A DNA stretch of 64,000 nucleotides from the NCBI GenBank assembly GCA_023251075.1, contig JAHEZM010000005.1, positions 24,753-88,752 on the forward strand. Direction: 5' to 3'. Shown here piece after piece: positions 1 to 64,000 of this stretch (positions are counted from its first letter, which is position 1; every line of letters begins with the position of its first letter). The translations under genes were made by a program, and so were the position numbers. The notes under the pieces were generated by a model. The model was not told where the DNA came from and did no database searches. It worked only from the letters and a program-made list of their open reading frames with translations. The stretch is from Flavobacteriales bacterium (GTDB lineage Bacteria; Bacteroidota; Bacteroidia; Flavobacteriales_C; GCA-002722245).

Positions 1-939
1 AAACTAGATATATATAAAGATCTTCTTTTAAAGAAGTATGACCAAAAATCAAGAGTGCGAGAAAAATTAAATCAATACATACAAGAAGTTTTAGATAAGG
101 TAAGTTCAGAATGGTTTATTGACCGTCCGGGAGAATCTGGGATAACAATTAATGTTGATTCAGAAGATCATGTTATTCATACATGGTTTAGTGGTATTGC
201 AGGTTATATTGCAGCCACTAAAGAATATGATGCAAAAAACGATAAAAAAGTATTTGAAGAATTTTGGTTGTCCAAGGATACTAAGTTGGTTCAGTTTTTA
301 GGGTTTGATTGCTCTTTTAGTCATGCTATTGTCTATCCTTCTTTACTTAGTAATCATGAGGAATTGGTCCAAGATAATTATGTGTTTACTAATGAATTTT
401 TAAAACTAGAAAATAAAGATTTTTCAACAAGTAGGGGGCATGCTATATGGGTAAATGATTTCTTAAATGAATACTCTTTAGATGCTGCTCGTTATTATTT
501 AGCTATTTATTCTCCTGAGGAAAAAGTATCGAATTTCAGTAAAAATGAGTTCATCCAATGGAATGAGGAATTTACAAAAGCAAAGGAAGATCTTTTAAAT
601 AATTTCATTGTAGTATCAGAAAAAAAGATAAGTTTTGATCTTGTTGTCAACAAGCATTCAGAAGCTCTGTCCAAGGTAATGGAAGCATGGAACCGATATT
701 CTTCAGTTCCTGAATATTCTATGAAAAAATTGGCCACTGAACTGTATGTTTTTCTGAAGTATATAAATCAATATTGCAACAATGATGAAACAGAAATGGT
801 GTTGTTATATAGTATTTTAGGAGAAGCTATACATCCTGATTTTTCATTAGAATTAAAATCTAAATATCAGTTTAAAAATCATAATTCTTTTGAGGTACTA
901 AAAGCGTTAGATTTTCATGAAAGCTATACAACCATCTGA
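1..939 (+). CDS. Class I aminoacyl-tRNA synthetase paralogue, MetRS-like (5' partial; frame is open to the window start)
   Basis: Clear MetRS homology: [10 protein letters not shown]...[29 protein letters not shown] matches E. coli MetG VWFDAPIGYM...[72 protein letters not shown] matches [37 protein letters not shown]. The KMSKS motif is degenerate (KDFSTS) and there is no long C-terminal tRNA-binding extension. Confidence 0.7.
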   Translation, partial: [312 protein letters not shown]

Positions 940-1064
940 AAATTATATTGAATAAAATGCTAAAAATTGTGTTTTAAAGACAAATGTCATGGGACCTTTA
1001 TTAGAAATACAAAAAGATAATTTTCCTGCAAATAATTTTTATTTCTGGTCGGCATTATAACAGT

Positions 1065-2141
1065 ATGGAAAACATAGATTTCGATGTAATAATAATTGGA
1101 GCGGGTATTTACGGAGCATCAATGGCGTATTCTTTATCTAAATATGGACTAAAAATAGTTTTAATAGAAAAGGAAACCCCTGGAGGTGCGGGATCAAGTA
1201 AATACTCAGGAGGAATTGTGCGGGTTTATGATGAAGATGAATCTTTAATTGCTAATAATCTTGCAGGACTTTATGAATTTGCCAATTGGAACTCTATAGG
1301 ATATCCAGGAAACTCTCCTTTTTTCCAAACGGGATTATTATATCTGCTAAAAAACGAGTCTGTTATTAGAGCAAAAGAAATTATAGAAAGGAGTTGTTCA
1401 GATGAAACAGAGTTAATCGAGTCGGAACAGCTTATTGATAATTTTCCCTTTTTAAAGAATCATACGGGTGATTATCTTTTATATGAAAAAAATAGTGGAT
1501 ACGCAGATGTACGGTTAACAATTAAAAATCTTATAGAGGGTTATAAAAGCAATGGTGGTTTATTGCTAGAAAATTGTAATGTTGAATCAGCAATAAATAA
1601 TGATGGAAATTGGAGCGTTAAAACCACATTTGCAAATCTTCATTCAAGTGTTGTTGTTTTCACAGTAGGGTCTTCCATCAGAAATTTTTTTCCTGATTTA
1701 GAAGTCTTTACTAAATCCGTACCTCTTACTTTAATAAGTGAGCGTGAAACCCCCTTCATATTACCGGTTATTGATGAAATTAATAATGTTTTCACCAGGC
1801 CTCTTAATGGTGAATTCTTTTTTTGTGGTACTCCTGGAAAACACATTAACGAATTTCCGGAACAGCTGCCAAAATATTCAGAAATAGAATTAGAGGATGT
1901 ATTATCAAAAATTTCTAAGGTCAATGGAAAAAATTATTCTGCAAATGTGATCAATGGCTTTAATGGCCATGATTCCTATACTAATGATTGTCGGCCTATT
2001 TATCAGTTTCACAAGATATTCAAAGGGGCATATTATCTATCTGGAATGTCAGGAAGAGGTTTTAAATCTTCACTTGCCGTAAGCAAAAAGGCAACAAAGG
2101 AAATAATAGAGTATTTACAAATATCTAATGAACTTAAGTGA
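1065..2141 (+). CDS. FAD-dependent oxidoreductase (DAO/glycine-sarcosine oxidase family)
   Basis: N-terminal Rossmann dinucleotide motif DVIIIGAGIYGASMAYSLSKYGLKIVLIEKE. Size of 358 aa is typical of the DAO family. Overlaps the next gene by 4 nt (ATGA), indicating operon coupling. Confidence 0.75.
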   Translation: MENIDFDVIIIGAGIYGASMAYSLSKYGLKIVLIEKETPGGAGSSKYSGGIVRVYDEDESLIANNLAGLYEFANWNSIGYPGNSPFFQTGLLYLLKNESVIRAKEIIERSCSDETELIESEQLIDNFPFLKNHTGDYLLYEKNSGYADVRLTIKNLIEGYKSNGGLLLENCNVESAINNDGNWSVKTTFANLHSSVVVFTVGSSIRNFFPDLEVFTKSVPLTLISERETPFILPVIDEINNVFTRPLNGEFFFCGTPGKHINEFPEQLPKYSEIELEDVLSKISKVNGKNYSANVINGFNGHDSYTNDCRPIYQFHKIFKGAYYLSGMSGRGFKSSLAVSKKATKEIIEYLQISNELK

Positions 2142-3115
2142 ACTCTATTTTTAAAATAGGAATGGTAGCGAGTATAAGCGATTTTACATCTGTTCATCGT
2201 GAAACTTTTAAAAATGCGGCAAGCTTATTTAGTGCATTGCATTTAAATATAGATAGTTCACGATCTCCTAGTTTATTATGGGAAGACGATTTTGCCAGTG
2301 AAATAGGGGGAATGAAAAGTGCTTTAAATTTAATTAAGCGTAAAGCAAATATAGTAATTGGTCATTTTGCTTCTTCGGCCGCCCTATCAGCATTAGAAAC
2401 ATATAATAATCAAATTCCTGTTCTATTACCTGCAGCAACTCTAGATAGAATAACTGAGAATCATTCCAATGCTTTTCGTTTAATAGGTAAAGACAGTGAC
2501 CTGATAGAATATCTATTTGCAGATATCAATCCCCAAAAAAACAGGATTCTTATTTGGGCAACCCATGATGGTTCTTTACATGGAAAAAATATTCAGCATT
2601 TCGCGAAGCTGTTTGCAGATAAATTTAATATCATCATAGCTACGGAATACTCTGAAAGTGTAAATTTTATATTATACTCTGGTTCTTTTTATAATAGTAT
2701 GGAGTTCTTGAGAAATTATAGTGGTGTTTCGTGTCCTATATTATTTACAGATGACGTAATTCATCCTAATATCGGTGATGAAATAGCTAAAAATAAGTTG
2801 GTTGATATTACAGCGTATGGATATTCATTAGATAAGAACCAGACTATGCGGGAATTATCTGATATTTATACAAGTCGATTTAATAAAGCTCCAGGAACTT
2901 ATTTTTTTGAAACTTATTCAGCTTTGCAAATCGCTTTGCAAATCGCTCTTATTTACAATAAAAAGCAACTCCTTTCTTCTGAAATAATAGAATTGCTACA
3001 ACACAACAGCTGGGATACTGCATTAGGAAAGATTAAATTTCAGAAGGGAGAAAATAATTTAGACCGCTATTCAAAATTTATTTTTAAAAACGGAAATCTA
3101 ATAGAAGAAAAATAA
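2138..3115 (+). CDS. Periplasmic-binding-protein type 1-like (LivJ-like) domain protein, no signal peptide
   Basis: IGMVASISD...ANIVIGHFASSAALSALETYNNQIPVLLPAATLDRIT...NAFRLIGKDSDLIEYL resembles the Peripla_BP_6/LivJ fold pattern. No signal peptide, so probably a cytoplasmic ligand-binding module. Confidence 0.4.
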   Translation: MNSIFKIGMVASISDFTSVHRETFKNAASLFSALHLNIDSSRSPSLLWEDDFASEIGGMKSALNLIKRKANIVIGHFASSAALSALETYNNQIPVLLPAATLDRITENHSNAFRLIGKDSDLIEYLFADINPQKNRILIWATHDGSLHGKNIQHFAKLFADKFNIIIATEYSESVNFILYSGSFYNSMEFLRNYSGVSCPILFTDDVIHPNIGDEIAKNKLVDITAYGYSLDKNQTMRELSDIYTSRFNKAPGTYFFETYSALQIALQIALIYNKKQLLSSEIIELLQHNSWDTALGKIKFQKGENNLDRYSKFIFKNGNLIEEK

Positions 3116-4081
3116 ATGGAAAATAAAATTGAAGATATTCTAGATAAAGAAATCGATAAACTAAGGCGCTTTAGTAATAAAATTAACCCGCAAAAAATTT
3201 ATGAACTACCCATTGAGCAGAGTAGGAAAATTGCTAAAGAAAGCATTTTGCCATTTACTTTAAAAAATGAAAAAAGCACTTCTTATGTTGAGCATGAATT
3301 ATTTTTTGGTAATGAAGAAGCTATTAAGATTAGGGTTTATTCTGCCGATAGAAAAGATTATCAAACCGGAATTGTTTTCTTTCATGGAGGTGGGTATGTA
3401 TTATATGATGTAGATGTTTATCACTCATTATGCGAATTTATTAGTGAAGCTTGTAATTCTAAGGTCATTTTTGTTGAATATAGAAAACCTCCTTACTATG
3501 AAATAGTAAATACTTATCAGGATTGTAAAAATACCTTGGATTGGGTTGTTTTGAATAAATTATTTTTAGGAATAGACAATATTGTTTTAATGGGAGATAG
3601 TGTCGGCGGTAATCTTGTTCTAAAAACTTTCCAAGAGTCGGAAAAAAATATCGATTTAATTGTTTTATGTTATCCGGTTCTTTCTTGGAATTTTACAAAT
3701 TTATCTTATCAAAAATATGGTGAAGGATATTTCTTAGACCAAAAGTTAATGGAGTGGTTTAAAAGAATTTCTTTTGGTCATTTAAATGATGATGAATTAA
3801 AAAAATATAACTTTACTTTTTTTAATGAAGAGATACCTAATTTGATTTTGATTTCGTCTGAATTTGATGTGCTTCGAGATGAATCATTTATATTTCAAAT
3901 GCAACTACAATCCCAAAATTCCAAATCAGTACATCTTCACTTTGAAAATATGGGTCATAACTTTCTATTGATGGCAGGGAGATTTAATTCAGCAAAAGAT
4001 GCACTCATAAAAATTTGTAACCAATTAAATATTCATATTAACCAATTAAATCATGAACGAAAAATTAAAAATCAAAATTGA
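3116..4081 (+). CDS. Alpha/beta-hydrolase fold-3 esterase/lipase (HSL family)
   Basis: HGGG oxyanion motif (VFFHGGGYVLYD) and GDSVGG nucleophile elbow. Immediately abuts the previous gene. Confidence 0.8.
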   Translation: MENKIEDILDKEIDKLRRFSNKINPQKIYELPIEQSRKIAKESILPFTLKNEKSTSYVEHELFFGNEEAIKIRVYSADRKDYQTGIVFFHGGGYVLYDVDVYHSLCEFISEACNSKVIFVEYRKPPYYEIVNTYQDCKNTLDWVVLNKLFLGIDNIVLMGDSVGGNLVLKTFQESEKNIDLIVLCYPVLSWNFTNLSYQKYGEGYFLDQKLMEWFKRISFGHLNDDELKKYNFTFFNEEIPNLILISSEFDVLRDESFIFQMQLQSQNSKSVHLHFENMGHNFLLMAGRFNSAKDALIKICNQLNIHINQLNHERKIKNQN

Positions 4082-4457
4082 GCATTATGAAAGTAAACTT
4101 TCATTTGAAGCCGATTCGTCGGATGTTTGGACTGCGGTTGACAATAAGGAAAATGTAATTGTTTTAGACGCAAGGTCGCCAAAAGCATATGAAAATGAAC
4201 ATATTGTGAATGCAATTAACATTCATCATAAACTAATGGATGAGAATACTACGAAGCATTTAGATAAAAATGCTCTTATTATTACTTATTGTGATGGTAT
4301 AGGATGTAATGCTTCTACAAAAGGCGCTTTGAAAATGGCCAAATTAGGGTTTGATGTAAAAGAGCTTTTAGGAGGTTTAGACTGGTGGAAAAGAGATGGG
4401 TATCCAACCCACATCTTGAGCACAAATAAAATTGCAGACCCTTCTTGTTGTATTTAA
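4053..4457 (+). CDS. Single-domain rhodanese-like sulfurtransferase
   Basis: Rhodanese active-site loop YCDGIGCNAS with catalytic Cys. Size is 134 aa. Confidence 0.7.
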   Translation: MNEKLKIKIEHYESKLSFEADSSDVWTAVDNKENVIVLDARSPKAYENEHIVNAINIHHKLMDENTTKHLDKNALIITYCDGIGCNASTKGALKMAKLGFDVKELLGGLDWWKRDGYPTHILSTNKIADPSCCI

Positions 4458-4463
4458 TATGAA

Positions 4464-4496
4464 TTGCCCACAGATCAAACTCTGTGGGCAATTTTT
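4464..4496 (+). terminator. Intrinsic terminator/attenuator-like hairpin between the rhodanese gene and the condensation-domain gene
   Basis: 11-bp perfect stem ttgcccacaga/tctgtgggcaa with loop tcaaac, followed by TTTTT. It ends 1 nt before the candidate ATG at 4498. Confidence 0.45.
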
Positions 4497-4497
4497 A

Positions 4498-6132
4498 ATG
4501 CCTTATTCGATGAACGAAATCAATGGATTTATTCATTTTCTTACTGAAAAGAAAATTGAATTACAGTGTAGTGAAGGACAATTGAAGATTTCCGCACCTA
4601 AAAATGTATTAACCAATGAAATCATTTCTGAAATACAGAAGAATAAAGCAAAGCTAATTGAGCTTTTAGTCTCCATCGAAAGCAAGGATCACAGACCTTT
4701 AATTCAGAAAATAGAAAAACAGGAAGGAATTTATAAAACTACCTATTCGCAAAAGGCTCAATGGGCAAAGTATAACTTTTCTTCCTTTTGGATTGCTGAA
4801 AATGGGTGCTTAATAAAGATTTTTAAAGAAATAAATCTTGATTTATTCAAACAAGCGTTATGGTTATTTGTTTTTAGGCATGATTGCCTTACCTCTCACT
4901 ATGAATTTACCGACGGAGATTTGGTTCAGGTTACTCAGGCTCAAAACCTACGAACCCCAGCGTTAAGGGTGTTAAAATTATCAAATGTTGCTGATATTTC
5001 AAGTTCCTCTAAGGAAATTTACCACAAAGAACTGAACACTTCTTTCGATTTAAATAAAGGTCCTTTATTTAGAGTAACAGTAGCTTCTTTTAATGAAGAG
5101 AATCACCATGTTTTTTATACTATTGATTCTAGCATTTATGATAGGATGTCTGAGCATATTATTATTAGTGAAATAGACGAAATATATGAATGTTTAAAAA
5201 ATAGAAAGCACATCAATTTGCCTGAAATTAATTTTCAATACCATGAATTTAGTGAATGGGAAGACACTTTGCTTAAAGGTAAATATGGAAATATTCTGAG
5301 AAATTATTGGAAGAAATATGTAAGTTCATTTAGGGAAGTAACCTATTTACCTACAGATTTTCCTTATGATTACCGCAAATCAAATTCAATGAATTATTTA
5401 GATGCATTTGAATTTGAAATTAAAAATTTTTGTAAACCAACTGCAATAGAGAAATTTGAATATATTTCCGGAACACGTTCTTCATTTAAATTTGTTTCAG
5501 GAGGCCTTTTTAAATTTACATTTTCTGACCAAAATATAATTCTACAGTTAAGAGATTTTTCCAAAGAAAATGCTATTTCCATGTATTCTATATTTCTTAG
5601 CGTATTCTATTTGTTATTTCACAAATTATCGAATCAAAAGGAAATTGTAATTGGAAATTGCGTTTCTTTAAAAGACGACCCTAAACTAAATCAAACAATA
5701 GGGTTTTTTACAAATATTATTTTTACTAAAGCAGAAGTAGACGAAAAAGAAGAATATTTATATTTTGTTAAACGGGTTATGAATGATTTCATAAATTGCT
5801 ATGAGCATAAAAATTATCCGTGGGAAAAAGTTCTTGAAGAAAGTAATAATGCTTACCATAAGTTATCCTTATTGTTCCTTGATTATTTAAATCTTGGTGA
5901 AAGGGAATCCGAAGAGGATAATGGGCGGTTAGAACATGAAGAGGGAGCCCCTGCTATATTTGATAACAGTTGTTTTATCCATGAATATAGAAATGCAATT
6001 CAGTTCCAGTGGATATATTCTAAACAATTATTTCATGAAGAAACGGTAAAAAACTTCATTGAAGAATATAAAAAAATACTTTTTACAGTGGTTAATAACC
6101 CTCAGAGCACAATTAAAAATATTCTACAATGA
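4498..6132 (+). CDS. Stand-alone NRPS-type condensation-domain protein with TubC-like N-terminal docking domain. The ORF track start 4432 lies inside the upstream hairpin; 4498 or 4510 is the likely start.
   Basis: The N-terminal ~60 aa (FLTEKKIELQCSEGQLKISAPKNVLTNEIISEIQKNKAKLIELL) match the TubC_N docking pattern. Condensation-domain core motifs are recognisable. C1 is SQKAQWAKY, C2 is FRHDCLTSHY, and C3 is HHVFYTIDSS (HH present, Asp spacing altered). C4 is QYHEFSEWE, C5 is IGFFTNIIFT, and C6 is HKNYPWE. Confidence 0.7.
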   Translation: MPYSMNEINGFIHFLTEKKIELQCSEGQLKISAPKNVLTNEIISEIQKNKAKLIELLVSIESKDHRPLIQKIEKQEGIYKTTYSQKAQWAKYNFSSFWIAENGCLIKIFKEINLDLFKQALWLFVFRHDCLTSHYEFTDGDLVQVTQAQNLRTPALRVLKLSNVADISSSSKEIYHKELNTSFDLNKGPLFRVTVASFNEENHHVFYTIDSSIYDRMSEHIIISEIDEIYECLKNRKHINLPEINFQYHEFSEWEDTLLKGKYGNILRNYWKKYVSSFREVTYLPTDFPYDYRKSNSMNYLDAFEFEIKNFCKPTAIEKFEYISGTRSSFKFVSGGLFKFTFSDQNIILQLRDFSKENAISMYSIFLSVFYLLFHKLSNQKEIVIGNCVSLKDDPKLNQTIGFFTNIIFTKAEVDEKEEYLYFVKRVMNDFINCYEHKNYPWEKVLEESNNAYHKLSLLFLDYLNLGERESEEDNGRLEHEEGAPAIFDNSCFIHEYRNAIQFQWIYSKQLFHEETVKNFIEEYKKILFTVVNNPQSTIKNILQ

Positions 6133-6154
6133 GCTTATAACCATTGATTTAGTT

Positions 6155-6886
6155 TCAGTTGTTTTTTAAAATCAATAATTCTGCATAATTCAATACTGTA
6201 TTAAAATGGCTTCCGCTACTTGTGTTTTGGCCGTGTAAACAGTAGGTATACAATTCAGGATCATCCATGATGGATAACTTATTTTGAGCCAATAAATGAT
6301 GTAATACAGGAGTATCTTCTTGTTTGTTCAAACTTGAATAAATTCCCATTTCAGATTTAAGGCACATTAAAGTTCCTTCCCATCCGTCATTGCGGGGGTT
6401 GGCCAGGTATCTTTTGCCAGTGCTTTTATCATAAATAATTAAACTGGCTAATGCACAGGCTGGTTTTTTTGAGAATTCAATAAAATTTTTCTGATTAAAC
6501 AATCGGTCTTTACTGTAAATATCATCGTCATCCCAAATACAAATGTATTCTCCTTGAACACTTTGCGTAGCAAGATTTCTTTTATCTCCTAAAGTAATGG
6601 GTTCTTTGGATTGTATTCGGTAGAAATAAATGTTTGATTCGCCTTTGTGAGTCACATCTGACTTACATTTCAATATATTGTCATCATTTTTTTGTACATC
6701 AATAAGTTCTATTTTATTAAAACTATTGTCCGAATTAACAAAGTCATTGGTTTCTTCGTCCTCAGCCATGTAAAAAATGTTGAGGTCTTTGTTCTCGTAA
6801 GTTTGTGCTTTAAAATAGGAGATAGAATCTTTTAAATAATTGACTCTTTGGTGTGTAATACAAACACAGGATATTTTTTCTTTCAT
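6155..6886 (-). CDS. Glycosyltransferase, GT2-like
   Basis: The N-terminus ISCVCITHQRVNYLKDSISYFKAQTYENKDLNIFYMAEDEE parallels the GT2 start (SVIIPT...NQTY...VVDDGS). An acidic DxD-type motif ICIWDDDDIYSKDRL is present. Confidence 0.55.
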   Translation of the reverse strand: MKEKISCVCITHQRVNYLKDSISYFKAQTYENKDLNIFYMAEDEETNDFVNSDNSFNKIELIDVQKNDDNILKCKSDVTHKGESNIYFYRIQSKEPITLGDKRNLATQSVQGEYICIWDDDDIYSKDRLFNQKNFIEFSKKPACALASLIIYDKSTGKRYLANPRNDGWEGTLMCLKSEMGIYSSLNKQEDTPVLHHLLAQNKLSIMDDPELYTYCLHGQNTSSGSHFNTVLNYAELLILKNN

Positions 6887-6893
6887 TTTGAAA

Positions 6894-7946
6894 TTACATA
6901 TAGGTATTAATAAATTCTTCCGGGAAATTGAGGCTTTCGAATACTCTGTTTTCCTGATCTTTTAAAAATGGATTTTCCATCATTCCACTTAATACATAAA
7001 CAAATGGAAATTGATCGGGGTTGTCATCGAAAGGCACAAAAAATTGCAGATGAAGTTTAGAAGTGGATACATCTAAATATTGAATGAACATTTCTACATT
7101 TTCTTCGCTTCCTTCATGAATAAATTTGTAATAAAAGTAGTTGAGCTGATACCAATACAAGCGGAAATAATATTTTTCAAGCGCCTCATATTGGTTGATT
7201 TTCTGCAGATATGCTTTAATATCATCGAGAATAAAAAAAATACTTTTGATATGTTTTTCTGTACAGGCAGAAGTCATGGTGGATCCTTGCCGTTGAATAT
7301 AGGTATAGTAGTCTTCGCGAATTACTTTTATCTTTTTACAGCTGGATAGGCAACTTACATTTTGTGCGAGATCTTCAAAGAATACTTCCCCAGGGAATCT
7401 ACATTTACCATTAAGAAAAAGTTTTGCTGAATATATTTTATTGGCACAGGAAGGTAAAATTTTCATACAGAGAAATGACTTCATTATTTTGTCGGCAGAA
7501 TATATCCCTGCTTCAATACCCTTATCTATTCCATGATTTCTTTCTTTCTCAATATTTTCTTCGTAAGTGTTTACTATTTCTTTTGTAAACAGCAAAGCAT
7601 CTACCTCTTCTTCATTGGTAAGCTCCTTATATATAGAGGTCAATGCATTTTCAGGTATAGTATCATCGCTATCAATGAACCAGAAATATTTGCCTTGAGC
7701 AATTTCAATTCCTTTGTTGCGCGCAGTACCTTGCCCCAAGTTATTTTGCGAAATGTATTTAATGAAAGAATATTGCTGGTGAAATTTTAAAATTATTTTT
7801 TCTGAATCATCTGTACTTCCATCATTAATGAGAATTAATTCAAAATCAGTGAAACTTTGATGGATAATAGAATTTAAACAATTCTCTAAATACCTCTCCA
7901 CATTAAAAACCGGAATGATGATACTAAAAAATGGTAATGAATTCAT
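6894..7946 (-). CDS. Glycosyltransferase family 2
   Basis: Classic GT2 N-terminus FSIIIPVFNVERYLENCLNSIIHQSFTDFELILINDGSTDDS and WFIDSDDTI motif. Confidence 0.85.
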   Translation of the reverse strand: MNSLPFFSIIIPVFNVERYLENCLNSIIHQSFTDFELILINDGSTDDSEKIILKFHQQYSFIKYISQNNLGQGTARNKGIEIAQGKYFWFIDSDDTIPENALTSIYKELTNEEEVDALLFTKEIVNTYEENIEKERNHGIDKGIEAGIYSADKIMKSFLCMKILPSCANKIYSAKLFLNGKCRFPGEVFFEDLAQNVSCLSSCKKIKVIREDYYTYIQRQGSTMTSACTEKHIKSIFFILDDIKAYLQKINQYEALEKYYFRLYWYQLNYFYYKFIHEGSEENVEMFIQYLDVSTSKLHLQFFVPFDDNPDQFPFVYVLSGMMENPFLKDQENRVFESLNFPEEFINTYM

Positions 7947-8060
7947 AGTTCTTGTTCGGTTACACGTGATCAGGCATTGTTAAGTTATGTTCAAAAGTAC
8001 TAAATAGTTATATAAATAATTGCTTTTTGTTTTTAACTTAGCTGCTTCACTAACTTAACT

Positions 8061-9038
8061 ATGAATATTACCGATAAAAAATGGGTAGATGCCATCTACA
8101 AACCTCGCTGGATTCTTTTTACATGGAAGTATACTGATTGGAATGTTATCTATTTCAATTTTCTTTCTTCTTTATACAAAGAGTTAAATTCCAGAAAAGA
8201 AATTTCAAGTATTTACATTACCCGATTTCAGGTGGATGAAAATGAATTCAAGGTAAATATTGCTGTTAATACATCAATGTACCATGTTGAAGAGATTCGG
8301 AAATTTGTTTTTGAAGAGTTTGATAAATACAAGGGGTCAAGTTTTTTTGCGCTGGAGAGTAAATATGATCAGATAGAATTTAAAGATTATCATATTTTTT
8401 CTGGTTTAGGTGCGAGCAAATTATTATATGAAAGTATTTTACCCATTACTTCAAATTGTTTACTCTCTTTTATGGCTGAGTTCGGAGAAAATTTTGATTT
8501 AGAAACTGCTTTAGAAAAGTCGATTCCTATTACATTAGGTTTATTACATGCTGCCGGATTGGAGAAAGATCAAATGCATTTATTTTATGATTATTTTTTT
8601 AATCTTCAATTAAGGCATATTAATACGGTGGAAACCAATGATGAATTAAGAGATAATTATATTAATGAGGTAAGGAAGAATTATTTACTACAGAAAGATG
8701 CTTTTATAGGCATTAGCGATTATTTAAGTGATGCCTTACTAGAAAATGAAATGGTGGATGAAGATTGGATTAATGAATGGTTTGGGGAATGCAGAAAGAT
8801 TCGTGAGCAGGTAATTCATTTGCCTGAACATATGTATATAGCATCGTTTAATTTTCAACCTGATGAGGATAGTAAATTAGATTTATTGACTCAGAAAAAA
8901 TTCAATATTATACAAAGTCTTTTAAGCGAGGTTCATTGGCAAACAGGTATCACCTACGTTTATCACATGAATTTAATTTATGCTTTAAAAGAGGGTTTTA
9001 AATCTATTTTTGAAACTAAACAATATCAAAAATACTAA
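8061..9038 (+). CDS. Hypothetical protein. Weak resemblance to the lanthipeptide-dehydratase C-terminal (SpaB_C / thiopeptide-type bacteriocin biosynthesis) domain.
   Basis: A 325-aa ORF with no signal peptide. SIYITRFQVDENEFKVNIAV loosely resembles the wFFiRY.D.gpHLRLRl core of PF14028. It sits 12 nt upstream of the TolC-like gene. The family assignment is unverified. Confidence 0.3.
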   Translation: MNITDKKWVDAIYKPRWILFTWKYTDWNVIYFNFLSSLYKELNSRKEISSIYITRFQVDENEFKVNIAVNTSMYHVEEIRKFVFEEFDKYKGSSFFALESKYDQIEFKDYHIFSGLGASKLLYESILPITSNCLLSFMAEFGENFDLETALEKSIPITLGLLHAAGLEKDQMHLFYDYFFNLQLRHINTVETNDELRDNYINEVRKNYLLQKDAFIGISDYLSDALLENEMVDEDWINEWFGECRKIREQVIHLPEHMYIASFNFQPDEDSKLDLLTQKKFNIIQSLLSEVHWQTGITYVYHMNLIYALKEGFKSIFETKQYQKY

Positions 9039-9049
9039 GCAATTAATTT

Positions 9050-10354
9050 ATGAAATCATATTTGTTTTTGGCAGTTATTGTAGCGTTTAATATCAGCTAT
9101 GCAGGCAACGATACGCTATCGCTGGAAAATGCGATTGAATTGGTTTTAAAAAACAACTACGATCTTCTGGCTACTAAAGCGAATGTTCAAATTGCAAAAA
9201 AAAATGCTACTTATGGTAATGCAGGAATGTTACCCAGTATAAATTTAAACTCATCTTCTTCCATAGCAAGTTACGATCGTCGCCAAAGACTGAGTGATAA
9301 TACAGAATTATATGGAAAAGGAGCCCCTTCTTCTATTATTATAGCTGGTGTTGGTTTTGGTTGGACAGTATTTGATGGCGGTGCAATGTTTGCAAAATAT
9401 AGAGAACTAAAGAACGAGCTTTCCTGGAATGAGGAAGCTTTCAAGTCAAGTCTTGAGTTGGTGGTGGATAGTGTAATGATTCAATATTATACGCTAGCAA
9501 AACAACAAAAAATAGTTTTTTATAAGCAAAAATTTATTGAAATGTATGAGGAGAGAATGCGTATTGCTGAATCGAAGTGGAATTTAGATCTATTATCAAA
9601 GAATGATTATTTACAGGCTAAGGCAGAATTGAATTGGCAAAAGATGCATTTCCTTTATGACGACAATATTCTAAAGGCGCAAAAGGTAAATATGAATAAA
9701 CTTTTATGTCGTGATTTAGAAATAGATTTTGTTGTAAGCGATGAATTTTCTGTTTCTTATAATCCGTCTTTCGAAGAGCTGAAAAAAACTGTTGTTTTAA
9801 ACAATCATTCTATTCGTTTGCAAGAATTAAATTTGGAGAAAGAAAAATTGATTGTAAAACAAGCTAATTCTTTAATGTATCCAAAAATATCTCTTTACAG
9901 CAATTATAACTTCTCTCAAAATAAAGCACAAGCTTCCTGGATTCAGTTAGATCAAACATTGGGCTTTAATGCCGGGGTTAATGCATCTTGGTACATTTAT
10001 AATGGAGGTAATGCAAGAAGACAAATTGCTAATTCCAAGATATTTTTAGATCGATCAAATTTGAAATTAGAATCAACAAAACTAGTGGTGGAGGCATCAT
10101 TGTTAAACGCATACAATTCTTATTTATCCAGTAAAGAGATCTTAAAAATGGCCGAAGAGAATTCGTTGATTGTAGAAGAACATCTCCATTCAATGATGGA
10201 AAGATTTAAATTAGGTCGTTGTATCTCGTTAGAGTTAATGCAAGCTCAGCAAACATATGAATTATCTCAAGTTCAGGTGATTGATAGTAAGTTTCGACTT
10301 AGAATTGCAGAATTAGAATTAATGCGTTTAAATGGTGAATTGGTGAAAATGTAA
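9050..10354 (+). CDS. TolC-family outer-membrane efflux protein
   Basis: Signal peptide followed by the typical OEP start LSLENAIELVLKNNYDLLATKANVQIAKKNATYG and a 434-aa repeated helical/barrel architecture. Confidence 0.8.
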   Translation: MKSYLFLAVIVAFNISYAGNDTLSLENAIELVLKNNYDLLATKANVQIAKKNATYGNAGMLPSINLNSSSSIASYDRRQRLSDNTELYGKGAPSSIIIAGVGFGWTVFDGGAMFAKYRELKNELSWNEEAFKSSLELVVDSVMIQYYTLAKQQKIVFYKQKFIEMYEERMRIAESKWNLDLLSKNDYLQAKAELNWQKMHFLYDDNILKAQKVNMNKLLCRDLEIDFVVSDEFSVSYNPSFEELKKTVVLNNHSIRLQELNLEKEKLIVKQANSLMYPKISLYSNYNFSQNKAQASWIQLDQTLGFNAGVNASWYIYNGGNARRQIANSKIFLDRSNLKLESTKLVVEASLLNAYNSYLSSKEILKMAEENSLIVEEHLHSMMERFKLGRCISLELMQAQQTYELSQVQVIDSKFRLRIAELELMRLNGELVKM

Positions 10355-10405
10355 TTTATTTTCTTTTCGCTGCCCTTAGATAAATAACCCTATCTTCGCG
10401 GCATT

Positions 10406-10843
10406 ATGAAAAGGATAAACGACTTCCGAAAACTCTTGGGTGTTGGCGCAAATGCTGATTTAGCAGAGCTTAAAGCCATTTACAGAAATTTCATGAAGGA
10501 GTTCCATCCCGATAAATTTCAGGAGGAAGAAGCCAAGTTAGAAGCAGAAAGCAAGAGTAAAGCAATTATCGAAGCCTATCATTTTTTAGTGAGTATTTCC
10601 CCCGAAACGCATGAACAGAATAAAGAAGCGTATACTAAAACTCTTACCACTTCTGTTATTGCTGATTTTGAATTTCAAAAATCGGTTTTAAAAATCACTT
10701 TTGTGGATGGAAGTATCTACGAATATTTTGGTGTTCCTAAAAACACCTTTGTGAAATTAATCAATGCCGATTCTCCGGGTAGATATGCTAAGCGACACGT
10801 TTATGATTCTTTTCCATTTAGAAATCTAAAGAAAACAGATTAG
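10406..10843 (+). CDS. J-domain (DnaJ-like) protein with C-terminal KTSC domain
   Basis: HPD motif in KAIYRNFMKEFHPDKF. The C-terminus VLKITFVDGSIYEYFGVPKNTFVKLINADSPGRYAKRHVYDSFPF matches the KTSC domain. Confidence 0.7.
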   Translation: MKRINDFRKLLGVGANADLAELKAIYRNFMKEFHPDKFQEEEAKLEAESKSKAIIEAYHFLVSISPETHEQNKEAYTKTLTTSVIADFEFQKSVLKITFVDGSIYEYFGVPKNTFVKLINADSPGRYAKRHVYDSFPFRNLKKTD

Positions 10844-10890
10844 TTTCTTGAACACGGATTATTTCTTTTTTCAGCAAATTGTTTTCCTGT

Positions 10891-10918
10891 ACCCAACCAA
10901 TGTTGTTTTCAAAACGTA
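10891..10918 (+). promoter_or_regulatory. ECF-sigma-type promoter ACCCAACC-N16-CGTA upstream of 10950
   Basis: gtACCCAACCaatgttgttttcaaaaCGTATTCTAtgg with a spacer of exactly 16 nt; it lies 32 nt upstream of the ATG. Confidence 0.6.
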
Positions 10919-10949
10919 TTCTATGGTTAAACCATAAAACTACTAGGTT

Positions 10950-12800
10950 ATGAATACTAAAACAGGTGATCAAAATATTTTGACTTTTGTATTTGCACTG
11001 GTGTTATCAGTGTTTTCAACCTTTGTGTTGAATGCTCAAAATGTAATTTCTCGAGATAAATTCAACGACAAAGCTTTATTGTATACCGCAGCTTATACTG
11101 CAGGAACAACAGTTACCACGAGCAATGATGCACAAGATTTTATTACCGCACCTTCGAGTGTGGCAATGAATTATTCAATTGCTAAAAAAGTGGGGAATGT
11201 TGCCAATAGCTATTTTGCATCGATGATGAACTATGTGAAATACCCAAAAGATTGGTCGTTTAATGTCGATAAAATTATCCTTAAACATAAAGGGGGATCA
11301 AACAAGCTGGCCATTAAAATTAAGTTGTATGAAGACAATGACATTTCGGGTGGTAATACTGCCGGAGATGAGCAATGGATGAGCACTTCGGTAACTGCAG
11401 GTCAATTGGGATGGACTACCTCTGAGTTTAATTTGGTTGATTTTACCCGTGTGGGCTCTACAGGAGCAGTGAATAGTAGTATTGATTTAAATCGTTTAAG
11501 GGCATGGGAAATTTATGTGGAGGATGTATCGGGAAAAGGAGATACCTCAGTAATAAAATTTGATGAATTATTAATTCACACCAATTACACTTCACCTACT
11601 TCTGGTGATGCTTACGTAACAGGTGCTTTTACACAATTGTGGAATGATGTAGGTTGTAAATGTGGTTTGTGGAATCAGGCGAGATGGGAGCAGGAATTTC
11701 AGAAAATGAAAGACATGAAGATGACTTCTTTTGTAATACAATACGGAGTATATGATATTTATTCATGGTATTCTCCAACTACAGTTCCGGGAATTACTCA
11801 GGGCAATACTTTCAACACCATTAACACGATGGTTAAAGCGGCTGAAAATGTAGGAATAGGATTGTATATTGGTTTGTATTATACCCCTTCGAAATGGGAT
11901 AATGCCAGTAAAACCAATGCAGCTACCTATTCGAATTTGTTGGTTACACAAAAACATGTGATTGATGACATTCATAATTTATTTGGTTCAAGCACTGCCT
12001 TTAAAGGTTGGTATATTCCGGAAGAAATTGATGATTATTCCTGGCAATCGGGCAACGCTAAAACCTATTTATTTCAATGGGTGCAAGATGTTGCTGCCTA
12101 TGCGCATACAAAAAATGCGCAAAAACCAGTAATGATTTCCCCTTTCTTTAATTTGTGGATGCCTGCCGATTGGCTAAAGCAATGGTATGAAGATTTTTTT
12201 ATTGCTGCTCCCGATTTAGATTTAGTAATTCCGCAGGATGGAGTGGGTATTACTCTCAAAAATGTGAATTATGATGTACCCCTTTATCTTTCAAAAATTA
12301 AAGAAGCTTGCGATGCACATCAGGTACAATTTGGTGTAAATATTGAATCGTTTCAACAAACTTCGGGATGGCCGATCGACAATGGTAATTTTGCGGCTAC
12401 TTCTGCTACTATCGATAGATATAAAGCACAATTGTGGGAAGCTGGATTACACAACCCGGTAGAAATTTTAACTTTCGAATGGGCCTATATGGAACCAGGA
12501 AATGGCGCCGCTGCAGATGATTTATACAACAATTATTTATTGTATGTGACTTCCATTACAACTAATGTTGCAGAAACTATTGATAACGTTATTCAGGTTT
12601 ATCCTAATCCGGCTAATCAGCACCTCTATTTCAATCAAAAAATTTCATCGGTGAAGTTATTTAGTGTTGAAGGAAAATTATTACTGACACAAAATAATAT
12701 TCAATCGTTAGATGTTGCTCTGTTGCCCGCAGCAGTTTATACGCTGCAAGTTCAGCAAGCCAATGGTGCACTACAAATTTTAAAAGTGGTGAAAGACTAA
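10950..12800 (+). CDS. Secreted TIM-barrel glycoside-hydrolase-like protein (DUF4434-like), T9SS type-A cargo
   Basis: Signal peptide and C-terminal Por_Secre_tail (VYPNPANQHLYFN...LQILKVVKD). The central region CKCGLWNQARWEQEFQKMKDMKMTSFVIQY resembles the DUF4434/GH-like family. Confidence 0.5.
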   Translation: MNTKTGDQNILTFVFALVLSVFSTFVLNAQNVISRDKFNDKALLYTAAYTAGTTVTTSNDAQDFITAPSSVAMNYSIAKKVGNVANSYFASMMNYVKYPKDWSFNVDKIILKHKGGSNKLAIKIKLYEDNDISGGNTAGDEQWMSTSVTAGQLGWTTSEFNLVDFTRVGSTGAVNSSIDLNRLRAWEIYVEDVSGKGDTSVIKFDELLIHTNYTSPTSGDAYVTGAFTQLWNDVGCKCGLWNQARWEQEFQKMKDMKMTSFVIQYGVYDIYSWYSPTTVPGITQGNTFNTINTMVKAAENVGIGLYIGLYYTPSKWDNASKTNAATYSNLLVTQKHVIDDIHNLFGSSTAFKGWYIPEEIDDYSWQSGNAKTYLFQWVQDVAAYAHTKNAQKPVMISPFFNLWMPADWLKQWYEDFFIAAPDLDLVIPQDGVGITLKNVNYDVPLYLSKIKEACDAHQVQFGVNIESFQQTSGWPIDNGNFAATSATIDRYKAQLWEAGLHNPVEILTFEWAYMEPGNGAAADDLYNNYLLYVTSITTNVAETIDNVIQVYPNPANQHLYFNQKISSVKLFSVEGKLLLTQNNIQSLDVALLPAAVYTLQVQQANGALQILKVVKD

Positions 12801-12809
12801 CCCCATAAA

Positions 12810-12858
12810 TTCAAGAAAGAAGGAGATTGATTTATATCCTTCTTTCTTGAATTTTTTG
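12810..12858 (+). terminator. Rho-independent terminator
   Basis: 14-bp perfect stem ttcaagaaagaagg/ccttctttcttgaa followed by TTTTTT. Confidence 0.7.
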
Positions 12859-12862
12859 ACTT

Positions 12863-12890
12863 ACCCAACCTCTTTCCTTTTTGCTCCGTA
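12863..12890 (+). promoter_or_regulatory. ECF-sigma-type promoter upstream of 12934
   Basis: ttACCCAACCtctttcctttttgctcCGTATTCTTAAG, spacer 16 nt. Confidence 0.6.
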
Positions 12891-12933
12891 TTCTTAAGTT
12901 ACGAGGCTTCTGTTCAAATTAATTCTTATTACT

Positions 12934-14736
12934 ATGAAAGCGAAAAAAATCATTCGTATAGTATTGTTGGCATGTATTCAATCGCAATTTTTATTTGCTC
13001 AATTGATACCCGATTGGAGAAGAATAGATTGGTCGGCGGCAGGCTACGAAGGCGAAATTCCATGCTATACCAATTTAAGAGATGCTGTAGTAGAATTTGG
13101 TATGGACAATACAGGACTTACCGATAATGCTAAAAAAATTAACGATGCTATTAAATTAATTAACCCAGGTGAAGTACTTTATTTTCCTAATGGAACTTAC
13201 TTAATAAAAACACAAATTAATTTGAAATCGAATGTGGTGATTAGGGGAGAATCGGTTACAGGAACTTTATTAAAATTCACTTTTACCCAAGATTTAGATT
13301 GTTTTTCATTGGTAGGAAAATCAACACAAAATGTTACAACAATTACCGACCCAAAAACGAAAGATTCATATACTGTTGTGGTAGCCAATACAACAGGTTT
13401 AGCAGTAGGTCAATTATTGGAAATTGAACAGGAAAATGATACTGCTTTGCATTTCGGTCATAGTTGGAATAATGCCGATTGGGCACAATGTTTAAAAGGT
13501 CAGCTGGTTAAAATTACTGCGGTAGATCTTCTCACAAAAACACTCACTTTCGATAGGCCTCTAAGTATTGATTATGATAAAAAATACAAATTCAGAGTGC
13601 ATGTTCTGGATCCAATAAAACAAGTTGGAATTGAAAATTTACACATGATTAGAACCGATAAAACGGGAGGCTATAATGGAAATAATATCATGATGATTTA
13701 TGCACAAAATTGTTGGGTGAAAGGAGTGCATAGTGAATTTACTGCGCGTTATCATTTTAGGTTAGACAGATCCACCAATCTTGCAATTCGTGATAGTTAT
13801 ATTGAAAATGCTTATTACTGGGGAGCAGGTGGTGCTGCCTATGGTGTGATGTGTGCCGATCATACCTGTAACTCTTTAGTGGAGAATAATATTTTTCGCA
13901 TGCTTCGCCATTCATTGATTGTGAAAGAAGGCGCAAATTCTAATGTGTATGCTTACAATTATGTTTATCAAAGTAAATGGGATGGTACTGATTTTCCTGC
14001 CGATATTTCTTTACATGGACACTATGCTTTTGAAAATTTATTTGAAGGAAATGTGGTGCGTAGAGGAACTATTTCTGATAGCTGGGGACCTACCGGACCA
14101 GGCAATACTTTTTTGAGAAATAGAGTTGAAGGCTTTAAAAATTTATGGATACAAGATCTTTCTCATTACCAAAATTTTATTGCCAATGAATTTACTTTTG
14201 TAGGTACTAAAAATAAAAATCCCGGTATTGAAAATGATCACGATAACTCGGGTGTTAAGGGAATTATAAGAAGAGAAAACAGAAATGTGGTAGGTGTTGA
14301 TACCCTTACTCAATATGAAGTTCCGGCCTCTTATTATTTGAATGCTAAGCCCAATTTTTTTGGTAGTATGCCGTGGCCTAATATTGGAAAAGGAACTACT
14401 TATGGTACGGGTATGAATCCGGCCAAATTGCGATGGCTTACCGATAGTTTAAATCCAATTCCTGAATGGAACAATTGTGTAATTACATCAATGCAAACAG
14501 CAAAATTAAGTGGAGTTGATTTTTATCCTAATCCCACCAATCACGTATTTACAGTGCATGTAGAGAATCAATCGTTAATTAATGTGTGGGTTTATGATGC
14601 TTTAGGGAAGGAAGTATTTTGTACTTCAGCAAATGCTAATATTTCGTTTGGCGAAAATTTAGCGCCTGGTATTTACTGGGTAAAAATTCAACAAGAATCA
14701 AATGCCTCCTTCACTTATAAAGCCATACGATTATGA
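12934..14736 (+). CDS. Right-handed beta-helix (pectate-lyase superfamily) protein, T9SS type-A cargo
   Basis: Signal peptide. NPGEVLYFPNGTYLI matches the Pectate_lyase_3 motif. The C-terminal CTD is FYPNPTNHVFTVH...YKAIRL. Confidence 0.65.
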   Translation: MKAKKIIRIVLLACIQSQFLFAQLIPDWRRIDWSAAGYEGEIPCYTNLRDAVVEFGMDNTGLTDNAKKINDAIKLINPGEVLYFPNGTYLIKTQINLKSNVVIRGESVTGTLLKFTFTQDLDCFSLVGKSTQNVTTITDPKTKDSYTVVVANTTGLAVGQLLEIEQENDTALHFGHSWNNADWAQCLKGQLVKITAVDLLTKTLTFDRPLSIDYDKKYKFRVHVLDPIKQVGIENLHMIRTDKTGGYNGNNIMMIYAQNCWVKGVHSEFTARYHFRLDRSTNLAIRDSYIENAYYWGAGGAAYGVMCADHTCNSLVENNIFRMLRHSLIVKEGANSNVYAYNYVYQSKWDGTDFPADISLHGHYAFENLFEGNVVRRGTISDSWGPTGPGNTFLRNRVEGFKNLWIQDLSHYQNFIANEFTFVGTKNKNPGIENDHDNSGVKGIIRRENRNVVGVDTLTQYEVPASYYLNAKPNFFGSMPWPNIGKGTTYGTGMNPAKLRWLTDSLNPIPEWNNCVITSMQTAKLSGVDFYPNPTNHVFTVHVENQSLINVWVYDALGKEVFCTSANANISFGENLAPGIYWVKIQQESNASFTYKAIRL

Positions 14737-15836
14737 GAACTAAATTAATTTCTTTATTCATTTTTATTTTTTCACAACATTTTTTGTTGGGTCAGCAAAT
14801 CATTGATCTTACACGACTTTATGGCGTAACTATCGATGATGTTTCTAATGTTTCGGCTATTAAAAAATCTTTAGCTAAGCATTGTAAAAAAATGACTGCA
14901 AGAATTGTGTTCGATGAATTTGTGCCCGCAACTGATTATGTAGAAGCAGTAGATTCTATTCACGATGTTGCATTTATTTTGGGGGAAATTTTAGATAGTT
15001 ATTATGTGGATGCTGTTTCTGTAAATGAATATGCGGCACGCACCACAGAGTATTTAGATGCTTTTGAAGATAAAGTAGATATTTGGGAAATTGGAAATGA
15101 AATCAATGGCGAGTGGGTGGGCAATCCTTCTGATGTGGTGGCTAAAATTACCGACGCCTATCATCAGGTAAAACAAAGAGGAAAAAAGGCTGAGCTCACT
15201 TTGTATTATAATTCTGATTGTTTTGATAATGCTGCCAATGAAATGTTTACCTGGACAAAAGCCAATGTTCCCAATGAATTGAAACAAGGCTTAGATTATG
15301 TTTTAGTGAGTTATTATGAAGACGATTGTAATTTATTTCAACCCAATTGGCAAGAAGTTTTTGATAGTTTACATGTTTTATTTCCCAATTCTAAAATTGG
15401 AATGGGTGAGTGTGGTACCGATACAGTGATTAAAAAAGCTGGTTTTATTGATCGATATTACAACATGAATATTTCTACTCCTAATTATGTGGGTGGATAT
15501 TTTTGGTGGTATTATGTTCACGATGCGGTGCCTTACACCCAACCGTTATGGAATGAAATTAATAATCAATTGTGTTCGAATCAAACCAACTCTGCTGTAG
15601 AATTGTTTGAAGGGGAAGTTTCTATTTACAATAACACAAATTCCGCTTCTTTTATTTTTAAAGCCTCTGATAATAGTTCTTATACTCTTAATGTTTATAA
15701 TGCTTTAGGAGAAAAGATAGAGCAAGCGAGTGCAGTAAATTCTTTACAATTTGGCAGCAATTTTTCATCGGGAATTTATTTTGTAACAGTAGTAAATAGT
15801 TCCAATCAATCAACAGTTTTTTCAGTGGTTAAATAG
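14733..15836 (+). CDS. Clan GH-A-like glycoside hydrolase, T9SS type-A cargo
   Basis: Signal peptide. A DIWEIGNEINGEW-type catalytic NE motif. C-terminal CTD IYNNTNSASFIFKA...STVFSVVK. A 4-nt overlap with the previous gene indicates an operon. Confidence 0.45.
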   Translation: MRTKLISLFIFIFSQHFLLGQQIIDLTRLYGVTIDDVSNVSAIKKSLAKHCKKMTARIVFDEFVPATDYVEAVDSIHDVAFILGEILDSYYVDAVSVNEYAARTTEYLDAFEDKVDIWEIGNEINGEWVGNPSDVVAKITDAYHQVKQRGKKAELTLYYNSDCFDNAANEMFTWTKANVPNELKQGLDYVLVSYYEDDCNLFQPNWQEVFDSLHVLFPNSKIGMGECGTDTVIKKAGFIDRYYNMNISTPNYVGGYFWWYYVHDAVPYTQPLWNEINNQLCSNQTNSAVELFEGEVSIYNNTNSASFIFKASDNSSYTLNVYNALGEKIEQASAVNSLQFGSNFSSGIYFVTVVNSSNQSTVFSVVK

Positions 15837-15856
15837 TAGTTTTTTAAAGTTGGGAG

Positions 15857-15887
15857 GCGCCCCGTAATCTTACGGGGCGCTTTTTTT
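15857..15887 (+). terminator. Rho-independent terminator
   Basis: ggcgccccgtaaTCttacggggcgc followed by TTTTTTT. Confidence 0.8.
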
Positions 15888-15889
15888 AC

Positions 15890-15917
15890 ACCCAACCTCC
15901 ATGAATTTTGTAACGTA
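15890..15917 (+). promoter_or_regulatory. ECF-sigma-type promoter upstream of 16019
   Basis: acACCCAACCtccatgaattttgtaaCGTACTCTTATG, spacer 16 nt. The leader is about 100 nt. Confidence 0.55.
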
Positions 15918-16018
15918 CTCTTATGTAGAGGGGGAATTGTACGGGCAGTTTTATTTTTCCTTATCACCAACAAAACTTAACTAAACGGGAGGAGATGTTT
16001 TACTTCTAAAATTTAGTT

Positions 16019-19000
16019 ATGGAAAACTTGTTTTGTATTTTAATTAAAAAAAGTAAAAACGCTTTAAAATTAAATGTTTTAGTGCTTTTTATTCTGTTGT
16101 TTACTACTGTAAACGCACAATATCAACAGTGGTATTTTGGTCAAAAACTAGGCTTAAATTTTTCTACCGGAAATCCTGTTATTTCAAATATTCCTGTGGG
16201 CAAAGGACCAACGGATATTTATGAAGCTATATCTGTAGTAAGTGATAATGCGGGGAACTTGCTTTTTTATACAGATGGCATTTCAGTATGGGATGCTACA
16301 CATACAGTAATGCAAGGTGTAGGAGGAGGATTGGATGGTTCTAGTGATGGAGGAGCCATTACGGGTAGCAGTGTACAAGGGGCGGTAATTATGCAAATGC
16401 CAGGTTCAACTGTGAGGTATATGATTATTTCTGTTGATTGTATGCAGGATGTAATGGCAGGAAGTTCTAAAGGAATGCGCCTTACGGTGGTGGATATGTC
16501 GCTCAAAGGCGGTAAAGGGGATATTGTGGCCTCACAAAAAAATAGTCAACTCAGAAATGGTTTAGCGGCTAATTTAGTTGGAGAGATGATAGGTGTGGTG
16601 AGTGGAGATTGTAATACCAATTGGATAGTGGTACACGGTGTGGGGGTGAATGGCAATAAGTTTTATGCATATAAAATTACCTCAGGTTCTACTGTAAATA
16701 ATATAAGTGGCGGTGGTTCTCCAGTGATTTCAACAGTAGGTCCAACCCTTGCGGCTAACGATCAAGGAAGAGGAAGTATGGTTTTTAGTCATAGCGCTGT
16801 TGCTCCAAATATTCATAAAATGGGATTAACTTCTCAGGGTGTTGGTGCTTTTCTTTTCGATTTTAATACCAGTACCGGAGTGGTTTCTAATGCAACAACG
16901 ATATCTTCCTCCAATACCATGTTTTATTATGGTGCAGAATTTTCTCCCGACAATTCTAAATTTTATTTTTCCAATTATATTTCTTCAGGAAATCCGTCAT
17001 TGTATCAGTATGATTTAAACACAACGGCTTTAAATAGCTTGCCTAATGCTACTACGGATGATATTGGTAGTATTCGTTTGGCTCCTGATAATAAGTTGTA
17101 TTGTGCCCCACGTTTAGGAAGCGGATTAAGTGTGATTAATAGTCCGAATTCTTCTTTTGCTGCCATTAATTTTGTTAAGGATGTTATTTCATTTGCGCCT
17201 GCAACTATTAGTTTAGGATTACCAGAAATGTATGTTTGTTCTTCTGCTATTCCATGTGGAGACACTACGCTTACTGCTTCTATTCCTTCTGTTTGTACAA
17301 GCAATGGAAGTTTTGATTTGAATTCTTACAATGGTACTTCTGATGCTGGAACATGGACGATCTCTAATGCTCCTTTGGGTTCAACAGCAACCATAAGTTC
17401 GGCGCACATTTTTAATATCAATAATTCTGTTGCAGGTAATTATACAGTTCGCCACACTTTAACAACTGTTTCCCCTAGTTGTCCTTCTTATTCAGAAAGA
17501 ACTTTTCAAGTTTATGCTTTACCCGTTGTGGATCTTTCCGATCAAACTATTTGTAGTGGCACAACGGCTACTTTTGATGCGGGAGCAGGAATGAATAGTT
17601 ACAATTGGACAGGACCGTCTTCCTACACTTCTACTTCGCAAAGTATTACTGTATCTATTCCGGGAGTTTATGCAGTTACAGTTTCTAATGCTAATTGTTC
17701 AGCAAATGCTTCTGCCTTGTTAATTGTAAAATCATTACCCTTGGTTTCTAATTTAATAGATCAAAGCGTATGTTTTGGTGAAAGCGCAACGTTCGATGCA
17801 GGTGCAGGCAAAGTAGCGTATCATTGGACTGGTCCGAATGGATATACCGACACGACACAAAGTATTACAGTAAATGCCGCAGGTATATATTCTGTAACAG
17901 CAGACAGCAATGGATGTACATCGTTGGCAGAGAGTGTAGATTTGAATATAAAATCTCTACCACTAGTTTCAACATTAAATAATCAAAGCGTATGTTTTGG
18001 TGAAAGCGCAACGTTCGATGCAGGTGCAGGCAAAGCAGCGTATCATTGGACTGGTCCGAATGGCTATACAAATACCTCACAAAGTATTACAGTAAATGCA
18101 GCAGGTACATATTCTGTAACAGCAGACAGCAATGGATGTACATCATTGACAGAGAGTGTAGATTTGAATATAAAATCTCTACCACTAGTTTCAACATTAA
18201 ATAATCAAAGCGTATGTTTTGGTGAAAGCGCAACGTTCGATACAGGTGCAGGCAAAGCAGCGTATCATTGGACTGGTCCGAATGGATATACTAACACGAC
18301 ACAAAGTATTACAGTAAATGTAGCGGGCACATATTCTGTAACAGTAGACAGCAACGGATGTACATCACTATCAGCAAGTGTTGATTTAACAATAAATGCA
18401 TTACCTAATATTTCGGTAAATACAGTAAATGATCTTTGCGAAAATACTACACCCGAAATTTTAACAGCAAATCCATCTGGAGGAAAATGGATTATTGATG
18501 GAAATATAATTACTAATATTGGTGATCCTTCCATTTTAACATCAGGACAACATAGCGCCAAATATTATTTTACAGATGGGAATAATTGTGTTGATAGTTC
18601 TGCACTACAGCTGTTTTCTGTTTTTGATGTAGACACTGTTGATTTAGTGGATGCAGAATATTGCGCTGGAAGTTTTTATCAATTTTCTTTGCCAAATAAT
18701 TGGGATAAATATTGGTGGAATAATATTTTAGGCACGAATCAATTTACGGTGAATTCAGGATCACAAACAGTGGTGCTTCGTGTGGAAGATGTGAATGGAT
18801 GTTTCACTCAGGATTCTGCTTTCGTGAATGAATTGGAAATCGCGATTCCGGATTTAGGAGATAATAAAAGTATTTGTGAATTTGAAAATATAATTCTTTC
18901 TCCCGGAACACCACACGACTTAAAATATCTTTGGTCGAATGCTGATACAACATCCCAAATAACAGTTGATTCAGAAGGGGGGTATAAAGTAACCGTGTCG

Positions 19001-19582
19001 AATGATTTGGGATGTTCGGCCAGCGATTCTGTGTTTGTGAAGAAAAATTTATTACCAAATATTTCTTTGGAGAATGATTCAACTATTTGTGAAAATGGTT
19101 ATGACGAAATAATATTAAATGCTCAATATCAACAAGCCAATAGTATTTTATGGAGTACAGGAACTCAAAATACATCTTCCATTAAAATTAAAACCAGTGG
19201 TGCGTATTGGGTTAAGATTGTAGATTCCAATATGTGTGTAAATGCAGATACTGTTGTTTTTTCTGCCTTGTGTGATGATATTATTTTCACTTTCCCTAAT
19301 GTGTTTACTCCTAATAATGATGGGTATAATGATGTATTTCACCCTTTCGGTGTGAACGATTATACTTTTCAGGAATTAATGGCAAACATGATTAATTTAG
19401 ATTTTGAAATGTATGATCGTTGGGGAATAAAAATGTATGAATCGAGAGAAATTATTCCAAATTGGGATGGAAGATTTAATGGTGAAAATGCTCCGTCAGG
19501 AACCTATTATTTCGTAGTGAAATATACCAATAGAGCAGGAAAATCAAGAGAATTAACAGGAGTGGTAACTTTAATAAGATAA
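16019..19582 (+). CDS. Giant secreted repeat adhesin-like protein, T9SS type-B cargo (paralogue of 53993..57607)
   Basis: Signal peptide. The conserved N-terminal domain (SVVSDNAGNLLFYTDG...VVDMSLKGGKGDIV) is shared with ORF 53993. It carries multiple ~74-aa Cys-bracketed modules. The C-terminus FPNVFTPNNDGYNDVFHPFG...WDGRFNGENAPSGTYYFVVKY...VTLIR is the gliding-motility CTD. Confidence 0.8.
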   Translation: MENLFCILIKKSKNALKLNVLVLFILLFTTVNAQYQQWYFGQKLGLNFSTGNPVISNIPVGKGPTDIYEAISVVSDNAGNLLFYTDGISVWDATHTVMQGVGGGLDGSSDGGAITGSSVQGAVIMQMPGSTVRYMIISVDCMQDVMAGSSKGMRLTVVDMSLKGGKGDIVASQKNSQLRNGLAANLVGEMIGVVSGDCNTNWIVVHGVGVNGNKFYAYKITSGSTVNNISGGGSPVISTVGPTLAANDQGRGSMVFSHSAVAPNIHKMGLTSQGVGAFLFDFNTSTGVVSNATTISSSNTMFYYGAEFSPDNSKFYFSNYISSGNPSLYQYDLNTTALNSLPNATTDDIGSIRLAPDNKLYCAPRLGSGLSVINSPNSSFAAINFVKDVISFAPATISLGLPEMYVCSSAIPCGDTTLTASIPSVCTSNGSFDLNSYNGTSDAGTWTISNAPLGSTATISSAHIFNINNSVAGNYTVRHTLTTVSPSCPSYSERTFQVYALPVVDLSDQTICSGTTATFDAGAGMNSYNWTGPSSYTSTSQSITVSIPGVYAVTVSNANCSANASALLIVKSLPLVSNLIDQSVCFGESATFDAGAGKVAYHWTGPNGYTDTTQSITVNAAGIYSVTADSNGCTSLAESVDLNIKSLPLVSTLNNQSVCFGESATFDAGAGKAAYHWTGPNGYTNTSQSITVNAAGTYSVTADSNGCTSLTESVDLNIKSLPLVSTLNNQSVCFGESATFDTGAGKAAYHWTGPNGYTNTTQSITVNVAGTYSVTVDSNGCTSLSASVDLTINALPNISVNTVNDLCENTTPEILTANPSGGKWIIDGNIITNIGDPSILTSGQHSAKYYFTDGNNCVDSSALQLFSVFDVDTVDLVDAEYCAGSFYQFSLPNNWDKYWWNNILGTNQFTVNSGSQTVVLRVEDVNGCFTQDSAFVNELEIAIPDLGDNKSICEFENIILSPGTPHDLKYLWSNADTTSQITVDSEGGYKVTVSNDLGCSASDSVFVKKNLLPNISLENDSTICENGYDEIILNAQYQQANSILWSTGTQNTSSIKIKTSGAYWVKIVDSNMCVNADTVVFSALCDDIIFTFPNVFTPNNDGYNDVFHPFGVNDYTFQELMANMINLDFEMYDRWGIKMYESREIIPNWDGRFNGENAPSGTYYFVVKYTNRAGKSRELTGVVTLIR
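17729..18394 (+). repeat. Three near-identical 222-bp tandem repeats inside the adhesin gene (a fourth, diverged copy lies at about 17506-17728)
   Basis: Copies start at 17729, 17951 and 18173. Each encodes KSLPLVS.L.DQSVCFGESATFDAGAGK.AYHWTGPNGYT.T.QSITVN.AG.YSVTADSNGCTSL.ESVDLNI, with more than 93% nucleotide identity. Confidence 0.9.
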
Positions 19583-20755
19583 TTAATGAATTAAATATTT
19601 CATGCTGCAGTACACCAATACATTGCTATTGAAATTTGAATTGTACATTTTAGAAACATGAATACCGAAAGATGTTTTTTCGTAAAAACGGTAGTCGAGT
19701 CCTAAAGAAAAAGTATGTGCCCATCGGGAAATATTAGTGAAGTCATTGATTGTACTATATGTGTACACCGTGTTAGGCAAGTAATCGGCTCTTTCGGTAT
19801 AAGTATATTCCATTTTATTCCAAAGCATATATTCTATTTTTGTTTTCAAGGATAGGCTTAATCTTTTTTGCGAATAAATTAGTTCTATGGGTAATCCGAG
19901 AGTTCCTGTTTCAACATTTTTCAGGGAAGTACTTTGTTCAATATTAATGATAGTATTGTTGGCAAAGTTATCTCCTTTAATAGCGTAAAAACCTGAATCT
20001 GTGTTTGGGGTAGCTATTTTACTATAGGTGTTTGATTTGTCGTTTTGAATAACATCGCTCAATTCATTTTGTTTCTTTTCACTTTTAACAATGTCAAATA
20101 AATGGGTGTATTGTGCGTATTCTATTCCCGTTGAAATAGCAATTTTAGGATTGATATTTTTTATCACTGAAAAACTACTGGTGTAATTTTTAAAAGACAT
20201 TATATCTTGTTTAAATTCATTGTACAACAGAAGTCCTGCGCTTACTTGATAGTGTAGTGAATTTGATTTTTTGGAAATATTGTTTTCTATATATGCAGCA
20301 GCAAAAACAGAGTCGTTATAAATAACTATATTTTTATTTTCTGCCGAAATATTTTCCTGTAATTCATCTTTTGTTTTTGTAGTAGTAGTATCTTTTAGTT
20401 CCTCATTTTCATTTTCGGTTTTATTAATAGAAGATCTTGTGTTTTCAATAAAAACTAAATGTTTTTCTTTTTGAGCATAGTTTGTTTTTAGCTTGGTTTT
20501 CACCATCTTGTATTTTGTTTTTAGAGAGTGAAATATTTGCTCTAAATGTTTTGCAGGTACTGTATTTTGTGAAATTACAGGAGAGGTGTTTTGCCAAAAA
20601 GAAGTATAGCATATACCTGTTATAAGAGTGGTACTAATAAAGAAAAAAACAATTCTTTTTTTTCTCGATTCTTTTTTTTCTTTTGCGATGATCAAAGGAA
20701 GAGCTTCTTCCCAAAATTCATCTTTATATTCAAATTGCGGTATATTTTTTTCCAT
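19583..20755 (-). CDS. Putative anti-sigma-like membrane protein: short cytoplasmic N-terminus, one TM helix, Lys/Glu-rich linker, C-terminal beta-barrel-like domain
   Basis: Sits 22 nt downstream of the ECF sigma gene. The TM segment is IVFFFISTTLITGICYTSFW. The C-terminal ~220 aa show an alternating aromatic/hydrophobic beta pattern. It is paralogous in architecture and N-terminus to 52144..53580. Confidence 0.5.
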   Translation of the reverse strand: MEKNIPQFEYKDEFWEEALPLIIAKEKKESRKKRIVFFFISTTLITGICYTSFWQNTSPVISQNTVPAKHLEQIFHSLKTKYKMVKTKLKTNYAQKEKHLVFIENTRSSINKTENENEELKDTTTTKTKDELQENISAENKNIVIYNDSVFAAAYIENNISKKSNSLHYQVSAGLLLYNEFKQDIMSFKNYTSSFSVIKNINPKIAISTGIEYAQYTHLFDIVKSEKKQNELSDVIQNDKSNTYSKIATPNTDSGFYAIKGDNFANNTIINIEQSTSLKNVETGTLGLPIELIYSQKRLSLSLKTKIEYMLWNKMEYTYTERADYLPNTVYTYSTINDFTNISRWAHTFSLGLDYRFYEKTSFGIHVSKMYNSNFNSNVLVYCSMKYLIH

Positions 20756-20777
20756 ATAAAAGAGTCCAATATTTATT

Positions 20778-21347
20778 TTACAACAATTGAGAAATGTATT
20801 TTTTTAATATTTCACGAGCGTTAGAAACGTGCCATTTTGAAGTGCCTGTGCTGATTTGAAGCATTTCACTTATTTCATGATGAGAAAAACCTTCAAGCGC
20901 AAACAGTTGAAAAACCTTTCTCGAAACATTGGGTAATTTTTCCAGTAGTTGTTTTACTGTTTCTTCTCCCAGTGTTTGTTGCGCATTGTTGTTTTCTCCA
21001 GTTTGATTTATGAAGAGATAAGAATCTAAATCGCAATTGTTATCTACCATCATTTTTATTCTTTTGTTTTTTCGGTATTCGTCGATTAATGTATTGATAG
21101 CAATGCTTTGACTCCATTTTTTAAAGTCCTTATGCTGATCGTATTTTTGTAATGAAGAAAGTATTTTTAAAAATGCCTGATTGAATAATTCACGTGCTAA
21201 TTCTTCTTGTTTCACATATTTATAGCAAACAGGCATCAATAGATGAAAGCAGATTTTATGCAGCTCTAATTGAGCGCGACGATCTTTTTCAATGCATCTT
21301 TTGATTAATTGCTCTTCAATCATTTTGTTGTAGTTAAAACAAATCAA
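20778..21347 (-). CDS. RNA polymerase ECF-type sigma-70 factor
   Basis: Region 2/4 signatures, including the Bacteroidota-typical C-terminus ISTGTSKWHVSNAREILKKY. Size is 189 aa. Confidence 0.85.
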   Translation of the reverse strand: MICFNYNKMIEEQLIKRCIEKDRRAQLELHKICFHLLMPVCYKYVKQEELARELFNQAFLKILSSLQKYDQHKDFKKWSQSIAINTLIDEYRKNKRIKMMVDNNCDLDSYLFINQTGENNNAQQTLGEETVKQLLEKLPNVSRKVFQLFALEGFSHHEISEMLQISTGTSKWHVSNAREILKKYISQLL

Positions 21348-21381
21348 GGAAGAAGTGAAAACACTTCCTCCTTGATAAGAG

Positions 21382-21409
21382 TACGCGGCGGAATGAATAG
21401 TCGTTGGGT
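21382..21409 (-). promoter_or_regulatory. ECF-type promoter upstream of the sigma gene (autoregulation)
   Basis: The minus strand reads ACCCAACGactattcattccgccgCGTACTCTTATC with a spacer of 16 nt; it lies ~35 nt upstream of ATG 21347. Confidence 0.55.
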
Positions 21410-21422
21410 ACTATTCGCTTAC

Positions 21423-22076
21423 TTATTTATTGTCTCCTAGGTAATAAATATTTGGTTTTCCGCACGGTCCATCGGTAACATGCGTTACTCCGCCATAATG
21501 AAGTGCTTCTTCGGCACTATCATAAGTAATACCATTACAACCGCAAACAGGTGTAGACTCTTTATCATACATAATGGTAAAAGTAGAATCAATTAATTCT
21601 TCATTTACACAAGCGTTGTTGTCTTTTCCACAAGGGCCCTCTGTGTAGCTTACAACCCCATATTTTAAAGTTGCAACAGCTTCATTGTCGTAGGTTACTC
21701 CATCACATCCACAAACCGGAGCATAGAGTGCTTTTATCATAATCTCATTATTGATTAATGAGGAATCATGACACTTATCTTCTCCTCTTTCCGTGTCTTC
21801 ACATCTTCCTTTTTTGTAGTGAATCACTCCATTTTGATACACGGCAACATCAACATTGTCGTACGTTACACCATCACAACCACAAACAGGATCGTAATCT
21901 TTTTTAATATCGAGAGTGTAATCAATTAATGTGGAGTCATAACAGGAATTGGTGTTTGGATCTTTAATGGGCGGTTTACCACAAACCGTTGGCACTTCAT
22001 TTGGTTTTTCGCAAGAGAAAAGAAAAATACCACTTAAGGCAATTAGTCCGCGTGAAATTCTCATAATGTTTTTCAT
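21423..22076 (-). CDS. Secreted lipoprotein with three Kazal-like (follistatin/ovomucoid-type) repeats
   Basis: Lipoprotein signal MKNIMRISRGLIALSGIFLFSC. Three repeats have a PVCGCDGVTYDN / PVCGCNGITYDS core followed by a closing Cys. Cys spacing is atypical relative to canonical Kazal. Confidence 0.55.
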   Translation of the reverse strand: MKNIMRISRGLIALSGIFLFSCEKPNEVPTVCGKPPIKDPNTNSCYDSTLIDYTLDIKKDYDPVCGCDGVTYDNVDVAVYQNGVIHYKKGRCEDTERGEDKCHDSSLINNEIMIKALYAPVCGCDGVTYDNEAVATLKYGVVSYTEGPCGKDNNACVNEELIDSTFTIMYDKESTPVCGCNGITYDSAEEALHYGGVTHVTDGPCGKPNIYYLGDNK

Positions 22077-22105
22077 AATATAAATTTTATTGGTTTAAAA
22101 TGAAG

Positions 22106-22133
22106 TACGCCTCCATTTGAGGTGTGGTTGGGT
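22106..22133 (-). promoter_or_regulatory. ECF-type promoter P1 upstream of the Kazal-like gene
   Basis: The minus strand reads ACCCAACCacacctcaaatggaggCGTACTTCATTT, spacer 16 nt. Confidence 0.55.
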
Positions 22134-22174
22134 GATGGTTGTTTTTATTTTTTGTCGTATGAAAAATGTGCTCG

Positions 22175-22202
22175 TACGTATTTTTTTTTGGGTTGGTTGG
22201 GT
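22175..22202 (-). promoter_or_regulatory. ECF-type promoter P2 (tandem) upstream of the Kazal-like gene
   Basis: The minus strand reads ACCCAACCaacccaaaaaaaaataCGTACGAG, spacer 16 nt; it lies 69 nt upstream of P1. Confidence 0.5.
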
Positions 22203-22289
22203 GCTTTTGAAAATAAATAAACTTCGGAGATAATAGCAACCATAGGGTTTTCGAAGGTCTTCTATTTATAAAACTTAAATATTTACATT

Positions 22290-22835
22290 ATGAAAAAAAT
22301 CATTTCCATTTTCTTTTTTGTACTTGTAGCAAGTACATTAAAGGCACAAAATCCTTTTCATTACGAATTAGGCATTTCTAATTTTAAAGGTATTTTATTT
22401 CCTCAAAATGTTTTGGCTCTTTCCGGTTGTGTTAGGTATAATATTCATGAAAAGAATATTGAAAAATCTACCTCAATATCTTTGATTCCCAGTTTTGGTG
22501 TATCTTCTAATAATGTTTTGGCGGTGAGTGTTCCATTCACTTTTGATTTTAATTATGGATGTGGATCAACTTCTTCTTCAGAAAAAAAGGTGGGTGCGTT
22601 TATGGGGGCTGGCTTAGGCTATTACAATGCATTTTACACTACACGCTCTTTTAATTCTTATCATTCTACTACAGGATTAATTTTTCATGCAGGGATAAGA
22701 GCTAAGTTAAATCAGCACGCTTTAACTTTCCGAACCAACATTCTTTTTTCTGCGGTGAGCTATAAAATGATGTCGAACGATATAGGTCCATACAGTCCTA
22801 TTGTATATGGAGCTTCCCTCTTTTATGCCTTTTAA
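22290..22835 (+). CDS. Small outer-membrane beta-barrel-like protein
   Basis: Signal peptide MKKIISIFFFVLVASTLKAQ. Size 181 aa. Alternating beta pattern with the C-terminal aromatic ending LFYAF. Confidence 0.45.
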   Translation: MKKIISIFFFVLVASTLKAQNPFHYELGISNFKGILFPQNVLALSGCVRYNIHEKNIEKSTSISLIPSFGVSSNNVLAVSVPFTFDFNYGCGSTSSSEKKVGAFMGAGLGYYNAFYTTRSFNSYHSTTGLIFHAGIRAKLNQHALTFRTNILFSAVSYKMMSNDIGPYSPIVYGASLFYAF

Positions 22836-22888
22836 AGTATACTATTCAAGTAGTTTCATAAAGAGAAGAGAATTATTTTAATAGTCCT

Positions 22889-22916
22889 ACCCAACTTCTA
22901 CATTTTGGTGTCCGTA
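22889..22916 (+). promoter_or_regulatory. ECF-type promoter upstream of the 1587-aa adhesin gene
   Basis: ctACCCAACTtctacattttggtgtcCGTACTCTTAAG, spacer 16 nt. This places the TSS near 22925, so the true start codon is the downstream ATG at 22979. Confidence 0.55.
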
Positions 22917-22978
22917 CTCTTAAGATGAAGGGCAATTACCAACGGGGATTTTTTTCTTGCTCTTGTGAAACTACTTTT

Positions 22979-25900
22979 ATGAAAAAACTATTTCAAGTAA
23001 CGCTTTTGTTATTGCTAAAGCTTTCTTCTGGCTACGCGCAATGTACTAATGTGCCGGTGAAAGAAGCGATTAGAAATGGAGATTTTGAAGCCGGATATTT
23101 ACAAGGTCCTGCTGGAAAAAATCATCAATTCACACCAGGGAGTGATTTCGATTTTTATAGCGATTTCAACTTCATTGGCCCACCGGCTAATTACAAAGCT
23201 ACCGATCCCTGTAATTTCAATATTGCCGATAAATATGCCGTGATGGCTGCCGAAACTTTTACTTGTGGTAATCAAAATGCTCCTTTTGTAGATAATACCT
23301 ATTGGGGAATTTCTTATGGTGGTGATAAAAATTTTAAAGATCACACTTTAGGTGCCAATGGTAAAGGACATGCATTGGTGATCGATTTATATCAAATTAA
23401 AACCAGCTCTAAAAATCCGGGAGGTTTGCCTATGGCCTGGGAACAAACGGTAAATATTTCTCCTAGTCAGCCCTATTATTTTTCTGCGTGGTTAGCAAAT
23501 TTTAATGCCAATACTCCGGCAAAAATGCAGGTAACTATTATGCCTATTAATCCTAATGGAACAGAAGATACTCCTAACAAACAAACACTTCCTATTGCAA
23601 TACAACCAAGTGGTTTAATGCAATGGACTCAGTTGAGCGCCAAATGGGTTCCTGCGGGTGTTTATAGCAAAGTAAGTGTGCGTTTTGAATTTGTAAATGT
23701 GAATGGGGGAGCATCAGGATTGGATGTGTGTATTGATGATATTTCTTTTATTAATAGTTGTCAGAATTTGAATGCACAAAATATTTATGTTGCTGATTTT
23801 AATTTACCTGATACCGTAAATATTTGTTTGAATAATGGTTCGGTGTTGCTCGATCCTCATGCTCCGTCAGCACAAACTAACAATGCAACAGTGTATTGGT
23901 TTAGTGGAAATACTAATCCGCAAACGCAAGTATCTACGGGCAATTGGACGAAGACCATCAACACTTCAGGAACGTATAGAGTTTGTATTGATGATCCCGA
24001 TAATCATTGTTCGGTGAGTGATAATGTGGTGGTAATAGAAAACATGATGGTGCCTGTAAGTGATTTCGATTTATGCAGTCCATCGCAATTTAATATAGAT
24101 GCAGGATTTAATATTCCTAACGGCGCAGCTTCTGCAATTCAATGGAGTGGTTCGTCGGGTACCAGCAGCACCAGAAATTATACGGTAAATAAGCCCGGAA
24201 TTCATACGGTGAATATCACGAGCGCGGCAGGTTTAAGTTGTAATTATTCTAAAACATTTAATGTTACTTCGCATTTACCCACTCCTCCAACCAATCTTGA
24301 TTTTTGTAGTGGAGGTGGAGTGGCTGCTACATTATCAGTAGGTGATGGAAAACCTTACAAGTGGTCAACGAGTCAAACCATGTTACCTATCATTGGTAGC
24401 GGTGTTTCTGTAAATTGGAATGTTCCTGCCAACACCAATACAGATCAAACTTTATGGATTCAAAATGCAGAAACTACTCCTTTGGGAACATGGGGGCCTA
24501 CCACTGCTTCTATGACGGGGTATCCCGGAACAATTTATCCCATTAAGTTTAATGTAAACAGTATTGTTCAATTCAATTCTTTTGTGGTGGGTAGCAGGGC
24601 GTATGCTGGTCCGTGTTCCGGAAAAGGAGCAGGAACAGGTAATTCAAATCCAATTACATTAACACTCACCAATCCCGATGGAAGTACACGTACTATCACA
24701 CAAACTATTAATTGTGATTCACCTACAACGATTAATGCAAATTGGATTTTAACTCCAGGAGCATATACTTTAACCTCCAGTATTAAATTGAATTTTTCCA
24801 ATACTTCAGGAGTAAATGGAAACAATACTACGGTGAGTGTTACTTCTTCAGGAAGCACAATGTTTGCCGATTTGAATTTTAGTAATTCCAGTGCTTGTGA
24901 TCCTGTACCTGTGGTGGTGAAAGCTATTTCATGTTGTGCTGCACCTGTTGATATTCCTAAAATTGACCCTATCGCAAGTGTGTTGAGAGTGTGTGCACCC
25001 AATAAAGCTACTATTGTAACCAAAGCACTTAGCAATGGATTGGATTATAAGTGGCAGGTGAGTCATAATAATGGGGTAACGTGGGTTGATTCTGTGGGAG
25101 CTACTGGTATAGTTTCGGGAGGTAAAGTTACTTTGCCTAATGTTTCTGCCAATGGGTGGTATCGTATTGTGATTGCCAACACTGGAAATATTAATAAAAG
25201 TTGTGTAAAAAAATCTGATTCTGCTGTGGTGGTTATTAAATCATTACCCACCAATATTGCTATCTCAGTGAATCCTAATAAAACACAATTTTGTAAAAAT
25301 GAAGCACATACTTTAACCGCTTCGGCAACAGTTACAACAGGAACTCCCACTTATCAATGGAAATTAGATGTTGCTTCTACCAACGCTTCTATCAATGGAT
25401 TGAAGTGGGTAGGTACACACAACTATCGTGTGGTGGTGAATGCAAATGGCTGTGTAGATTCTCTAACAAAAACCATTAATGTATTGGCTTCCGATTCTGC
25501 AAAAATATTGAGTGCCGGACCATTTTGTGCCGGTGCTGCACCTTACGTTTTGAAACTAACTACTGGTTCTACTATCGGTGGAACATGGACAGGAACTGGT
25601 GTTTCAGCAGCAGGCGTTTTTAATCCAACGGGATTAAGTGCCGGAAGTTATTCTGTAAAATATACCACAACAGGTGTATGTTCAGCAAAAGATTCTGTAA
25701 ACATTTCTGTCACCAGCGGTGCTGCTTTTCAAATTTTGTCGACAAAAATAAATTATTGTAAAAGTTCTTCTATCGATACCATTGAAGTAAATATTGCAGG
25801 AGGTAATTTCTGGACCAAAAGTGGGCAAGGAATTATTGATGCAACCAAAGGAATTTTAAATCCATCATTAATGAATGTTGGTAACGACACCCTGTTTTAC

Positions 25901-27688
25901 GGTGTAGCCGGAACCTGTGGTGACACTGCTTTCTTGGAAATTACAATCGTTGCAAATGATTCGGTGAAAGTATTAACTGCCGGTCCATTTTGTTCTTCTG
26001 ATCAGCCTTACTCCATGCAATTGAGTGATGGTTCAACTTCGGGTGGTACTTGGAGCGGTAACGGAATAACAAACGTAGCACAAGGAATTTTTAATCCGGG
26101 CTCTGTAGTGCCGGGGACTTATAAAATTAAATACAGCACAACGGGTTCATGTGCTGCATCCGATTGGGTAATGGTAACCGTAAGCAACGGTATTGCTTTT
26201 CAGTTTTTATCTGCACAAGAAAATAGTTATTGTAAAAATCATGGAGCAGATACTATTCAGGTAAATATTTTGGGTGGAGTTTTCTGGACCAAAAGTGGAA
26301 CAGGAATTATGGATGCTGCCAAAGGATATATTAATCCTTCTCTGATGAATGTGGGAACCGATACTTTGTTTTATGGTAAAGCCGGACAATGTGGTGATAC
26401 CATAAAAATGGTTTTGCAAATTAATGTGCTGGATATAGCCAACATTAATTCTGTTACCACTTTGTGTTCGTCGCAAAATGCACAACAATTAAGTGTAAGT
26501 AATTTATCGTCGGCAGGAACCTGGTCGGCAAGTTGTGGTGCTTGTATCAATGTTTCAGGATTATTTAATCCTGCTTCCGCTTCGGCAAATAATACAATTA
26601 CTTACACTACTCACGGAGCTTGTGCTGTTTTTGATACTATTGTTATTACTGTGCAGGAAGTGAGAGACGCCAGTATTCAAGCAATTAATTCTATTTGTAA
26701 AAATGGTGGAAAAAAACAGTTACATGCCAATGCAACCGGGGGGGTGTTTAGTGGTCTAGGGGTGAGTGCTACGGGGCTGTTTGATCCATCGTTGTTGAAC
26801 GCAGGAACTTACTGGATTAAGTATTCACAAAATGGCATTTGTTCTTCGGTTGATTCGGTACAAATTACAGTAGACACTATTCCTGATGTTCATATTATTA
26901 GCAGTATCAATGAAGGATGCGCACCTTTAACAGTAGAGTTTACACAGCATGTTATGTCTCCAATCACTATGGCTGTATTTCGTTTTGGAGATGGTAGTCA
27001 ATCTCTGTCGGCTAATCAATTTGTTTCAGCACAACACACTTATTCTCAAGCAGGAATTTACGATGTGTGGTTGAAATTTATTTTCGATAATGGATGTGTA
27101 GATAGCGCAACTACCAAAGTGTTAGTGCATGAAGTTCCTATTGCTGATTTCACTTATTCTCCACAAATTGTTACAGCGTTAAATCCGCAAATGAATTTTA
27201 TCAATGCATCGAATAATGCTGTTTCTTACCAATGGAATTTTGGCAATTTAGCTACACCTAATTTATCTGCAAATACTAATGAATCGGTACTTTTTAATGT
27301 AACACATGCCGATACCATTCCTGTAACTTTAATTGCCATGAATGCAAGTTGTGCCGATACCGCAGTTAAAAATATAATCATTAAAGAAGGATTTACGGTT
27401 TATGCTCCTTCTGCTTTTACACCTAATGCCGATGGGCACAATGATATTTTCTTTATAGATGGATTGAATCATCTCGCACCCGAAAACAACAATTTTGAGT
27501 TGCTCATTTTCGATCGTTGGGGCGAATTGGTTTACACAAGCACTCATCCATATCAGGGGTGGAATGGTAAGAAATTTAACTCCATGGACGATTGTGAAAT
27601 CGACGTGTATGTTTGGAAAATTTCTTATACCAATACAATGAATAACAAAAAGGGAAGTAAAATCGGACAAGTAACCTTATTAAGATAA
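22979..27688 (+). CDS. Giant secreted adhesin-like protein with diverged ~150-aa internal repeats and a PKD-like domain, T9SS type-B cargo. The ORF track start 22925 is probably too early.
   Basis: The signal peptide MKKLFQVTLLLLLKLSSGYAQC starts at 22979. Internal repeats run AKILSAGPFCAGAAPY... / VKVLTAGPFCSSDQPY.... A PKD-like FRFGDGSQS...YDVWLKF segment is present. The C-terminus YAPSAFTPNADGHNDIFFIDG...WNGKKFN...QVTLLR is the type-B CTD. Confidence 0.8.
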   Translation: MKKLFQVTLLLLLKLSSGYAQCTNVPVKEAIRNGDFEAGYLQGPAGKNHQFTPGSDFDFYSDFNFIGPPANYKATDPCNFNIADKYAVMAAETFTCGNQNAPFVDNTYWGISYGGDKNFKDHTLGANGKGHALVIDLYQIKTSSKNPGGLPMAWEQTVNISPSQPYYFSAWLANFNANTPAKMQVTIMPINPNGTEDTPNKQTLPIAIQPSGLMQWTQLSAKWVPAGVYSKVSVRFEFVNVNGGASGLDVCIDDISFINSCQNLNAQNIYVADFNLPDTVNICLNNGSVLLDPHAPSAQTNNATVYWFSGNTNPQTQVSTGNWTKTINTSGTYRVCIDDPDNHCSVSDNVVVIENMMVPVSDFDLCSPSQFNIDAGFNIPNGAASAIQWSGSSGTSSTRNYTVNKPGIHTVNITSAAGLSCNYSKTFNVTSHLPTPPTNLDFCSGGGVAATLSVGDGKPYKWSTSQTMLPIIGSGVSVNWNVPANTNTDQTLWIQNAETTPLGTWGPTTASMTGYPGTIYPIKFNVNSIVQFNSFVVGSRAYAGPCSGKGAGTGNSNPITLTLTNPDGSTRTITQTINCDSPTTINANWILTPGAYTLTSSIKLNFSNTSGVNGNNTTVSVTSSGSTMFADLNFSNSSACDPVPVVVKAISCCAAPVDIPKIDPIASVLRVCAPNKATIVTKALSNGLDYKWQVSHNNGVTWVDSVGATGIVSGGKVTLPNVSANGWYRIVIANTGNINKSCVKKSDSAVVVIKSLPTNIAISVNPNKTQFCKNEAHTLTASATVTTGTPTYQWKLDVASTNASINGLKWVGTHNYRVVVNANGCVDSLTKTINVLASDSAKILSAGPFCAGAAPYVLKLTTGSTIGGTWTGTGVSAAGVFNPTGLSAGSYSVKYTTTGVCSAKDSVNISVTSGAAFQILSTKINYCKSSSIDTIEVNIAGGNFWTKSGQGIIDATKGILNPSLMNVGNDTLFYGVAGTCGDTAFLEITIVANDSVKVLTAGPFCSSDQPYSMQLSDGSTSGGTWSGNGITNVAQGIFNPGSVVPGTYKIKYSTTGSCAASDWVMVTVSNGIAFQFLSAQENSYCKNHGADTIQVNILGGVFWTKSGTGIMDAAKGYINPSLMNVGTDTLFYGKAGQCGDTIKMVLQINVLDIANINSVTTLCSSQNAQQLSVSNLSSAGTWSASCGACINVSGLFNPASASANNTITYTTHGACAVFDTIVITVQEVRDASIQAINSICKNGGKKQLHANATGGVFSGLGVSATGLFDPSLLNAGTYWIKYSQNGICSSVDSVQITVDTIPDVHIISSINEGCAPLTVEFTQHVMSPITMAVFRFGDGSQSLSANQFVSAQHTYSQAGIYDVWLKFIFDNGCVDSATTKVLVHEVPIADFTYSPQIVTALNPQMNFINASNNAVSYQWNFGNLATPNLSANTNESVLFNVTHADTIPVTLIAMNASCADTAVKNIIIKEGFTVYAPSAFTPNADGHNDIFFIDGLNHLAPENNNFELLIFDRWGELVYTSTHPYQGWNGKKFNSMDDCEIDVYVWKISYTNTMNNKKGSKIGQVTLLR

Positions 27689-27711
27689 TTGTTAATCTAA
27701 ATCCACTAATC

Positions 27712-28422
27712 ATGAACAAAAAAAGAATTTTGATTGCGGAAAAAGAATCCATTTTTGTTAAAGAATTAAAATCAATTCTTGAGGAGTGGGGACACCAGGT
27801 GGTGGCAGTTTGTGATAAGTACACAGAGGTGTCTAAAAAAATAAAATATCTTCCTGTTGATTTAATTATTCTGAATATTGATATGCAGGATACTCAAGCA
27901 GGCATTGAATTGTTGCAAGAAATAAATTATACCAATGTTGCTCCGGTAATATTGGTTGCCGATAGCATGAAGAAAGATTTGTTTGAAAAAATAAAACCCT
28001 TTGCACCTAAAGGTTATTATGTAAAGCCTATTCATTTGGAGAATTTGTACACCACTTTAGAATTTACTTTTTACAATTTAGATAAAGAGAAAGAAATGAA
28101 GATGGTGGAAAAAAATTACTTCGTTGCAAAAGATGGAACTACTTTTATCAGAATTCCTTTTCATAAAATTAAATGGATTAAATCTGATAAACATTATATG
28201 GAAATTTATTCCGATGAAAAGAAAAGAGTATTAAGAATGACTATGTGCGAAATCGAAAAAATGCTACCCGTTAATTTGTTTTGCAGAATTCATAAATCGT
28301 TTATTATTAATATCGATGCGGTGAAAGAACTCAGAACAGGCTTTGTTTGTATTGATGATATGTGTTTGCCTGTGGGGAGAAAATACAAAAGCAATTTATA
28401 TTCGAGATTGGAGTTCGTGTGA
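27712..28422 (+). CDS. LytTR-family response regulator (receiver-like N-domain plus LytTR DNA-binding domain), orphan
   Basis: Receiver-like segment with DLIILNIDM phospho-Asp context. A C-terminal LytTR domain (FIRIPFHKIKWIKSDKHYMEIY...). It lies 23 nt downstream of the adhesin gene, and no histidine kinase is nearby. Confidence 0.75.
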   Translation: MNKKRILIAEKESIFVKELKSILEEWGHQVVAVCDKYTEVSKKIKYLPVDLIILNIDMQDTQAGIELLQEINYTNVAPVILVADSMKKDLFEKIKPFAPKGYYVKPIHLENLYTTLEFTFYNLDKEKEMKMVEKNYFVAKDGTTFIRIPFHKIKWIKSDKHYMEIYSDEKKRVLRMTMCEIEKMLPVNLFCRIHKSFIINIDAVKELRTGFVCIDDMCLPVGRKYKSNLYSRLEFV

Positions 28423-28448
28423 TCTAATCTTAGATAAGCAGAAAATCG

Positions 28449-28658
28449 CTACTTATTTTCCTCACACTGAAAGCTAATTACATCAAATTTTTCTTTCTCT
28501 GTGAATTCTGCTCTTGCCTTAGTCTCTGCCTCTTCTTTTGTTGAAGCACATTTCTTTACCTCTTTTATATAGGTCCCACCATAAGTACAAGTAACACAAA
28601 CTCTATCACACGAAAAAAATGATACACTTAATAAGCTGATTAAAATTATTTTTCTCAT
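28449..28658 (-). CDS. Small secreted Cys-containing lipoprotein (69 aa), hypothetical
   Basis: Signal/lipobox MRKIILISLLSVSFFSC, then CDRVCVTC plus two more Cys. Confidence 0.35.
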   Translation of the reverse strand: MRKIILISLLSVSFFSCDRVCVTCTYGGTYIKEVKKCASTKEEAETKARAEFTEKEKFDVISFQCEENK

Positions 28659-28823
28659 AGCTATTCTTATTTAATTAGTTGAATATATCCGGTTTTAAAA
28701 TCTTTATTATTGGAAATATAATAGGCTGTAAATCTAAATCAAAAAGGGAAACAATTCAATCACTTATCGTATTAAGCTTTCTAAAATTTTTATTCCGTGG
28801 TTAAGCCAAGTTATAAACACAAT

Positions 28824-28853
28824 AAAAAAGGGAGGCCAAAACCTCCCTTTTTT
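28824..28853 (-). terminator. Bidirectional rho-independent terminator downstream of 28871..30124
   Basis: aaaaaaGGGAGGccaaaaCCTCCCtttttt: a 6-bp GC stem flanked by an A-tract and a T-tract. Confidence 0.6.
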
Positions 28854-28870
28854 ATTTCTAATGTTGTTGT

Positions 28871-30124
28871 TTATTGTTTAATAAATTTTGTGCTTAAACC
28901 AGTAGAAGATTCAGTAATAAAATACAAACCATTTTCCAAAGCACTAATGTCAATGTTGTTGTTTTTATTCACCGATCCTTTCGTAACTACTTTACCCAGT
29001 ATATCCACGATATAATAATTGGTGAAGGCGCTGTTGGTATTTATCTGTATGGATTGAGAAGCAGGGTTAGGATACACATCGATAGATTTTTTTGTATCTG
29101 CATTTTTCATTGAGGTACTGATACAGGAAGCAGAACAGCTTTGTGTATTTGCGTTGCTTACACCCGTTCCACCTGTTACAGAATTTGTATTGCATACAAT
29201 ATTGTTAAGAGCACTTCCTTGTGAACCCGAAGTTTGTACATTGATACCCAGGCCGGCAGATCCTAAGGTAAAAGTATTGTTTGCGAAGGAATTATAATTG
29301 CCAAAGCCTGTGTATAAAATATGAGTTTGTATACCGTCTCCAGTACTGTTATAAGTGTTTGCGCCACTGTTGCAATCAACTTTATAATTATTTCCTTTTA
29401 CATCTACCCAGGAGTCTCCTGAATTAATGCCGTTTAATCCTTTTCCGTTGAAGGCATTATTGGTAATAATTCCTCCTGTTGTCCCTTCTTTAATATCAAT
29501 GTTTTCTGAAGGCACATTATCGCCAAAGCTACATCCTGTTACTGTGTTATAGTTACAAGTATCAGGGGTATTGGCATTACCCGTAATAGAGAGCCAATTG
29601 TTTTTCGATGAGCCTAAATAAATAGCCTCCGCTGTTCCTTGAGCTGCTGATGTAATTCCTACCGAATCTACATAGCAATTTTCTACCAGGTTATAAGAGC
29701 TGAATTTTCGTACGTGAATGCCTTCTTGTCCGATATAACTTACATTGATATTTGATAATACATTATGGTTGCTGTTATCAATTACCAAAGCTTTCATCGA
29801 TTTCCATATTTTGAAATCACTCAATATCCAATAATTATTGCCCTGTAGTGCAAAGCCATAACCATTACCAATATTGTTGGAGGTAATAGTGGCGCCATTA
29901 CCTTGCACTGTAATAGGGTTTTGTGCTGTACCATGAATACCAGGGCCTACAAAAAAACCTCCTGATCTGCTATAAGTACCGGGGGCTAATACAATCGTTT
30001 GTCCGGGTGTTGCCGCATTTAATGCATTTTGTAGTTCGGTGGCTGTGGATACGTTAACTATCTGTGCTTCAGCATAAAAGCCTGAACAAATCAATAATAA
30101 AGAGGAGAGTATCGCTTTTTTCAT
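28871..30124 (-). CDS. Right-handed beta-helix (PbH1-repeat) protein, T9SS type-A cargo
   Basis: Signal peptide, parallel beta-helix repeats, and C-terminal CTD VYPNPASQSIQIN...LSTKFIKQ. Confidence 0.65.
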   Translation of the reverse strand: MKKAILSSLLLICSGFYAEAQIVNVSTATELQNALNAATPGQTIVLAPGTYSRSGGFFVGPGIHGTAQNPITVQGNGATITSNNIGNGYGFALQGNNYWILSDFKIWKSMKALVIDNSNHNVLSNINVSYIGQEGIHVRKFSSYNLVENCYVDSVGITSAAQGTAEAIYLGSSKNNWLSITGNANTPDTCNYNTVTGCSFGDNVPSENIDIKEGTTGGIITNNAFNGKGLNGINSGDSWVDVKGNNYKVDCNSGANTYNSTGDGIQTHILYTGFGNYNSFANNTFTLGSAGLGINVQTSGSQGSALNNIVCNTNSVTGGTGVSNANTQSCSASCISTSMKNADTKKSIDVYPNPASQSIQINTNSAFTNYYIVDILGKVVTKGSVNKNNNIDISALENGLYFITESSTGLSTKFIKQ

Positions 30125-30154
30125 AATAAAAAATTATTGGTGATACTCAAAGAA

Positions 30155-30182
30155 TACGTTTTTTCTTAGCAAAAGGTTGGGT
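30155..30182 (-). promoter_or_regulatory. ECF-type promoter upstream of 28871..30124
   Basis: The minus strand reads ctACCCAACCttttgctaagaaaaaaCGTATTCTTTGA, spacer 16 nt. Confidence 0.55.
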
Positions 30183-30184
30183 AG

Positions 30185-31075
30185 TTATTGTATGCCAATA
30201 AGGGCGGCTCCAAAAACACCTGCCGAATCGCCTAATTTGTTTTTTACAATGGGGGTGAGCAGCTCGTCGTTGAACACATATTTTTTAACTTTTTCAATGC
30301 CTGTGGTGTATAGTTCATCAATGTTGGAGAGTCCTCCTCCCAGCACTATAACGTCGGGATCAAGAGTATTGATAAGATTTGAAATAGCGACTCCAAAATT
30401 TTCAAAAAAATCATCCATTGTTTTTTTTGCTACTTCGTCTTTTTTGCGATAAAGTTCAATGATTTCTATTATTGAAATACGTTTTCCGGTATTTTCTAAA
30501 AATCTGTTTTCTAATCCGCTTCCCGAAATATAAGTTCCCACACAACCTTTTTTTCCACAATAACAAAGTGCTCCGTTTTTGTAATCTAAAGTAGTGTGAC
30601 CAAATTCACCGGCAATAGCTTGTTTTCCGCTAAGCACTTTTTCATTGCAAACAATACCGCCTCCGCAACCAGTTCCCATAATTACACCCACCACCCATTG
30701 TTTGTTTTCACCTGCACCAATCAATGCTTCAGCCATAGCAAAACAGTTGGCGTCGTTTTGAATGGCTATTTTTCTTTGTAGTTTTTTTTCTAAATCGGCT
30801 AAGAAATTTTTACCGTTCAAACAGGTGGTGTTTGAATTTTTCAATAATCCGGTTTTTGTTGAAACAGCCCCCGGAGTTCCAATTCCTAAAGTAGTGGTAT
30901 TCCCTTTTGTGTTTTCTAACAAATGTTGATAGAGAGAATAAATATTGTTTAAAATATGTTCGTATCCTTTTTCTTGTTCAGTGGCAATTCTTTTTCTAAA
31001 AATTTCTTCATTCTTCTCATTGAGAACAATGCCTTCAATTTTTGTTCCGCCTAAATCAATACCTATCTTATACAT
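30185..31075 (-). CDS. ROK-family sugar kinase (glucokinase/N-acetylglucosamine kinase-like)
   Basis: IGIDLGGTKIEG N-terminal ATP motif and the ROK zinc motif CYCGKKGCVGTYISGSG. Confidence 0.85.
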   Translation of the reverse strand: MYKIGIDLGGTKIEGIVLNEKNEEIFRKRIATEQEKGYEHILNNIYSLYQHLLENTKGNTTTLGIGTPGAVSTKTGLLKNSNTTCLNGKNFLADLEKKLQRKIAIQNDANCFAMAEALIGAGENKQWVVGVIMGTGCGGGIVCNEKVLSGKQAIAGEFGHTTLDYKNGALCYCGKKGCVGTYISGSGLENRFLENTGKRISIIEIIELYRKKDEVAKKTMDDFFENFGVAISNLINTLDPDVIVLGGGLSNIDELYTTGIEKVKKYVFNDELLTPIVKNKLGDSAGVFGAALIGIQ

Positions 31076-31112
31076 GTTTACAAGCCTTTCGTTAATAATA
31101 TAAAGAGATGTT

Positions 31113-31721
31113 TTAAGGTATGGCTTTTATTTGCTCAATAAAAATTCTGCCTGAGTAATTAGGACCCCCTCCGTTGAAATTAATTCGTATTTCAACAATT
31201 TTTGTTTTATCTACATTGGCCTTAAATGGCCAGTTTTGAATCCAATTGTCTTTAAAAATAAAAATATAATTATTGAATTCATTGTTGTTATCGATGGTTT
31301 TTTCCTGAGGTACAAAGTTGGTGAAATTGCCATTTTCATCGTATAAATCAATTCTTATTTTCGATTTTTCTTTCCCTTCGTTTTTCATTCGAATATTTAA
31401 ATTCTGCGCATTTGAAAAATCGATAGCATTAAATTTTAGTGAAGCATATTCCCAATCCATTCCGGCATCGAGGAGGTTAAACATCAGGCTTCCTTCTTTT
31501 TTTTGAAAGCTTATGTTTCGGTGACTAATATCCCATCGGCTGATATCGGAAGCAGAATCGTAAATAATTCCCTGATCATGATTTTCAATCTTCATTGCTG
31601 TTTGGGGTAATTCTAAACTATCGTTTTGAATCAAAGCAATGTCGTTTTCTATTTGAGCATCTTTCATGCTGCCACAAGAAGCAAAAAATAGAGGGATTAA
31701 AAAATATATAATTCTTTTCAT
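31113..31721 (-). CDS. Lipoprotein, hypothetical
   Basis: Lipobox MKRIIYFLIPLFFASC; size 202 aa. Confidence 0.5.
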   Translation of the reverse strand: MKRIIYFLIPLFFASCGSMKDAQIENDIALIQNDSLELPQTAMKIENHDQGIIYDSASDISRWDISHRNISFQKKEGSLMFNLLDAGMDWEYASLKFNAIDFSNAQNLNIRMKNEGKEKSKIRIDLYDENGNFTNFVPQEKTIDNNNEFNNYIFIFKDNWIQNWPFKANVDKTKIVEIRINFNGGGPNYSGRIFIEQIKAIP

Positions 31722-31724
31722 GAT

Positions 31725-32747
31725 TTAAGGTATCATTGGTGCGTCGACAGTTACTGTTGGAAAATCGAATTGCACTTGTAAACTGGTAGCAGAAGCACTT
31801 TTAGGCCCGCAGTAAAATCCAATCAAATGAATTTTGTCGGGATTTTTGTCTTTGTACGGACTGCTACTTGATTCTAAAACAAAGTCGCTGTATTTTATCG
31901 AAATCAATTTCCATCCATCGAAACCCAGGTCGATAGTAGAAGAGTATTTATCTTCAGAATTATCATAATACACCACATGATCATCATTGTCGTCTTCAAA
32001 AGTTTCGATCACCAGTTTTGCAACAGAACCGGCACCCTCTCCTTTCACATATAAGTTGAAATAAACTTTGTTGGCATCACTACTTCCAAAAGCAAAAGTA
32101 AAGGGAGAAGAAGAACTTAATCCAGCTTTTCCAATGTAATAATTTCCGTTGGCATCGTGCCCTTTCAGCTGAATACAATAATTTCCTTCTGGAGCATCGG
32201 CATCCAGTACTTTATTCATAAATTCTTTTTCGTTGGCATCGAAAGATGAAAACCAATACAATCCCTGATCGGTAAAATTTCCTGCACCATCGGGTACAAT
32301 ATTTTCAAATCTTCCTAAAATAGTTCCGTGTTTTTTGGGCAATACAATGTTTATGGTGGTGGTTAAAGAATCGGTCCAACCATACACTGTTAAACTCGCA
32401 TTTACATTTTCACCACCTCTGAAAAGTTTAGCAATATCAGTAGTTCCATTCCATTTGGAATTATTGGCGTTGATGCTGTTTGAATAACCTGAAATGATTT
32501 TTATTGCTCCGGAGAGTTCTCCTTTCAATCGAATTTTCCAGGTTACGCTGGCGTTAAAAGTGGCCATGAAATAAATGGTATCGTTGATGAAATTAGGATT
32601 GTTCTTGCTAACAGCAAAAGAATTATTCACCACTGCAAAATCATCGGGAGCAATACCTAAAGGAGCTCCGGTAAATTCTTCGTTGTATTTTTTACATGCG
32701 CTGATAACCGTTGCAGCGCTGAAAAGAAATATCAATAACTTTTTCAT
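31725..32747 (-). CDS. Lipoprotein, hypothetical (SusE/F-like position in operon)
   Basis: Lipobox MKKLLIFLFSAATVISAC; size 340 aa. Confidence 0.5.
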   Translation of the reverse strand: MKKLLIFLFSAATVISACKKYNEEFTGAPLGIAPDDFAVVNNSFAVSKNNPNFINDTIYFMATFNASVTWKIRLKGELSGAIKIISGYSNSINANNSKWNGTTDIAKLFRGGENVNASLTVYGWTDSLTTTINIVLPKKHGTILGRFENIVPDGAGNFTDQGLYWFSSFDANEKEFMNKVLDADAPEGNYCIQLKGHDANGNYYIGKAGLSSSSPFTFAFGSSDANKVYFNLYVKGEGAGSVAKLVIETFEDDNDDHVVYYDNSEDKYSSTIDLGFDGWKLISIKYSDFVLESSSSPYKDKNPDKIHLIGFYCGPKSASATSLQVQFDFPTVTVDAPMIP

Positions 32748-32757
32748 AAATGGCGAA

Positions 32758-34476
32758 TTAAAATTTTAACAAGTAGCTAAAGAACAATTGGTGAACAGCA
32801 TAGTTCTCATTGCTGTTTTGGTGATTGTTGTTGAGCTGCCAAAAGGCATTGGCAGCAAAAGAAGTTTGTTTGCTCAAGTGGTAAATTAGTCCTGTGGTGA
32901 TAATACTTTGCGTGTTGCCTACTTTAAATTGCTCGTAAGAAGTGATATTGTTAAAGGCATCTCTTAGAATAATATTTTCAGAACCTTTTGCATTTAAAAA
33001 TTTAATGCCAGAAGAGAAGTTTAAATTTTTAAGTATTTCAAAAGTCAACGCAAAATCTACAATGCTCGATTGCAAATTAATTTTTGCTGCTGTTGCTCCT
33101 TGTGTGTTTTCATATTTAATGGCCGATGACACAGCCAATAATTTTTTACAGCCAATAATTTTATGAAGATTTAAAGTGGCTCCTGCGTTGAATAAAATGA
33201 AATTTCTTTTCTGACTAATACCTACACCTATTACTTCACTAAGCATTTGTGCATTTACCTGTGCATAAAATACAGAGTCGCTGTTTCCGTATTCTGTTTC
33301 TAGTGTATATCCTTTTCTGTTAGGTGTTGCGGCTCCGTACGGAAGCACATTGTTGTACATAGGTAAGTAGTAAGACAGGGTTGTAGTAATGGTTTTGTTG
33401 TATAAATTGAGGTCGGTAAATCTGTCGAAAATATTCATATTTCGGTTGTTACTTCCTCCCAATCCGTTGGGCAATAATGTAGGATGAATATTGTCGTTAA
33501 TTCTTCTTGATTGCGCACCGGCACTGTAGTATTCATTGCCAATAAAACGGTACGATACAAAAATTTTAAAAGGTAAATATTTGTGTTTTACTCCTAGCGA
33601 GGCATCAATAAAATGGTCGTAATTTTTTATTCTTTTATTTTCTTTAGCTTGAAACATATCGCTATTCGATGTGCCTAATTCACTTTTAGCAATAAAATTT
33701 AAGTTGCGTGTAGAATAGGTGTAAGCAAAATCTCCTGTGATTATTTTGTTAGCGTAGCTAACAACGGTGTCTTGCGCTGTTCCAGGAAGATCGTTGATGC
33801 CAATAAAATTAATTCCCAGATCTAAAGATTTACCTTGATGTATTTTTAAAGTTCCGCCATAAAGCAATCGATCGGGGGTATTGATAAAATTTGATGCTTT
33901 TATTCTTGAACCAAATGCCGACAAGGATAAGTCTTTAATTATTTTTTCGAATTCTATTTTGGTTTTTAGTTGAATGCCTTGTACGCGCCATTGATTTCCA
34001 TTGTTGAAATTATCGTAATCAATAATGTTTCTTCTTATTTTAAATGCTTCTGCTTCGAATTCCGAACGGGTAGCTTCGTAGCTGTTAAACAAAGTATATT
34101 TAGTCATTTGCAAATCGATATCACCTAAACTATAAGCAATTTTTTTAGCAAGAATTCCATGGATTTGTATTTGTCGGAACTCCAGTAAAGACCCCGTACT
34201 AAAGAATCCGCCAAATTGATTGTTAACCCGTAAAATAACATTGGCTTTTAAAATTTCACTGGGTTTAACATTGATTCCTAAATCGAAAACAAAATTTCCA
34301 GCCAATGATTTTTTTGCTGAAGTAGTATCATTTTTTACATAGTTGCTATTTTCGTTATAGGCACTTTTAGCGATTAAAGCTCTGCCATATCCTGTGAAAT
34401 AGAAAGGGGATTGGGCCTTGCTAAAAATGAAGCACAGAGAGAGAAAAAGAGTAATTATTAATTTTTGTGTTTTCAT
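32758..34476 (-). CDS. Putative outer-membrane beta-barrel protein
   Basis: Signal peptide, alternating beta pattern, and C-terminal aromatic ending FFSYLLKF. Confidence 0.45.
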   Translation of the reverse strand: MKTQKLIITLFLSLCFIFSKAQSPFYFTGYGRALIAKSAYNENSNYVKNDTTSAKKSLAGNFVFDLGINVKPSEILKANVILRVNNQFGGFFSTGSLLEFRQIQIHGILAKKIAYSLGDIDLQMTKYTLFNSYEATRSEFEAEAFKIRRNIIDYDNFNNGNQWRVQGIQLKTKIEFEKIIKDLSLSAFGSRIKASNFINTPDRLLYGGTLKIHQGKSLDLGINFIGINDLPGTAQDTVVSYANKIITGDFAYTYSTRNLNFIAKSELGTSNSDMFQAKENKRIKNYDHFIDASLGVKHKYLPFKIFVSYRFIGNEYYSAGAQSRRINDNIHPTLLPNGLGGSNNRNMNIFDRFTDLNLYNKTITTTLSYYLPMYNNVLPYGAATPNRKGYTLETEYGNSDSVFYAQVNAQMLSEVIGVGISQKRNFILFNAGATLNLHKIIGCKKLLAVSSAIKYENTQGATAAKINLQSSIVDFALTFEILKNLNFSSGIKFLNAKGSENIILRDAFNNITSYEQFKVGNTQSIITTGLIYHLSKQTSFAANAFWQLNNNHQNSNENYAVHQLFFSYLLKF

Positions 34477-34495
34477 TGTTGTAGCGCATTAACTG

Positions 34496-36382
34496 TTAAA
34501 AAAATATTTTCAATTCTACATTCGTTTCGTAACCACTAAAATGATCGAGTGTAAAATTTTTATCGCTGAAGGAGTACCATCGTTGGCGCAAATACAAACC
34601 TGCATTTTGGGTTAAATCGAAATCTACTCCCAAACCATAACCATGTCCGGTTTGGTCGATTCCTTTTCCGTTATCAGCTAAAATTGTTCGGGTGTTTCCT
34701 CTATTTTTTTCGTAGCCTATCAATCCAATTAAAGTTATTTTTGGGTGCACATTGTAAAAAAACATGAACTCTTCATAAAACAATCGCAGAAAGGCTTTCG
34801 AGTTAAATACTGCTATAGGAGAAATGTAATCCTGCACCGAATTGTAGTTGATATAATTCGATAAAATCAATTGTTTTCCAAAGAGATTTGTTTTTAGTTT
34901 GATGGAGAAATCGATGAGGTTAAATGCTTTTTTGTAAGAAGGGTTAGAATCGTTGAGGGCAATTTTTTCCCAGCTTCTTCGCCACTGAGTCATTTGTCGT
35001 TTGTATGGTCCAATTTCATTTCTGTAAAAAATAAATTGCGAGCGATTGATACCATTCAATCGGTGCTGAAAACTCACCATATTGAATTTATTTTCGAGTT
35101 CTTGTGCGGAAGAAAGTGCCAAAGAAAATTTTAAATTCTTGATGTCTTTACCTGCTGAAATACTAACACTCTGACGATTGTTTGCCAGGTGGCCTAATTC
35201 TGTTACAGCCGATTCAAAAATGGTGGTGTTGTATTTTAGTTCCTGACCGTATTGAGGTTGCACATTTCTGTTCGAAGTATTTAAAATAGCACTGGTTAAA
35301 TTCACCACATCGGCACCTATATAATAGTATTGAATACTAAATGGAAAACTCAGCATTTCCTTGTTAAAGTTTGCTTTTATGTTCAGGTAAGGATTCCATT
35401 TTTGTATAGAATCAACAGGATTTACAATGCTTCCGCTTCCACTTTCGCTATGCACGGAAAAATTTTTAAAATTTAATTTTACTTCGGCAGTAATCATTTC
35501 TTGTTTTGAAATGTTACTGAAGTTGTTGGCGAATTTTGATGGATTTAATATTGCTTGCGAGTGGTAATAATTAAGACTTACAAAATGACTAAATATTTTT
35601 TTGTTGAGTTGTGCCGCCAAAACATCTTGATTGTTGTTGTTTAAATAACTTTGAAAACCTCCGGTATTGTTTGATTTTCCATAAGCAATTTTAAATCCTG
35701 TTCTAAGAGGCATTCTTGTTCCGCAAAGTGTAAATCCCTGGATTGTTCCGCTTCCCCAGCGTGAATCTCTACTAATATTTTTGTCTTCATAAAAGGAAGT
35801 ATAGCGTTTGAAAGAAATGGTTTGCCACTCCCAGGGATAGCGCTCAAACATATCGTCGCGGTATTCTAAATTCGATAAAGTAGCGGGAGTGAGATTAAAG
35901 AAAATAACACCCCCTGCCGCGATATCGAATTTGCCATATGAGGTGAGCAAGTCGCCGCTGAAATTTAAATAGCGATACGATTGAATGCGTTTAGGATAAT
36001 CGTTAGAGATGTTTTGTAAATCACTTGTCATTTGATTATCGAGTAAAAAATCAACATCAATATTTGTATTTTTAGTTGGTTTTCCTTGTAGTCGCAACAT
36101 CAGTAAAGGCTCGCGATAACCAATGTGCAATCCATTACCCAAAGGATTATCGGGATACACACCATTAATAATAAACGCTTGAGGAGTATAAGCTCCGCCA
36201 GAAATATAATTTTCGCTTAAGTTTCTAAAACAAATGTTGCTGCGCAAATATCCACTCACTTGAATTTTAGTAAATTCTTTGTTGCTGTTTTGTGCAAAAG
36301 AAGAATTATCCAATAAAATAAAAGTGCAAAATAAAATAAGTAAAATGGTATTTTTTAGAAAGCGTTGGATCATGAATTTCAT
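34496..36382 (-). CDS. Putative outer-membrane beta-barrel protein
   Basis: Signal peptide, and the ending VELKIFF. Confidence 0.45.
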   Translation of the reverse strand: MKFMIQRFLKNTILLILFCTFILLDNSSFAQNSNKEFTKIQVSGYLRSNICFRNLSENYISGGAYTPQAFIINGVYPDNPLGNGLHIGYREPLLMLRLQGKPTKNTNIDVDFLLDNQMTSDLQNISNDYPKRIQSYRYLNFSGDLLTSYGKFDIAAGGVIFFNLTPATLSNLEYRDDMFERYPWEWQTISFKRYTSFYEDKNISRDSRWGSGTIQGFTLCGTRMPLRTGFKIAYGKSNNTGGFQSYLNNNNQDVLAAQLNKKIFSHFVSLNYYHSQAILNPSKFANNFSNISKQEMITAEVKLNFKNFSVHSESGSGSIVNPVDSIQKWNPYLNIKANFNKEMLSFPFSIQYYYIGADVVNLTSAILNTSNRNVQPQYGQELKYNTTIFESAVTELGHLANNRQSVSISAGKDIKNLKFSLALSSAQELENKFNMVSFQHRLNGINRSQFIFYRNEIGPYKRQMTQWRRSWEKIALNDSNPSYKKAFNLIDFSIKLKTNLFGKQLILSNYINYNSVQDYISPIAVFNSKAFLRLFYEEFMFFYNVHPKITLIGLIGYEKNRGNTRTILADNGKGIDQTGHGYGLGVDFDLTQNAGLYLRQRWYSFSDKNFTLDHFSGYETNVELKIFF

Positions 36383-36384
36383 TT

Positions 36385-37803
36385 TTAATTTTCTGAAAAA
36401 TAGATTTGTGAAACTGCTTCAAACCCTGAGCTGTCTTTGTATTTTAAGCGGTACTTACATGCTGCATTTGATTTGTCGTTGTAGAAATAATATTCATCTC
36501 CATTTTCATTGGCAGGAAATCTTTGTAGTAAAATAAAATGAATTCCATCCTCACTTTTTTCCAGATCAAAATACACTAATGTTTTAGGATTTTCGGCACG
36601 CCATTTCAATTCATTTCTTTTTTTTGCGGCGTTGTATTGTATCTTAAATTGAAGATTGGAAGCACTCATAGTTTTACAGGGAATGAAAGGCTGAACCAAC
36701 TCTTTATTTTCGTTGGCAAATACTTTACATTCATTTTTAAAATCCTTGAAACTTCCTATTCCATCATAACCATTGTACGACCAGAACATGTGCCCGGCAT
36801 AATGGTTTTTGAAAGCATTATTTATTTTTTCGCTGTTGCTGTAAATACTATCTCTATTGAGGTTTCCTGGTTGTTCACCAATCAAACAGGGCTTATCCAT
36901 TTTCCAATATTCATAAGAGTAATTGGTGTCGAAAGGATCGGCATTTGCGCTGTGCATATAATCGTAATAATGAATCTGGTAAAAGTTGAGATAGGCATTG
37001 CTATCGGCATAAACATTTTGCAATTCTTTATCGCCATACCAATTTCCAACAGCGGGAGCTACATTTGAACTCCAGCGTAAGGCGGCACAACCTGTAGTAA
37101 CCATTTTATTGGAATTTTTATGAATGGCTGCTGCAAGCATTGCGGTAAATCGCTGCATGTGTTTTAGTTCAACGGTAACATCTGTTGTATAAGCCCAGTT
37201 AGAGTTTTCGTCTTGTGGTCTGCTAATGGCCCATTCGGGTTCATTAATTATTTCCCAGGCAAAAAGATTACAGTGTTCGCTGTATCTTTTTACCATAGGA
37301 ATTAAAACTTTATTGATGTAGGAAAGTGTTTTTAAAGAGTCGCTAATCAGTGCTTCATGTTTTCCTGCAAAAACACCTGCTTCTCCGGTGAAATCTTTGC
37401 ACATATCAAACGACCATAAACAGGGCATGATGAGTATACCATGATTTTTAGCACGTAAAAAAATATCGTCTAAATCGGCAAAAAAATCACCATCCACTCC
37501 TTTCACAAAGCCGTTTGCATCAAATTCCGGATTTCCTCTTCCATCGGTATGAATCCACAAACGAACGCAGTTTATACCGTGGTTTTCACACTGCGCAAAT
37601 AGTTCTTCAAACCATTGTGCATCGTACATAGAACCCCACATATAGTGGTTACCTACATCTCCGCCAAATTTATTCCATGCCACGTTGAGCCCGTTAATGA
37701 AAATGGGTTTTCCTTCAAATTGAATCAAATGATTTTGCTGTGCAAAAGCAAAGTTGAAGAGAAAAAAAAGTGAGAAAAAAGAAAAATGAAATCGTTGCAT
37801 CAT
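36385..37803 (-). CDS. Glycoside hydrolase, GH5-like (clan GH-A; mannanase/cellulase-like)
   Basis: Signal peptide. GINCVRLWIHTDG and catalytic NEP context NLFAWEIINEPEW. Paralogue of 38899..40227. Confidence 0.6.
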   Translation of the reverse strand: MMQRFHFSFFSLFFLFNFAFAQQNHLIQFEGKPIFINGLNVAWNKFGGDVGNHYMWGSMYDAQWFEELFAQCENHGINCVRLWIHTDGRGNPEFDANGFVKGVDGDFFADLDDIFLRAKNHGILIMPCLWSFDMCKDFTGEAGVFAGKHEALISDSLKTLSYINKVLIPMVKRYSEHCNLFAWEIINEPEWAISRPQDENSNWAYTTDVTVELKHMQRFTAMLAAAIHKNSNKMVTTGCAALRWSSNVAPAVGNWYGDKELQNVYADSNAYLNFYQIHYYDYMHSANADPFDTNYSYEYWKMDKPCLIGEQPGNLNRDSIYSNSEKINNAFKNHYAGHMFWSYNGYDGIGSFKDFKNECKVFANENKELVQPFIPCKTMSASNLQFKIQYNAAKKRNELKWRAENPKTLVYFDLEKSEDGIHFILLQRFPANENGDEYYFYNDKSNAACKYRLKYKDSSGFEAVSQIYFSEN

Positions 37804-37804
37804 G

Positions 37805-38668
37805 TTAGTACACCATTAGCATTTTGGGTTGCGTATTTTCTCCATTGATGTTGTAGTGAATAAGATAAGCTCCGGGCGCTAATTCAGCGGTATTGATATC
37901 TTGTTTCAATTCGCTGTAATTGCCATTTGCGATCAGCGAAATATCTTTTCCATTTAAATCTTTAAGCATCACTTTTATCGATGAAGTTGAATTTAATTTC
38001 AAATAAATAGTACTACTGTTGTTAGATGGATTAGGATAAATTTGTGATTCGTTCACTATCGTATTTATATCTTGAATATTGGTTCCCGAACAGTTGGCAT
38101 TTCCAACACTCAGATTTTTTATTTTGATAGTTGCGGTGATGGATGATGAGCCTGAAACACTGCAATTAGGGTCACCGAAAGAAGCTGGTTTAATAGATAA
38201 TCCGGCAATTTTATTGGTGAGAATACCTTGTGCTGAAATGGAATTACTGCCCGAAGCAAAAGAATTCAAATAGTATCCGTTAGAAGCTGTTCCGGTTGAA
38301 TAAGCGTTAGCAGTATCGTAAAGAGTTATGCCCAATAAAATGTAGTTGATGCTTCCGCAACCCGATCCGCTTCCACCATTAATGGTTACATTGCTTACCG
38401 ATATTTCGTAATTTACCATAGGTGAATTGATTCCTGAAATATCAATAGGTGTGGGGAAATCCCATTTCATTTCATTTTGTCCCCAAAATCCTGCAGTGGT
38501 GTAATTGATAGTGAGTTCATTATTGGCAACATTGTAAGTGACTTTGTTGTTAGGATCCCATTCACCCAATCCTGCTTCATTGTTAAAGGTGTTGCAAGTT
38601 CCATTGTTTTGTGCTGTAGCACTCAAGCAGGTTAAAATGGTAGTGATAGAAAGTAAAATTTTTTTCAT
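37805..38668 (-). CDS. Secreted protein of unknown function, T9SS type-A cargo; first gene of the minus-strand operon
   Basis: Signal peptide and the CTD IYPNPSNNSSTIYLK...PKMLMVY. Confidence 0.55.
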   Translation of the reverse strand: MKKILLSITTILTCLSATAQNNGTCNTFNNEAGLGEWDPNNKVTYNVANNELTINYTTAGFWGQNEMKWDFPTPIDISGINSPMVNYEISVSNVTINGGSGSGCGSINYILLGITLYDTANAYSTGTASNGYYLNSFASGSNSISAQGILTNKIAGLSIKPASFGDPNCSVSGSSSITATIKIKNLSVGNANCSGTNIQDINTIVNESQIYPNPSNNSSTIYLKLNSTSSIKVMLKDLNGKDISLIANGNYSELKQDINTAELAPGAYLIHYNINGENTQPKMLMVY

Positions 38669-38745
38669 ACTCTTTGTTTTTTTAAGGTGTGTAGAAAAGT
38701 AATAGCGCTTGATGAACAGACTTGTTTAACAAGCTTTCCAGAAGA

Positions 38746-38773
38746 TACGTTCGTGCTTCTTCAATGGTTGGGT
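38746..38773 (-). promoter_or_regulatory. ECF-type promoter for the minus-strand operon 38668 down to 30185
   Basis: The minus strand reads caACCCAACCattgaagaagcacgaaCGTATCTTCTGG, spacer 16 nt. Confidence 0.55.
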
Positions 38774-38898
38774 TGCTTGTTTTTTTTAATTATTTATAAA
38801 ATATTTTCTTGTCGTTTGTTCTGTTTTTTCTGCATTTCATAACATTGCTGGTGGGGTGCCTTCTAATTCCTCTATTTTTAGTTTTATATACTACGACT

Positions 38899-40227
38899 AT
38901 GAAAAAAATATTTTTCTTTATTTTTTTATTTTCTTTTTTTTCTCCACTAAATGCTCAAATAAGTATTCAGGGAAATAAATTTTACAATGATTGTCATCCG
39001 TTTTTTTTCAATGGCGTAAATACACCTTGGCACAATTGGGATGATATGGGGGGGAATTTCGATCGCAATTTTTGGGAAAATCATTTTCAACAATTGAAAA
39101 GCGATGGAATAAATTCCTCTCGCGTATGGATTAGTTGCGATGGGGAAGTAGCTCCCACCATAGATAATACAGGATTGATAACGGGAGTAAGTGCAGCATT
39201 TTGGAAAAATTGCGATACCTTATTTGCGATTGCAAAACGTTATGGTATTTATATTTTGGCAACGATGATGTCTTTTGATCACTGTAAAAATTATCATCCT
39301 AAATATGCTTTATGGCGATCGGTCATCACCAATGTTGTAAATTCTCAAAGTTATATTGATCAATATTTAGTTCCTTTTGCTCAACGTTACCAATCGAATA
39401 AGTATTTGTTTGCAATCGATCTGTGTAATGAACCGGAGTGGATTAATGAAACTACAGAATGTGGAAAATTACCTGTGAATAAATTACAGCATTTTTTTGC
39501 AATGAGCGCAGCAGCACTGCACCAAAACAGTACAGTGTTGGTTACTTTGGGATCGGCCTCAATAAAATGGAATAGTGATAAACCGGGTTGCGTAGGAAAT
39601 TATTGGAAAAATTCTGCTTTGCAATCAGCGTACAATAACTCGAATGCTTCTCTCGATTTTTATCAAATTCATTATTACGAATGGATGTATTCTTATTTCT
39701 CCTCTCCGTTTGAAAAAACGCCTTTGGATTATGGAATTAATGATAGACCAGTGTTGATTGGTGAGATGCCTGGAAAAGATTTATTGGAATTACCTTATTC
39801 ACTTACCAATGCCTATGATCTTTCTTATTCCAATGGATATGGAGGATGTATGGCTTGGACTTCCAATGAAGTAGATACTTATGGAGTGTACACAAAAATT
39901 GCACAGGCGACCAATGCTTTTAAATCCAATTATCCTTTACTTGTTTTTCCTCCTGATTGTATTGCCGATATCGTAAATGAAAAAAATGAAATTCAATTTT
40001 CAATTTATCCAAATCCTGTACAGAACAAATTTGTTCTTTATAGTGAATTGCCCTTTAATTCTTATGTGTTGTACAATAGTGCAGGTGTTTTAGTGAGGCA
40101 AGAAAGTATTTCGTTGGCTAAGCAATTAGAGGTAGATGTTTCTTCTTTAAGTAAAGGCATTTACTTTTTAAGTGTGGTGGGTGATGAGGGTAAGGTTAGT
40201 GCTCAAAGAAAATTGCTGTTGTATTAA
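38899..40227 (+). CDS. Glycoside hydrolase, GH5-like, T9SS type-A cargo. The ORF track start 38809 is probably too early; the signal peptide starts at 38899.
   Basis: MKKIFFFIFLFSFFSPLNAQ signal. GINSSRVWISCDG and LFAIDLCNEPEW. C-terminal CTD IYPNPVQNKFVLY...RKLLLY. Confidence 0.6.
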   Translation: MKKIFFFIFLFSFFSPLNAQISIQGNKFYNDCHPFFFNGVNTPWHNWDDMGGNFDRNFWENHFQQLKSDGINSSRVWISCDGEVAPTIDNTGLITGVSAAFWKNCDTLFAIAKRYGIYILATMMSFDHCKNYHPKYALWRSVITNVVNSQSYIDQYLVPFAQRYQSNKYLFAIDLCNEPEWINETTECGKLPVNKLQHFFAMSAAALHQNSTVLVTLGSASIKWNSDKPGCVGNYWKNSALQSAYNNSNASLDFYQIHYYEWMYSYFSSPFEKTPLDYGINDRPVLIGEMPGKDLLELPYSLTNAYDLSYSNGYGGCMAWTSNEVDTYGVYTKIAQATNAFKSNYPLLVFPPDCIADIVNEKNEIQFSIYPNPVQNKFVLYSELPFNSYVLYNSAGVLVRQESISLAKQLEVDVSSLSKGIYFLSVVGDEGKVSAQRKLLLY

Positions 40228-40319
40228 TTCGTGTTTTTACAGAGTTGTAAACTTCACGATGTGCTTATTTATGTAACTATTTTAGATAAAAGTGATATAA
40301 AACACCACTTCAACAATTA

Positions 40320-43300
40320 ATGTTTTACAAGAGAATTTTATACAGTGTATTGCTTTTCATTTTTCTGTATCCTCCTTCTTATGCACAAGAGGGAAAGGAT
40401 GGCAGCAAGGTATTGTCTTCAACTGCCGTTGTAAATGAGTACACTTATCTTACCTCCTCTGCTGTTGCTGGCGGTACTTTGCTTCAGGTAAACAATAGTT
40501 CTTTAAATGCCAACAATCGTTTTTCATCTTCTTTAAATACCGGAGATTTAATTATGATTATTCAGGTACAAGGCGCCAGTGTAAGTACAACCAACAATGC
40601 TTCATTTGGTGCTGTTACAGCTTACAATTCTGCCGGGGCTTATGAATTACAGGAAGTAATATCGGTACTACCTTCTCAAATTTTTATTAAATGTGCTTTA
40701 AAAAACAGTTATTCTTCTTCGGGTAAAACAATGGTGGTAAGAATACCCAGGTATAGTTCTTTAACGATTGGTGTTGCAGGAAAAATATCTGCTGATGCAT
40801 GGAACGGAAAAACCGGTGGAGTAGTGGCTTTAGAAGTACAAGGCAATATGGTAGTGGATGGAAGTATAGATGTATCGGCATTAGGCTTTAGAGGTGGAAT
40901 ATTGGAGCAGTATACTTATAAAAACTGGTTTACAATCAATACAGATTATGTAAGCATCGATTCTAATTTAAGTGCTGCTAAAGGAGAAAGTATTGCAGGT
41001 TTTTACACTGAATATGATGCCTTGGGCGGCAGATATGGGAGAGGTGCAATTGCCAACGGTGGTGGTGGTGGAAACTCACACAATGCCGGTGGTGGTGGTG
41101 GTGCAAATGGTGGATGTGTAACCTTGTGGACTGGAATGGGAATGCCCGATACTTCTGCGGCAACTTACAAAACGGCTTGGAATTTAGAATCGCAAAGTTT
41201 TAGTAAATCTTTTTCAGCGGGTGGCGGAAGAGGAGGGTATAGTTATGGTAAACGACAAACGAATCCTTTGCTTCATGGTCCGGGATTTACTTTAGGTATA
41301 AGCGATACCGCATGGGGTGGTGATTTTAGAAAAAATTTAGGAGGGTTGGGAGGCCGACCTCTAGATAATCTTCAGGGAAAATTAATTTTTATGGGCGGTG
41401 GCGGCGGCGCTGGTGATGCCAACAATAATGCTACTTTATATGGTGGAGGAAATGGTGGAGGAATTGTTTTTTTGCGTGTGCGTGGTTCAATTAGCGGAAA
41501 TGGTAATATTAAGTCCAATGGTGGTGATGGCGCTTCTTCTAATTTAGGAAATTATAATGATGCTTCGGGCGGTGGCGGTGGTGGTGGTTCTGTTTTGTTG
41601 TTTTGTGATCAGCAAATTGGCAATATTACTGTTAGCGCTGTGGGTGGTAAAGGAGGAGATCAGTACATTGGAAATCTTACTACTGTAAAAAAATATGAAA
41701 ATGAAGGCACCGGCGGTGGTGGTGGTGGTGGTTATATTGCTTCAACGCAATTGCTTTTATCTGCTACTGTTAGTGGCGGAGATAATGGTATTACCAATTC
41801 CAAATCTCTTTTAAATTTTCCACACAATGGCGCAACCAAAGGGAGTGATGGAATTACAGAACAAATACAACCGCCTCTGCAATGGAATGCTTTAGTGGTA
41901 AAAAATGATACCGTTTGTCCGGGAGAAACCGCTTTTTTAAGTGCAACAGATATCAATGGTGTGGGCACTAATATTAATTGGTATACAGCACCCACAGGTG
42001 GAGTTTCTTTTTTCACAGGCGAAAATTATTCTTTAGTGGGCAATGCTGATCAGTGTTTTTATGTTCAGTTGTGTGATCAGCTTTATCGTGATACGGTTTG
42101 TGTATTTACCAACGGTAAACAGAATTTGAATTTAGGTCCCGATAAAAATATTTGTTCTGGTGATACTCTCCTTTTAGATGCAGGGGTTTATTCTTCTTAT
42201 TTATGGAATACCGGCGCCCAAACGCAAACCATTAAAGTTACTCAGCCCGGAACTTATATAGTTAATGTACCTAATAATTCTTGTGCCGGAAGTGATACCG
42301 TTGTAGTTAGTCCTGCGCTAACGATAGATTTAGGTCCCGATAAAACAATTTGTGAAGGAAATTATTTCGATAAAGATGCTGGTTCAGGATGGACACATTA
42401 CGAGTGGAGCACGGGTGATACTACACAAGTACTGCGTGTTTCTCAGCAGGGGGCATACATTATCAAAGTAAAAAGTGGTAATTGTGAAGCTACCGATACC
42501 TTTAATTTATTCTGGAATATGTTACCAGATTTTACAGTATCAAGCGATACTACCTGTAATGGGGGATCAACTACTTTATCGGTTTCAATTGCTCCGGGAA
42601 ATTGGATTATACAATGGTTGAGCGCTGATGGTGGTACGGGGCCAACGAAAACTGTTGGTTCGCACGGAAAATATTTAGTTAAGGTAACCAACAAAACTAC
42701 TCTTTGTGCCGACACTGCTTCTGGTTATTTTATTTATGGCACACCTCCAGAACCCTATTTAGGGAATGATACTATCATTTGTGAGTTAGGAGTTCTCAAA
42801 TTAAAAGTAGATGATCCTCAGTGGAAAAAGAAATGGTGGAATCAAAGTACTGCCGATTCTGTTTTTGTGAGTGATCCCGGAACTTATTTTGTAACGGTTA
42901 CCAACAATTATAACTGTAGTGGAAGTGATACCATTAACGTAATCTCTGTGAGCAAACCTAAATTTGATTTGGGTCATGATGTGAAAAAATGTGTTGGCTA
43001 TGAAATTACTTTGGCAACAGATGTTGTTGCAGATCATTATTTATGGTCTACAGGAGAACAAACTTCTTCAATTGATGTAAATAATTTTGGTAGATATTGG
43101 CTTACTTTAACCAACGATCCTGCGTGTTCTAAAACAGATACTGTTTTTGTAAATTATATTCCTTATCCTATTGTAAATCATTCCAACGATACTACATTGT
43201 GTTTTGCAGAATCTTCTAATTTATTTGAAATTTCTGCTGAATCAAATCCCAATTACAAATACTTGTGGAGTACAGGAGATACCACAGCAATTACCCATGT

Positions 43301-43676
43301 AACGAGTGAAGGCACATATACTGTAACGGTTTCGATACCTAACATGAATTGCGCAATAAGCGAATCTATTTCTTTAAATGATTATTGTGAACCACATATT
43401 TATTTCCCCAATGCATTTACTCCTAATGCCGATGGAAAAAATGATTTATTTATTACTCCTAATCTTTATTTAAAATCTTATCACCTAATGATTTTTGATC
43501 GTTGGGGTGAATTGCTTTTTGAAACCGACGATACAACAAAAGGTTGGAATGGTTATTATAAAAATAACCTGGTGCAACAAGATGTTTATGTATGGAAAGT
43601 AGATTATTCTTTTGAAAAACAGAATGGAGCAATAAAGGATAAAACCCAAATAGGAGCCGTAACTTTAATTCGCTGA
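40320..43676 (+). CDS. Gly-rich secreted adhesin-like protein with Cys-bracketed ~75-aa repeat modules, T9SS type-B cargo
   Basis: Signal peptide. Poly-Gly tracts (GGGGGNSHNAGGGGGANGG). Repeated LGPDKxIC.GD...LDAG...Y.WSTG..T..I.V...G.Y.V.V modules. The C-terminus is FPNAFTPNADGKNDLF...WNGYYKN...AVTLIR. Confidence 0.75.
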   Translation: MFYKRILYSVLLFIFLYPPSYAQEGKDGSKVLSSTAVVNEYTYLTSSAVAGGTLLQVNNSSLNANNRFSSSLNTGDLIMIIQVQGASVSTTNNASFGAVTAYNSAGAYELQEVISVLPSQIFIKCALKNSYSSSGKTMVVRIPRYSSLTIGVAGKISADAWNGKTGGVVALEVQGNMVVDGSIDVSALGFRGGILEQYTYKNWFTINTDYVSIDSNLSAAKGESIAGFYTEYDALGGRYGRGAIANGGGGGNSHNAGGGGGANGGCVTLWTGMGMPDTSAATYKTAWNLESQSFSKSFSAGGGRGGYSYGKRQTNPLLHGPGFTLGISDTAWGGDFRKNLGGLGGRPLDNLQGKLIFMGGGGGAGDANNNATLYGGGNGGGIVFLRVRGSISGNGNIKSNGGDGASSNLGNYNDASGGGGGGGSVLLFCDQQIGNITVSAVGGKGGDQYIGNLTTVKKYENEGTGGGGGGGYIASTQLLLSATVSGGDNGITNSKSLLNFPHNGATKGSDGITEQIQPPLQWNALVVKNDTVCPGETAFLSATDINGVGTNINWYTAPTGGVSFFTGENYSLVGNADQCFYVQLCDQLYRDTVCVFTNGKQNLNLGPDKNICSGDTLLLDAGVYSSYLWNTGAQTQTIKVTQPGTYIVNVPNNSCAGSDTVVVSPALTIDLGPDKTICEGNYFDKDAGSGWTHYEWSTGDTTQVLRVSQQGAYIIKVKSGNCEATDTFNLFWNMLPDFTVSSDTTCNGGSTTLSVSIAPGNWIIQWLSADGGTGPTKTVGSHGKYLVKVTNKTTLCADTASGYFIYGTPPEPYLGNDTIICELGVLKLKVDDPQWKKKWWNQSTADSVFVSDPGTYFVTVTNNYNCSGSDTINVISVSKPKFDLGHDVKKCVGYEITLATDVVADHYLWSTGEQTSSIDVNNFGRYWLTLTNDPACSKTDTVFVNYIPYPIVNHSNDTTLCFAESSNLFEISAESNPNYKYLWSTGDTTAITHVTSEGTYTVTVSIPNMNCAISESISLNDYCEPHIYFPNAFTPNADGKNDLFITPNLYLKSYHLMIFDRWGELLFETDDTTKGWNGYYKNNLVQQDVYVWKVDYSFEKQNGAIKDKTQIGAVTLIR

Positions 43677-43692
43677 TTTATTTTCAGAATTA

Positions 43693-44057
43693 TGGTTCTG
43701 TCGCATTAACTTTTTTCGAATATAAAAAATCCAATTTCAATTTTCTATGCAGCCAAAGAACAGAAAGTTTTGTAATTGGTGGACGCAGGATTTTGAACCT
43801 GTTGTTTCTTTATCATGTGAACTATTTCTATCCCTGCTATCGTCCTTTTTGCCGATTCAAATTCCTTAAATCCTAATCCCCACTGAATATTTCGTTTGAT
43901 AAATCTGTGGTCTTGTTCAACCACATTATTCAGGTATTTACATTGCCGTATTTTTATCTTTGTCTTCCTCAATGAACGCTTATTAAATACTTTTATCGCA
44001 CTTTTATTTGAGCCGCTCTTATCAATATTGATTAGCGTTGGAAAACCATTGTTTTCT
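43693..44057 (-). mobile_element. IS6-family insertion sequence remnant: terminal IR plus the C-terminal ~110 codons of the transposase (N-terminus missing)
   Basis: The IR-like end GGTTCTGTCGCATTAAC is at 43693. The minus-strand translation LENNGFPTLINIDKSGSNKSAIKVFNKR...QCKYLNNVVEQDHRFIKRNIQWGLGFKEFESAKRTIAGIEIVHMIKKQQV matches the IS26/IS257 transposase C-terminus. Confidence 0.65.
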
Positions 44058-44082
44058 AGAAAAGCAGAAGTTTATGTAGCCA

Positions 44083-44447
44083 TGACATTAAAATCAGAAA
44101 GAAGAAAATTAAAGTTGGAATCACAACAAGTGCTGGATATACACGAACATTTATTACTCACCAATCCTTGTGAAATAAAAGAAAGAGATAAGTTGATAGT
44201 TACAAATAATTATAATGCCCTCACTCAGCAAATAACAGAAAAATTAAAGAAGAATCTCAATAATATTAAATTCAAAAATCTTCAACAGGTTAGAAATAGT
44301 GTGATTACAAACTGGTTGAAACATTATGATTTAATGCAGGTGAAATATATGGCAGGACATAGATTTGTAAGCAGCACGGAGAGATATAATATGGCTAATG
44401 TTGAAGAATTAAAACAGAAAATATTGAGGGTGCATCCGATGGGGTGA
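44083..44447 (+). pseudogene. Tyrosine recombinase/integrase C-terminal fragment (N-terminus replaced by the IS remnant)
   Basis: LQQVRNSVITNWLKHYDLMQVKYMAGHRFVSSTERYNMA matches the H..R/GH..../TxxY catalytic C-terminal box of phage-type integrases. Only about 120 aa remain. Confidence 0.6.
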
Positions 44448-44450
44448 GGA

Positions 44451-45194
44451 TTATTTTTTAGGATACTTAATTTTAAGAGCTTCTATTATCCACGAAGGAA
44501 CATTTTTTTGTTTGAAATGAACTCTTGCTCCGTCGATTGTTTCAGCTATTAATACATATGCTTTTGAAGAGTTATCAAAAATAAATCCTCTGTTGGCAAG
44601 CTTAAGTGCGGGATATAGATTTCTCAAAGATCCATAATAGCGATTTTCAATTTGTTTGGGTGCAACAGAATGTCCACCTAATGCAACTCTTTGTTTAACT
44701 CTTTCCTGATTTATTTTAGGAGATTCAGTGCAGATATAATATAAGTATGTTTTGAATCCTTTTTCCTTGGCTTGTTTGATTATATCAACTTTTCCTTCGT
44801 GTGACATTACTGTTTCAAAAGAAAATGTTTGGGAGCTTTCAATAAAACAATCAATCAGGTATTGAACTATAATTAATGAAATATAAGAGTTCACAAGTTT
44901 AGTGGGATAGTATAAAATGTTGTTTTCAATTTTAAACTCATCAACATTGAAGTTGTTCTTATTCAGTTTCTTTGTTAATCCTGATTTTTTGATGAATTTT
45001 AAAATCTCAGCTTTTGAAGTTTGAATATTAACCAATGAGAAGTCATAACAACCATTTTTTTTAAGTGCTGCTTCAATCTCATCAGCATTGAGATAATACC
45101 CAAAGTTGAATTTGCTTAATAGTTCTTTTGTGAGATTAGATTTTCCTGATCCGTTGGGACCTCCAATGACTCTTAATTTGGGAACTTTGGCCAT
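44451..45194 (-). CDS. Zeta-toxin-superfamily P-loop kinase-like protein (COG4185-like), putative toxin
   Basis: Walker A GGPNGSGKSN. C-terminal RVKQRVALGGHSVAPKQIENRYYGS block. Size 247 aa. Sits 4 nt downstream of a small partner ORF. Confidence 0.45.
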   Translation of the reverse strand: MAKVPKLRVIGGPNGSGKSNLTKELLSKFNFGYYLNADEIEAALKKNGCYDFSLVNIQTSKAEILKFIKKSGLTKKLNKNNFNVDEFKIENNILYYPTKLVNSYISLIIVQYLIDCFIESSQTFSFETVMSHEGKVDIIKQAKEKGFKTYLYYICTESPKINQERVKQRVALGGHSVAPKQIENRYYGSLRNLYPALKLANRGFIFDNSSKAYVLIAETIDGARVHFKQKNVPSWIIEALKIKYPKK

Positions 45195-45197
45195 TAA

Positions 45198-45440
45198 TTA
45201 TAGAGCAAAAGAAAATCCTTGAATAATATTGTCAGAATCATCTACTTTCCCTATCTCAATTTCTTCACCATCAGGGAGCCTTTTGTATATAACACCATGT
45301 TTAAGAAAAGTGGTAGCCACATGATTATTTTTAGCTTCCTTTATTGCAGCTTTAGAAGCAGCTTTTAATGACTCTTCAAGTTCCTTAATAGATATATCTC
45401 TTTTTGTCATAAAAATGTCGTGTGTGTAACAAATATACAA
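45198..45440 (-). CDS. Small protein (about 70-80 aa), putative antitoxin partner of the P-loop kinase
   Basis: Tightly coupled upstream ORF. The likely real start is the internal M (MTKRDISIKELEE...). Confidence 0.35.
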   Translation of the reverse strand: MYICYTHDIFMTKRDISIKELEESLKAASKAAIKEAKNNHVATTFLKHGVIYKRLPDGEEIEIGKVDDSDNIIQGFSFAL

Positions 45441-45486
45441 TATATAGACTTGAAAAGAAAGAAAAGGTTTAAATTTAAAACGTTAA

Positions 45487-53992: not shown

Positions 53993-56900
53993 GTGTCGAA
54001 TCAATTTAATGCTGTGATGAGAAGTGTATTAGGAATTTTTAGAAAGAGAAATAATTGTATAGCATCGTTTTCCCTTTTATTTCTATGTTATTGCTCAGCT
54101 TTAAAAGCTCAAAGTAATGTTTGGTTGTTTGGATCAACAGCAGCCAATTGTGCCGGACTAAAATTTACTCCAACCCCTCAACAAAATACAATTGCTAATG
54201 CCTGTAAATTTTATGAATGTAGTTCTGTGGTTAGTGACAATGCAGGTAATATTCTCTTTTATACCAATGGTGTAGCAGTATATAATAAAAACAATGCAAA
54301 AATGCCTAACGGTGATAACCTCTTAGGTTCTCAGGAAAATAATGCAGTATTAAATTCTGCGGGAAGTTCCCCCAATGGCGTGATCTCTGTTAGTGATCCC
54401 GCAAATCCTAATCGTTATTACATATTCACCATTAATGATTTGATTAATAATACCAGAAATGGTTTTAGATACAGTATTGTGGATATGACTTTAGATGGTG
54501 GTTTGGGTGATGTGGTATTGGCTTCAAAGAATACAATTATTTTAGATGGTACCGCTACTCCCACTGCTGAAATGATGGCAGTAGTGGCTGTTCCGTGTTC
54601 CGATACGGTTTGGATTGTGGTACATGGTGCCGGTAATAATGATTTTTATTCTTATCCCTTATCTTCTGCCGGTTTAGGTGCTCAGGTAACAACCAGCGTT
54701 GGTTATAGTATGTCGGGAGGTGGTAATGATAATCGTGGTTCAATGGCCTTTAGTCCTGATGGCTCTCATTTGTTGCTAACAGGTATGGTAAACTGCGGGT
54801 TGTGGTTGTATAATTTTCAATCATCGGGCATTAATGCAGGAAAATTAACGCCGTGGAATATTGGTAAAAATGGAACCAATCAGGTTATTACAACTGGTAT
54901 TTATAGCGCGGAATGGTCACCCGACGGACAAAAAATTTACATGACTTCCAATGGTACTTTAAAATATTTTAATACTAATGTTGCTTACAATGCAGCAACC
55001 AATCCGGTGGCAATTACTATTACCGAAAATATTGGTAGTATGAGGCGCGGACCAGATGGAATTTTGTATGCAGGAAAAACCGGAGCAGGAAATTATTTGT
55101 CAACACTTTCCGATCCTGATGCCGCTACCGTTGGCGCTGCCAGTGCTTCATGGCTTGATCATGGTTTTGATGCGGGTAGTTCTGTTTCTTGGGCTTTACC
55201 CAGTTCTGTTATTGTAAATTCTTCTAATCAAGCATTGATTACTAACCCTTTAAATGACACAACGGTGTGCTCTAATGTTGCCCCTTTCCAATTAACTGCA
55301 ACACCTGGTGGTGGCACATGGTCTTCTGTACCTTCAGGTTTTGTTAATGGTGCAGGTATGTTTGATCCGGGCGCAGGAGTTGGTTCTGCTCCGTGGACGG
55401 TTAAAATTTATTACGATAATATTCCTTGTGTCAATCCCGATTCGGTAACCATCACTGTCAATAATTGTAGTTGTCCTGATACTACTTTATCTCCTTCAAT
55501 TCCTCCTATTTGTCCGGAAGATGCTATCAATTTAGATACTTATAAAATTACGGCAGAAGCAGGAACATGGACTATCGAAAGCGGACCATCAGGTGTGGCA
55601 TCTATTACAGGAGGTACAACTTTCAATGGAAATAATACTGCTCCGGGAAATTATGTGGTGCGTTTTACATTAACTACTGTAGTGCCTAACTGTCCTTTAT
55701 TTTCAGAAAGAACAGTAGTGGTTAAACCTACTCCACCTGTGAGCGTTGCCGATCATACACAATGTTTTGGAGAACCTGCCTGGACTTTTGATGCCGGTGC
55801 TGGTTTTGATACCTATGCGTGGACGGGTCCGCTTTCTGGAAATGCACAAACTTTAGCTACTTCTTTAGAAGGAAAATATACTGTTACCGTTACCTTAAAT
55901 GGTTGCACAGGATCTGATACCGCTCATTTAACTATTACTCCATTGCCTGTTGTTTCTTTTGTTTTAGCCGATCCCGATGCTTGTATCAATGAAAGTGCTT
56001 TTGCTTTGAGTGGCGGTTCTCCTGCTGGTGGAACATATTCCGGTTTGGGTGTATCGGCGGGTAATTTTGATCCTGCAAATTCAGGTGGTGCAGGGGTAAA
56101 ACAATTGACTTATACTGTAACCGCTTCCGGTTGTACCGATTCGGCTCATGCTTCATTAACAGTACACGATTTACCATTGGTAACTTTAGATATTCCTACC
56201 GCTACAATTTGTGAAGATGCTTCTGCATTTGCTCTTTCAGGAGGAAATCCGGGTGGTGGAAGTTTTTCTGGCCCAGGCGTAAATGCTGGCATGTTTGATC
56301 CTGCAACAGCAGGTGCAGGAAAAGATACTATTACTTATACTTATCAGGATGCATTCAGCTGTTCAAATACAGCAACAGATACCATAAAAGTTAATGCTTT
56401 ACCATTGGTGAATTTGGTTTTATCTCCCAATACAGTTTGTGCAGATGCCACTCCATTCGCCCTATCAGGAGGCACGCCATTAGGAGGTACTTACAGTGGA
56501 ACAGGAGTTTCATTAAATAATTTTGATCCTTCATCAGGCACTAATCCAACCATTATTACTTATACCTATACCGATCCATTAACCACTTGTACTAATTCTG
56601 AACAAGATCAAATAATAGTGAATGCCTTACCTCAAATGAGTTTAGCCGATACTTCTGCTTGTCCGGGTGGTTCTGGAATAATTTTGATTCCTTCTCCATC
56701 GTTTTGGAATGCCTACGATTGGAGTACAACAGAAACATCTTCTACTATTACAGTGAATACGGTAAATACTAAATACTGGGTAACTGTAACAGATGCCAAT
56801 GGTTGCAAAACTACCGATACTGCTTTTGTTGCGATGGGTGATACTTTGCATGTTGATTTTGGTGCCGACAAAGAAATATGTACTGCGCAAACTTTAACTC

Positions 56901-57607
56901 TGGATGCTGCAAAGTTTGGTCCTTTCCAAAACTTAGTCAAATATGAATGGAATGGAGTAGTAGGTAATTCTACATTGGCAGTAACACAATCTAGTTTGTA
57001 TGGTGTTTTGGTAACCGATGGTAGAGGTTGTATTGGAAGCGATTCAATTAATGTGGTAGTGAACCCTCTTCCTTCAGTTGATTTAGGAAATGATACTTTA
57101 ATTTGCTTCACAGGAAAGCAAAATTATGTTGCTATTCTACCCAATAATTACAGCAGTATTTTGTGGTCGAATGGAAAAACAGGTTTAAAAGGAACCAGTA
57201 CCAGTCCGGGTAATTTTTGGGTAACTGTTACCAATCAATATACTTGTAGTGCTGCGGATACTGTTAATCTTACTGAGTTTTGTGAGGATATTGTTTTGTG
57301 TTTTCCCAATGTAATTACGGTTAATAATGATGGATTAAATGATCATTTTAAACCTTGTGCTGATAATTATCAATCCATAGATGATGGTAATTATCAATTC
57401 TATATCAACAACATTACATTCATCGATTTTCAAATGTATGATCGATGGGGAGTGAGAGTATTTCAGTCGAAAAATGTTTTACCAGAATGGGATGGAACTT
57501 ATAATGGTTCTCCTGCAAGTGCCGGTGTATATTATTGGTTGGTGCGTTACAAAGATTCTGCTAAAAAGGATTACGAGGTTTCCGGCTGGGTTCAATTGAT
57601 TCGCTAA
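53993..57607 (+). CDS. Giant secreted repeat adhesin-like protein, T9SS type-B cargo (paralogue of 16019..19582)
   Basis: Shared N-terminal domain (SSVVSDNAGNILFYTNG...IVDMTLDGGLGDVV), the same Cys-bracketed modules, and the C-terminus FPNVITVNNDGLNDHF...WDGTYNGSPASAGVYYWLVRY...VQLIR. Confidence 0.8.
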   Translation: MSNQFNAVMRSVLGIFRKRNNCIASFSLLFLCYCSALKAQSNVWLFGSTAANCAGLKFTPTPQQNTIANACKFYECSSVVSDNAGNILFYTNGVAVYNKNNAKMPNGDNLLGSQENNAVLNSAGSSPNGVISVSDPANPNRYYIFTINDLINNTRNGFRYSIVDMTLDGGLGDVVLASKNTIILDGTATPTAEMMAVVAVPCSDTVWIVVHGAGNNDFYSYPLSSAGLGAQVTTSVGYSMSGGGNDNRGSMAFSPDGSHLLLTGMVNCGLWLYNFQSSGINAGKLTPWNIGKNGTNQVITTGIYSAEWSPDGQKIYMTSNGTLKYFNTNVAYNAATNPVAITITENIGSMRRGPDGILYAGKTGAGNYLSTLSDPDAATVGAASASWLDHGFDAGSSVSWALPSSVIVNSSNQALITNPLNDTTVCSNVAPFQLTATPGGGTWSSVPSGFVNGAGMFDPGAGVGSAPWTVKIYYDNIPCVNPDSVTITVNNCSCPDTTLSPSIPPICPEDAINLDTYKITAEAGTWTIESGPSGVASITGGTTFNGNNTAPGNYVVRFTLTTVVPNCPLFSERTVVVKPTPPVSVADHTQCFGEPAWTFDAGAGFDTYAWTGPLSGNAQTLATSLEGKYTVTVTLNGCTGSDTAHLTITPLPVVSFVLADPDACINESAFALSGGSPAGGTYSGLGVSAGNFDPANSGGAGVKQLTYTVTASGCTDSAHASLTVHDLPLVTLDIPTATICEDASAFALSGGNPGGGSFSGPGVNAGMFDPATAGAGKDTITYTYQDAFSCSNTATDTIKVNALPLVNLVLSPNTVCADATPFALSGGTPLGGTYSGTGVSLNNFDPSSGTNPTIITYTYTDPLTTCTNSEQDQIIVNALPQMSLADTSACPGGSGIILIPSPSFWNAYDWSTTETSSTITVNTVNTKYWVTVTDANGCKTTDTAFVAMGDTLHVDFGADKEICTAQTLTLDAAKFGPFQNLVKYEWNGVVGNSTLAVTQSSLYGVLVTDGRGCIGSDSINVVVNPLPSVDLGNDTLICFTGKQNYVAILPNNYSSILWSNGKTGLKGTSTSPGNFWVTVTNQYTCSAADTVNLTEFCEDIVLCFPNVITVNNDGLNDHFKPCADNYQSIDDGNYQFYINNITFIDFQMYDRWGVRVFQSKNVLPEWDGTYNGSPASAGVYYWLVRYKDSAKKDYEVSGWVQLIR

Positions 57608-57610
57608 AAA

Positions 57611-58315
57611 TTATTTTAGCATTATCAATCCCCATAGTCGCCCGGTTTTCCCTTGATCACGTCGGTAGGAAAAAAAATCCTCTTCAAAAGTGCAGCGTTT
57701 CATAGCCCAAATATTTTCAGATAAAATTCCCATTTCCATTGCTGCAAAAATATTGGCTTCAATCAGGTTGATATTTTTTTTCTGAATACAGCGTGAAGGA
57801 AATTTTGCTTCTAAAAATATTTGTTGAACTTCTTCACCCACTTCAAATTTTTCTGCTGAAATTCCAGGACCTATGGCCATGCGAATGTGTTTGGTTTCGG
57901 CTCCTAATGTGATCATTTTTTTTATAGTTTCTCCGGCTATTCTCGCTACTGTTCCTCGCCAACCGGCATGTGCAGCGCCAATTACATTATTAACGGGATC
58001 GTGAAAAAGTAAAGGATAACAATCTGCTGCCGCTACCGCAAGTGCAATTCCTTTTTCATTACTTACCAAAGCATCACCGGTAAAAGTGCCGGTACTGGCT
58101 TCAATTACATCGCAGCCATGTATTTGTTTTAAGTGCGCAATTTGATTTAAAGTGATTCCTAATTCTTTCAAAGCAATTACTCTGTTTTGATGAATGTTTT
58201 CTGGTAAATCATCCTGCCCGGCTAAATTCAAAGAGTTGTAGGGAGTAGGGGAGATTCCACCTTTTCTGGTTGAAAATCCGTGAGTTGTATTGATATTGGG
58301 TGCTTTTAGCCACAT
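57611..58315 (-). CDS. pgeF: Purine nucleoside phosphorylase / laccase-domain protein YfiH/PgeF family
   Basis: Characteristic motifs GCDVIEAS, GDALVS, AAADCYPLLF, GAAHAGWRG. Confidence 0.8.
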   Translation of the reverse strand: MWLKAPNINTTHGFSTRKGGISPTPYNSLNLAGQDDLPENIHQNRVIALKELGITLNQIAHLKQIHGCDVIEASTGTFTGDALVSNEKGIALAVAAADCYPLLFHDPVNNVIGAAHAGWRGTVARIAGETIKKMITLGAETKHIRMAIGPGISAEKFEVGEEVQQIFLEAKFPSRCIQKKNINLIEANIFAAMEMGILSENIWAMKRCTFEEDFFSYRRDQGKTGRLWGLIMLK

Positions 58316-58395
58316 GGGCCAAAGATAGTAAAATCACCTTTTTGTGGTATTGCCAATCCATAATTTGTAGCGACCTTTGCCTCTGTAAGAGGCAA

Positions 58396-60777
58396 ATGAA
58401 GTTATCGGAATTAAACATAGGGGAGAAGGCAATTATCACCAAAGTGAGTGGTCAGGGTGCGTTTCGTCGTCGAATTACCGAAATGGGTTTTGTGAAAGGT
58501 AGAGAAGTGGGTGTGGTAAAATATGCCCCCTTGAGAGATCCCGTGGAGTATGAATTGATGAATTATCATGTTTCTTTGCGAAAAAGTGAAGCTGAACTCA
58601 TTGAAGTTTTAACCCGCGAAGAAGTTGGAAAAACATTGGATCAGGAATTTGCCGGATCGGTTCCCGAGGAAATATACAAGCGATCGGTTCAAAAAAGAAC
58701 CAAAACAATTAATGTTGCTTTTGTTGGAAATCCTAATTGTGGTAAAACAACTTTGTTTAATGGCGCATCGGGTTCGCGACAAAAAGTTGGAAATTATATT
58801 GGTGTTACGGTAGATGTGTATACCTCAAAATGTACACAAGATGGATATTTGTTCAACCTTACTGATCTACCTGGAACTTATTCCTTATCGGCTTATTCTC
58901 CCGAAGAATTGTTTGTGCGCTTACATCTTTTAGAGGCTCAACCTGATGTAATAATTAATGTAGTTGATTCTTCAAATTTAGAGCGAAATTTATTTTTAAC
59001 CACTCAGCTTATCGATATGAATTTGCCAGTGGTGGTAGCTTTAAATATGCACGATGAGTTGCAAAAACAAGGTGCTACTTTAGATGAAAATGCTTTGGGT
59101 GAAATGCTGGGAATTCCAATGGTGCCTACTGTAGGCTATAAGAAAAAGGGAGTTCAGGAATTGTTGGCGAAGGTGATTGAAGTGTATGAAGGAAAAAATA
59201 ACATCACTCGATCTATTAAAATTCAACACGGAAAATTTTTAGAAGATGCCGTAAATGAATTGCAAAATTTAATAGATACCGATCGAAATAAAATGATCAC
59301 CGATGTGGTATCACCAAGATTTTTAGCAGTAAAACTTTTAGAAAAAGATACTCAGGTAAAAAATATTATTCGTCGTTCAGAAAATTCTAAATCGATAGAA
59401 GACTTAGCGAAGAAAAGTATAAAGAATTTAGAGCTACAATTTAAAGAAGATACCGAAACTCTTTTTGCCGACGCAAAATATGCTTTTGTAGCAGGGGCCT
59501 TACAAGCTACTTACGTAAAAAATTCGCATTTAAAAAGAGTAAGAACAGAAGCATTGGATTCATTTTTAACGAATAAGTATTGGGGCTTTCCTGTGTTTAT
59601 ATTTTTTATGTGGTTGATGTTTCAAACCACTTTTACTATCGGACAATATCCAATGGATTGGATTGAAACATTGGTAAGTTCTTTCAGCGAAATGATTAGT
59701 GCGCACATGAGTAAAGGGATGCTGAAAGATTTATTGGTAGATGGTATAATAGCAGGAGTGGGAGGGATCATTGTTTTTTTACCTAATATTCTGATTTTAT
59801 TTTTCTTCATTTCTATCATGGAAGATACAGGTTACATTGCGCGCGCAGCATTTATTATGGATCGCTTGATGCGCAGTTTGGGTTTGCATGGTAAATCGTT
59901 TATTCCACTGGTAATGGGTTTTGGTTGTAATGTTCCGGCAGTGATGGCAACACGAACGATAGAAGATAAAAACAATCGATTGCTCACTATGTTGATCGCT
60001 CCGTTTATGTCGTGCAGCGCTCGTTTGCCCGTTTATATTTTATTGATTGGTGCTTGTTTCCCTGATTATCCCGGAACAGTTTTATTTTCTATTTATATCA
60101 TTGGAATTATTTTAGCGATTGTAGTTGCACTCGTTTTCAAAAAATTTATTTTTAAAACAGAAGCTACTCCTTTTGTAATGGAATTGCCTCCTTACAGAAT
60201 TCCCACGGCGAAATCTGTTGTGATGCAGGTTTGGGGAAATGTATCGCAGTATTTACAAAAAATGGGTGGAATGATTTTAATCGCTTCCGTTATCATTTGG
60301 GCTTTGAGTTATTTTCCTCGCAACGATCATCAAACAGTGTCGGAGCAGATGGAAAATTCATATATGGGTAAAATGGGACACGCTATTGAACCCGTTATTG
60401 AACCCTTAGGATTCGATTGGAAAATGGGAGTATCTGTAATTACCGGAATGGCCGCAAAAGAAATTGTGGTGAGTACTATGGGTGTTTTGTATCAGGCAGA
60501 AGAAGGTGCCGATGAAAATTCTTCCACATTAAAAAAACGATTGGAAGAGCATAGTTATGTGAGTGGAGAAAAAAAAGGAGAACGGGTTTTTACTCCATTG
60601 GCTGCTTATTCATTCATGTTATTTGTATTGATTTATTTTCCATGTGTGGCAGTAATTGCTGCAGTAAAAAAAGAATCAGGCGGATGGAAGTGGGCTACTA
60701 TAACGATGCTGTATACCACAGGAATGGCCTGGATAGTATCGTTTTTGGTTTTTCAAATCGGATCACTAATTTTATAG
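58396..60777 (+). CDS. feoB: Fused FeoA-FeoB ferrous iron transporter. The ORF track start 58300 is too early; the FeoA domain starts MKLSELNIGEK.
   Basis: FeoA-like N-terminus, G-protein motifs NVAFVGNPNCGKTTLFN / DLPGTYS, and a long polytopic membrane domain. Confidence 0.9.
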   Translation: MKLSELNIGEKAIITKVSGQGAFRRRITEMGFVKGREVGVVKYAPLRDPVEYELMNYHVSLRKSEAELIEVLTREEVGKTLDQEFAGSVPEEIYKRSVQKRTKTINVAFVGNPNCGKTTLFNGASGSRQKVGNYIGVTVDVYTSKCTQDGYLFNLTDLPGTYSLSAYSPEELFVRLHLLEAQPDVIINVVDSSNLERNLFLTTQLIDMNLPVVVALNMHDELQKQGATLDENALGEMLGIPMVPTVGYKKKGVQELLAKVIEVYEGKNNITRSIKIQHGKFLEDAVNELQNLIDTDRNKMITDVVSPRFLAVKLLEKDTQVKNIIRRSENSKSIEDLAKKSIKNLELQFKEDTETLFADAKYAFVAGALQATYVKNSHLKRVRTEALDSFLTNKYWGFPVFIFFMWLMFQTTFTIGQYPMDWIETLVSSFSEMISAHMSKGMLKDLLVDGIIAGVGGIIVFLPNILILFFFISIMEDTGYIARAAFIMDRLMRSLGLHGKSFIPLVMGFGCNVPAVMATRTIEDKNNRLLTMLIAPFMSCSARLPVYILLIGACFPDYPGTVLFSIYIIGIILAIVVALVFKKFIFKTEATPFVMELPPYRIPTAKSVVMQVWGNVSQYLQKMGGMILIASVIIWALSYFPRNDHQTVSEQMENSYMGKMGHAIEPVIEPLGFDWKMGVSVITGMAAKEIVVSTMGVLYQAEEGADENSSTLKKRLEEHSYVSGEKKGERVFTPLAAYSFMLFVLIYFPCVAVIAAVKKESGGWKWATITMLYTTGMAWIVSFLVFQIGSLIL

Positions 60778-60780
60778 AAT

Positions 60781-60930
60781 ATGCAAGAAGTAATTACATA
60801 TATTCTCATAGCGCTTGCTTCTGCAATTGCAATCTATAAACTGTATCATTCTATTTTTGCAAAGAAGAAAACTGCCAGTGGTTGTGGCGATTGCGGCTGT
60901 GGAAAAAAAGAATGTAATACGAATTCATAA
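60781..60930 (+). CDS. FeoB-associated Cys-rich small membrane protein (49 aa; not in the ORF track)
   Basis: MQEVITYILIALASAIAIYKLYHSIFAKKKTASGCGDCGCGKKECNTNS: one TM helix plus a CGDCGC cluster, starting 3 nt after the feoB stop. Confidence 0.55.
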   Translation: MQEVITYILIALASAIAIYKLYHSIFAKKKTASGCGDCGCGKKECNTNS

Positions 60931-60933
60931 TCA

Positions 60934-60966
60934 TAAAAAAAGCTGCTTCATTCGAAGCAGCTTTTA
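60934..60966 (+). terminator. Bidirectional rho-independent terminator
   Basis: aaaaaaAGCTGCTTCattcGAAGCAGCTtttt. Confidence 0.7.
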
Positions 60967-60980
60967 TAAATTAGTTTTCA

Positions 60981-62381
60981 TTATTTCACAATTAATTTTT
61001 CTGTAATTAATTCATCATTGGTTTGTATCGTTACGTAGTACACTCCTGCACTTAATACATTCGGAAAATCAATTTTCATAGCACTTCCCGGAGTGTAAGA
61101 AACAAATACTTCATCGGCAACATCTTTTCCAAATTGATCTTTGATCAAAATTTGATTGATGTTATTTCTGTTTGCATTAACAGAAAATGACTGACAGCTT
61201 TCGCATGGATTTGGAAATACAGAAAGTGCAGCTATTTCTTCTTCCACATAAACAGATTTTGTGTTATAGTAAGATAATTTCCCATCGATATCCACCTCTT
61301 TAATTCTATAGTATACATGACCTTTTGGTGCATGTTTATCGATGAATTTGTATTGCGATAGAGTAGCTTTATTTCCTTTTCCTTTGTGCGTTGCAATACT
61401 GTCGAAATGTTCTCCGTCTTTTGATCTTTCAACAATAAAAAGATCAGAATTTATTTCTGCAGCAGTCGACCAAACTACTTCAATTCCTTCGTCATTTTTA
61501 TAGGCATCGAAAGCATTAAACTCAACAGGTAAAGTTGAAGTAGCCACCATTCTCAATACCATTTGTGAGGTACCAAAAAGATTGGTACTACCCGATAAAG
61601 TGTATGGACTTGTTTGCGTTGATGAAGTACCATTAATGTATTGTGCACCAATTCCTGAACCGTCTTTTTCTGATAAGGATGCGGAAGTATAAGTACCATT
61701 TGCATTTGCAACGGTGGTAGTGCCTATCTGAGTGTAACCCGAACCTTCGGTATAAGTTCTAGGACTACCGATTGATGCAATAGACACAATAGCATTGTGA
61801 ATGCTTAATGGATCTACCGCACTGGTTGAAAGTGATGTACATGATCCACAACTATTGTGCGCTTGATTCGATGCGCTTGAAACATTTTCAAAAGTCATTG
61901 CAGCAAAAACACTTTCATCCCCAGCATTTGCAGGGTTATTGAAATTACCTGTAATGGTAAAAGTATTTGACCCACTAGGAATACTTGCTTCAGGTAAACC
62001 GTAAATAATTAATTCAGTACTAATATTCGTGGTGGTTTCTGATACGGGTGCGTTTGCCCAATAGGCAATCGACCATCCTATTAATGTAAGTGAAGTACCA
62101 GCTAAAGTAACGGTTGGTGTGCTACCTCCTAACACCGCCGGATTCGCCCAGTTGTCGCCCGTTGGATTTGGTTTATGGTCGCGCTCAATCGACATTGCAA
62201 AAATCAACATCCTGTCGGTTCCCGCCGGAGCGGTATAACTTAAACTCGCGTTACCACCTGCGCCGCTACCTGTCGCTGTTGCAGCACTATAGCTACCCGA
62301 AATTAAGTTTATCGTTTGTGATTGCGCTACTTCAGAATAGAATATAGCCAATGCCCCTAGAGTTAAATTTTTCCAGCACAT
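60981..62381 (-). CDS. Secreted protein of unknown function, T9SS type-A cargo
   Basis: Signal peptide; C-terminal CTD VFPNPCESCQSF...ITEKLIVK. Confidence 0.55.
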   Translation of the reverse strand: MCWKNLTLGALAIFYSEVAQSQTINLISGSYSAATATGSGAGGNASLSYTAPAGTDRMLIFAMSIERDHKPNPTGDNWANPAVLGGSTPTVTLAGTSLTLIGWSIAYWANAPVSETTTNISTELIIYGLPEASIPSGSNTFTITGNFNNPANAGDESVFAAMTFENVSSASNQAHNSCGSCTSLSTSAVDPLSIHNAIVSIASIGSPRTYTEGSGYTQIGTTTVANANGTYTSASLSEKDGSGIGAQYINGTSSTQTSPYTLSGSTNLFGTSQMVLRMVATSTLPVEFNAFDAYKNDEGIEVVWSTAAEINSDLFIVERSKDGEHFDSIATHKGKGNKATLSQYKFIDKHAPKGHVYYRIKEVDIDGKLSYYNTKSVYVEEEIAALSVFPNPCESCQSFSVNANRNNINQILIKDQFGKDVADEVFVSYTPGSAMKIDFPNVLSAGVYYVTIQTNDELITEKLIVK

Positions 62382-62513
62382 ATCCCCCTCCTCTTTTTTA
62401 GTTTATCTCCCCACTCGATCCCTTATTTATTTTACGTGTATGGATGGGGGTAGTTACTAAAAAAGTGAGAATATTTTTAATTATTTTTCGATGAATATTT
62501 CATGATAAAAAAC

Positions 62514-62545
62514 AAAAAACCCCTTCTCGAAAGAAAGGGTTTTGA
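62514..62545 (-). terminator. Probable rho-independent terminator downstream of 62567..63688
   Basis: aaaaaaCCCCTTctcgaaagAAAGGGttttgag. Confidence 0.4.
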
Positions 62546-62566
62546 GTTGAAAATATTGATTTAAAT

Positions 62567-63688
62567 CTAGTTCGAAATAATTACGGTTCCATCGGTACCT
62601 GTACCCGATCCACCATCACCGGCACCACTACCAGCACCACCAGCATCAGGAGGCCAGTTACCTACTTTGTAATAATCTTCATACCAGATTACGAAAGCTT
62701 GGAACATTACATCTGGCGCATTAGCATCTAAACCATAGTCATAAATAATATCTAACAATGGACCCTCGATATCATAATATGAAACTGCTCCAGCTGCGAA
62801 TTCACATGCGATTAGTAAATCTCCATCCTGACTGTTAACATATGCAGTTAAATAATCCTGATCTAAGATAGCACCGTTGTGACACACCGGAATGGTTGGT
62901 GTTGGAGGTGTTGTAGTAGTTCCCGGATCAGTTGTGCCTCCTGTTGTTGTACCTGGATCAGTAGTAGTACCTCCACCGGTTGTAGTTCCTGGATCTGTTG
63001 TACCGCCTGTAGTTCCACCTCCTGTTGTTGTACCCGGATCAGTAGTAGTACCTCCACCAGTGGTAGTTCCTGGATCTGTTGTACCGCCTGTAGTTCCACC
63101 TCCTGTTGTTGTACCTGGGTCAGTAGTTGTTCCTCCACCAGTAGTAGTACCCGGATCAGTTGTTCCTCCAGTAGTTCCATCACCTGTGCTACCATTACAA
63201 TTTACTTTAGCAGAAGGCCATTTACCCGCTAAGAAATATTCATCAATCCAAATATTAAATGCTCTTTGTAATGATTTTTGTGAATTCGGATTAAAATGTT
63301 TCTGAGCCATAATTGCATTTAATGTACACTCTATATCAGAGTATGCAATTGATTTAGATCCATCACATGCAAACAGTTTATCGGTACTATGATTATTGAA
63401 ATGTTTCAATACCGCATTTACAGAAATAGTAATCATGTGTCCGTTGTGGCAAATCGTAATTTTTCTACCATGAGAATGATTGTCATCATGATCATTTGCA
63501 CTACAGCTGTAATTGGGTTGTTTCGGTTTTTCTTTTTCCTTCTCCTTTTTCGATTTATTAAAATCGTCGTAATAAGATTGATTTTTTGAATCTTTTTTCG
63601 AATCGAAAAAATCATCTTTTTTACATCCGGTAAAAAAGATTGTCAGAATAAATAATGAAATTAAAATGATTTTCCCTCGCGTTTCCAT
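62567..63688 (-). CDS. Lipoprotein with a Thr/Gly/Pro-rich tandem-repeat linker flanked by two copies of a Cys/His-containing domain
   Basis: Lipobox FFTGC. Domain copies are ICHNGHMITIS...ACDGSKSIAYSDIECTL and VCHNGAILDQD...ACEFAAGAVSYYDIEGPL. The linker is (DPGTTTGGGTTTDPGTTTGGGTTGGTT)n. Confidence 0.55.
   Translation of the reverse strand: METRGKIILISLFILTIFFTGCKKDDFFDSKKDSKNQSYYDDFNKSKKEKEKEKPKQPNYSCSANDHDDNHSHGRKITICHNGHMITISVNAVLKHFNNHSTDKLFACDGSKSIAYSDIECTLNAIMAQKHFNPNSQKSLQRAFNIWIDEYFLAGKWPSAKVNCNGSTGDGTTGGTTDPGTTTGGGTTTDPGTTTGGGTTGGTTDPGTTTGGGTTTDPGTTTGGGTTGGTTDPGTTTGGGTTTDPGTTTGGTTDPGTTTTPPTPTIPVCHNGAILDQDYLTAYVNSQDGDLLIACEFAAGAVSYYDIEGPLLDIIYDYGLDANAPDVMFQAFVIWYEDYYKVGNWPPDAGGAGSGAGDGGSGTGTDGTVIISN
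62921..63178 (-). repeat. About 3 copies of an 81-bp tandem repeat encoding the TGP-rich linker
   Basis: The units at 62951-63031 and 63032-63112 are nearly identical; partial diverged copies flank them. Confidence 0.8.
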
Positions 63689-63782
63689 ACTTCACAAATT
63701 AAGTTTAACAACTTGTCCCCTTACCCATAATTACGTTGTTAAACTTAGTTCGTTACAATAGTGCTTATTTTATATTCCTGTT

Positions 63783-64000: not shown

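Follow-up and report, generated by a model that had tools for sequence, protein, structure and literature searches.

The window analysed here is a stretch of 64,000 nucleotides from a Bacteroidota genome that opens inside a gene for a protein related to methionyl-tRNA synthetase (MetRS), followed on the same strand by genes for an oxidase, a ligand-binding protein, an esterase, and a rhodanese. This arrangement raises the question of whether the MetRS-like protein serves translation or takes part in a biosynthetic pathway. Judging by its sequence, fold, and gene context, it is not a translation enzyme but the subunit that activates the amino acid in a known two-component enzyme for N-N bond formation. 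We assign a probability of roughly 0.88 to the reading that positions 1–4457 hold a cupin/MetRS-like cassette for hydrazine (N-N bond) formation, apart from its upstream third.

Features of the locus in the window and immediately upstream of it, with coordinates given as window positions.
Feature	Position	Strand	Basis
AMP-binding (AMP-ligase), 547 aa	upstream of window		Logan contig gene table
82-aa protein	upstream of window, after AMP-binding gene		Logan contig gene table
Lys_Orn_oxgnase (N-monooxygenase), 432 aa	upstream of window		Logan contig gene table
Aminotran_3 (class-III aminotransferase), 466 aa	upstream of window		Logan contig gene table
Cupin_2, 128 aa	upstream; overlaps MetRS-like gene by 8 nt		Logan contig gene table
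Predicted MetRS-like HS subunit, stand-alone, C-terminal 312 codons (residues 191-502); 5′ part beyond window edge	1..939	+	PF09334, E 6e-35
Pocket stretch, four of eight code positions: W252 (184-186), G255 (193-195), C294 (310-312), H298 (322-324)	181..324	+	alignment
KMSKS-equivalent loop K-D-F-S-T-S-R (K-D-F-S-T-S at 415-432)	415..435	+	sequence reading
FAD-dependent amine oxidase, DAO family	1065..2141	+	PF01266, E 5e-35
LivJ/LIVBP-fold ligand-binding (PBP-like) protein, predicted cytoplasmic	2138 (GTG) or 2162 (ATG)..3115	+	NCBIfam LivJ-type, E 1e-12
Hormone-sensitive-lipase-type alpha/beta hydrolase (Abhydrolase_3 esterase)	3116..4081	+	E 3e-36
Single-domain rhodanese	4053..4457	+	E 9e-16
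14-bp hairpin then UUUUU, terminator-like	4461..4499	+	dG -22.1 kcal/mol, z -5.6
Stand-alone TubC_N docking + condensation-fold protein P0121, 540 aa	4510..6132 (longer ORF 4432)	+	Condensation, E 4e-52
Two convergent GT2 glycosyltransferase genes	6155..6886 and 6894..7946	-	Pfam
Distant Lant_dehydr_C (SpaB_C)-like protein	8061..9038	+	relatives
Outer-membrane efflux protein, OEP/TolC family	9050..10354	+	PF02321, E 1e-43

Hydrazine synthetases (HS) were first described in 2018. Two proteins share the work: the MetRS-like one activates an amino acid by adenylation and joins it through an ester to an N-hydroxylated amine, after which a zinc cupin creates the N-N bond by rearrangement of this ester (PMC8664883). 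Examples that combine a cupin with a MetRS-like protein are Spb40, PyrN, Tri28, AzsN, and FuzE/G (PMC8664883, PMC12376268). Cassettes with split cupin and MetRS-like genes are also on record (PMC13149037), as is an HS that uses diaminobutyrate (DABA), Apy9/10/11 (PMC11705231).

Every gene listed in the original prediction is present where it had been placed, on the plus strand. The synthetase gene is cut by the window edge; its full-length product, P0001, has 502 amino acids and is 100% identical to the fragment in the window. The HIGH motif (HLGH), which lies beyond the window edge, is intact, and the zinc-knuckle cysteines and the Asp that binds the alpha-amino group are kept. Several features might be taken to indicate a housekeeping MetRS, or a second functional copy, that merely adjoins biosynthetic genes. 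The best Pfam and NCBIfam families for P0001 are those of MetRS, its top PDB sequence match is the MetRS of Pyrococcus abyssi (E 2e-55), which has a KFSTSR loop of its own, the helical C-terminal domain fold is kept, and orthologues are labelled 'methionine--tRNA ligase' at NCBI. However, P0001 scores under every curated MetRS cutoff (202 versus 336 for TIGR00398; 233 versus 587 for NF001100), has no anticodon-domain Pfam match even at E 5, and is altered at positions of the methionine pocket (T-P for Y-A, Q for G). The AlphaFold model (pLDDT 90, pTM 0.92) is also nearer in fold to an HS, with the best TM-score obtained for the PyrN HS domain (9L8V, 0.80–0.82), compared to 0.78 for P. abyssi MetRS and 0.72 for E. 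coli MetRS. The profile of the family matches 9L8V over positions 11–495 (E 1e-75), and P0001 and PyrN have in common the N-terminal signature PTPNGxLHLGHLSGPFLxAD, where genuine MetRS reads PYANG.

The genomic setting is also difficult to reconcile with a role in translation. The MetRS-like gene overlaps a cupin gene, and among 84 related loci from several phyla an N-monooxygenase is present in 76 and a cupin in 73, with an aminotransferase in 52 and a DAO-type oxidase in 51. An orthologous cassette is carried by a 28.9-kb Xenorhabdus plasmid, adjoining a Tn3 transposase, and others reside on Ralstonia megaplasmids. A housekeeping function is therefore very improbable. Synthetase paralogues within gene clusters are often resistance genes, and the retained HIGH motif and zinc knuckle would suit a self-resistance copy guarding the producer from a cluster product that inhibits MetRS. 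All of the points raised against a housekeeping enzyme apply equally here; such a copy must bind both methionine and tRNA-Met, and neither the pocket nor the anticodon-domain sequence of P0001 is conserved. Resistance would not account for how strictly a cupin and an N-monooxygenase accompany the MetRS-like gene, whereas the HS mechanism does, and we regard self-resistance as exceedingly improbable.

Two arguments originally advanced for a non-translational function proved not to be diagnostic. The KMSKS loop does read KDFSTS, but the P. abyssi enzyme is a real MetRS with KFSTSR, and thus the degenerate loop cannot serve as a mark of a non-MetRS protein. At this position the HS family consensus is KFSTSR, PyrN has KFSTGR, and the clade of P0001 has DFSTSR, making KDFSTS a family trait. 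Because this clade also lacks the first Lys, adenylation competence of P0001 is only assumed, by analogy with its homologues. The second argument was the missing C-terminal extension, which is uninformative because many genuine bacterial MetRS enzymes also have no C-terminal appended domain. The broader proposal, that of a non-translational class I synthetase paralogue in a biosynthetic operon whose amino acid goes to an acceptor other than tRNA, is borne out by the match to the HS family.

The HS assignment can be extended to the probable substrates. In one alignment, the eight-residue pocket code is TPDQWGCH in P0001 and 19 loci. In the same columns, 18 other loci have TPDQWMNH, exactly the published glycine-type code (PMC12376268), which validates our mapping of the pocket positions. 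The two differences between these codes (M to G and N to C) argue for an amino acid substrate larger than glycine. The amine donor is likely DABA. Upstream gene order was taken from a public Logan contig of the same locus with identical gene sizes, which gives these genes as a table with Pfam labels. The order N-monooxygenase, aminotransferase, cupin, MetRS-like, DAO, PBP, esterase, rhodanese is identical in a Cytophagales genome, whose aminotransferase scores 690.9 bits against the NCBIfam cutoff of 671 for diaminobutyrate--2-oxoglutarate transaminase; the DABA assignment is carried over from this orthologue, of the 56% class and from a different genome. A point against the HS reading is that the nearest relatives have cupins with an H-x-N...E...H arrangement, not HxH or DxH; these cupins match Photorhabdus plu4264 (4MV2, E 1e-28), with RHS1 (5UQP) absent from their 44 matches at E values up to 1.

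Downstream of the MetRS-like gene, the DAO protein, which among solved structures comes closest to N-methyltryptophan and sarcosine oxidases, is presumed by analogy to be an oxidase of the Spb39/Tri27/Apy10 type, releasing the hydrazino acid through cleavage of a C-N bond. The next three genes are conserved accessories that have no place in the known HS pathway. In related loci the PBP gene (22 of 84) is always located directly 3′ of the oxidase gene. The PBP-like protein itself has neither a Pfam match nor a signal peptide, and its family profile matches LivJ structures with E 5e-31. The esterase, with HGGG, GDSVG, Asp, and His all intact, is encoded in 11 of the 84 loci, in the same gene order in nine of them. 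The BH2092-like rhodanese (E 2e-45) carries the invariant CxGxGCN loop (nt 4290–4310) and a C-terminal Cys pair (nt 4443–4454), and all 21 loci with a rhodanese also have a class-III aminotransferase. The genes are less tightly packed than had been claimed from 4-nt overlaps. Only the DAO/PBP boundary is a candidate, and only if PBP translation starts at GTG 2138, whereas the public gene call is ATG 2162; the MetRS-like and DAO genes are separated by 126 nt, and the esterase and rhodanese genes overlap by 29 nt.

Between the rhodanese stop and the start of the gene for the condensation-like protein, most likely ATG 4510, is a hairpin that looks like an intrinsic terminator (none of 200 shuffled sequences folds as well). 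The protein beyond it was predicted to be a stand-alone NRPS-type condensation domain, and TubC_N and Condensation matches agree with this. However, the protein has DSSIYDR (nt 5125–5145) in place of the HHxxxDG motif, and the catalytic His is absent. The Lant_dehydr_C-like gene 2 kb further had been suspected to be SpaB_C-like. Its product has no direct Pfam match but shares 25% identity (E 5e-17) with a protein annotated as Lant_dehydr_C, and PF14028 is matched by nine of 30 relatives of this product. LanB enzymes use aminoacyl-tRNA. A condensation-fold protein that carries a docking domain, a SpaB_C-like protein, and a MetRS-like protein might accordingly be read as a system for tRNA- or carrier-dependent peptide tailoring (LanB/PEARL-like, or amide ligation of the NRPS type) to which N-N chemistry is incidental. 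Against this, the condensation-like protein is without its catalytic His and set apart by the hairpin, and the Lan domain is of the C-terminal (elimination) type only, not the N-terminal type that uses tRNA. Moreover, neither gene is conserved in other HS loci. The sole close homologue of the condensation-like protein (35% identity) is encoded next to Lant_dehydr_C-like genes at a locus with no HS cassette within 10 kb on either side. We thus consider peptide tailoring unlikely. The two GT2 genes and the TolC-like gene are confirmed by Pfam, but inclusion of the GT2 genes in the pathway finds no support, in that they show no link to the cassette in related loci and no sign of action on a hydrazine product. 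Together with the condensation-like, SpaB_C-like, and TolC-like genes, the GT2 genes probably constitute a neighbouring or late-stage module.

Under the HS reading, the upstream aminotransferase would most probably generate L-2,4-diaminobutyrate, or otherwise some other diamino acid or a diamine; the terminal amine of this compound would be hydroxylated by the Lys/Orn-type flavin N-monooxygenase. Independently of tRNA, the MetRS-like protein would adenylate an alpha-amino acid and transfer it to the N-hydroxyl oxygen to give an unstable O-aminoacyl-hydroxylamine, as shown for PyrN and Spb40 (PMC8664883). The adjacent cupin would rearrange this ester to a hydrazine, as its homologues do. By analogy with Spb39 and Apy10, the DAO-type oxidase might then oxidise a C-N bond to release a free alpha-hydrazino acid and aspartate semialdehyde, the latter recyclable by the aminotransferase. 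Finally, attaching the hydrazino acid to a carrier for further assembly is probably the task of the AMP-ligase and the 82-aa protein, in the manner of Tri29/Tri30.

PyrN (pyrazomycin) and Spb40 (s56-p1) resemble P0001 in their MetRS-like fold, their PTPNGxLHLGHLSGPFL signature, an xFST(S/G)R loop in place of KMSKS, and their cupin, flavin N-monooxygenase, and oxidase partners (PMC8664883). Unlike the locus described here, they are actinomycete cupin-MetRS-like didomain proteins that use lysine as the amine donor, with pocket codes TPVQMANR (PyrN, Glu, by alignment) and TPDQWMNH (Spb40/AzsN, Gly). Operons that contain stand-alone MetRS-like and cupin genes as well as genes for an N-monooxygenase and for a flavin oxidoreductase are found for RHS1 (Rhodococcus jostii), FuzD/E/F/G (Microbispora), Afn8/Afn9 (albofungin), and Ral1-Ral2 (Ralstonia) (PMC8664883, PMC13149037, PMC11705231), but the LivJ-like protein, Abhydrolase_3, and rhodanese distinguish the present cassette. 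In the actinopyridazinone system Apy9/Apy10/Apy11, the HS uses N4-hydroxy-L-DABA and L-Ala (PMC11705231). It likewise has a DABA-type aminotransferase and an N-monooxygenase beside the HS and an Spb39-like oxidase, but belongs to a Streptomyces PKS-NRPS cluster.

A glycoconjugate or lipid pathway had also been envisaged, with the thiol-synthesis ligases MshC and BshC as parallels. These enzymes, aaRS-derived in the case of MshC, or ATP-dependent, also place an amino acid on a small-molecule acceptor without tRNA. However, MshC derives from CysRS and acylates a sugar amine, whereas the parent here is MetRS, the HS acceptor is the oxygen of an N-hydroxylated amine, and a second enzyme would turn the ester into an N-N bond. 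CysRS catalytic-domain models match P0001 weakly, far under the MetRS scores (PF01406, E 0.009, fragment; TIGR00435 cysS, 21 bits versus a cutoff of 340). The known HS family fits instead, and to it this locus adds an uncharacterised member from the Bacteroidota that is accompanied by three conserved helper genes.

The first genes of the window belong to a gene set that, as predicted from homology and from a structural model, is a hydrazine synthetase system. All six co-directional genes at 1-6132 are present as the original prediction described them, and the pair of GT2 genes and the TolC-like gene in the flank were likewise recovered. The description of an operon with 4-nt overlaps did not survive, since at most one such overlap is possible and a 126-nt gap lies behind the first gene. 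A structured RNA in this gap (939-1065) was ruled out (z -0.6), as was membership of the GT2 genes in the cassette, because they are without homologues in related loci. The window is AT-rich (31-39% G+C), and a sigma-70 promoter scan, whose model is not applicable to Bacteroidota, gave fewer matches than shuffled sequence.

Genes of the cassette in the window and upstream of it, and the condensation-like gene behind it, with the number of 84 related loci in which tblastn finds each gene
Feature	Location	Strand	Details	Loci
AMP-binding protein	upstream of window (SRR14366772)		547 aa, cut by locus end
82-aa protein	upstream of window (SRR14366772)		after AMP-binding gene
Lys_Orn_oxgnase (N-monooxygenase)	upstream of window (SRR14366772), listed two genes before Cupin_2		432 aa	76/84
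Aminotran_3	upstream of window (SRR14366772), between Lys_Orn_oxgnase and Cupin_2		466 aa	52/84
Cupin_2	upstream of window (SRR14366772)		128 aa, 8-nt overlap with start of MetRS-like gene	73/84
MetRS-family fragment	1-939	+	PF09334, E 6e-35
DAO-family flavoprotein	1065-2141	+		51/84
PBP-like (LivJ-like) protein	2138 or 2162-3115	+		22/84
Abhydrolase_3 esterase	3116-4081	+		11/84
Rhodanese	4053-4457	+		21/84
TubC_N + Condensation protein	to 6132; likeliest start ATG 4510	+

The MetRS-like gene is cut by the window edge. Its full-length product, P0001 (502 aa, N-terminus MAKYIVTIAPPTPNGNLHLGH), was found in a protein collection and is 100% identical to the window fragment. A housekeeping or resistance MetRS was considered and rejected, because P0001 falls under every curated MetRS cutoff (201.9 versus 336 for TIGR00398, 232.6 versus 587 for NF001100 and 488.6 versus 553 for NF008859), matches no anticodon-domain Pfam family at E up to 5, and has changed residues in the Met pocket. 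The MetRS motifs PYANG and TDEHG are replaced in it by PTPNG and DDHQ, and a helical C-terminal domain is kept as a fold in the predicted model. No metG was found elsewhere in the 64-kb window. The analogy with MshC and BshC that accompanied the original prediction was also abandoned, since the ancestral aaRS is a different one and so is the chemistry.

P0001 has no fused N-terminal domain, and its HIGH motif is intact. All four Zn-knuckle cysteines are retained, as is the Asp that binds the alpha-amino group. There are 146 relatives at E <1e-5, of 470-550 aa, in Bacteroidota, Proteobacteria, Cyanobacteria and Actinomycetota. The hydrazine synthetase domain of PyrN, for which a crystal structure is available (9L8V), is matched by P0001 at E 1e-31 (phmmer) and by the profile of the MetRS-like family alignment at E 1e-75 over positions 11-495, which is nearly the whole length. 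The signature PTPNGxLHLGHLSGPFLxAD is common to this profile and PyrN. An AlphaFold model of P0001 (pLDDT 90, pTM 0.92) has its best TM-scores with 9L8V (0.80-0.82), followed by P. abyssi MetRS (0.78) and E. coli MetRS (0.72).

The KDFSTS sequence reported at the KMSKS position (nt 415-432) was confirmed, and the second Lys is indeed gone. However, its absence fails as a mark of lost function, since the genuine MetRS of P. abyssi, which is the best PDB sequence match, has KFSTSR. HLGH and F331-S-T-S-R335 are invariant in the family alignment, and xFSTSR replaces KMSKS in all 84 loci, one of which reads LSTSR. Because this form runs through the whole family, and because PyrN (KFSTGR) and P. abyssi MetRS share it in essence, the loss of the second Lys is, judging by sequence, inherited from an archaeal-type MetRS ancestor. 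The replacement of the first Lys by Asp is particular to the P0001 clade.

Three look-ups of relatives each revealed a small Cupin_2 protein, a Lys/Orn-type N-monooxygenase, a DAO-type oxidase and a Peripla_BP_6 protein, and often also class-III aminotransferase, AMP-ligase, GNAT and NRPS genes. A scan with one genome per species gave 565 relatives, among which the best match of P0001 is from Puia (50% identity), and 80 loci were kept. In a Cytophagales genome (locus L009), the order NMO-aminotransferase-cupin-MetRS-like-DAO-PBP-esterase-rhodanese is the same as that of the window. Recovery of the region upstream of the aaRS gene, which had been proposed as a check, was achieved as a gene table, that of Logan contig SRR14366772, and P0001 completes the aaRS itself. 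This contig was reached via the condensation-like protein, and its genes agree one by one with those of the window (502, 358, 317, 321, 134, 540, 243, 350, 325, 434 aa and onward). Exact look-ups with the DAO protein and P0001 yielded no contig, and a 41-nt exact match was absent from JGI metagenomes.

The 28.9-kb plasmid pXT29 of Xenorhabdus sp. TCT-1 carries a whole 13-gene orthologous cassette, extending from the MetRS-like gene to an FAD monooxygenase and including oxidase, LivJ-like, hydrolase, rhodanese, pvdA-like and ectB genes. Because it adjoins a Tn3 transposase and a recombinase, this cassette is a mobile gene cluster. The Pantoea and Xenorhabdus cupins are fused to an N-terminal carrier-protein-like domain.

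In characterized hydrazine synthetases, an amino acid is adenylated by the MetRS-like part, whether domain or separate protein, and joined through an ester to the oxygen of an amine that a flavin monooxygenase has N-hydroxylated, a zinc cupin rearranges this unstable ester so that the N-N bond forms, and a flavin oxidase (Spb39, Tri27, Apy10) cleaves a C-N bond to free the hydrazino acid (PMC8664883, PMC10445470, PMC12376268, PMC11705231). The two halves of the synthetase may be fused or encoded by separate genes (PMC8664883; FuzD-G, PMC13149037), and the family is estimated to have >1,200 members (PMC13149037). As predicted from these homologues, P0001 would use ATP to make an O-aminoacyl-hydroxylamine, which would then be rearranged to a hydrazine. 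The hydroxylated amine is probably N4-hydroxy-DABA, as in actinopyridazinone (PMC11705231), given that the L009 aminotransferase is above the curated cutoff for diaminobutyrate-2-oxoglutarate transaminase and that its pXT29 orthologue is annotated ectB. The DAO-family flavoprotein would perform the Spb39-like cleavage, which fits its nearest solved relatives, namely the secondary-amine oxidizers N-methyltryptophan oxidase, sarcosine oxidase and dimethylglycine dehydrogenase. In addition, the AMP-ligase and the 82-aa protein of the locus seem to resemble the Tri29/Tri30 loading pair (PMC10445470).

Eight published pocket positions (PMC12376268) were read off one alignment of all loci. The mapping is validated by 18 loci of this alignment, whose residues at those positions spell out the published code for glycine, TPDQWMNH. 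The code of P0001 is TPDQWGCH, which agrees with the glycine code at six of eight positions and is shared with 19 loci from Bacteroidota and Proteobacteria; NPDSWGCH occurs in 33 loci, mainly from Streptomyces. Where the glycine code has M and N, P0001 has G and C; these changes would widen the pocket, and glycine is probably not the substrate. Matsuda et al. 2024 (ChemBioChem e202300838) reportedly tabulate 401 pocket codes and set them against substrates. In the hydrazine synthetase literature searched, that code table excepted, TPDQWGCH does not appear. Cupins of the TPDQWGCH clade (L001, L003, L005, L007, L009, L010 and other loci, at about 9600-9990) carry H-x-N...E...H at the positions where HxH or DxH is found in other hydrazine synthetase cupins. 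Among solved structures, the cupins of this clade are closest to Photorhabdus plu4264 (4MV2, E 1e-28), to which no function has been assigned.

Three genes of the window, encoding the LivJ-like protein, the esterase and the rhodanese, were not found reported alongside hydrazine synthetases in the literature searched. Because a word-indexed homologue search with the LivJ-like protein returned only the query itself, a profile was made from locus-derived homologues, and this profile matches LivJ structures at E 5e-31. The protein begins at the mature N-terminus and thus is without a signal peptide. Its gene is directly 3ˊ of the oxidase gene in 20 of its 22 loci. The esterase has an intact catalytic apparatus. 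The rhodanese, which resembles the protein of unknown function BH2092, has an invariant CxGxGCN loop (4290-4310) in the rhodanese alignment, where a Cys-(Gly)-Cys near the C-terminus (4443-4454) is conserved as well. Every cassette in which it occurs (21/21 loci) also carries the DABA-type aminotransferase. The DAO-LivJ-like-esterase-rhodanese block retains the same order in Bacteroidota and in Gamma-, Beta- and Alphaproteobacteria. We put at roughly one in five the chance that this block represents a branch of hydrazine metabolism not yet described. In that case, the three accessory proteins would process the hydrazine intermediate or act as its chaperones, and the natural products, made by Bacteroidota as well, would form a new N-N (possibly N-N/S) class. 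The rhodanese may then transfer sulfur, for example, or the esterase may carry out a deprotection.

The last of the six genes encodes a 540-aa protein that had been described as carrying an NRPS-type C domain. The condensation fold is upheld (PF00668, E 4e-52), together with a TubC_N docking domain (E 2e-12), but the catalytic HHxxxDG motif is missing: DSSIYDR (5125-5145) aligns to HHSISDG of TycC and HHIVSDG of Txo1. The only close homologue (35%; L085, 10001-11728) likewise has no HHxxxDG histidines, with DMSVSEG in their place, and resides in an NRPS locus with no hydrazine synthetase cassette within 10 kb on each side. Between the rhodanese stop and the start of the condensation-like gene, a hairpin at 4461-4499 has a 14-bp perfect stem followed by UUUUU (dG -22.1, z -5.6), and a consensus terminator scan did not pick it up. 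This hairpin and the setting of the homologue suggest that the condensation-like protein is a separate or late module outside the hydrazine cassette.

The SpaB_C-like ORF that had been noted at 8061-9038 is present, although its family match is weaker than those of the other flank genes. PF14028 is not matched directly by the ORF at E up to 5. A protein annotated with PF14028 shares 25% identity with it (E 5e-17), and nine of 30 relatives of the ORF match PF14028 (best 1.5e-40). Two Lant_dehydr_C-like genes related to this ORF are located in L085. The condensation-fold proteins without HHxxxDG histidines in the window and in L085 both adjoin Lant_dehydr_C-like genes, a neighbourhood that may be a functional pairing.

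Elsewhere, the window is unusually dense with type IX secretion cargo genes that have Por_Secre_tail or CHU_C tails (10950-19582, 22925-27688, 28871-30124, 37805-43676, 49834-51198, 53993-57607 and 60981-62381), including 1118-1587-aa proteins with PKD/Ig repeats, a GH18 protein and a DUF4434 protein. The abundance of such cargo marks the window as Bacteroidota DNA. Five successive genes on the minus strand at 31113-37803 (202, 340, 572, 628 and 472 aa) have no Pfam match and are bounded by a T9SS-tailed protein at one end and a ROK kinase at the other. Also on the minus strand, at 19583-22076, the genes for an ECF sigma factor (20778-21347) and for a 390-aa unknown protein are preceded by one whose product (21423-22076) combines Kazal-type inhibitor repeats with a BFD-like [2Fe-2S] motif, which may be an unusual anti-sigma arrangement. 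A small fusion of a DnaJ J-domain and KTSC (10406-10843) directly follows the TolC-like gene, and is found in the same place on the Logan contig.

The name 'methionine--tRNA ligase' is attached to other members of the family. The equivalog model of that name, NF008859 (cutoff 553), is exceeded by MetRS-like proteins in hydrazine cassettes from Pantoea (668 bits), Cronobacter (671) and Noviherbaspirillum (558). Plasmid and megaplasmid copies (pXT29 and Ralstonia megaplasmids) are annotated as methionine--tRNA ligase or metG. This label on hydrazine synthetase proteins is probably a systematic misnaming, which in NF008859 and many GenBank records conceals biosynthetic gene clusters and makes counts of aaRS too high.

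N-N bonds, which are rare in biology, form the basis of bioactive hydrazines, diazo compounds, pyrazoles and triazenes. The enzyme family is already known, and the published hydrazine synthetase lists and tables searched include no member from Bacteroidota. The locus adds a Bacteroidota example with three conserved accessory genes and places the cupin/MetRS-like machinery in this phylum.

Follow-up and report, generated by a model that had tools for sequence, protein, structure and literature searches.

A free-standing, docked condensation-fold protein lacking the catalytic histidine pair, encoded at the end of a Bacteroidota hydrazine-synthetase cluster

Docked condensation proteins and hydrazine pathways

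Proteins that consist of a single condensation-type (C) domain behind an N-terminal beta-hairpin docking domain have been described before. Bamb_5915 of the enacyloxin pathway is the characterised example, and Kj12C of the rhabdopeptide pathway, likewise a C-domain protein, has the same dock; both stem from PKS or NRPS chain release in Proteobacteria. They carry a normal HHxxxDG motif with a required histidine. In many C-type enzymes activity requires the second histidine (H142 in MxgH). Condensation-fold domains without it, such as X domains, I domains, CmodAA and AzsO-type Cy domains, serve as signposts for unusual chemistry. Among the His-less domains, the X domain (HRxxxDD), the I domains and HtmB2-CT (8z0q, for which our literature search found no functional description) are embedded in megasynthetases with no dock in front of them; X domains work with P450s and I domains with beta-hydroxylases.

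A second group of relevant systems are the pathways that build N-N bonds by means of a hydrazine cassette, known from azaserine and triacsin and composed of an N-hydroxylase, a cupin, a MetRS-like protein and an FAD oxidase; in such pathways Spb39, AzsM and Apy10 cleave the hydrazine adduct. In the azaserine pathway, AzsO combines an N-terminal dock with a Cy domain whose motif is DxxxxD, and it esterifies a carrier-bound hydrazonoacetyl group with serine, an activity that is abolished by D193A and D198A. In the literature on these pathways we found no hydrazine-synthetase pathway described from Bacteroidota.

The protein studied here, encoded near the left end of a 64-kb stretch of DNA (the window; Table 1), resembles both groups without belonging fully to either. 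As in Bamb_5915 and Kj12C, a single docked C domain is found alongside a discrete putative carrier (an 82-aa ORF in its cluster), but no histidine for acyl transfer is present at the motif, and the genetic setting is a Bacteroidota hydrazine cluster instead of chain release in a PKS or NRPS line. With AzsO and its counterpart ThzO (thrazarine) it shares the type of pathway (N-hydroxylase, cupin, MetRS-like protein, FAD oxidase, AMP-ligase and small carrier) as well as an N-terminal dock, a C-superfamily domain, DxxxxD and the lack of the histidine; in AzsO and ThzO the donor sits on a carrier supplied in trans. AzsO, however, is a Cy-A-CP protein whose acceptor serine is held on its own carrier domain, whereas our protein has neither A nor CP, and AzsO is of the Cy family while our protein is closest to LCL domains, a comparison made with AzsO by its description only. 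The architecture is already known; novelty lies in the variant active site and cluster setting.

Table 1. Features of the locus (positions counted from the first nucleotide of the window)
Feature	Position	Strand	Remarks
MetRS-like gene, 3' part	1..939	+	frame open from base 1; full protein P0152, 502 aa
DAO-family FAD oxidoreductase	1065..2141	+	position of Spb39/AzsM/Apy10
Leu/Ile/Val-binding-protein-like (Peripla_BP_6)	2138..3115	+	ATG 2162 in the call of the Logan contig
Abhydrolase_3 / hormone-sensitive-lipase-family esterase	3116..4081	+	collinear with Puia cluster
Rhodanese-domain protein	4053..4457	+	29-nt overlap with esterase gene
GC-rich hairpin followed by T run	4461..4494	+	between rhodanese stop (4455-4457) and C-protein ORF
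Dock and C-domain ORF	4498..6132	+	544 aa plus stop; stand-alone protein
TubC_N-type beta-hairpin docking domain	4519..4668	+	residues 8-57; Pfam PF18563, E 1.6e-12
Condensation-superfamily domain	4729..6123	+	residues 78-542; Pfam E 3.9e-52; LCL-like by best matches
HHVFYTIDSS, formerly taken for C3	5104..5133	+	residues 203-212; HH part of the preceding beta-strand
True C3 position	5125..5151	+	D210-S-S-I-Y-D215-R-M-S218 replacing H-H-x-x-x-D-G-x-S
Insertion of about 37-39 residues	5374..5490	+	residues 293-331, junction of N and C lobes; pLDDT <50

A preserved dock and an altered active site

The ORF is real: a frame of 544 codons standing open in DNA of 29.5% GC has a chance probability of about 1e-20, and the identical protein sequence is present in independent samples. 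Alternative starts lie at 4510 (540 aa) and at 4459 (557 aa), the latter inside the hairpin and 1 nt past the rhodanese stop. The protein ends exactly at the boundary of the C domain with no remnant of an A domain, and the next gene follows 22 nt further on the other strand. Both domains were matched by Pfam and the fold was modelled with confidence by AlphaFold (pLDDT 82), in agreement with the first-pass annotation, which had described a free-standing condensation-type protein with an N-terminal TubC-type dock.

The N-terminus belongs with the beta-hairpin (TubC_N) docking domains by its Pfam match and by its modelled secondary structure (helix 5-17, strands 21-25 and 28-32, helices 40-48 and 50-61), and it is well preserved. 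It lines up with 11 N-terminal NRPS docks and gives weak matches to Kj12B-NDD and EpoB, while a profile search with docking domains alone returned fragments only. We also compared it with the NRPS of a related cluster in Kordia aestuariivivens, which likewise begins with TubC_N and Condensation domains in the same cassette context: the docks share 51% identity over 47 aa, the C domains only 25%, which suggests that docking is the conserved function.

The C domain lies above the curated cut-off for PF00668 and has the two-lobed, CAT-like fold of the superfamily, as had been proposed. Judged by its sequence it is nonetheless unusually divergent, with a Pfam Condensation score of 178 bits against 346 bits for the Kordia domain and identity in 37 of 70 highly conserved columns. 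Of the core motifs, C2, C4, C5 and C6 can be made out, C1 only in part, and C7 is missing. R127, H128, D215, S218, Y248, W254, G402 and N406 of the scaffold are kept, but the arginine before C5, conserved at 100%, is a lysine here (R392K), and the insertion at the junction of the lobes is lacking in all aligned C domains. Ordinary LCL domains (such as TycC6, LgrA C2 and DhbF C2) are 18-25% identical to it, and from these it differs further in being free-standing, in having an arginine for the glycine of the motif and in lacking the histidine pair.

The register of the C3 motif was taken from three alignments: phmmer to 2jgp (TycC6), MAFFT with 60 C domains and MAFFT with 15. All three place the canonical columns M-HH-xxx-DG-x-S over I-D210-S211-S-I-Y-D215-R216-M-S218, so that the motif reads DSxxxDR in place of HHxxxDG: both catalytic histidines are lost, the aspartate is in place and the glycine has become arginine. 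The second histidine of canonical LCL, DCL and starter domains is thus absent, and the earlier statement that the histidine pair is kept and the aspartate shifted has to be reversed. In the model, the true C3 lies in the loop that connects strand 203-209 to helix 216-234, and H203-H204 (nt 5104-5109) are the first residues of the strand that leads into it; a histidine at the second position of that strand is common in ordinary C domains which have their own HHxxxDG.

Assignment to a described class is less straightforward. D210, D215 and S218 occupy the positions equivalent to the Cy-type DxxxxDxxS pattern, but overall similarity is LCL-like, on which ground we rejected membership of the Cy family; the match may be a coincidence of degeneration. 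PapA5, WS/DGAT and BAHD were rejected on profile and fold matches, and when we looked for the outcome named in advance as speaking against a condensation protein, namely a best match to PapA5 or WS/DGAT together with a missing dock, we did not find it. The X domain of glycopeptide NRPSs was rejected as well, given that the motif is DSxxxDR and not HRxxxDD, that the protein is free-standing and that no P450 was seen in the window or in the visible part of the cluster contig. Bamb_5915 is a structural match; at the sequence level it is too dissimilar for phmmer, whose matches do not include 6cgo. The AF2 model was built on an alignment of LCL-type domains, which makes its structural neighbours lean to LCL.

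No orthologue of the protein was detected in any of our searches. A word-indexed search of 5.8 billion proteins returned the query itself and one weak NRPS only. An exhaustive HMMER search of 1.84 billion representatives gave, besides the query and among the matches listed, only giant multi-module NRPSs, whose scores sum over many C domains (at most about 156 bits per domain), and single-domain relatives scoring about 160-337 bits would stay hidden among them. Scans of genome contigs and metagenome contigs likewise found no relatives.

The hydrazine-synthetase cluster and its relatives

A hydrazine-synthetase (cupin/MetRS-like) cluster, the 5' half of which lies just left of the window, ends with this ORF. 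From the DAO gene to the rhodanese gene the spacings are -4, 0 and -29 nt, and the C gene follows 40 nt later. A contig that encodes a 100%-identical protein carries, all in the same orientation, AMP-binding, an ORF of 82 aa, Lys/Orn N-hydroxylase, Aminotran_3, Cupin_2 and MetRS-like, and from there DAO, binding-protein-like, Abhydrolase_3, rhodanese and TubC_N-C. With MetRS-like and DAO genes in the window and cupin and N-hydroxylase genes on this contig, the hydrazine cassette is present in full, and N-N bond formation by the cluster is predicted from this gene content. The MetRS-like protein, by its sequence, is predicted to be the aminoacyl-activating half of a split hydrazine synthetase. 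This is a trap for annotation, as the gene product at the window's left end, labelled "methionine--tRNA ligase", would be biosynthetic and not a housekeeping enzyme.

The AMP-binding gene and the 82-aa ORF after it, seen on the identical-protein contig, lie about 8 kb upstream of the C gene, just outside the window. By analogy with related clusters, in which ORFs of 79-94 aa carry GxDS and the two that were scanned pass the Pfam cut-off for PP-binding, the 82-aa ORF is probably the small carrier protein of the cluster. Hence the suggestion of the first-pass annotation that the carrier is encoded elsewhere is probably wrong, while its observation that the window holds no A or T domain stands, none being found in the 64 kb. 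To the right of the C gene lie unrelated glycosyltransferase genes on the opposite strand. The GC content of the cluster region is about 30%, against 33-40% further right, a difference too weak to count as a signal of horizontal transfer.

Related Bacteroidota clusters, whose MetRS-like proteins are 40-45% identical to ours, place this arrangement in a wider setting. The set of N-hydroxylase, cupin, MetRS-like and DAO genes was found in 8 related loci, with the MetRS-like gene always preceded by the cupin gene, and a Peripla_BP_6 gene comes after the DAO gene in every related cluster examined. In 5 of 7 clusters examined the cassette is joined to an NRPS headed by TubC_N-C or C, some of them with the order TubC_N-C-A-T-C-T-TE. 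In the Puia cluster the gene order from AMP-binding to Abhydrolase_3 is the same as in ours, and the NRPS there starts with A-T (A-T-C-A-T-C-T...); no NRPS was seen in the Yeosuana locus. Where a C domain leads the NRPS, the catalytic histidine is retained, as NHIIVDG in Kordia (in full NHIIVDGWS) and as HHIITDG in a second cluster (L018). The Kordia protein continues past its C domain into further domains, including PP-binding, whereas ours stops; one stretch of the Kordia protein resembles an FkbH-type HAD domain.

The hairpin before the C gene could, by its sequence, be an intrinsic terminator or an attenuator. It fills nearly all of the 40-nt gap, the ORF begins 4 nt past it, and it occurs as one copy only in the window, which speaks for no dispersed repeat there. 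A consensus terminator scan did not call it, probably because some of the Ts of the run are taken up by the maximal stem. The 400 nt upstream of the ORF contain no -7 motif of the Bacteroidota type (TAnnTTTG), and matches to sigma-70-type promoters (30, against a mean of 37 in shuffles) are uninformative, as they are fewer than in shuffled sequence. Read-through or attenuation from the upstream operon is therefore more likely than a promoter of its own, and the separate regulation that had been proposed for the gene finds no support. Placed right ahead of the start codon, so strong a hairpin may keep expression low, which would tell against the active enzyme proposed below.

Transfer enzyme, adaptor or remnant

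The reading we prefer, though tentatively and at somewhat short of an even chance, is that the protein is a trans-acting transfer or release enzyme of the cluster which acts without the histidine. The dock would capture a short C-terminal tail of the discrete carrier of about 82 aa after its loading by the neighbouring AMP-binding enzyme, and the tunnel of the C fold would then bring the hydrazine-derived acyl thioester on that carrier up to a nucleophile that comes from outside the protein. An amine or alcohol in free form could serve, as could a hydrazine nitrogen, and the outcome would be an amide, an ester or a hydrazide and a freed carrier. Catalysis would work by positioning alone, as in Cy-type domains, whose DxxxxDxxS pattern is that of D210, D215 and S218. 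On our own reasoning, hydrazine and hydroxylamine nucleophiles are mostly in the unprotonated form at neutral pH and might do without a general base.

Several lines of evidence argue for such a transfer or release enzyme. The protein ends cleanly at the domain boundary and has the dock and C architecture of Bamb_5915, and Kj12C has the same dock; the gene stands in a cluster whose relatives have C-led NRPSs and carrier ORFs; AzsO shows that pathways of this type can include chemistry without the histidine; and the scaffold residues are kept in a frame that would hardly have stayed open by chance. Against it stand the loss of both histidines, the changes of glycine to arginine and R392K, the high divergence, the 37-aa insertion and the failure to detect an orthologue, together with the fact that the leading C domains of related clusters retain their histidine. 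A more specific version of the proposal holds that the protein is an active new subtype of C domain, LCL-derived, free-standing and docked, with Asp and Ser in place of the histidine pair in convergence on the Cy-type pattern; with a carrier-bound hydrazine-derived unit or a hydrazine-nitrogen nucleophile it would form a hydrazide, an ester or an amide and set the product free, as the last step towards an N-N-bonded compound in Bacteroidota. In this complete form we consider it unlikely. Should the protein be active, however, an LCL-type scaffold could work without the histidine on hydrazine-type substrates, and a new N-N-bonded metabolite would be indicated. Being small and free-standing and having its own docking handle, the protein should be easy to express and test.

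It is also possible, if on the doubtful side, that the protein forms no bond at all and is a non-catalytic adaptor, a C-fold pseudo-enzyme in the manner of X or I domains that docks on the carrier and presents the tethered hydrazine intermediate to a tailoring enzyme of the cluster such as the oxidase, the esterase or the rhodanese. Beyond the common fold, however, neither X nor I domains nor HtmB2-CT show a specific sequence relationship to the protein, the best matches being ordinary LCL domains, and neither a P450 nor a beta-hydroxylase, the partners of such domains, was seen in the window or in the visible part of the cluster contig. R127 and D215 of the active-site loop are kept, which X domains do as well, and all known cases are embedded in megasynthetases. 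An adaptor of this kind would be a free-standing counterpart of X and I domains.

That the protein is an evolutionary relic, the surviving N-terminal dock-C piece of a lost NRPS which is no longer needed and drifts, is improbable. Related clusters do hold full NRPSs at the corresponding place, where here dock and C alone remain, and the divergence, the lost catalytic residues, the undetected orthologue and the strong hairpin between gene and operon all fit with decay. Drift is harder to reconcile with a long frame kept open in AT-rich DNA and found identical in independent samples, with a clean end at the domain boundary so close to the next gene, with a confidently predicted fold and with a dock that is well preserved.

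There is little chance, too, that the neighbourhood is coincidental and that the protein serves an NRPS or PKS line elsewhere in the genome by docking on a carrier tail there, as first proposed. The absence of A and T domains from the window, the hairpin that sets the C gene apart from the upstream genes and the ability of beta-hairpin docks to cross-talk with non-cognate tails are in its favour; however, the gene lies on the same strand just behind the last of the other cluster genes and has no promoter that we could recognise, the cluster itself includes an AMP-ligase gene and a small ORF of carrier type, the genes beyond it are unrelated and run the other way, and C-led NRPSs, several of them TubC_N-docked, recur with the cassette in other Bacteroidota. 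Finally, a canonical His-dependent C domain with the motif HHVFYTID and a displaced aspartate, as suggested by the two adjacent histidines 6-7 residues before the true motif position, deserves next to no credence, as the three independent alignments put both histidines in the preceding beta-strand and the model puts residues 203-204 at its far end, away from the 210-215 loop.

Divergence of the docking condensation domain

The dock-C protein joins an N-terminal TubC_N docking domain (residues 8-57, E 1.6e-12) to a Condensation domain (residues 78-542, E 3.9e-52). Both matches lie far over the curated Pfam cut-offs and bear out the C-domain fold and TubC-type dock of the first-pass annotation, while NCBIfam NRPS models matched in part only. 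At a local GC of 29.5%, an open frame of 544 codons would arise by chance with P ~1.6e-20. Among its possible starts (see the table), ATG 4510 fits the docking-domain alignment best, and ATG 4459 lies 1 nt past the rhodanese stop, within a hairpin.

The same annotation had described the catalytic His pair as kept and the Asp as shifted, a reading that our alignments reverse. In a phmmer alignment with TycC6 (2jgp), MHHSISDGVS lies over IDSSIYDRMS of the query, and the same register was obtained by MAFFT with 60 C domains cut from representative-search hits and in a 16-sequence alignment, A1. Given this agreement, the true C3 motif is D210-S211-S-I-Y-D215-R216-M-S218: relative to HHxxxDGxS, Asp stands for the first His and Ser for the catalytic second His, the Asp of the motif keeps its place, Arg takes the position of Gly, and the final Ser is retained. 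The HH reported earlier is residues 203-204, which in the structural model open a beta-strand (203-209); the loop carrying C3 (210-215) joins this strand to a helix (216-234), and it is in that strand-helix loop that the literature places HHxxxDG of C domains. In the 60-domain alignment, a His at the second of these strand positions is common in ordinary C domains that also own HHxxxDG.

By sequence, the domain is divergent overall. Of the 70 columns with 80% or higher conservation across the 60 C domains, only 37 are identical in the query. The C7 motif is lost, as is an Arg that precedes C5 and is otherwise 100% conserved (R392K), and the domain carries an insertion of 37-39 residues (about 293-331) at the lobe junction, seen in A1 and modelled with pLDDT <50. 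Its Pfam Condensation score is 178 bits, where the leading C domain of a related Kordia cluster reaches 346 bits. The scaffold residues R127, H128, D215, S218, Y248, W254, G402 and N406 are kept. Although its D-x4-D-x2-S occupies the same positions as the Cy-domain motif DxxxxDxxS, we rejected membership of the Cy domains given an overall LCL-like similarity; structural neighbours of the model are biased here, since it was built from an LCL-type alignment.

Gene neighbourhood and the upstream hairpin

The genes from DAO to rhodanese are separated by -4, 0 and -29 nt, with 40 nt then to the dock-C gene. Downstream lie two GT2 glycosyltransferase genes on the opposite strand and then unrelated genes, of which many encode type IX secretion cargo, which marks the genome as one of Bacteroidota; several large cargo proteins with CHU_C or Por_Secre_tail domains occupy much of the window. 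A window-wide scan of the 64 kb found no A, T or KS domain, in agreement with the first-pass annotation. On a 41,957-bp Logan contig encoding a 100% identical dock-C protein, the part left of the window holds an AMP-binding protein (>547 aa), an 82-aa ORF, a Lys/Orn N-hydroxylase, Aminotran_3 and a 128-aa Cupin_2; MetRS-like (502 aa), DAO, binding-protein-like, esterase, rhodanese and TubC_N-C follow.

Published hydrazine-forming machinery comprises an N-hydroxylase and a cupin, a MetRS-like protein that is either fused or split, and an oxidase of DAO type (Spb38/39/40, Tri26-28, AzsL/M/N, Apy9-11). On the routes to azaserine and triacsin, the hydrazino acid is then loaded onto a small carrier protein by an AMP-ligase. 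The full-length MetRS-like protein (P0152) is short, at 502 aa, and has an HLGH signature and, read by eye, a degenerate KMSKS region (FSTSR). In all related loci examined, a cupin gene precedes its counterpart, and DAO and Peripla_BP_6 genes follow. The NCBIfam name 'methionine--tRNA ligase' (NF008859, 242 bits for the in-window fragment) is likely a mis-annotation, since P0152 is probably that half of a split hydrazine synthetase which carries out aminoacyl activation. The rhodanese, a sulfurtransferase with no obvious role in a hydrazine pathway, was found at this position in none of the related clusters examined. GC is ~30% over the cluster and adjacent glycosyltransferase genes (1-9000) and 33-40% further right (10500-27000).

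The hairpin before the start codon (-22 to -23.5 kcal/mol, z -5.3; 0/200 shuffles fold as well) is present once in the window. It begins 4 nt past the rhodanese stop, and the T run behind it runs straight into ATG 4498; a simple terminator scan did not call it, probably because the maximal stem consumes part of this T run. The hairpin noted earlier stands, but it does not support the separate regulation read from it: the space between hairpin and ORF is too small for a promoter, no Bacteroidota-type -7 motif was found in 400 nt upstream, and a sigma-70 scan gave fewer sites than in shuffles. Possibly it terminates or attenuates transcription of the upstream operon, which would read through into the dock-C gene. 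Two further perfect hairpins show that GC-rich hairpins are not confined to this site. Elsewhere, a protein with an odd combination of domains, Kazal-type and BFD-like, is encoded next to an ECF sigma factor gene.

Features of the window and of related loci (L-numbers)
Feature	Locus	Position	Strand	Remark
MetRS-like gene	window	1-939	+	in-window part; frame open from base 1
DAO-family FAD oxidoreductase	window	1065-2141	+	upstream of dock-C gene
Leu/Ile/Val-binding-protein-like (Peripla_BP_6)	window	2138-3115	+	behind DAO gene
Abhydrolase_3 esterase	window	3116-4081	+	overlapped 29 nt by rhodanese gene
Rhodanese	window	4053-4457	+	last gene ahead of dock-C gene; ends ...DPSCCI
Alternative dock-C start	window	ATG 4459	+	557 aa; NCBI/ENA call P0204
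Hairpin	window	4461-4494	+	GC-rich 12-14-bp stem, 6-nt loop
Dock-C ORF	window	ATG 4498 to stop 6130-6132	+	544 aa
Alternative dock-C start	window	ATG 4510	+	540 aa; Logan call P0001
C3 motif	window	5125-5151	+	three alignments
DnaJ J-domain + KTSC domain	window	10406-10843	+	small protein
Further hairpin	window	15857-15880		11-12-bp arms, 2-nt loop; just past gene ending at 15836
ECF sigma factor gene	window	20778-21347
Kazal-type protease-inhibitor repeats + BFD-like [2Fe-2S]-binding motif	window	21423-22076	-	217 aa
Three consecutive large ORFs	window	32758-37803	-	572, 628, 472 aa; no Pfam match at E up to 1e-5
Further hairpin	window	49629-49654		11-12-bp arms, 2-nt loop
FeoA-FeoB fusion	window	58300-60777	+	825 aa; ferrous iron transport
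Class-III aminotransferase	L018; L003; L006; L008	9001-10230; 8199-9614; 8198-9616; 8226-9632		directly before cupin gene
Peripla_BP_6 gene	L001; L003; L008; L018; others	12657-13652; 13898-14869; 12626-13609; 7144-8109		behind DAO
NRPS	L012	17428-20898		behind cassette

Related clusters in Bacteroidota

Puia, Ferruginibacter, Kordia, Yeosuana, Chitinophagales and other Bacteroidota have MetRS-like homologues (40-45% identity, ~500 aa). Between the proteins of the window and their counterparts, identity is 31-45%, which makes the query cluster a distant member of the group. The 79-94-aa ORFs of related clusters carry GxDS, and both of the two scanned pass the Pfam PP-binding cut-off. The Peripla_BP_6 protein, with 53 invariant columns across 7 sequences, was not seen in the azaserine and triacsin gene lists of the literature found on these pathways.

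One layout, very like the azaserine gene set, has an NRPS, KASIII-like, CP, AMP-ligase and P450, then the hydrazine-forming cassette, GNAT, TE and PPTase, in slightly varying order; its NRPS is TubC_N-C-A-T-C-T-TE, with no TubC_N hit in one locus. The Kordia/Yeosuana type includes an aminotransferase, and its Kordia version ends in an NRPS starting TubC_N-C. The Puia type is collinear with the query cluster from AMP-ligase to esterase and continues with a hexapeptide transferase, a CmlA-like hydroxylase and a large NRPS. Judging from these layouts, an NRPS led by a C domain, in several cases with a TubC_N dock, is a recurrent partner of the cassette; in the query genome the dock-C gene stands alone. 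The dock of the query is 51% identical to the Kordia dock, the C domains only 25%, and the catalytic His is retained by the leading C domains of other clusters (NHIIVDG in Kordia, HHIITDG in L018).

A class-III aminotransferase gene lies directly ahead of the cupin gene in most related clusters, which fits supply or recycling of 2,4-diaminobutyrate, rather than lysine, as the N-hydroxylated carrier amine, as in Apy. In one further variant, an aspartate kinase stands beside the aminotransferase, which would likewise fit a diaminobutyrate-based route like Apy. The NRPS of Kordia aestuariivivens (L012) opens with TubC_N-C (NHIIVDGWS), followed by a stretch with VIALDCDHTLWEG, a signature characteristic of FkbH-like HAD domains; this suggests that the hydrazine unit is coupled to a unit derived from glycerate.

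Proposed role and alternatives

Stand-alone dock-C proteins are an already known kind. What is new is that a free-standing, LCL-like domain has lost its His pair completely, that dock-C closes a hydrazine-synthetase cluster, and that this cluster belongs to Bacteroidota, a phylum of which the literature found on these pathways makes no mention. No orthologue was found, with the representative search blind to single-domain relatives at ~160-337 bits, so conservation cannot serve as evidence for the protein.

The binding partner of a beta-hairpin docking domain is a C-terminal tail, up to 15 residues long, on a carrier protein. AzsO of azaserine biosynthesis, an N-terminal docking domain with a His-less DxxxxD domain, makes an ester with hydrazonoacetyl taken from a carrier protein in trans, both Asp being required. 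Bamb_5915 has a beta-hairpin dock ahead of its C domain, the same architecture as the query, and the tail of Kj12B is bound by the dock at the N-terminus of Kj12C. Bamb_5915 and Kj12C are stand-alone C domains releasing a chain onto a free acceptor. In architecture, the query agrees with known trans-acting enzymes. On these precedents, we tentatively propose a transfer or release enzyme that would dock on the cluster's 82-aa putative carrier protein and pass a hydrazine-derived acyl group to an acceptor not on the query itself. It would rely on the positioning of its substrate and use no His base. At neutral pH, hydrazine-type nucleophiles are for the most part not protonated, so a base may be less needed.

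The main rival, somewhat less likely than this proposal, is that the domain serves as a non-catalytic adaptor, as X and I domains do. That it is the decaying relic of a lost NRPS is improbable, given that the frame is intact, the domain ends cleanly and the dock is well kept. Quite improbable, too, is a partner encoded elsewhere in the genome, as the first-pass annotation had supposed for the carrier, given the position of the dock-C gene and the recurrence of dock-C with the cassette.
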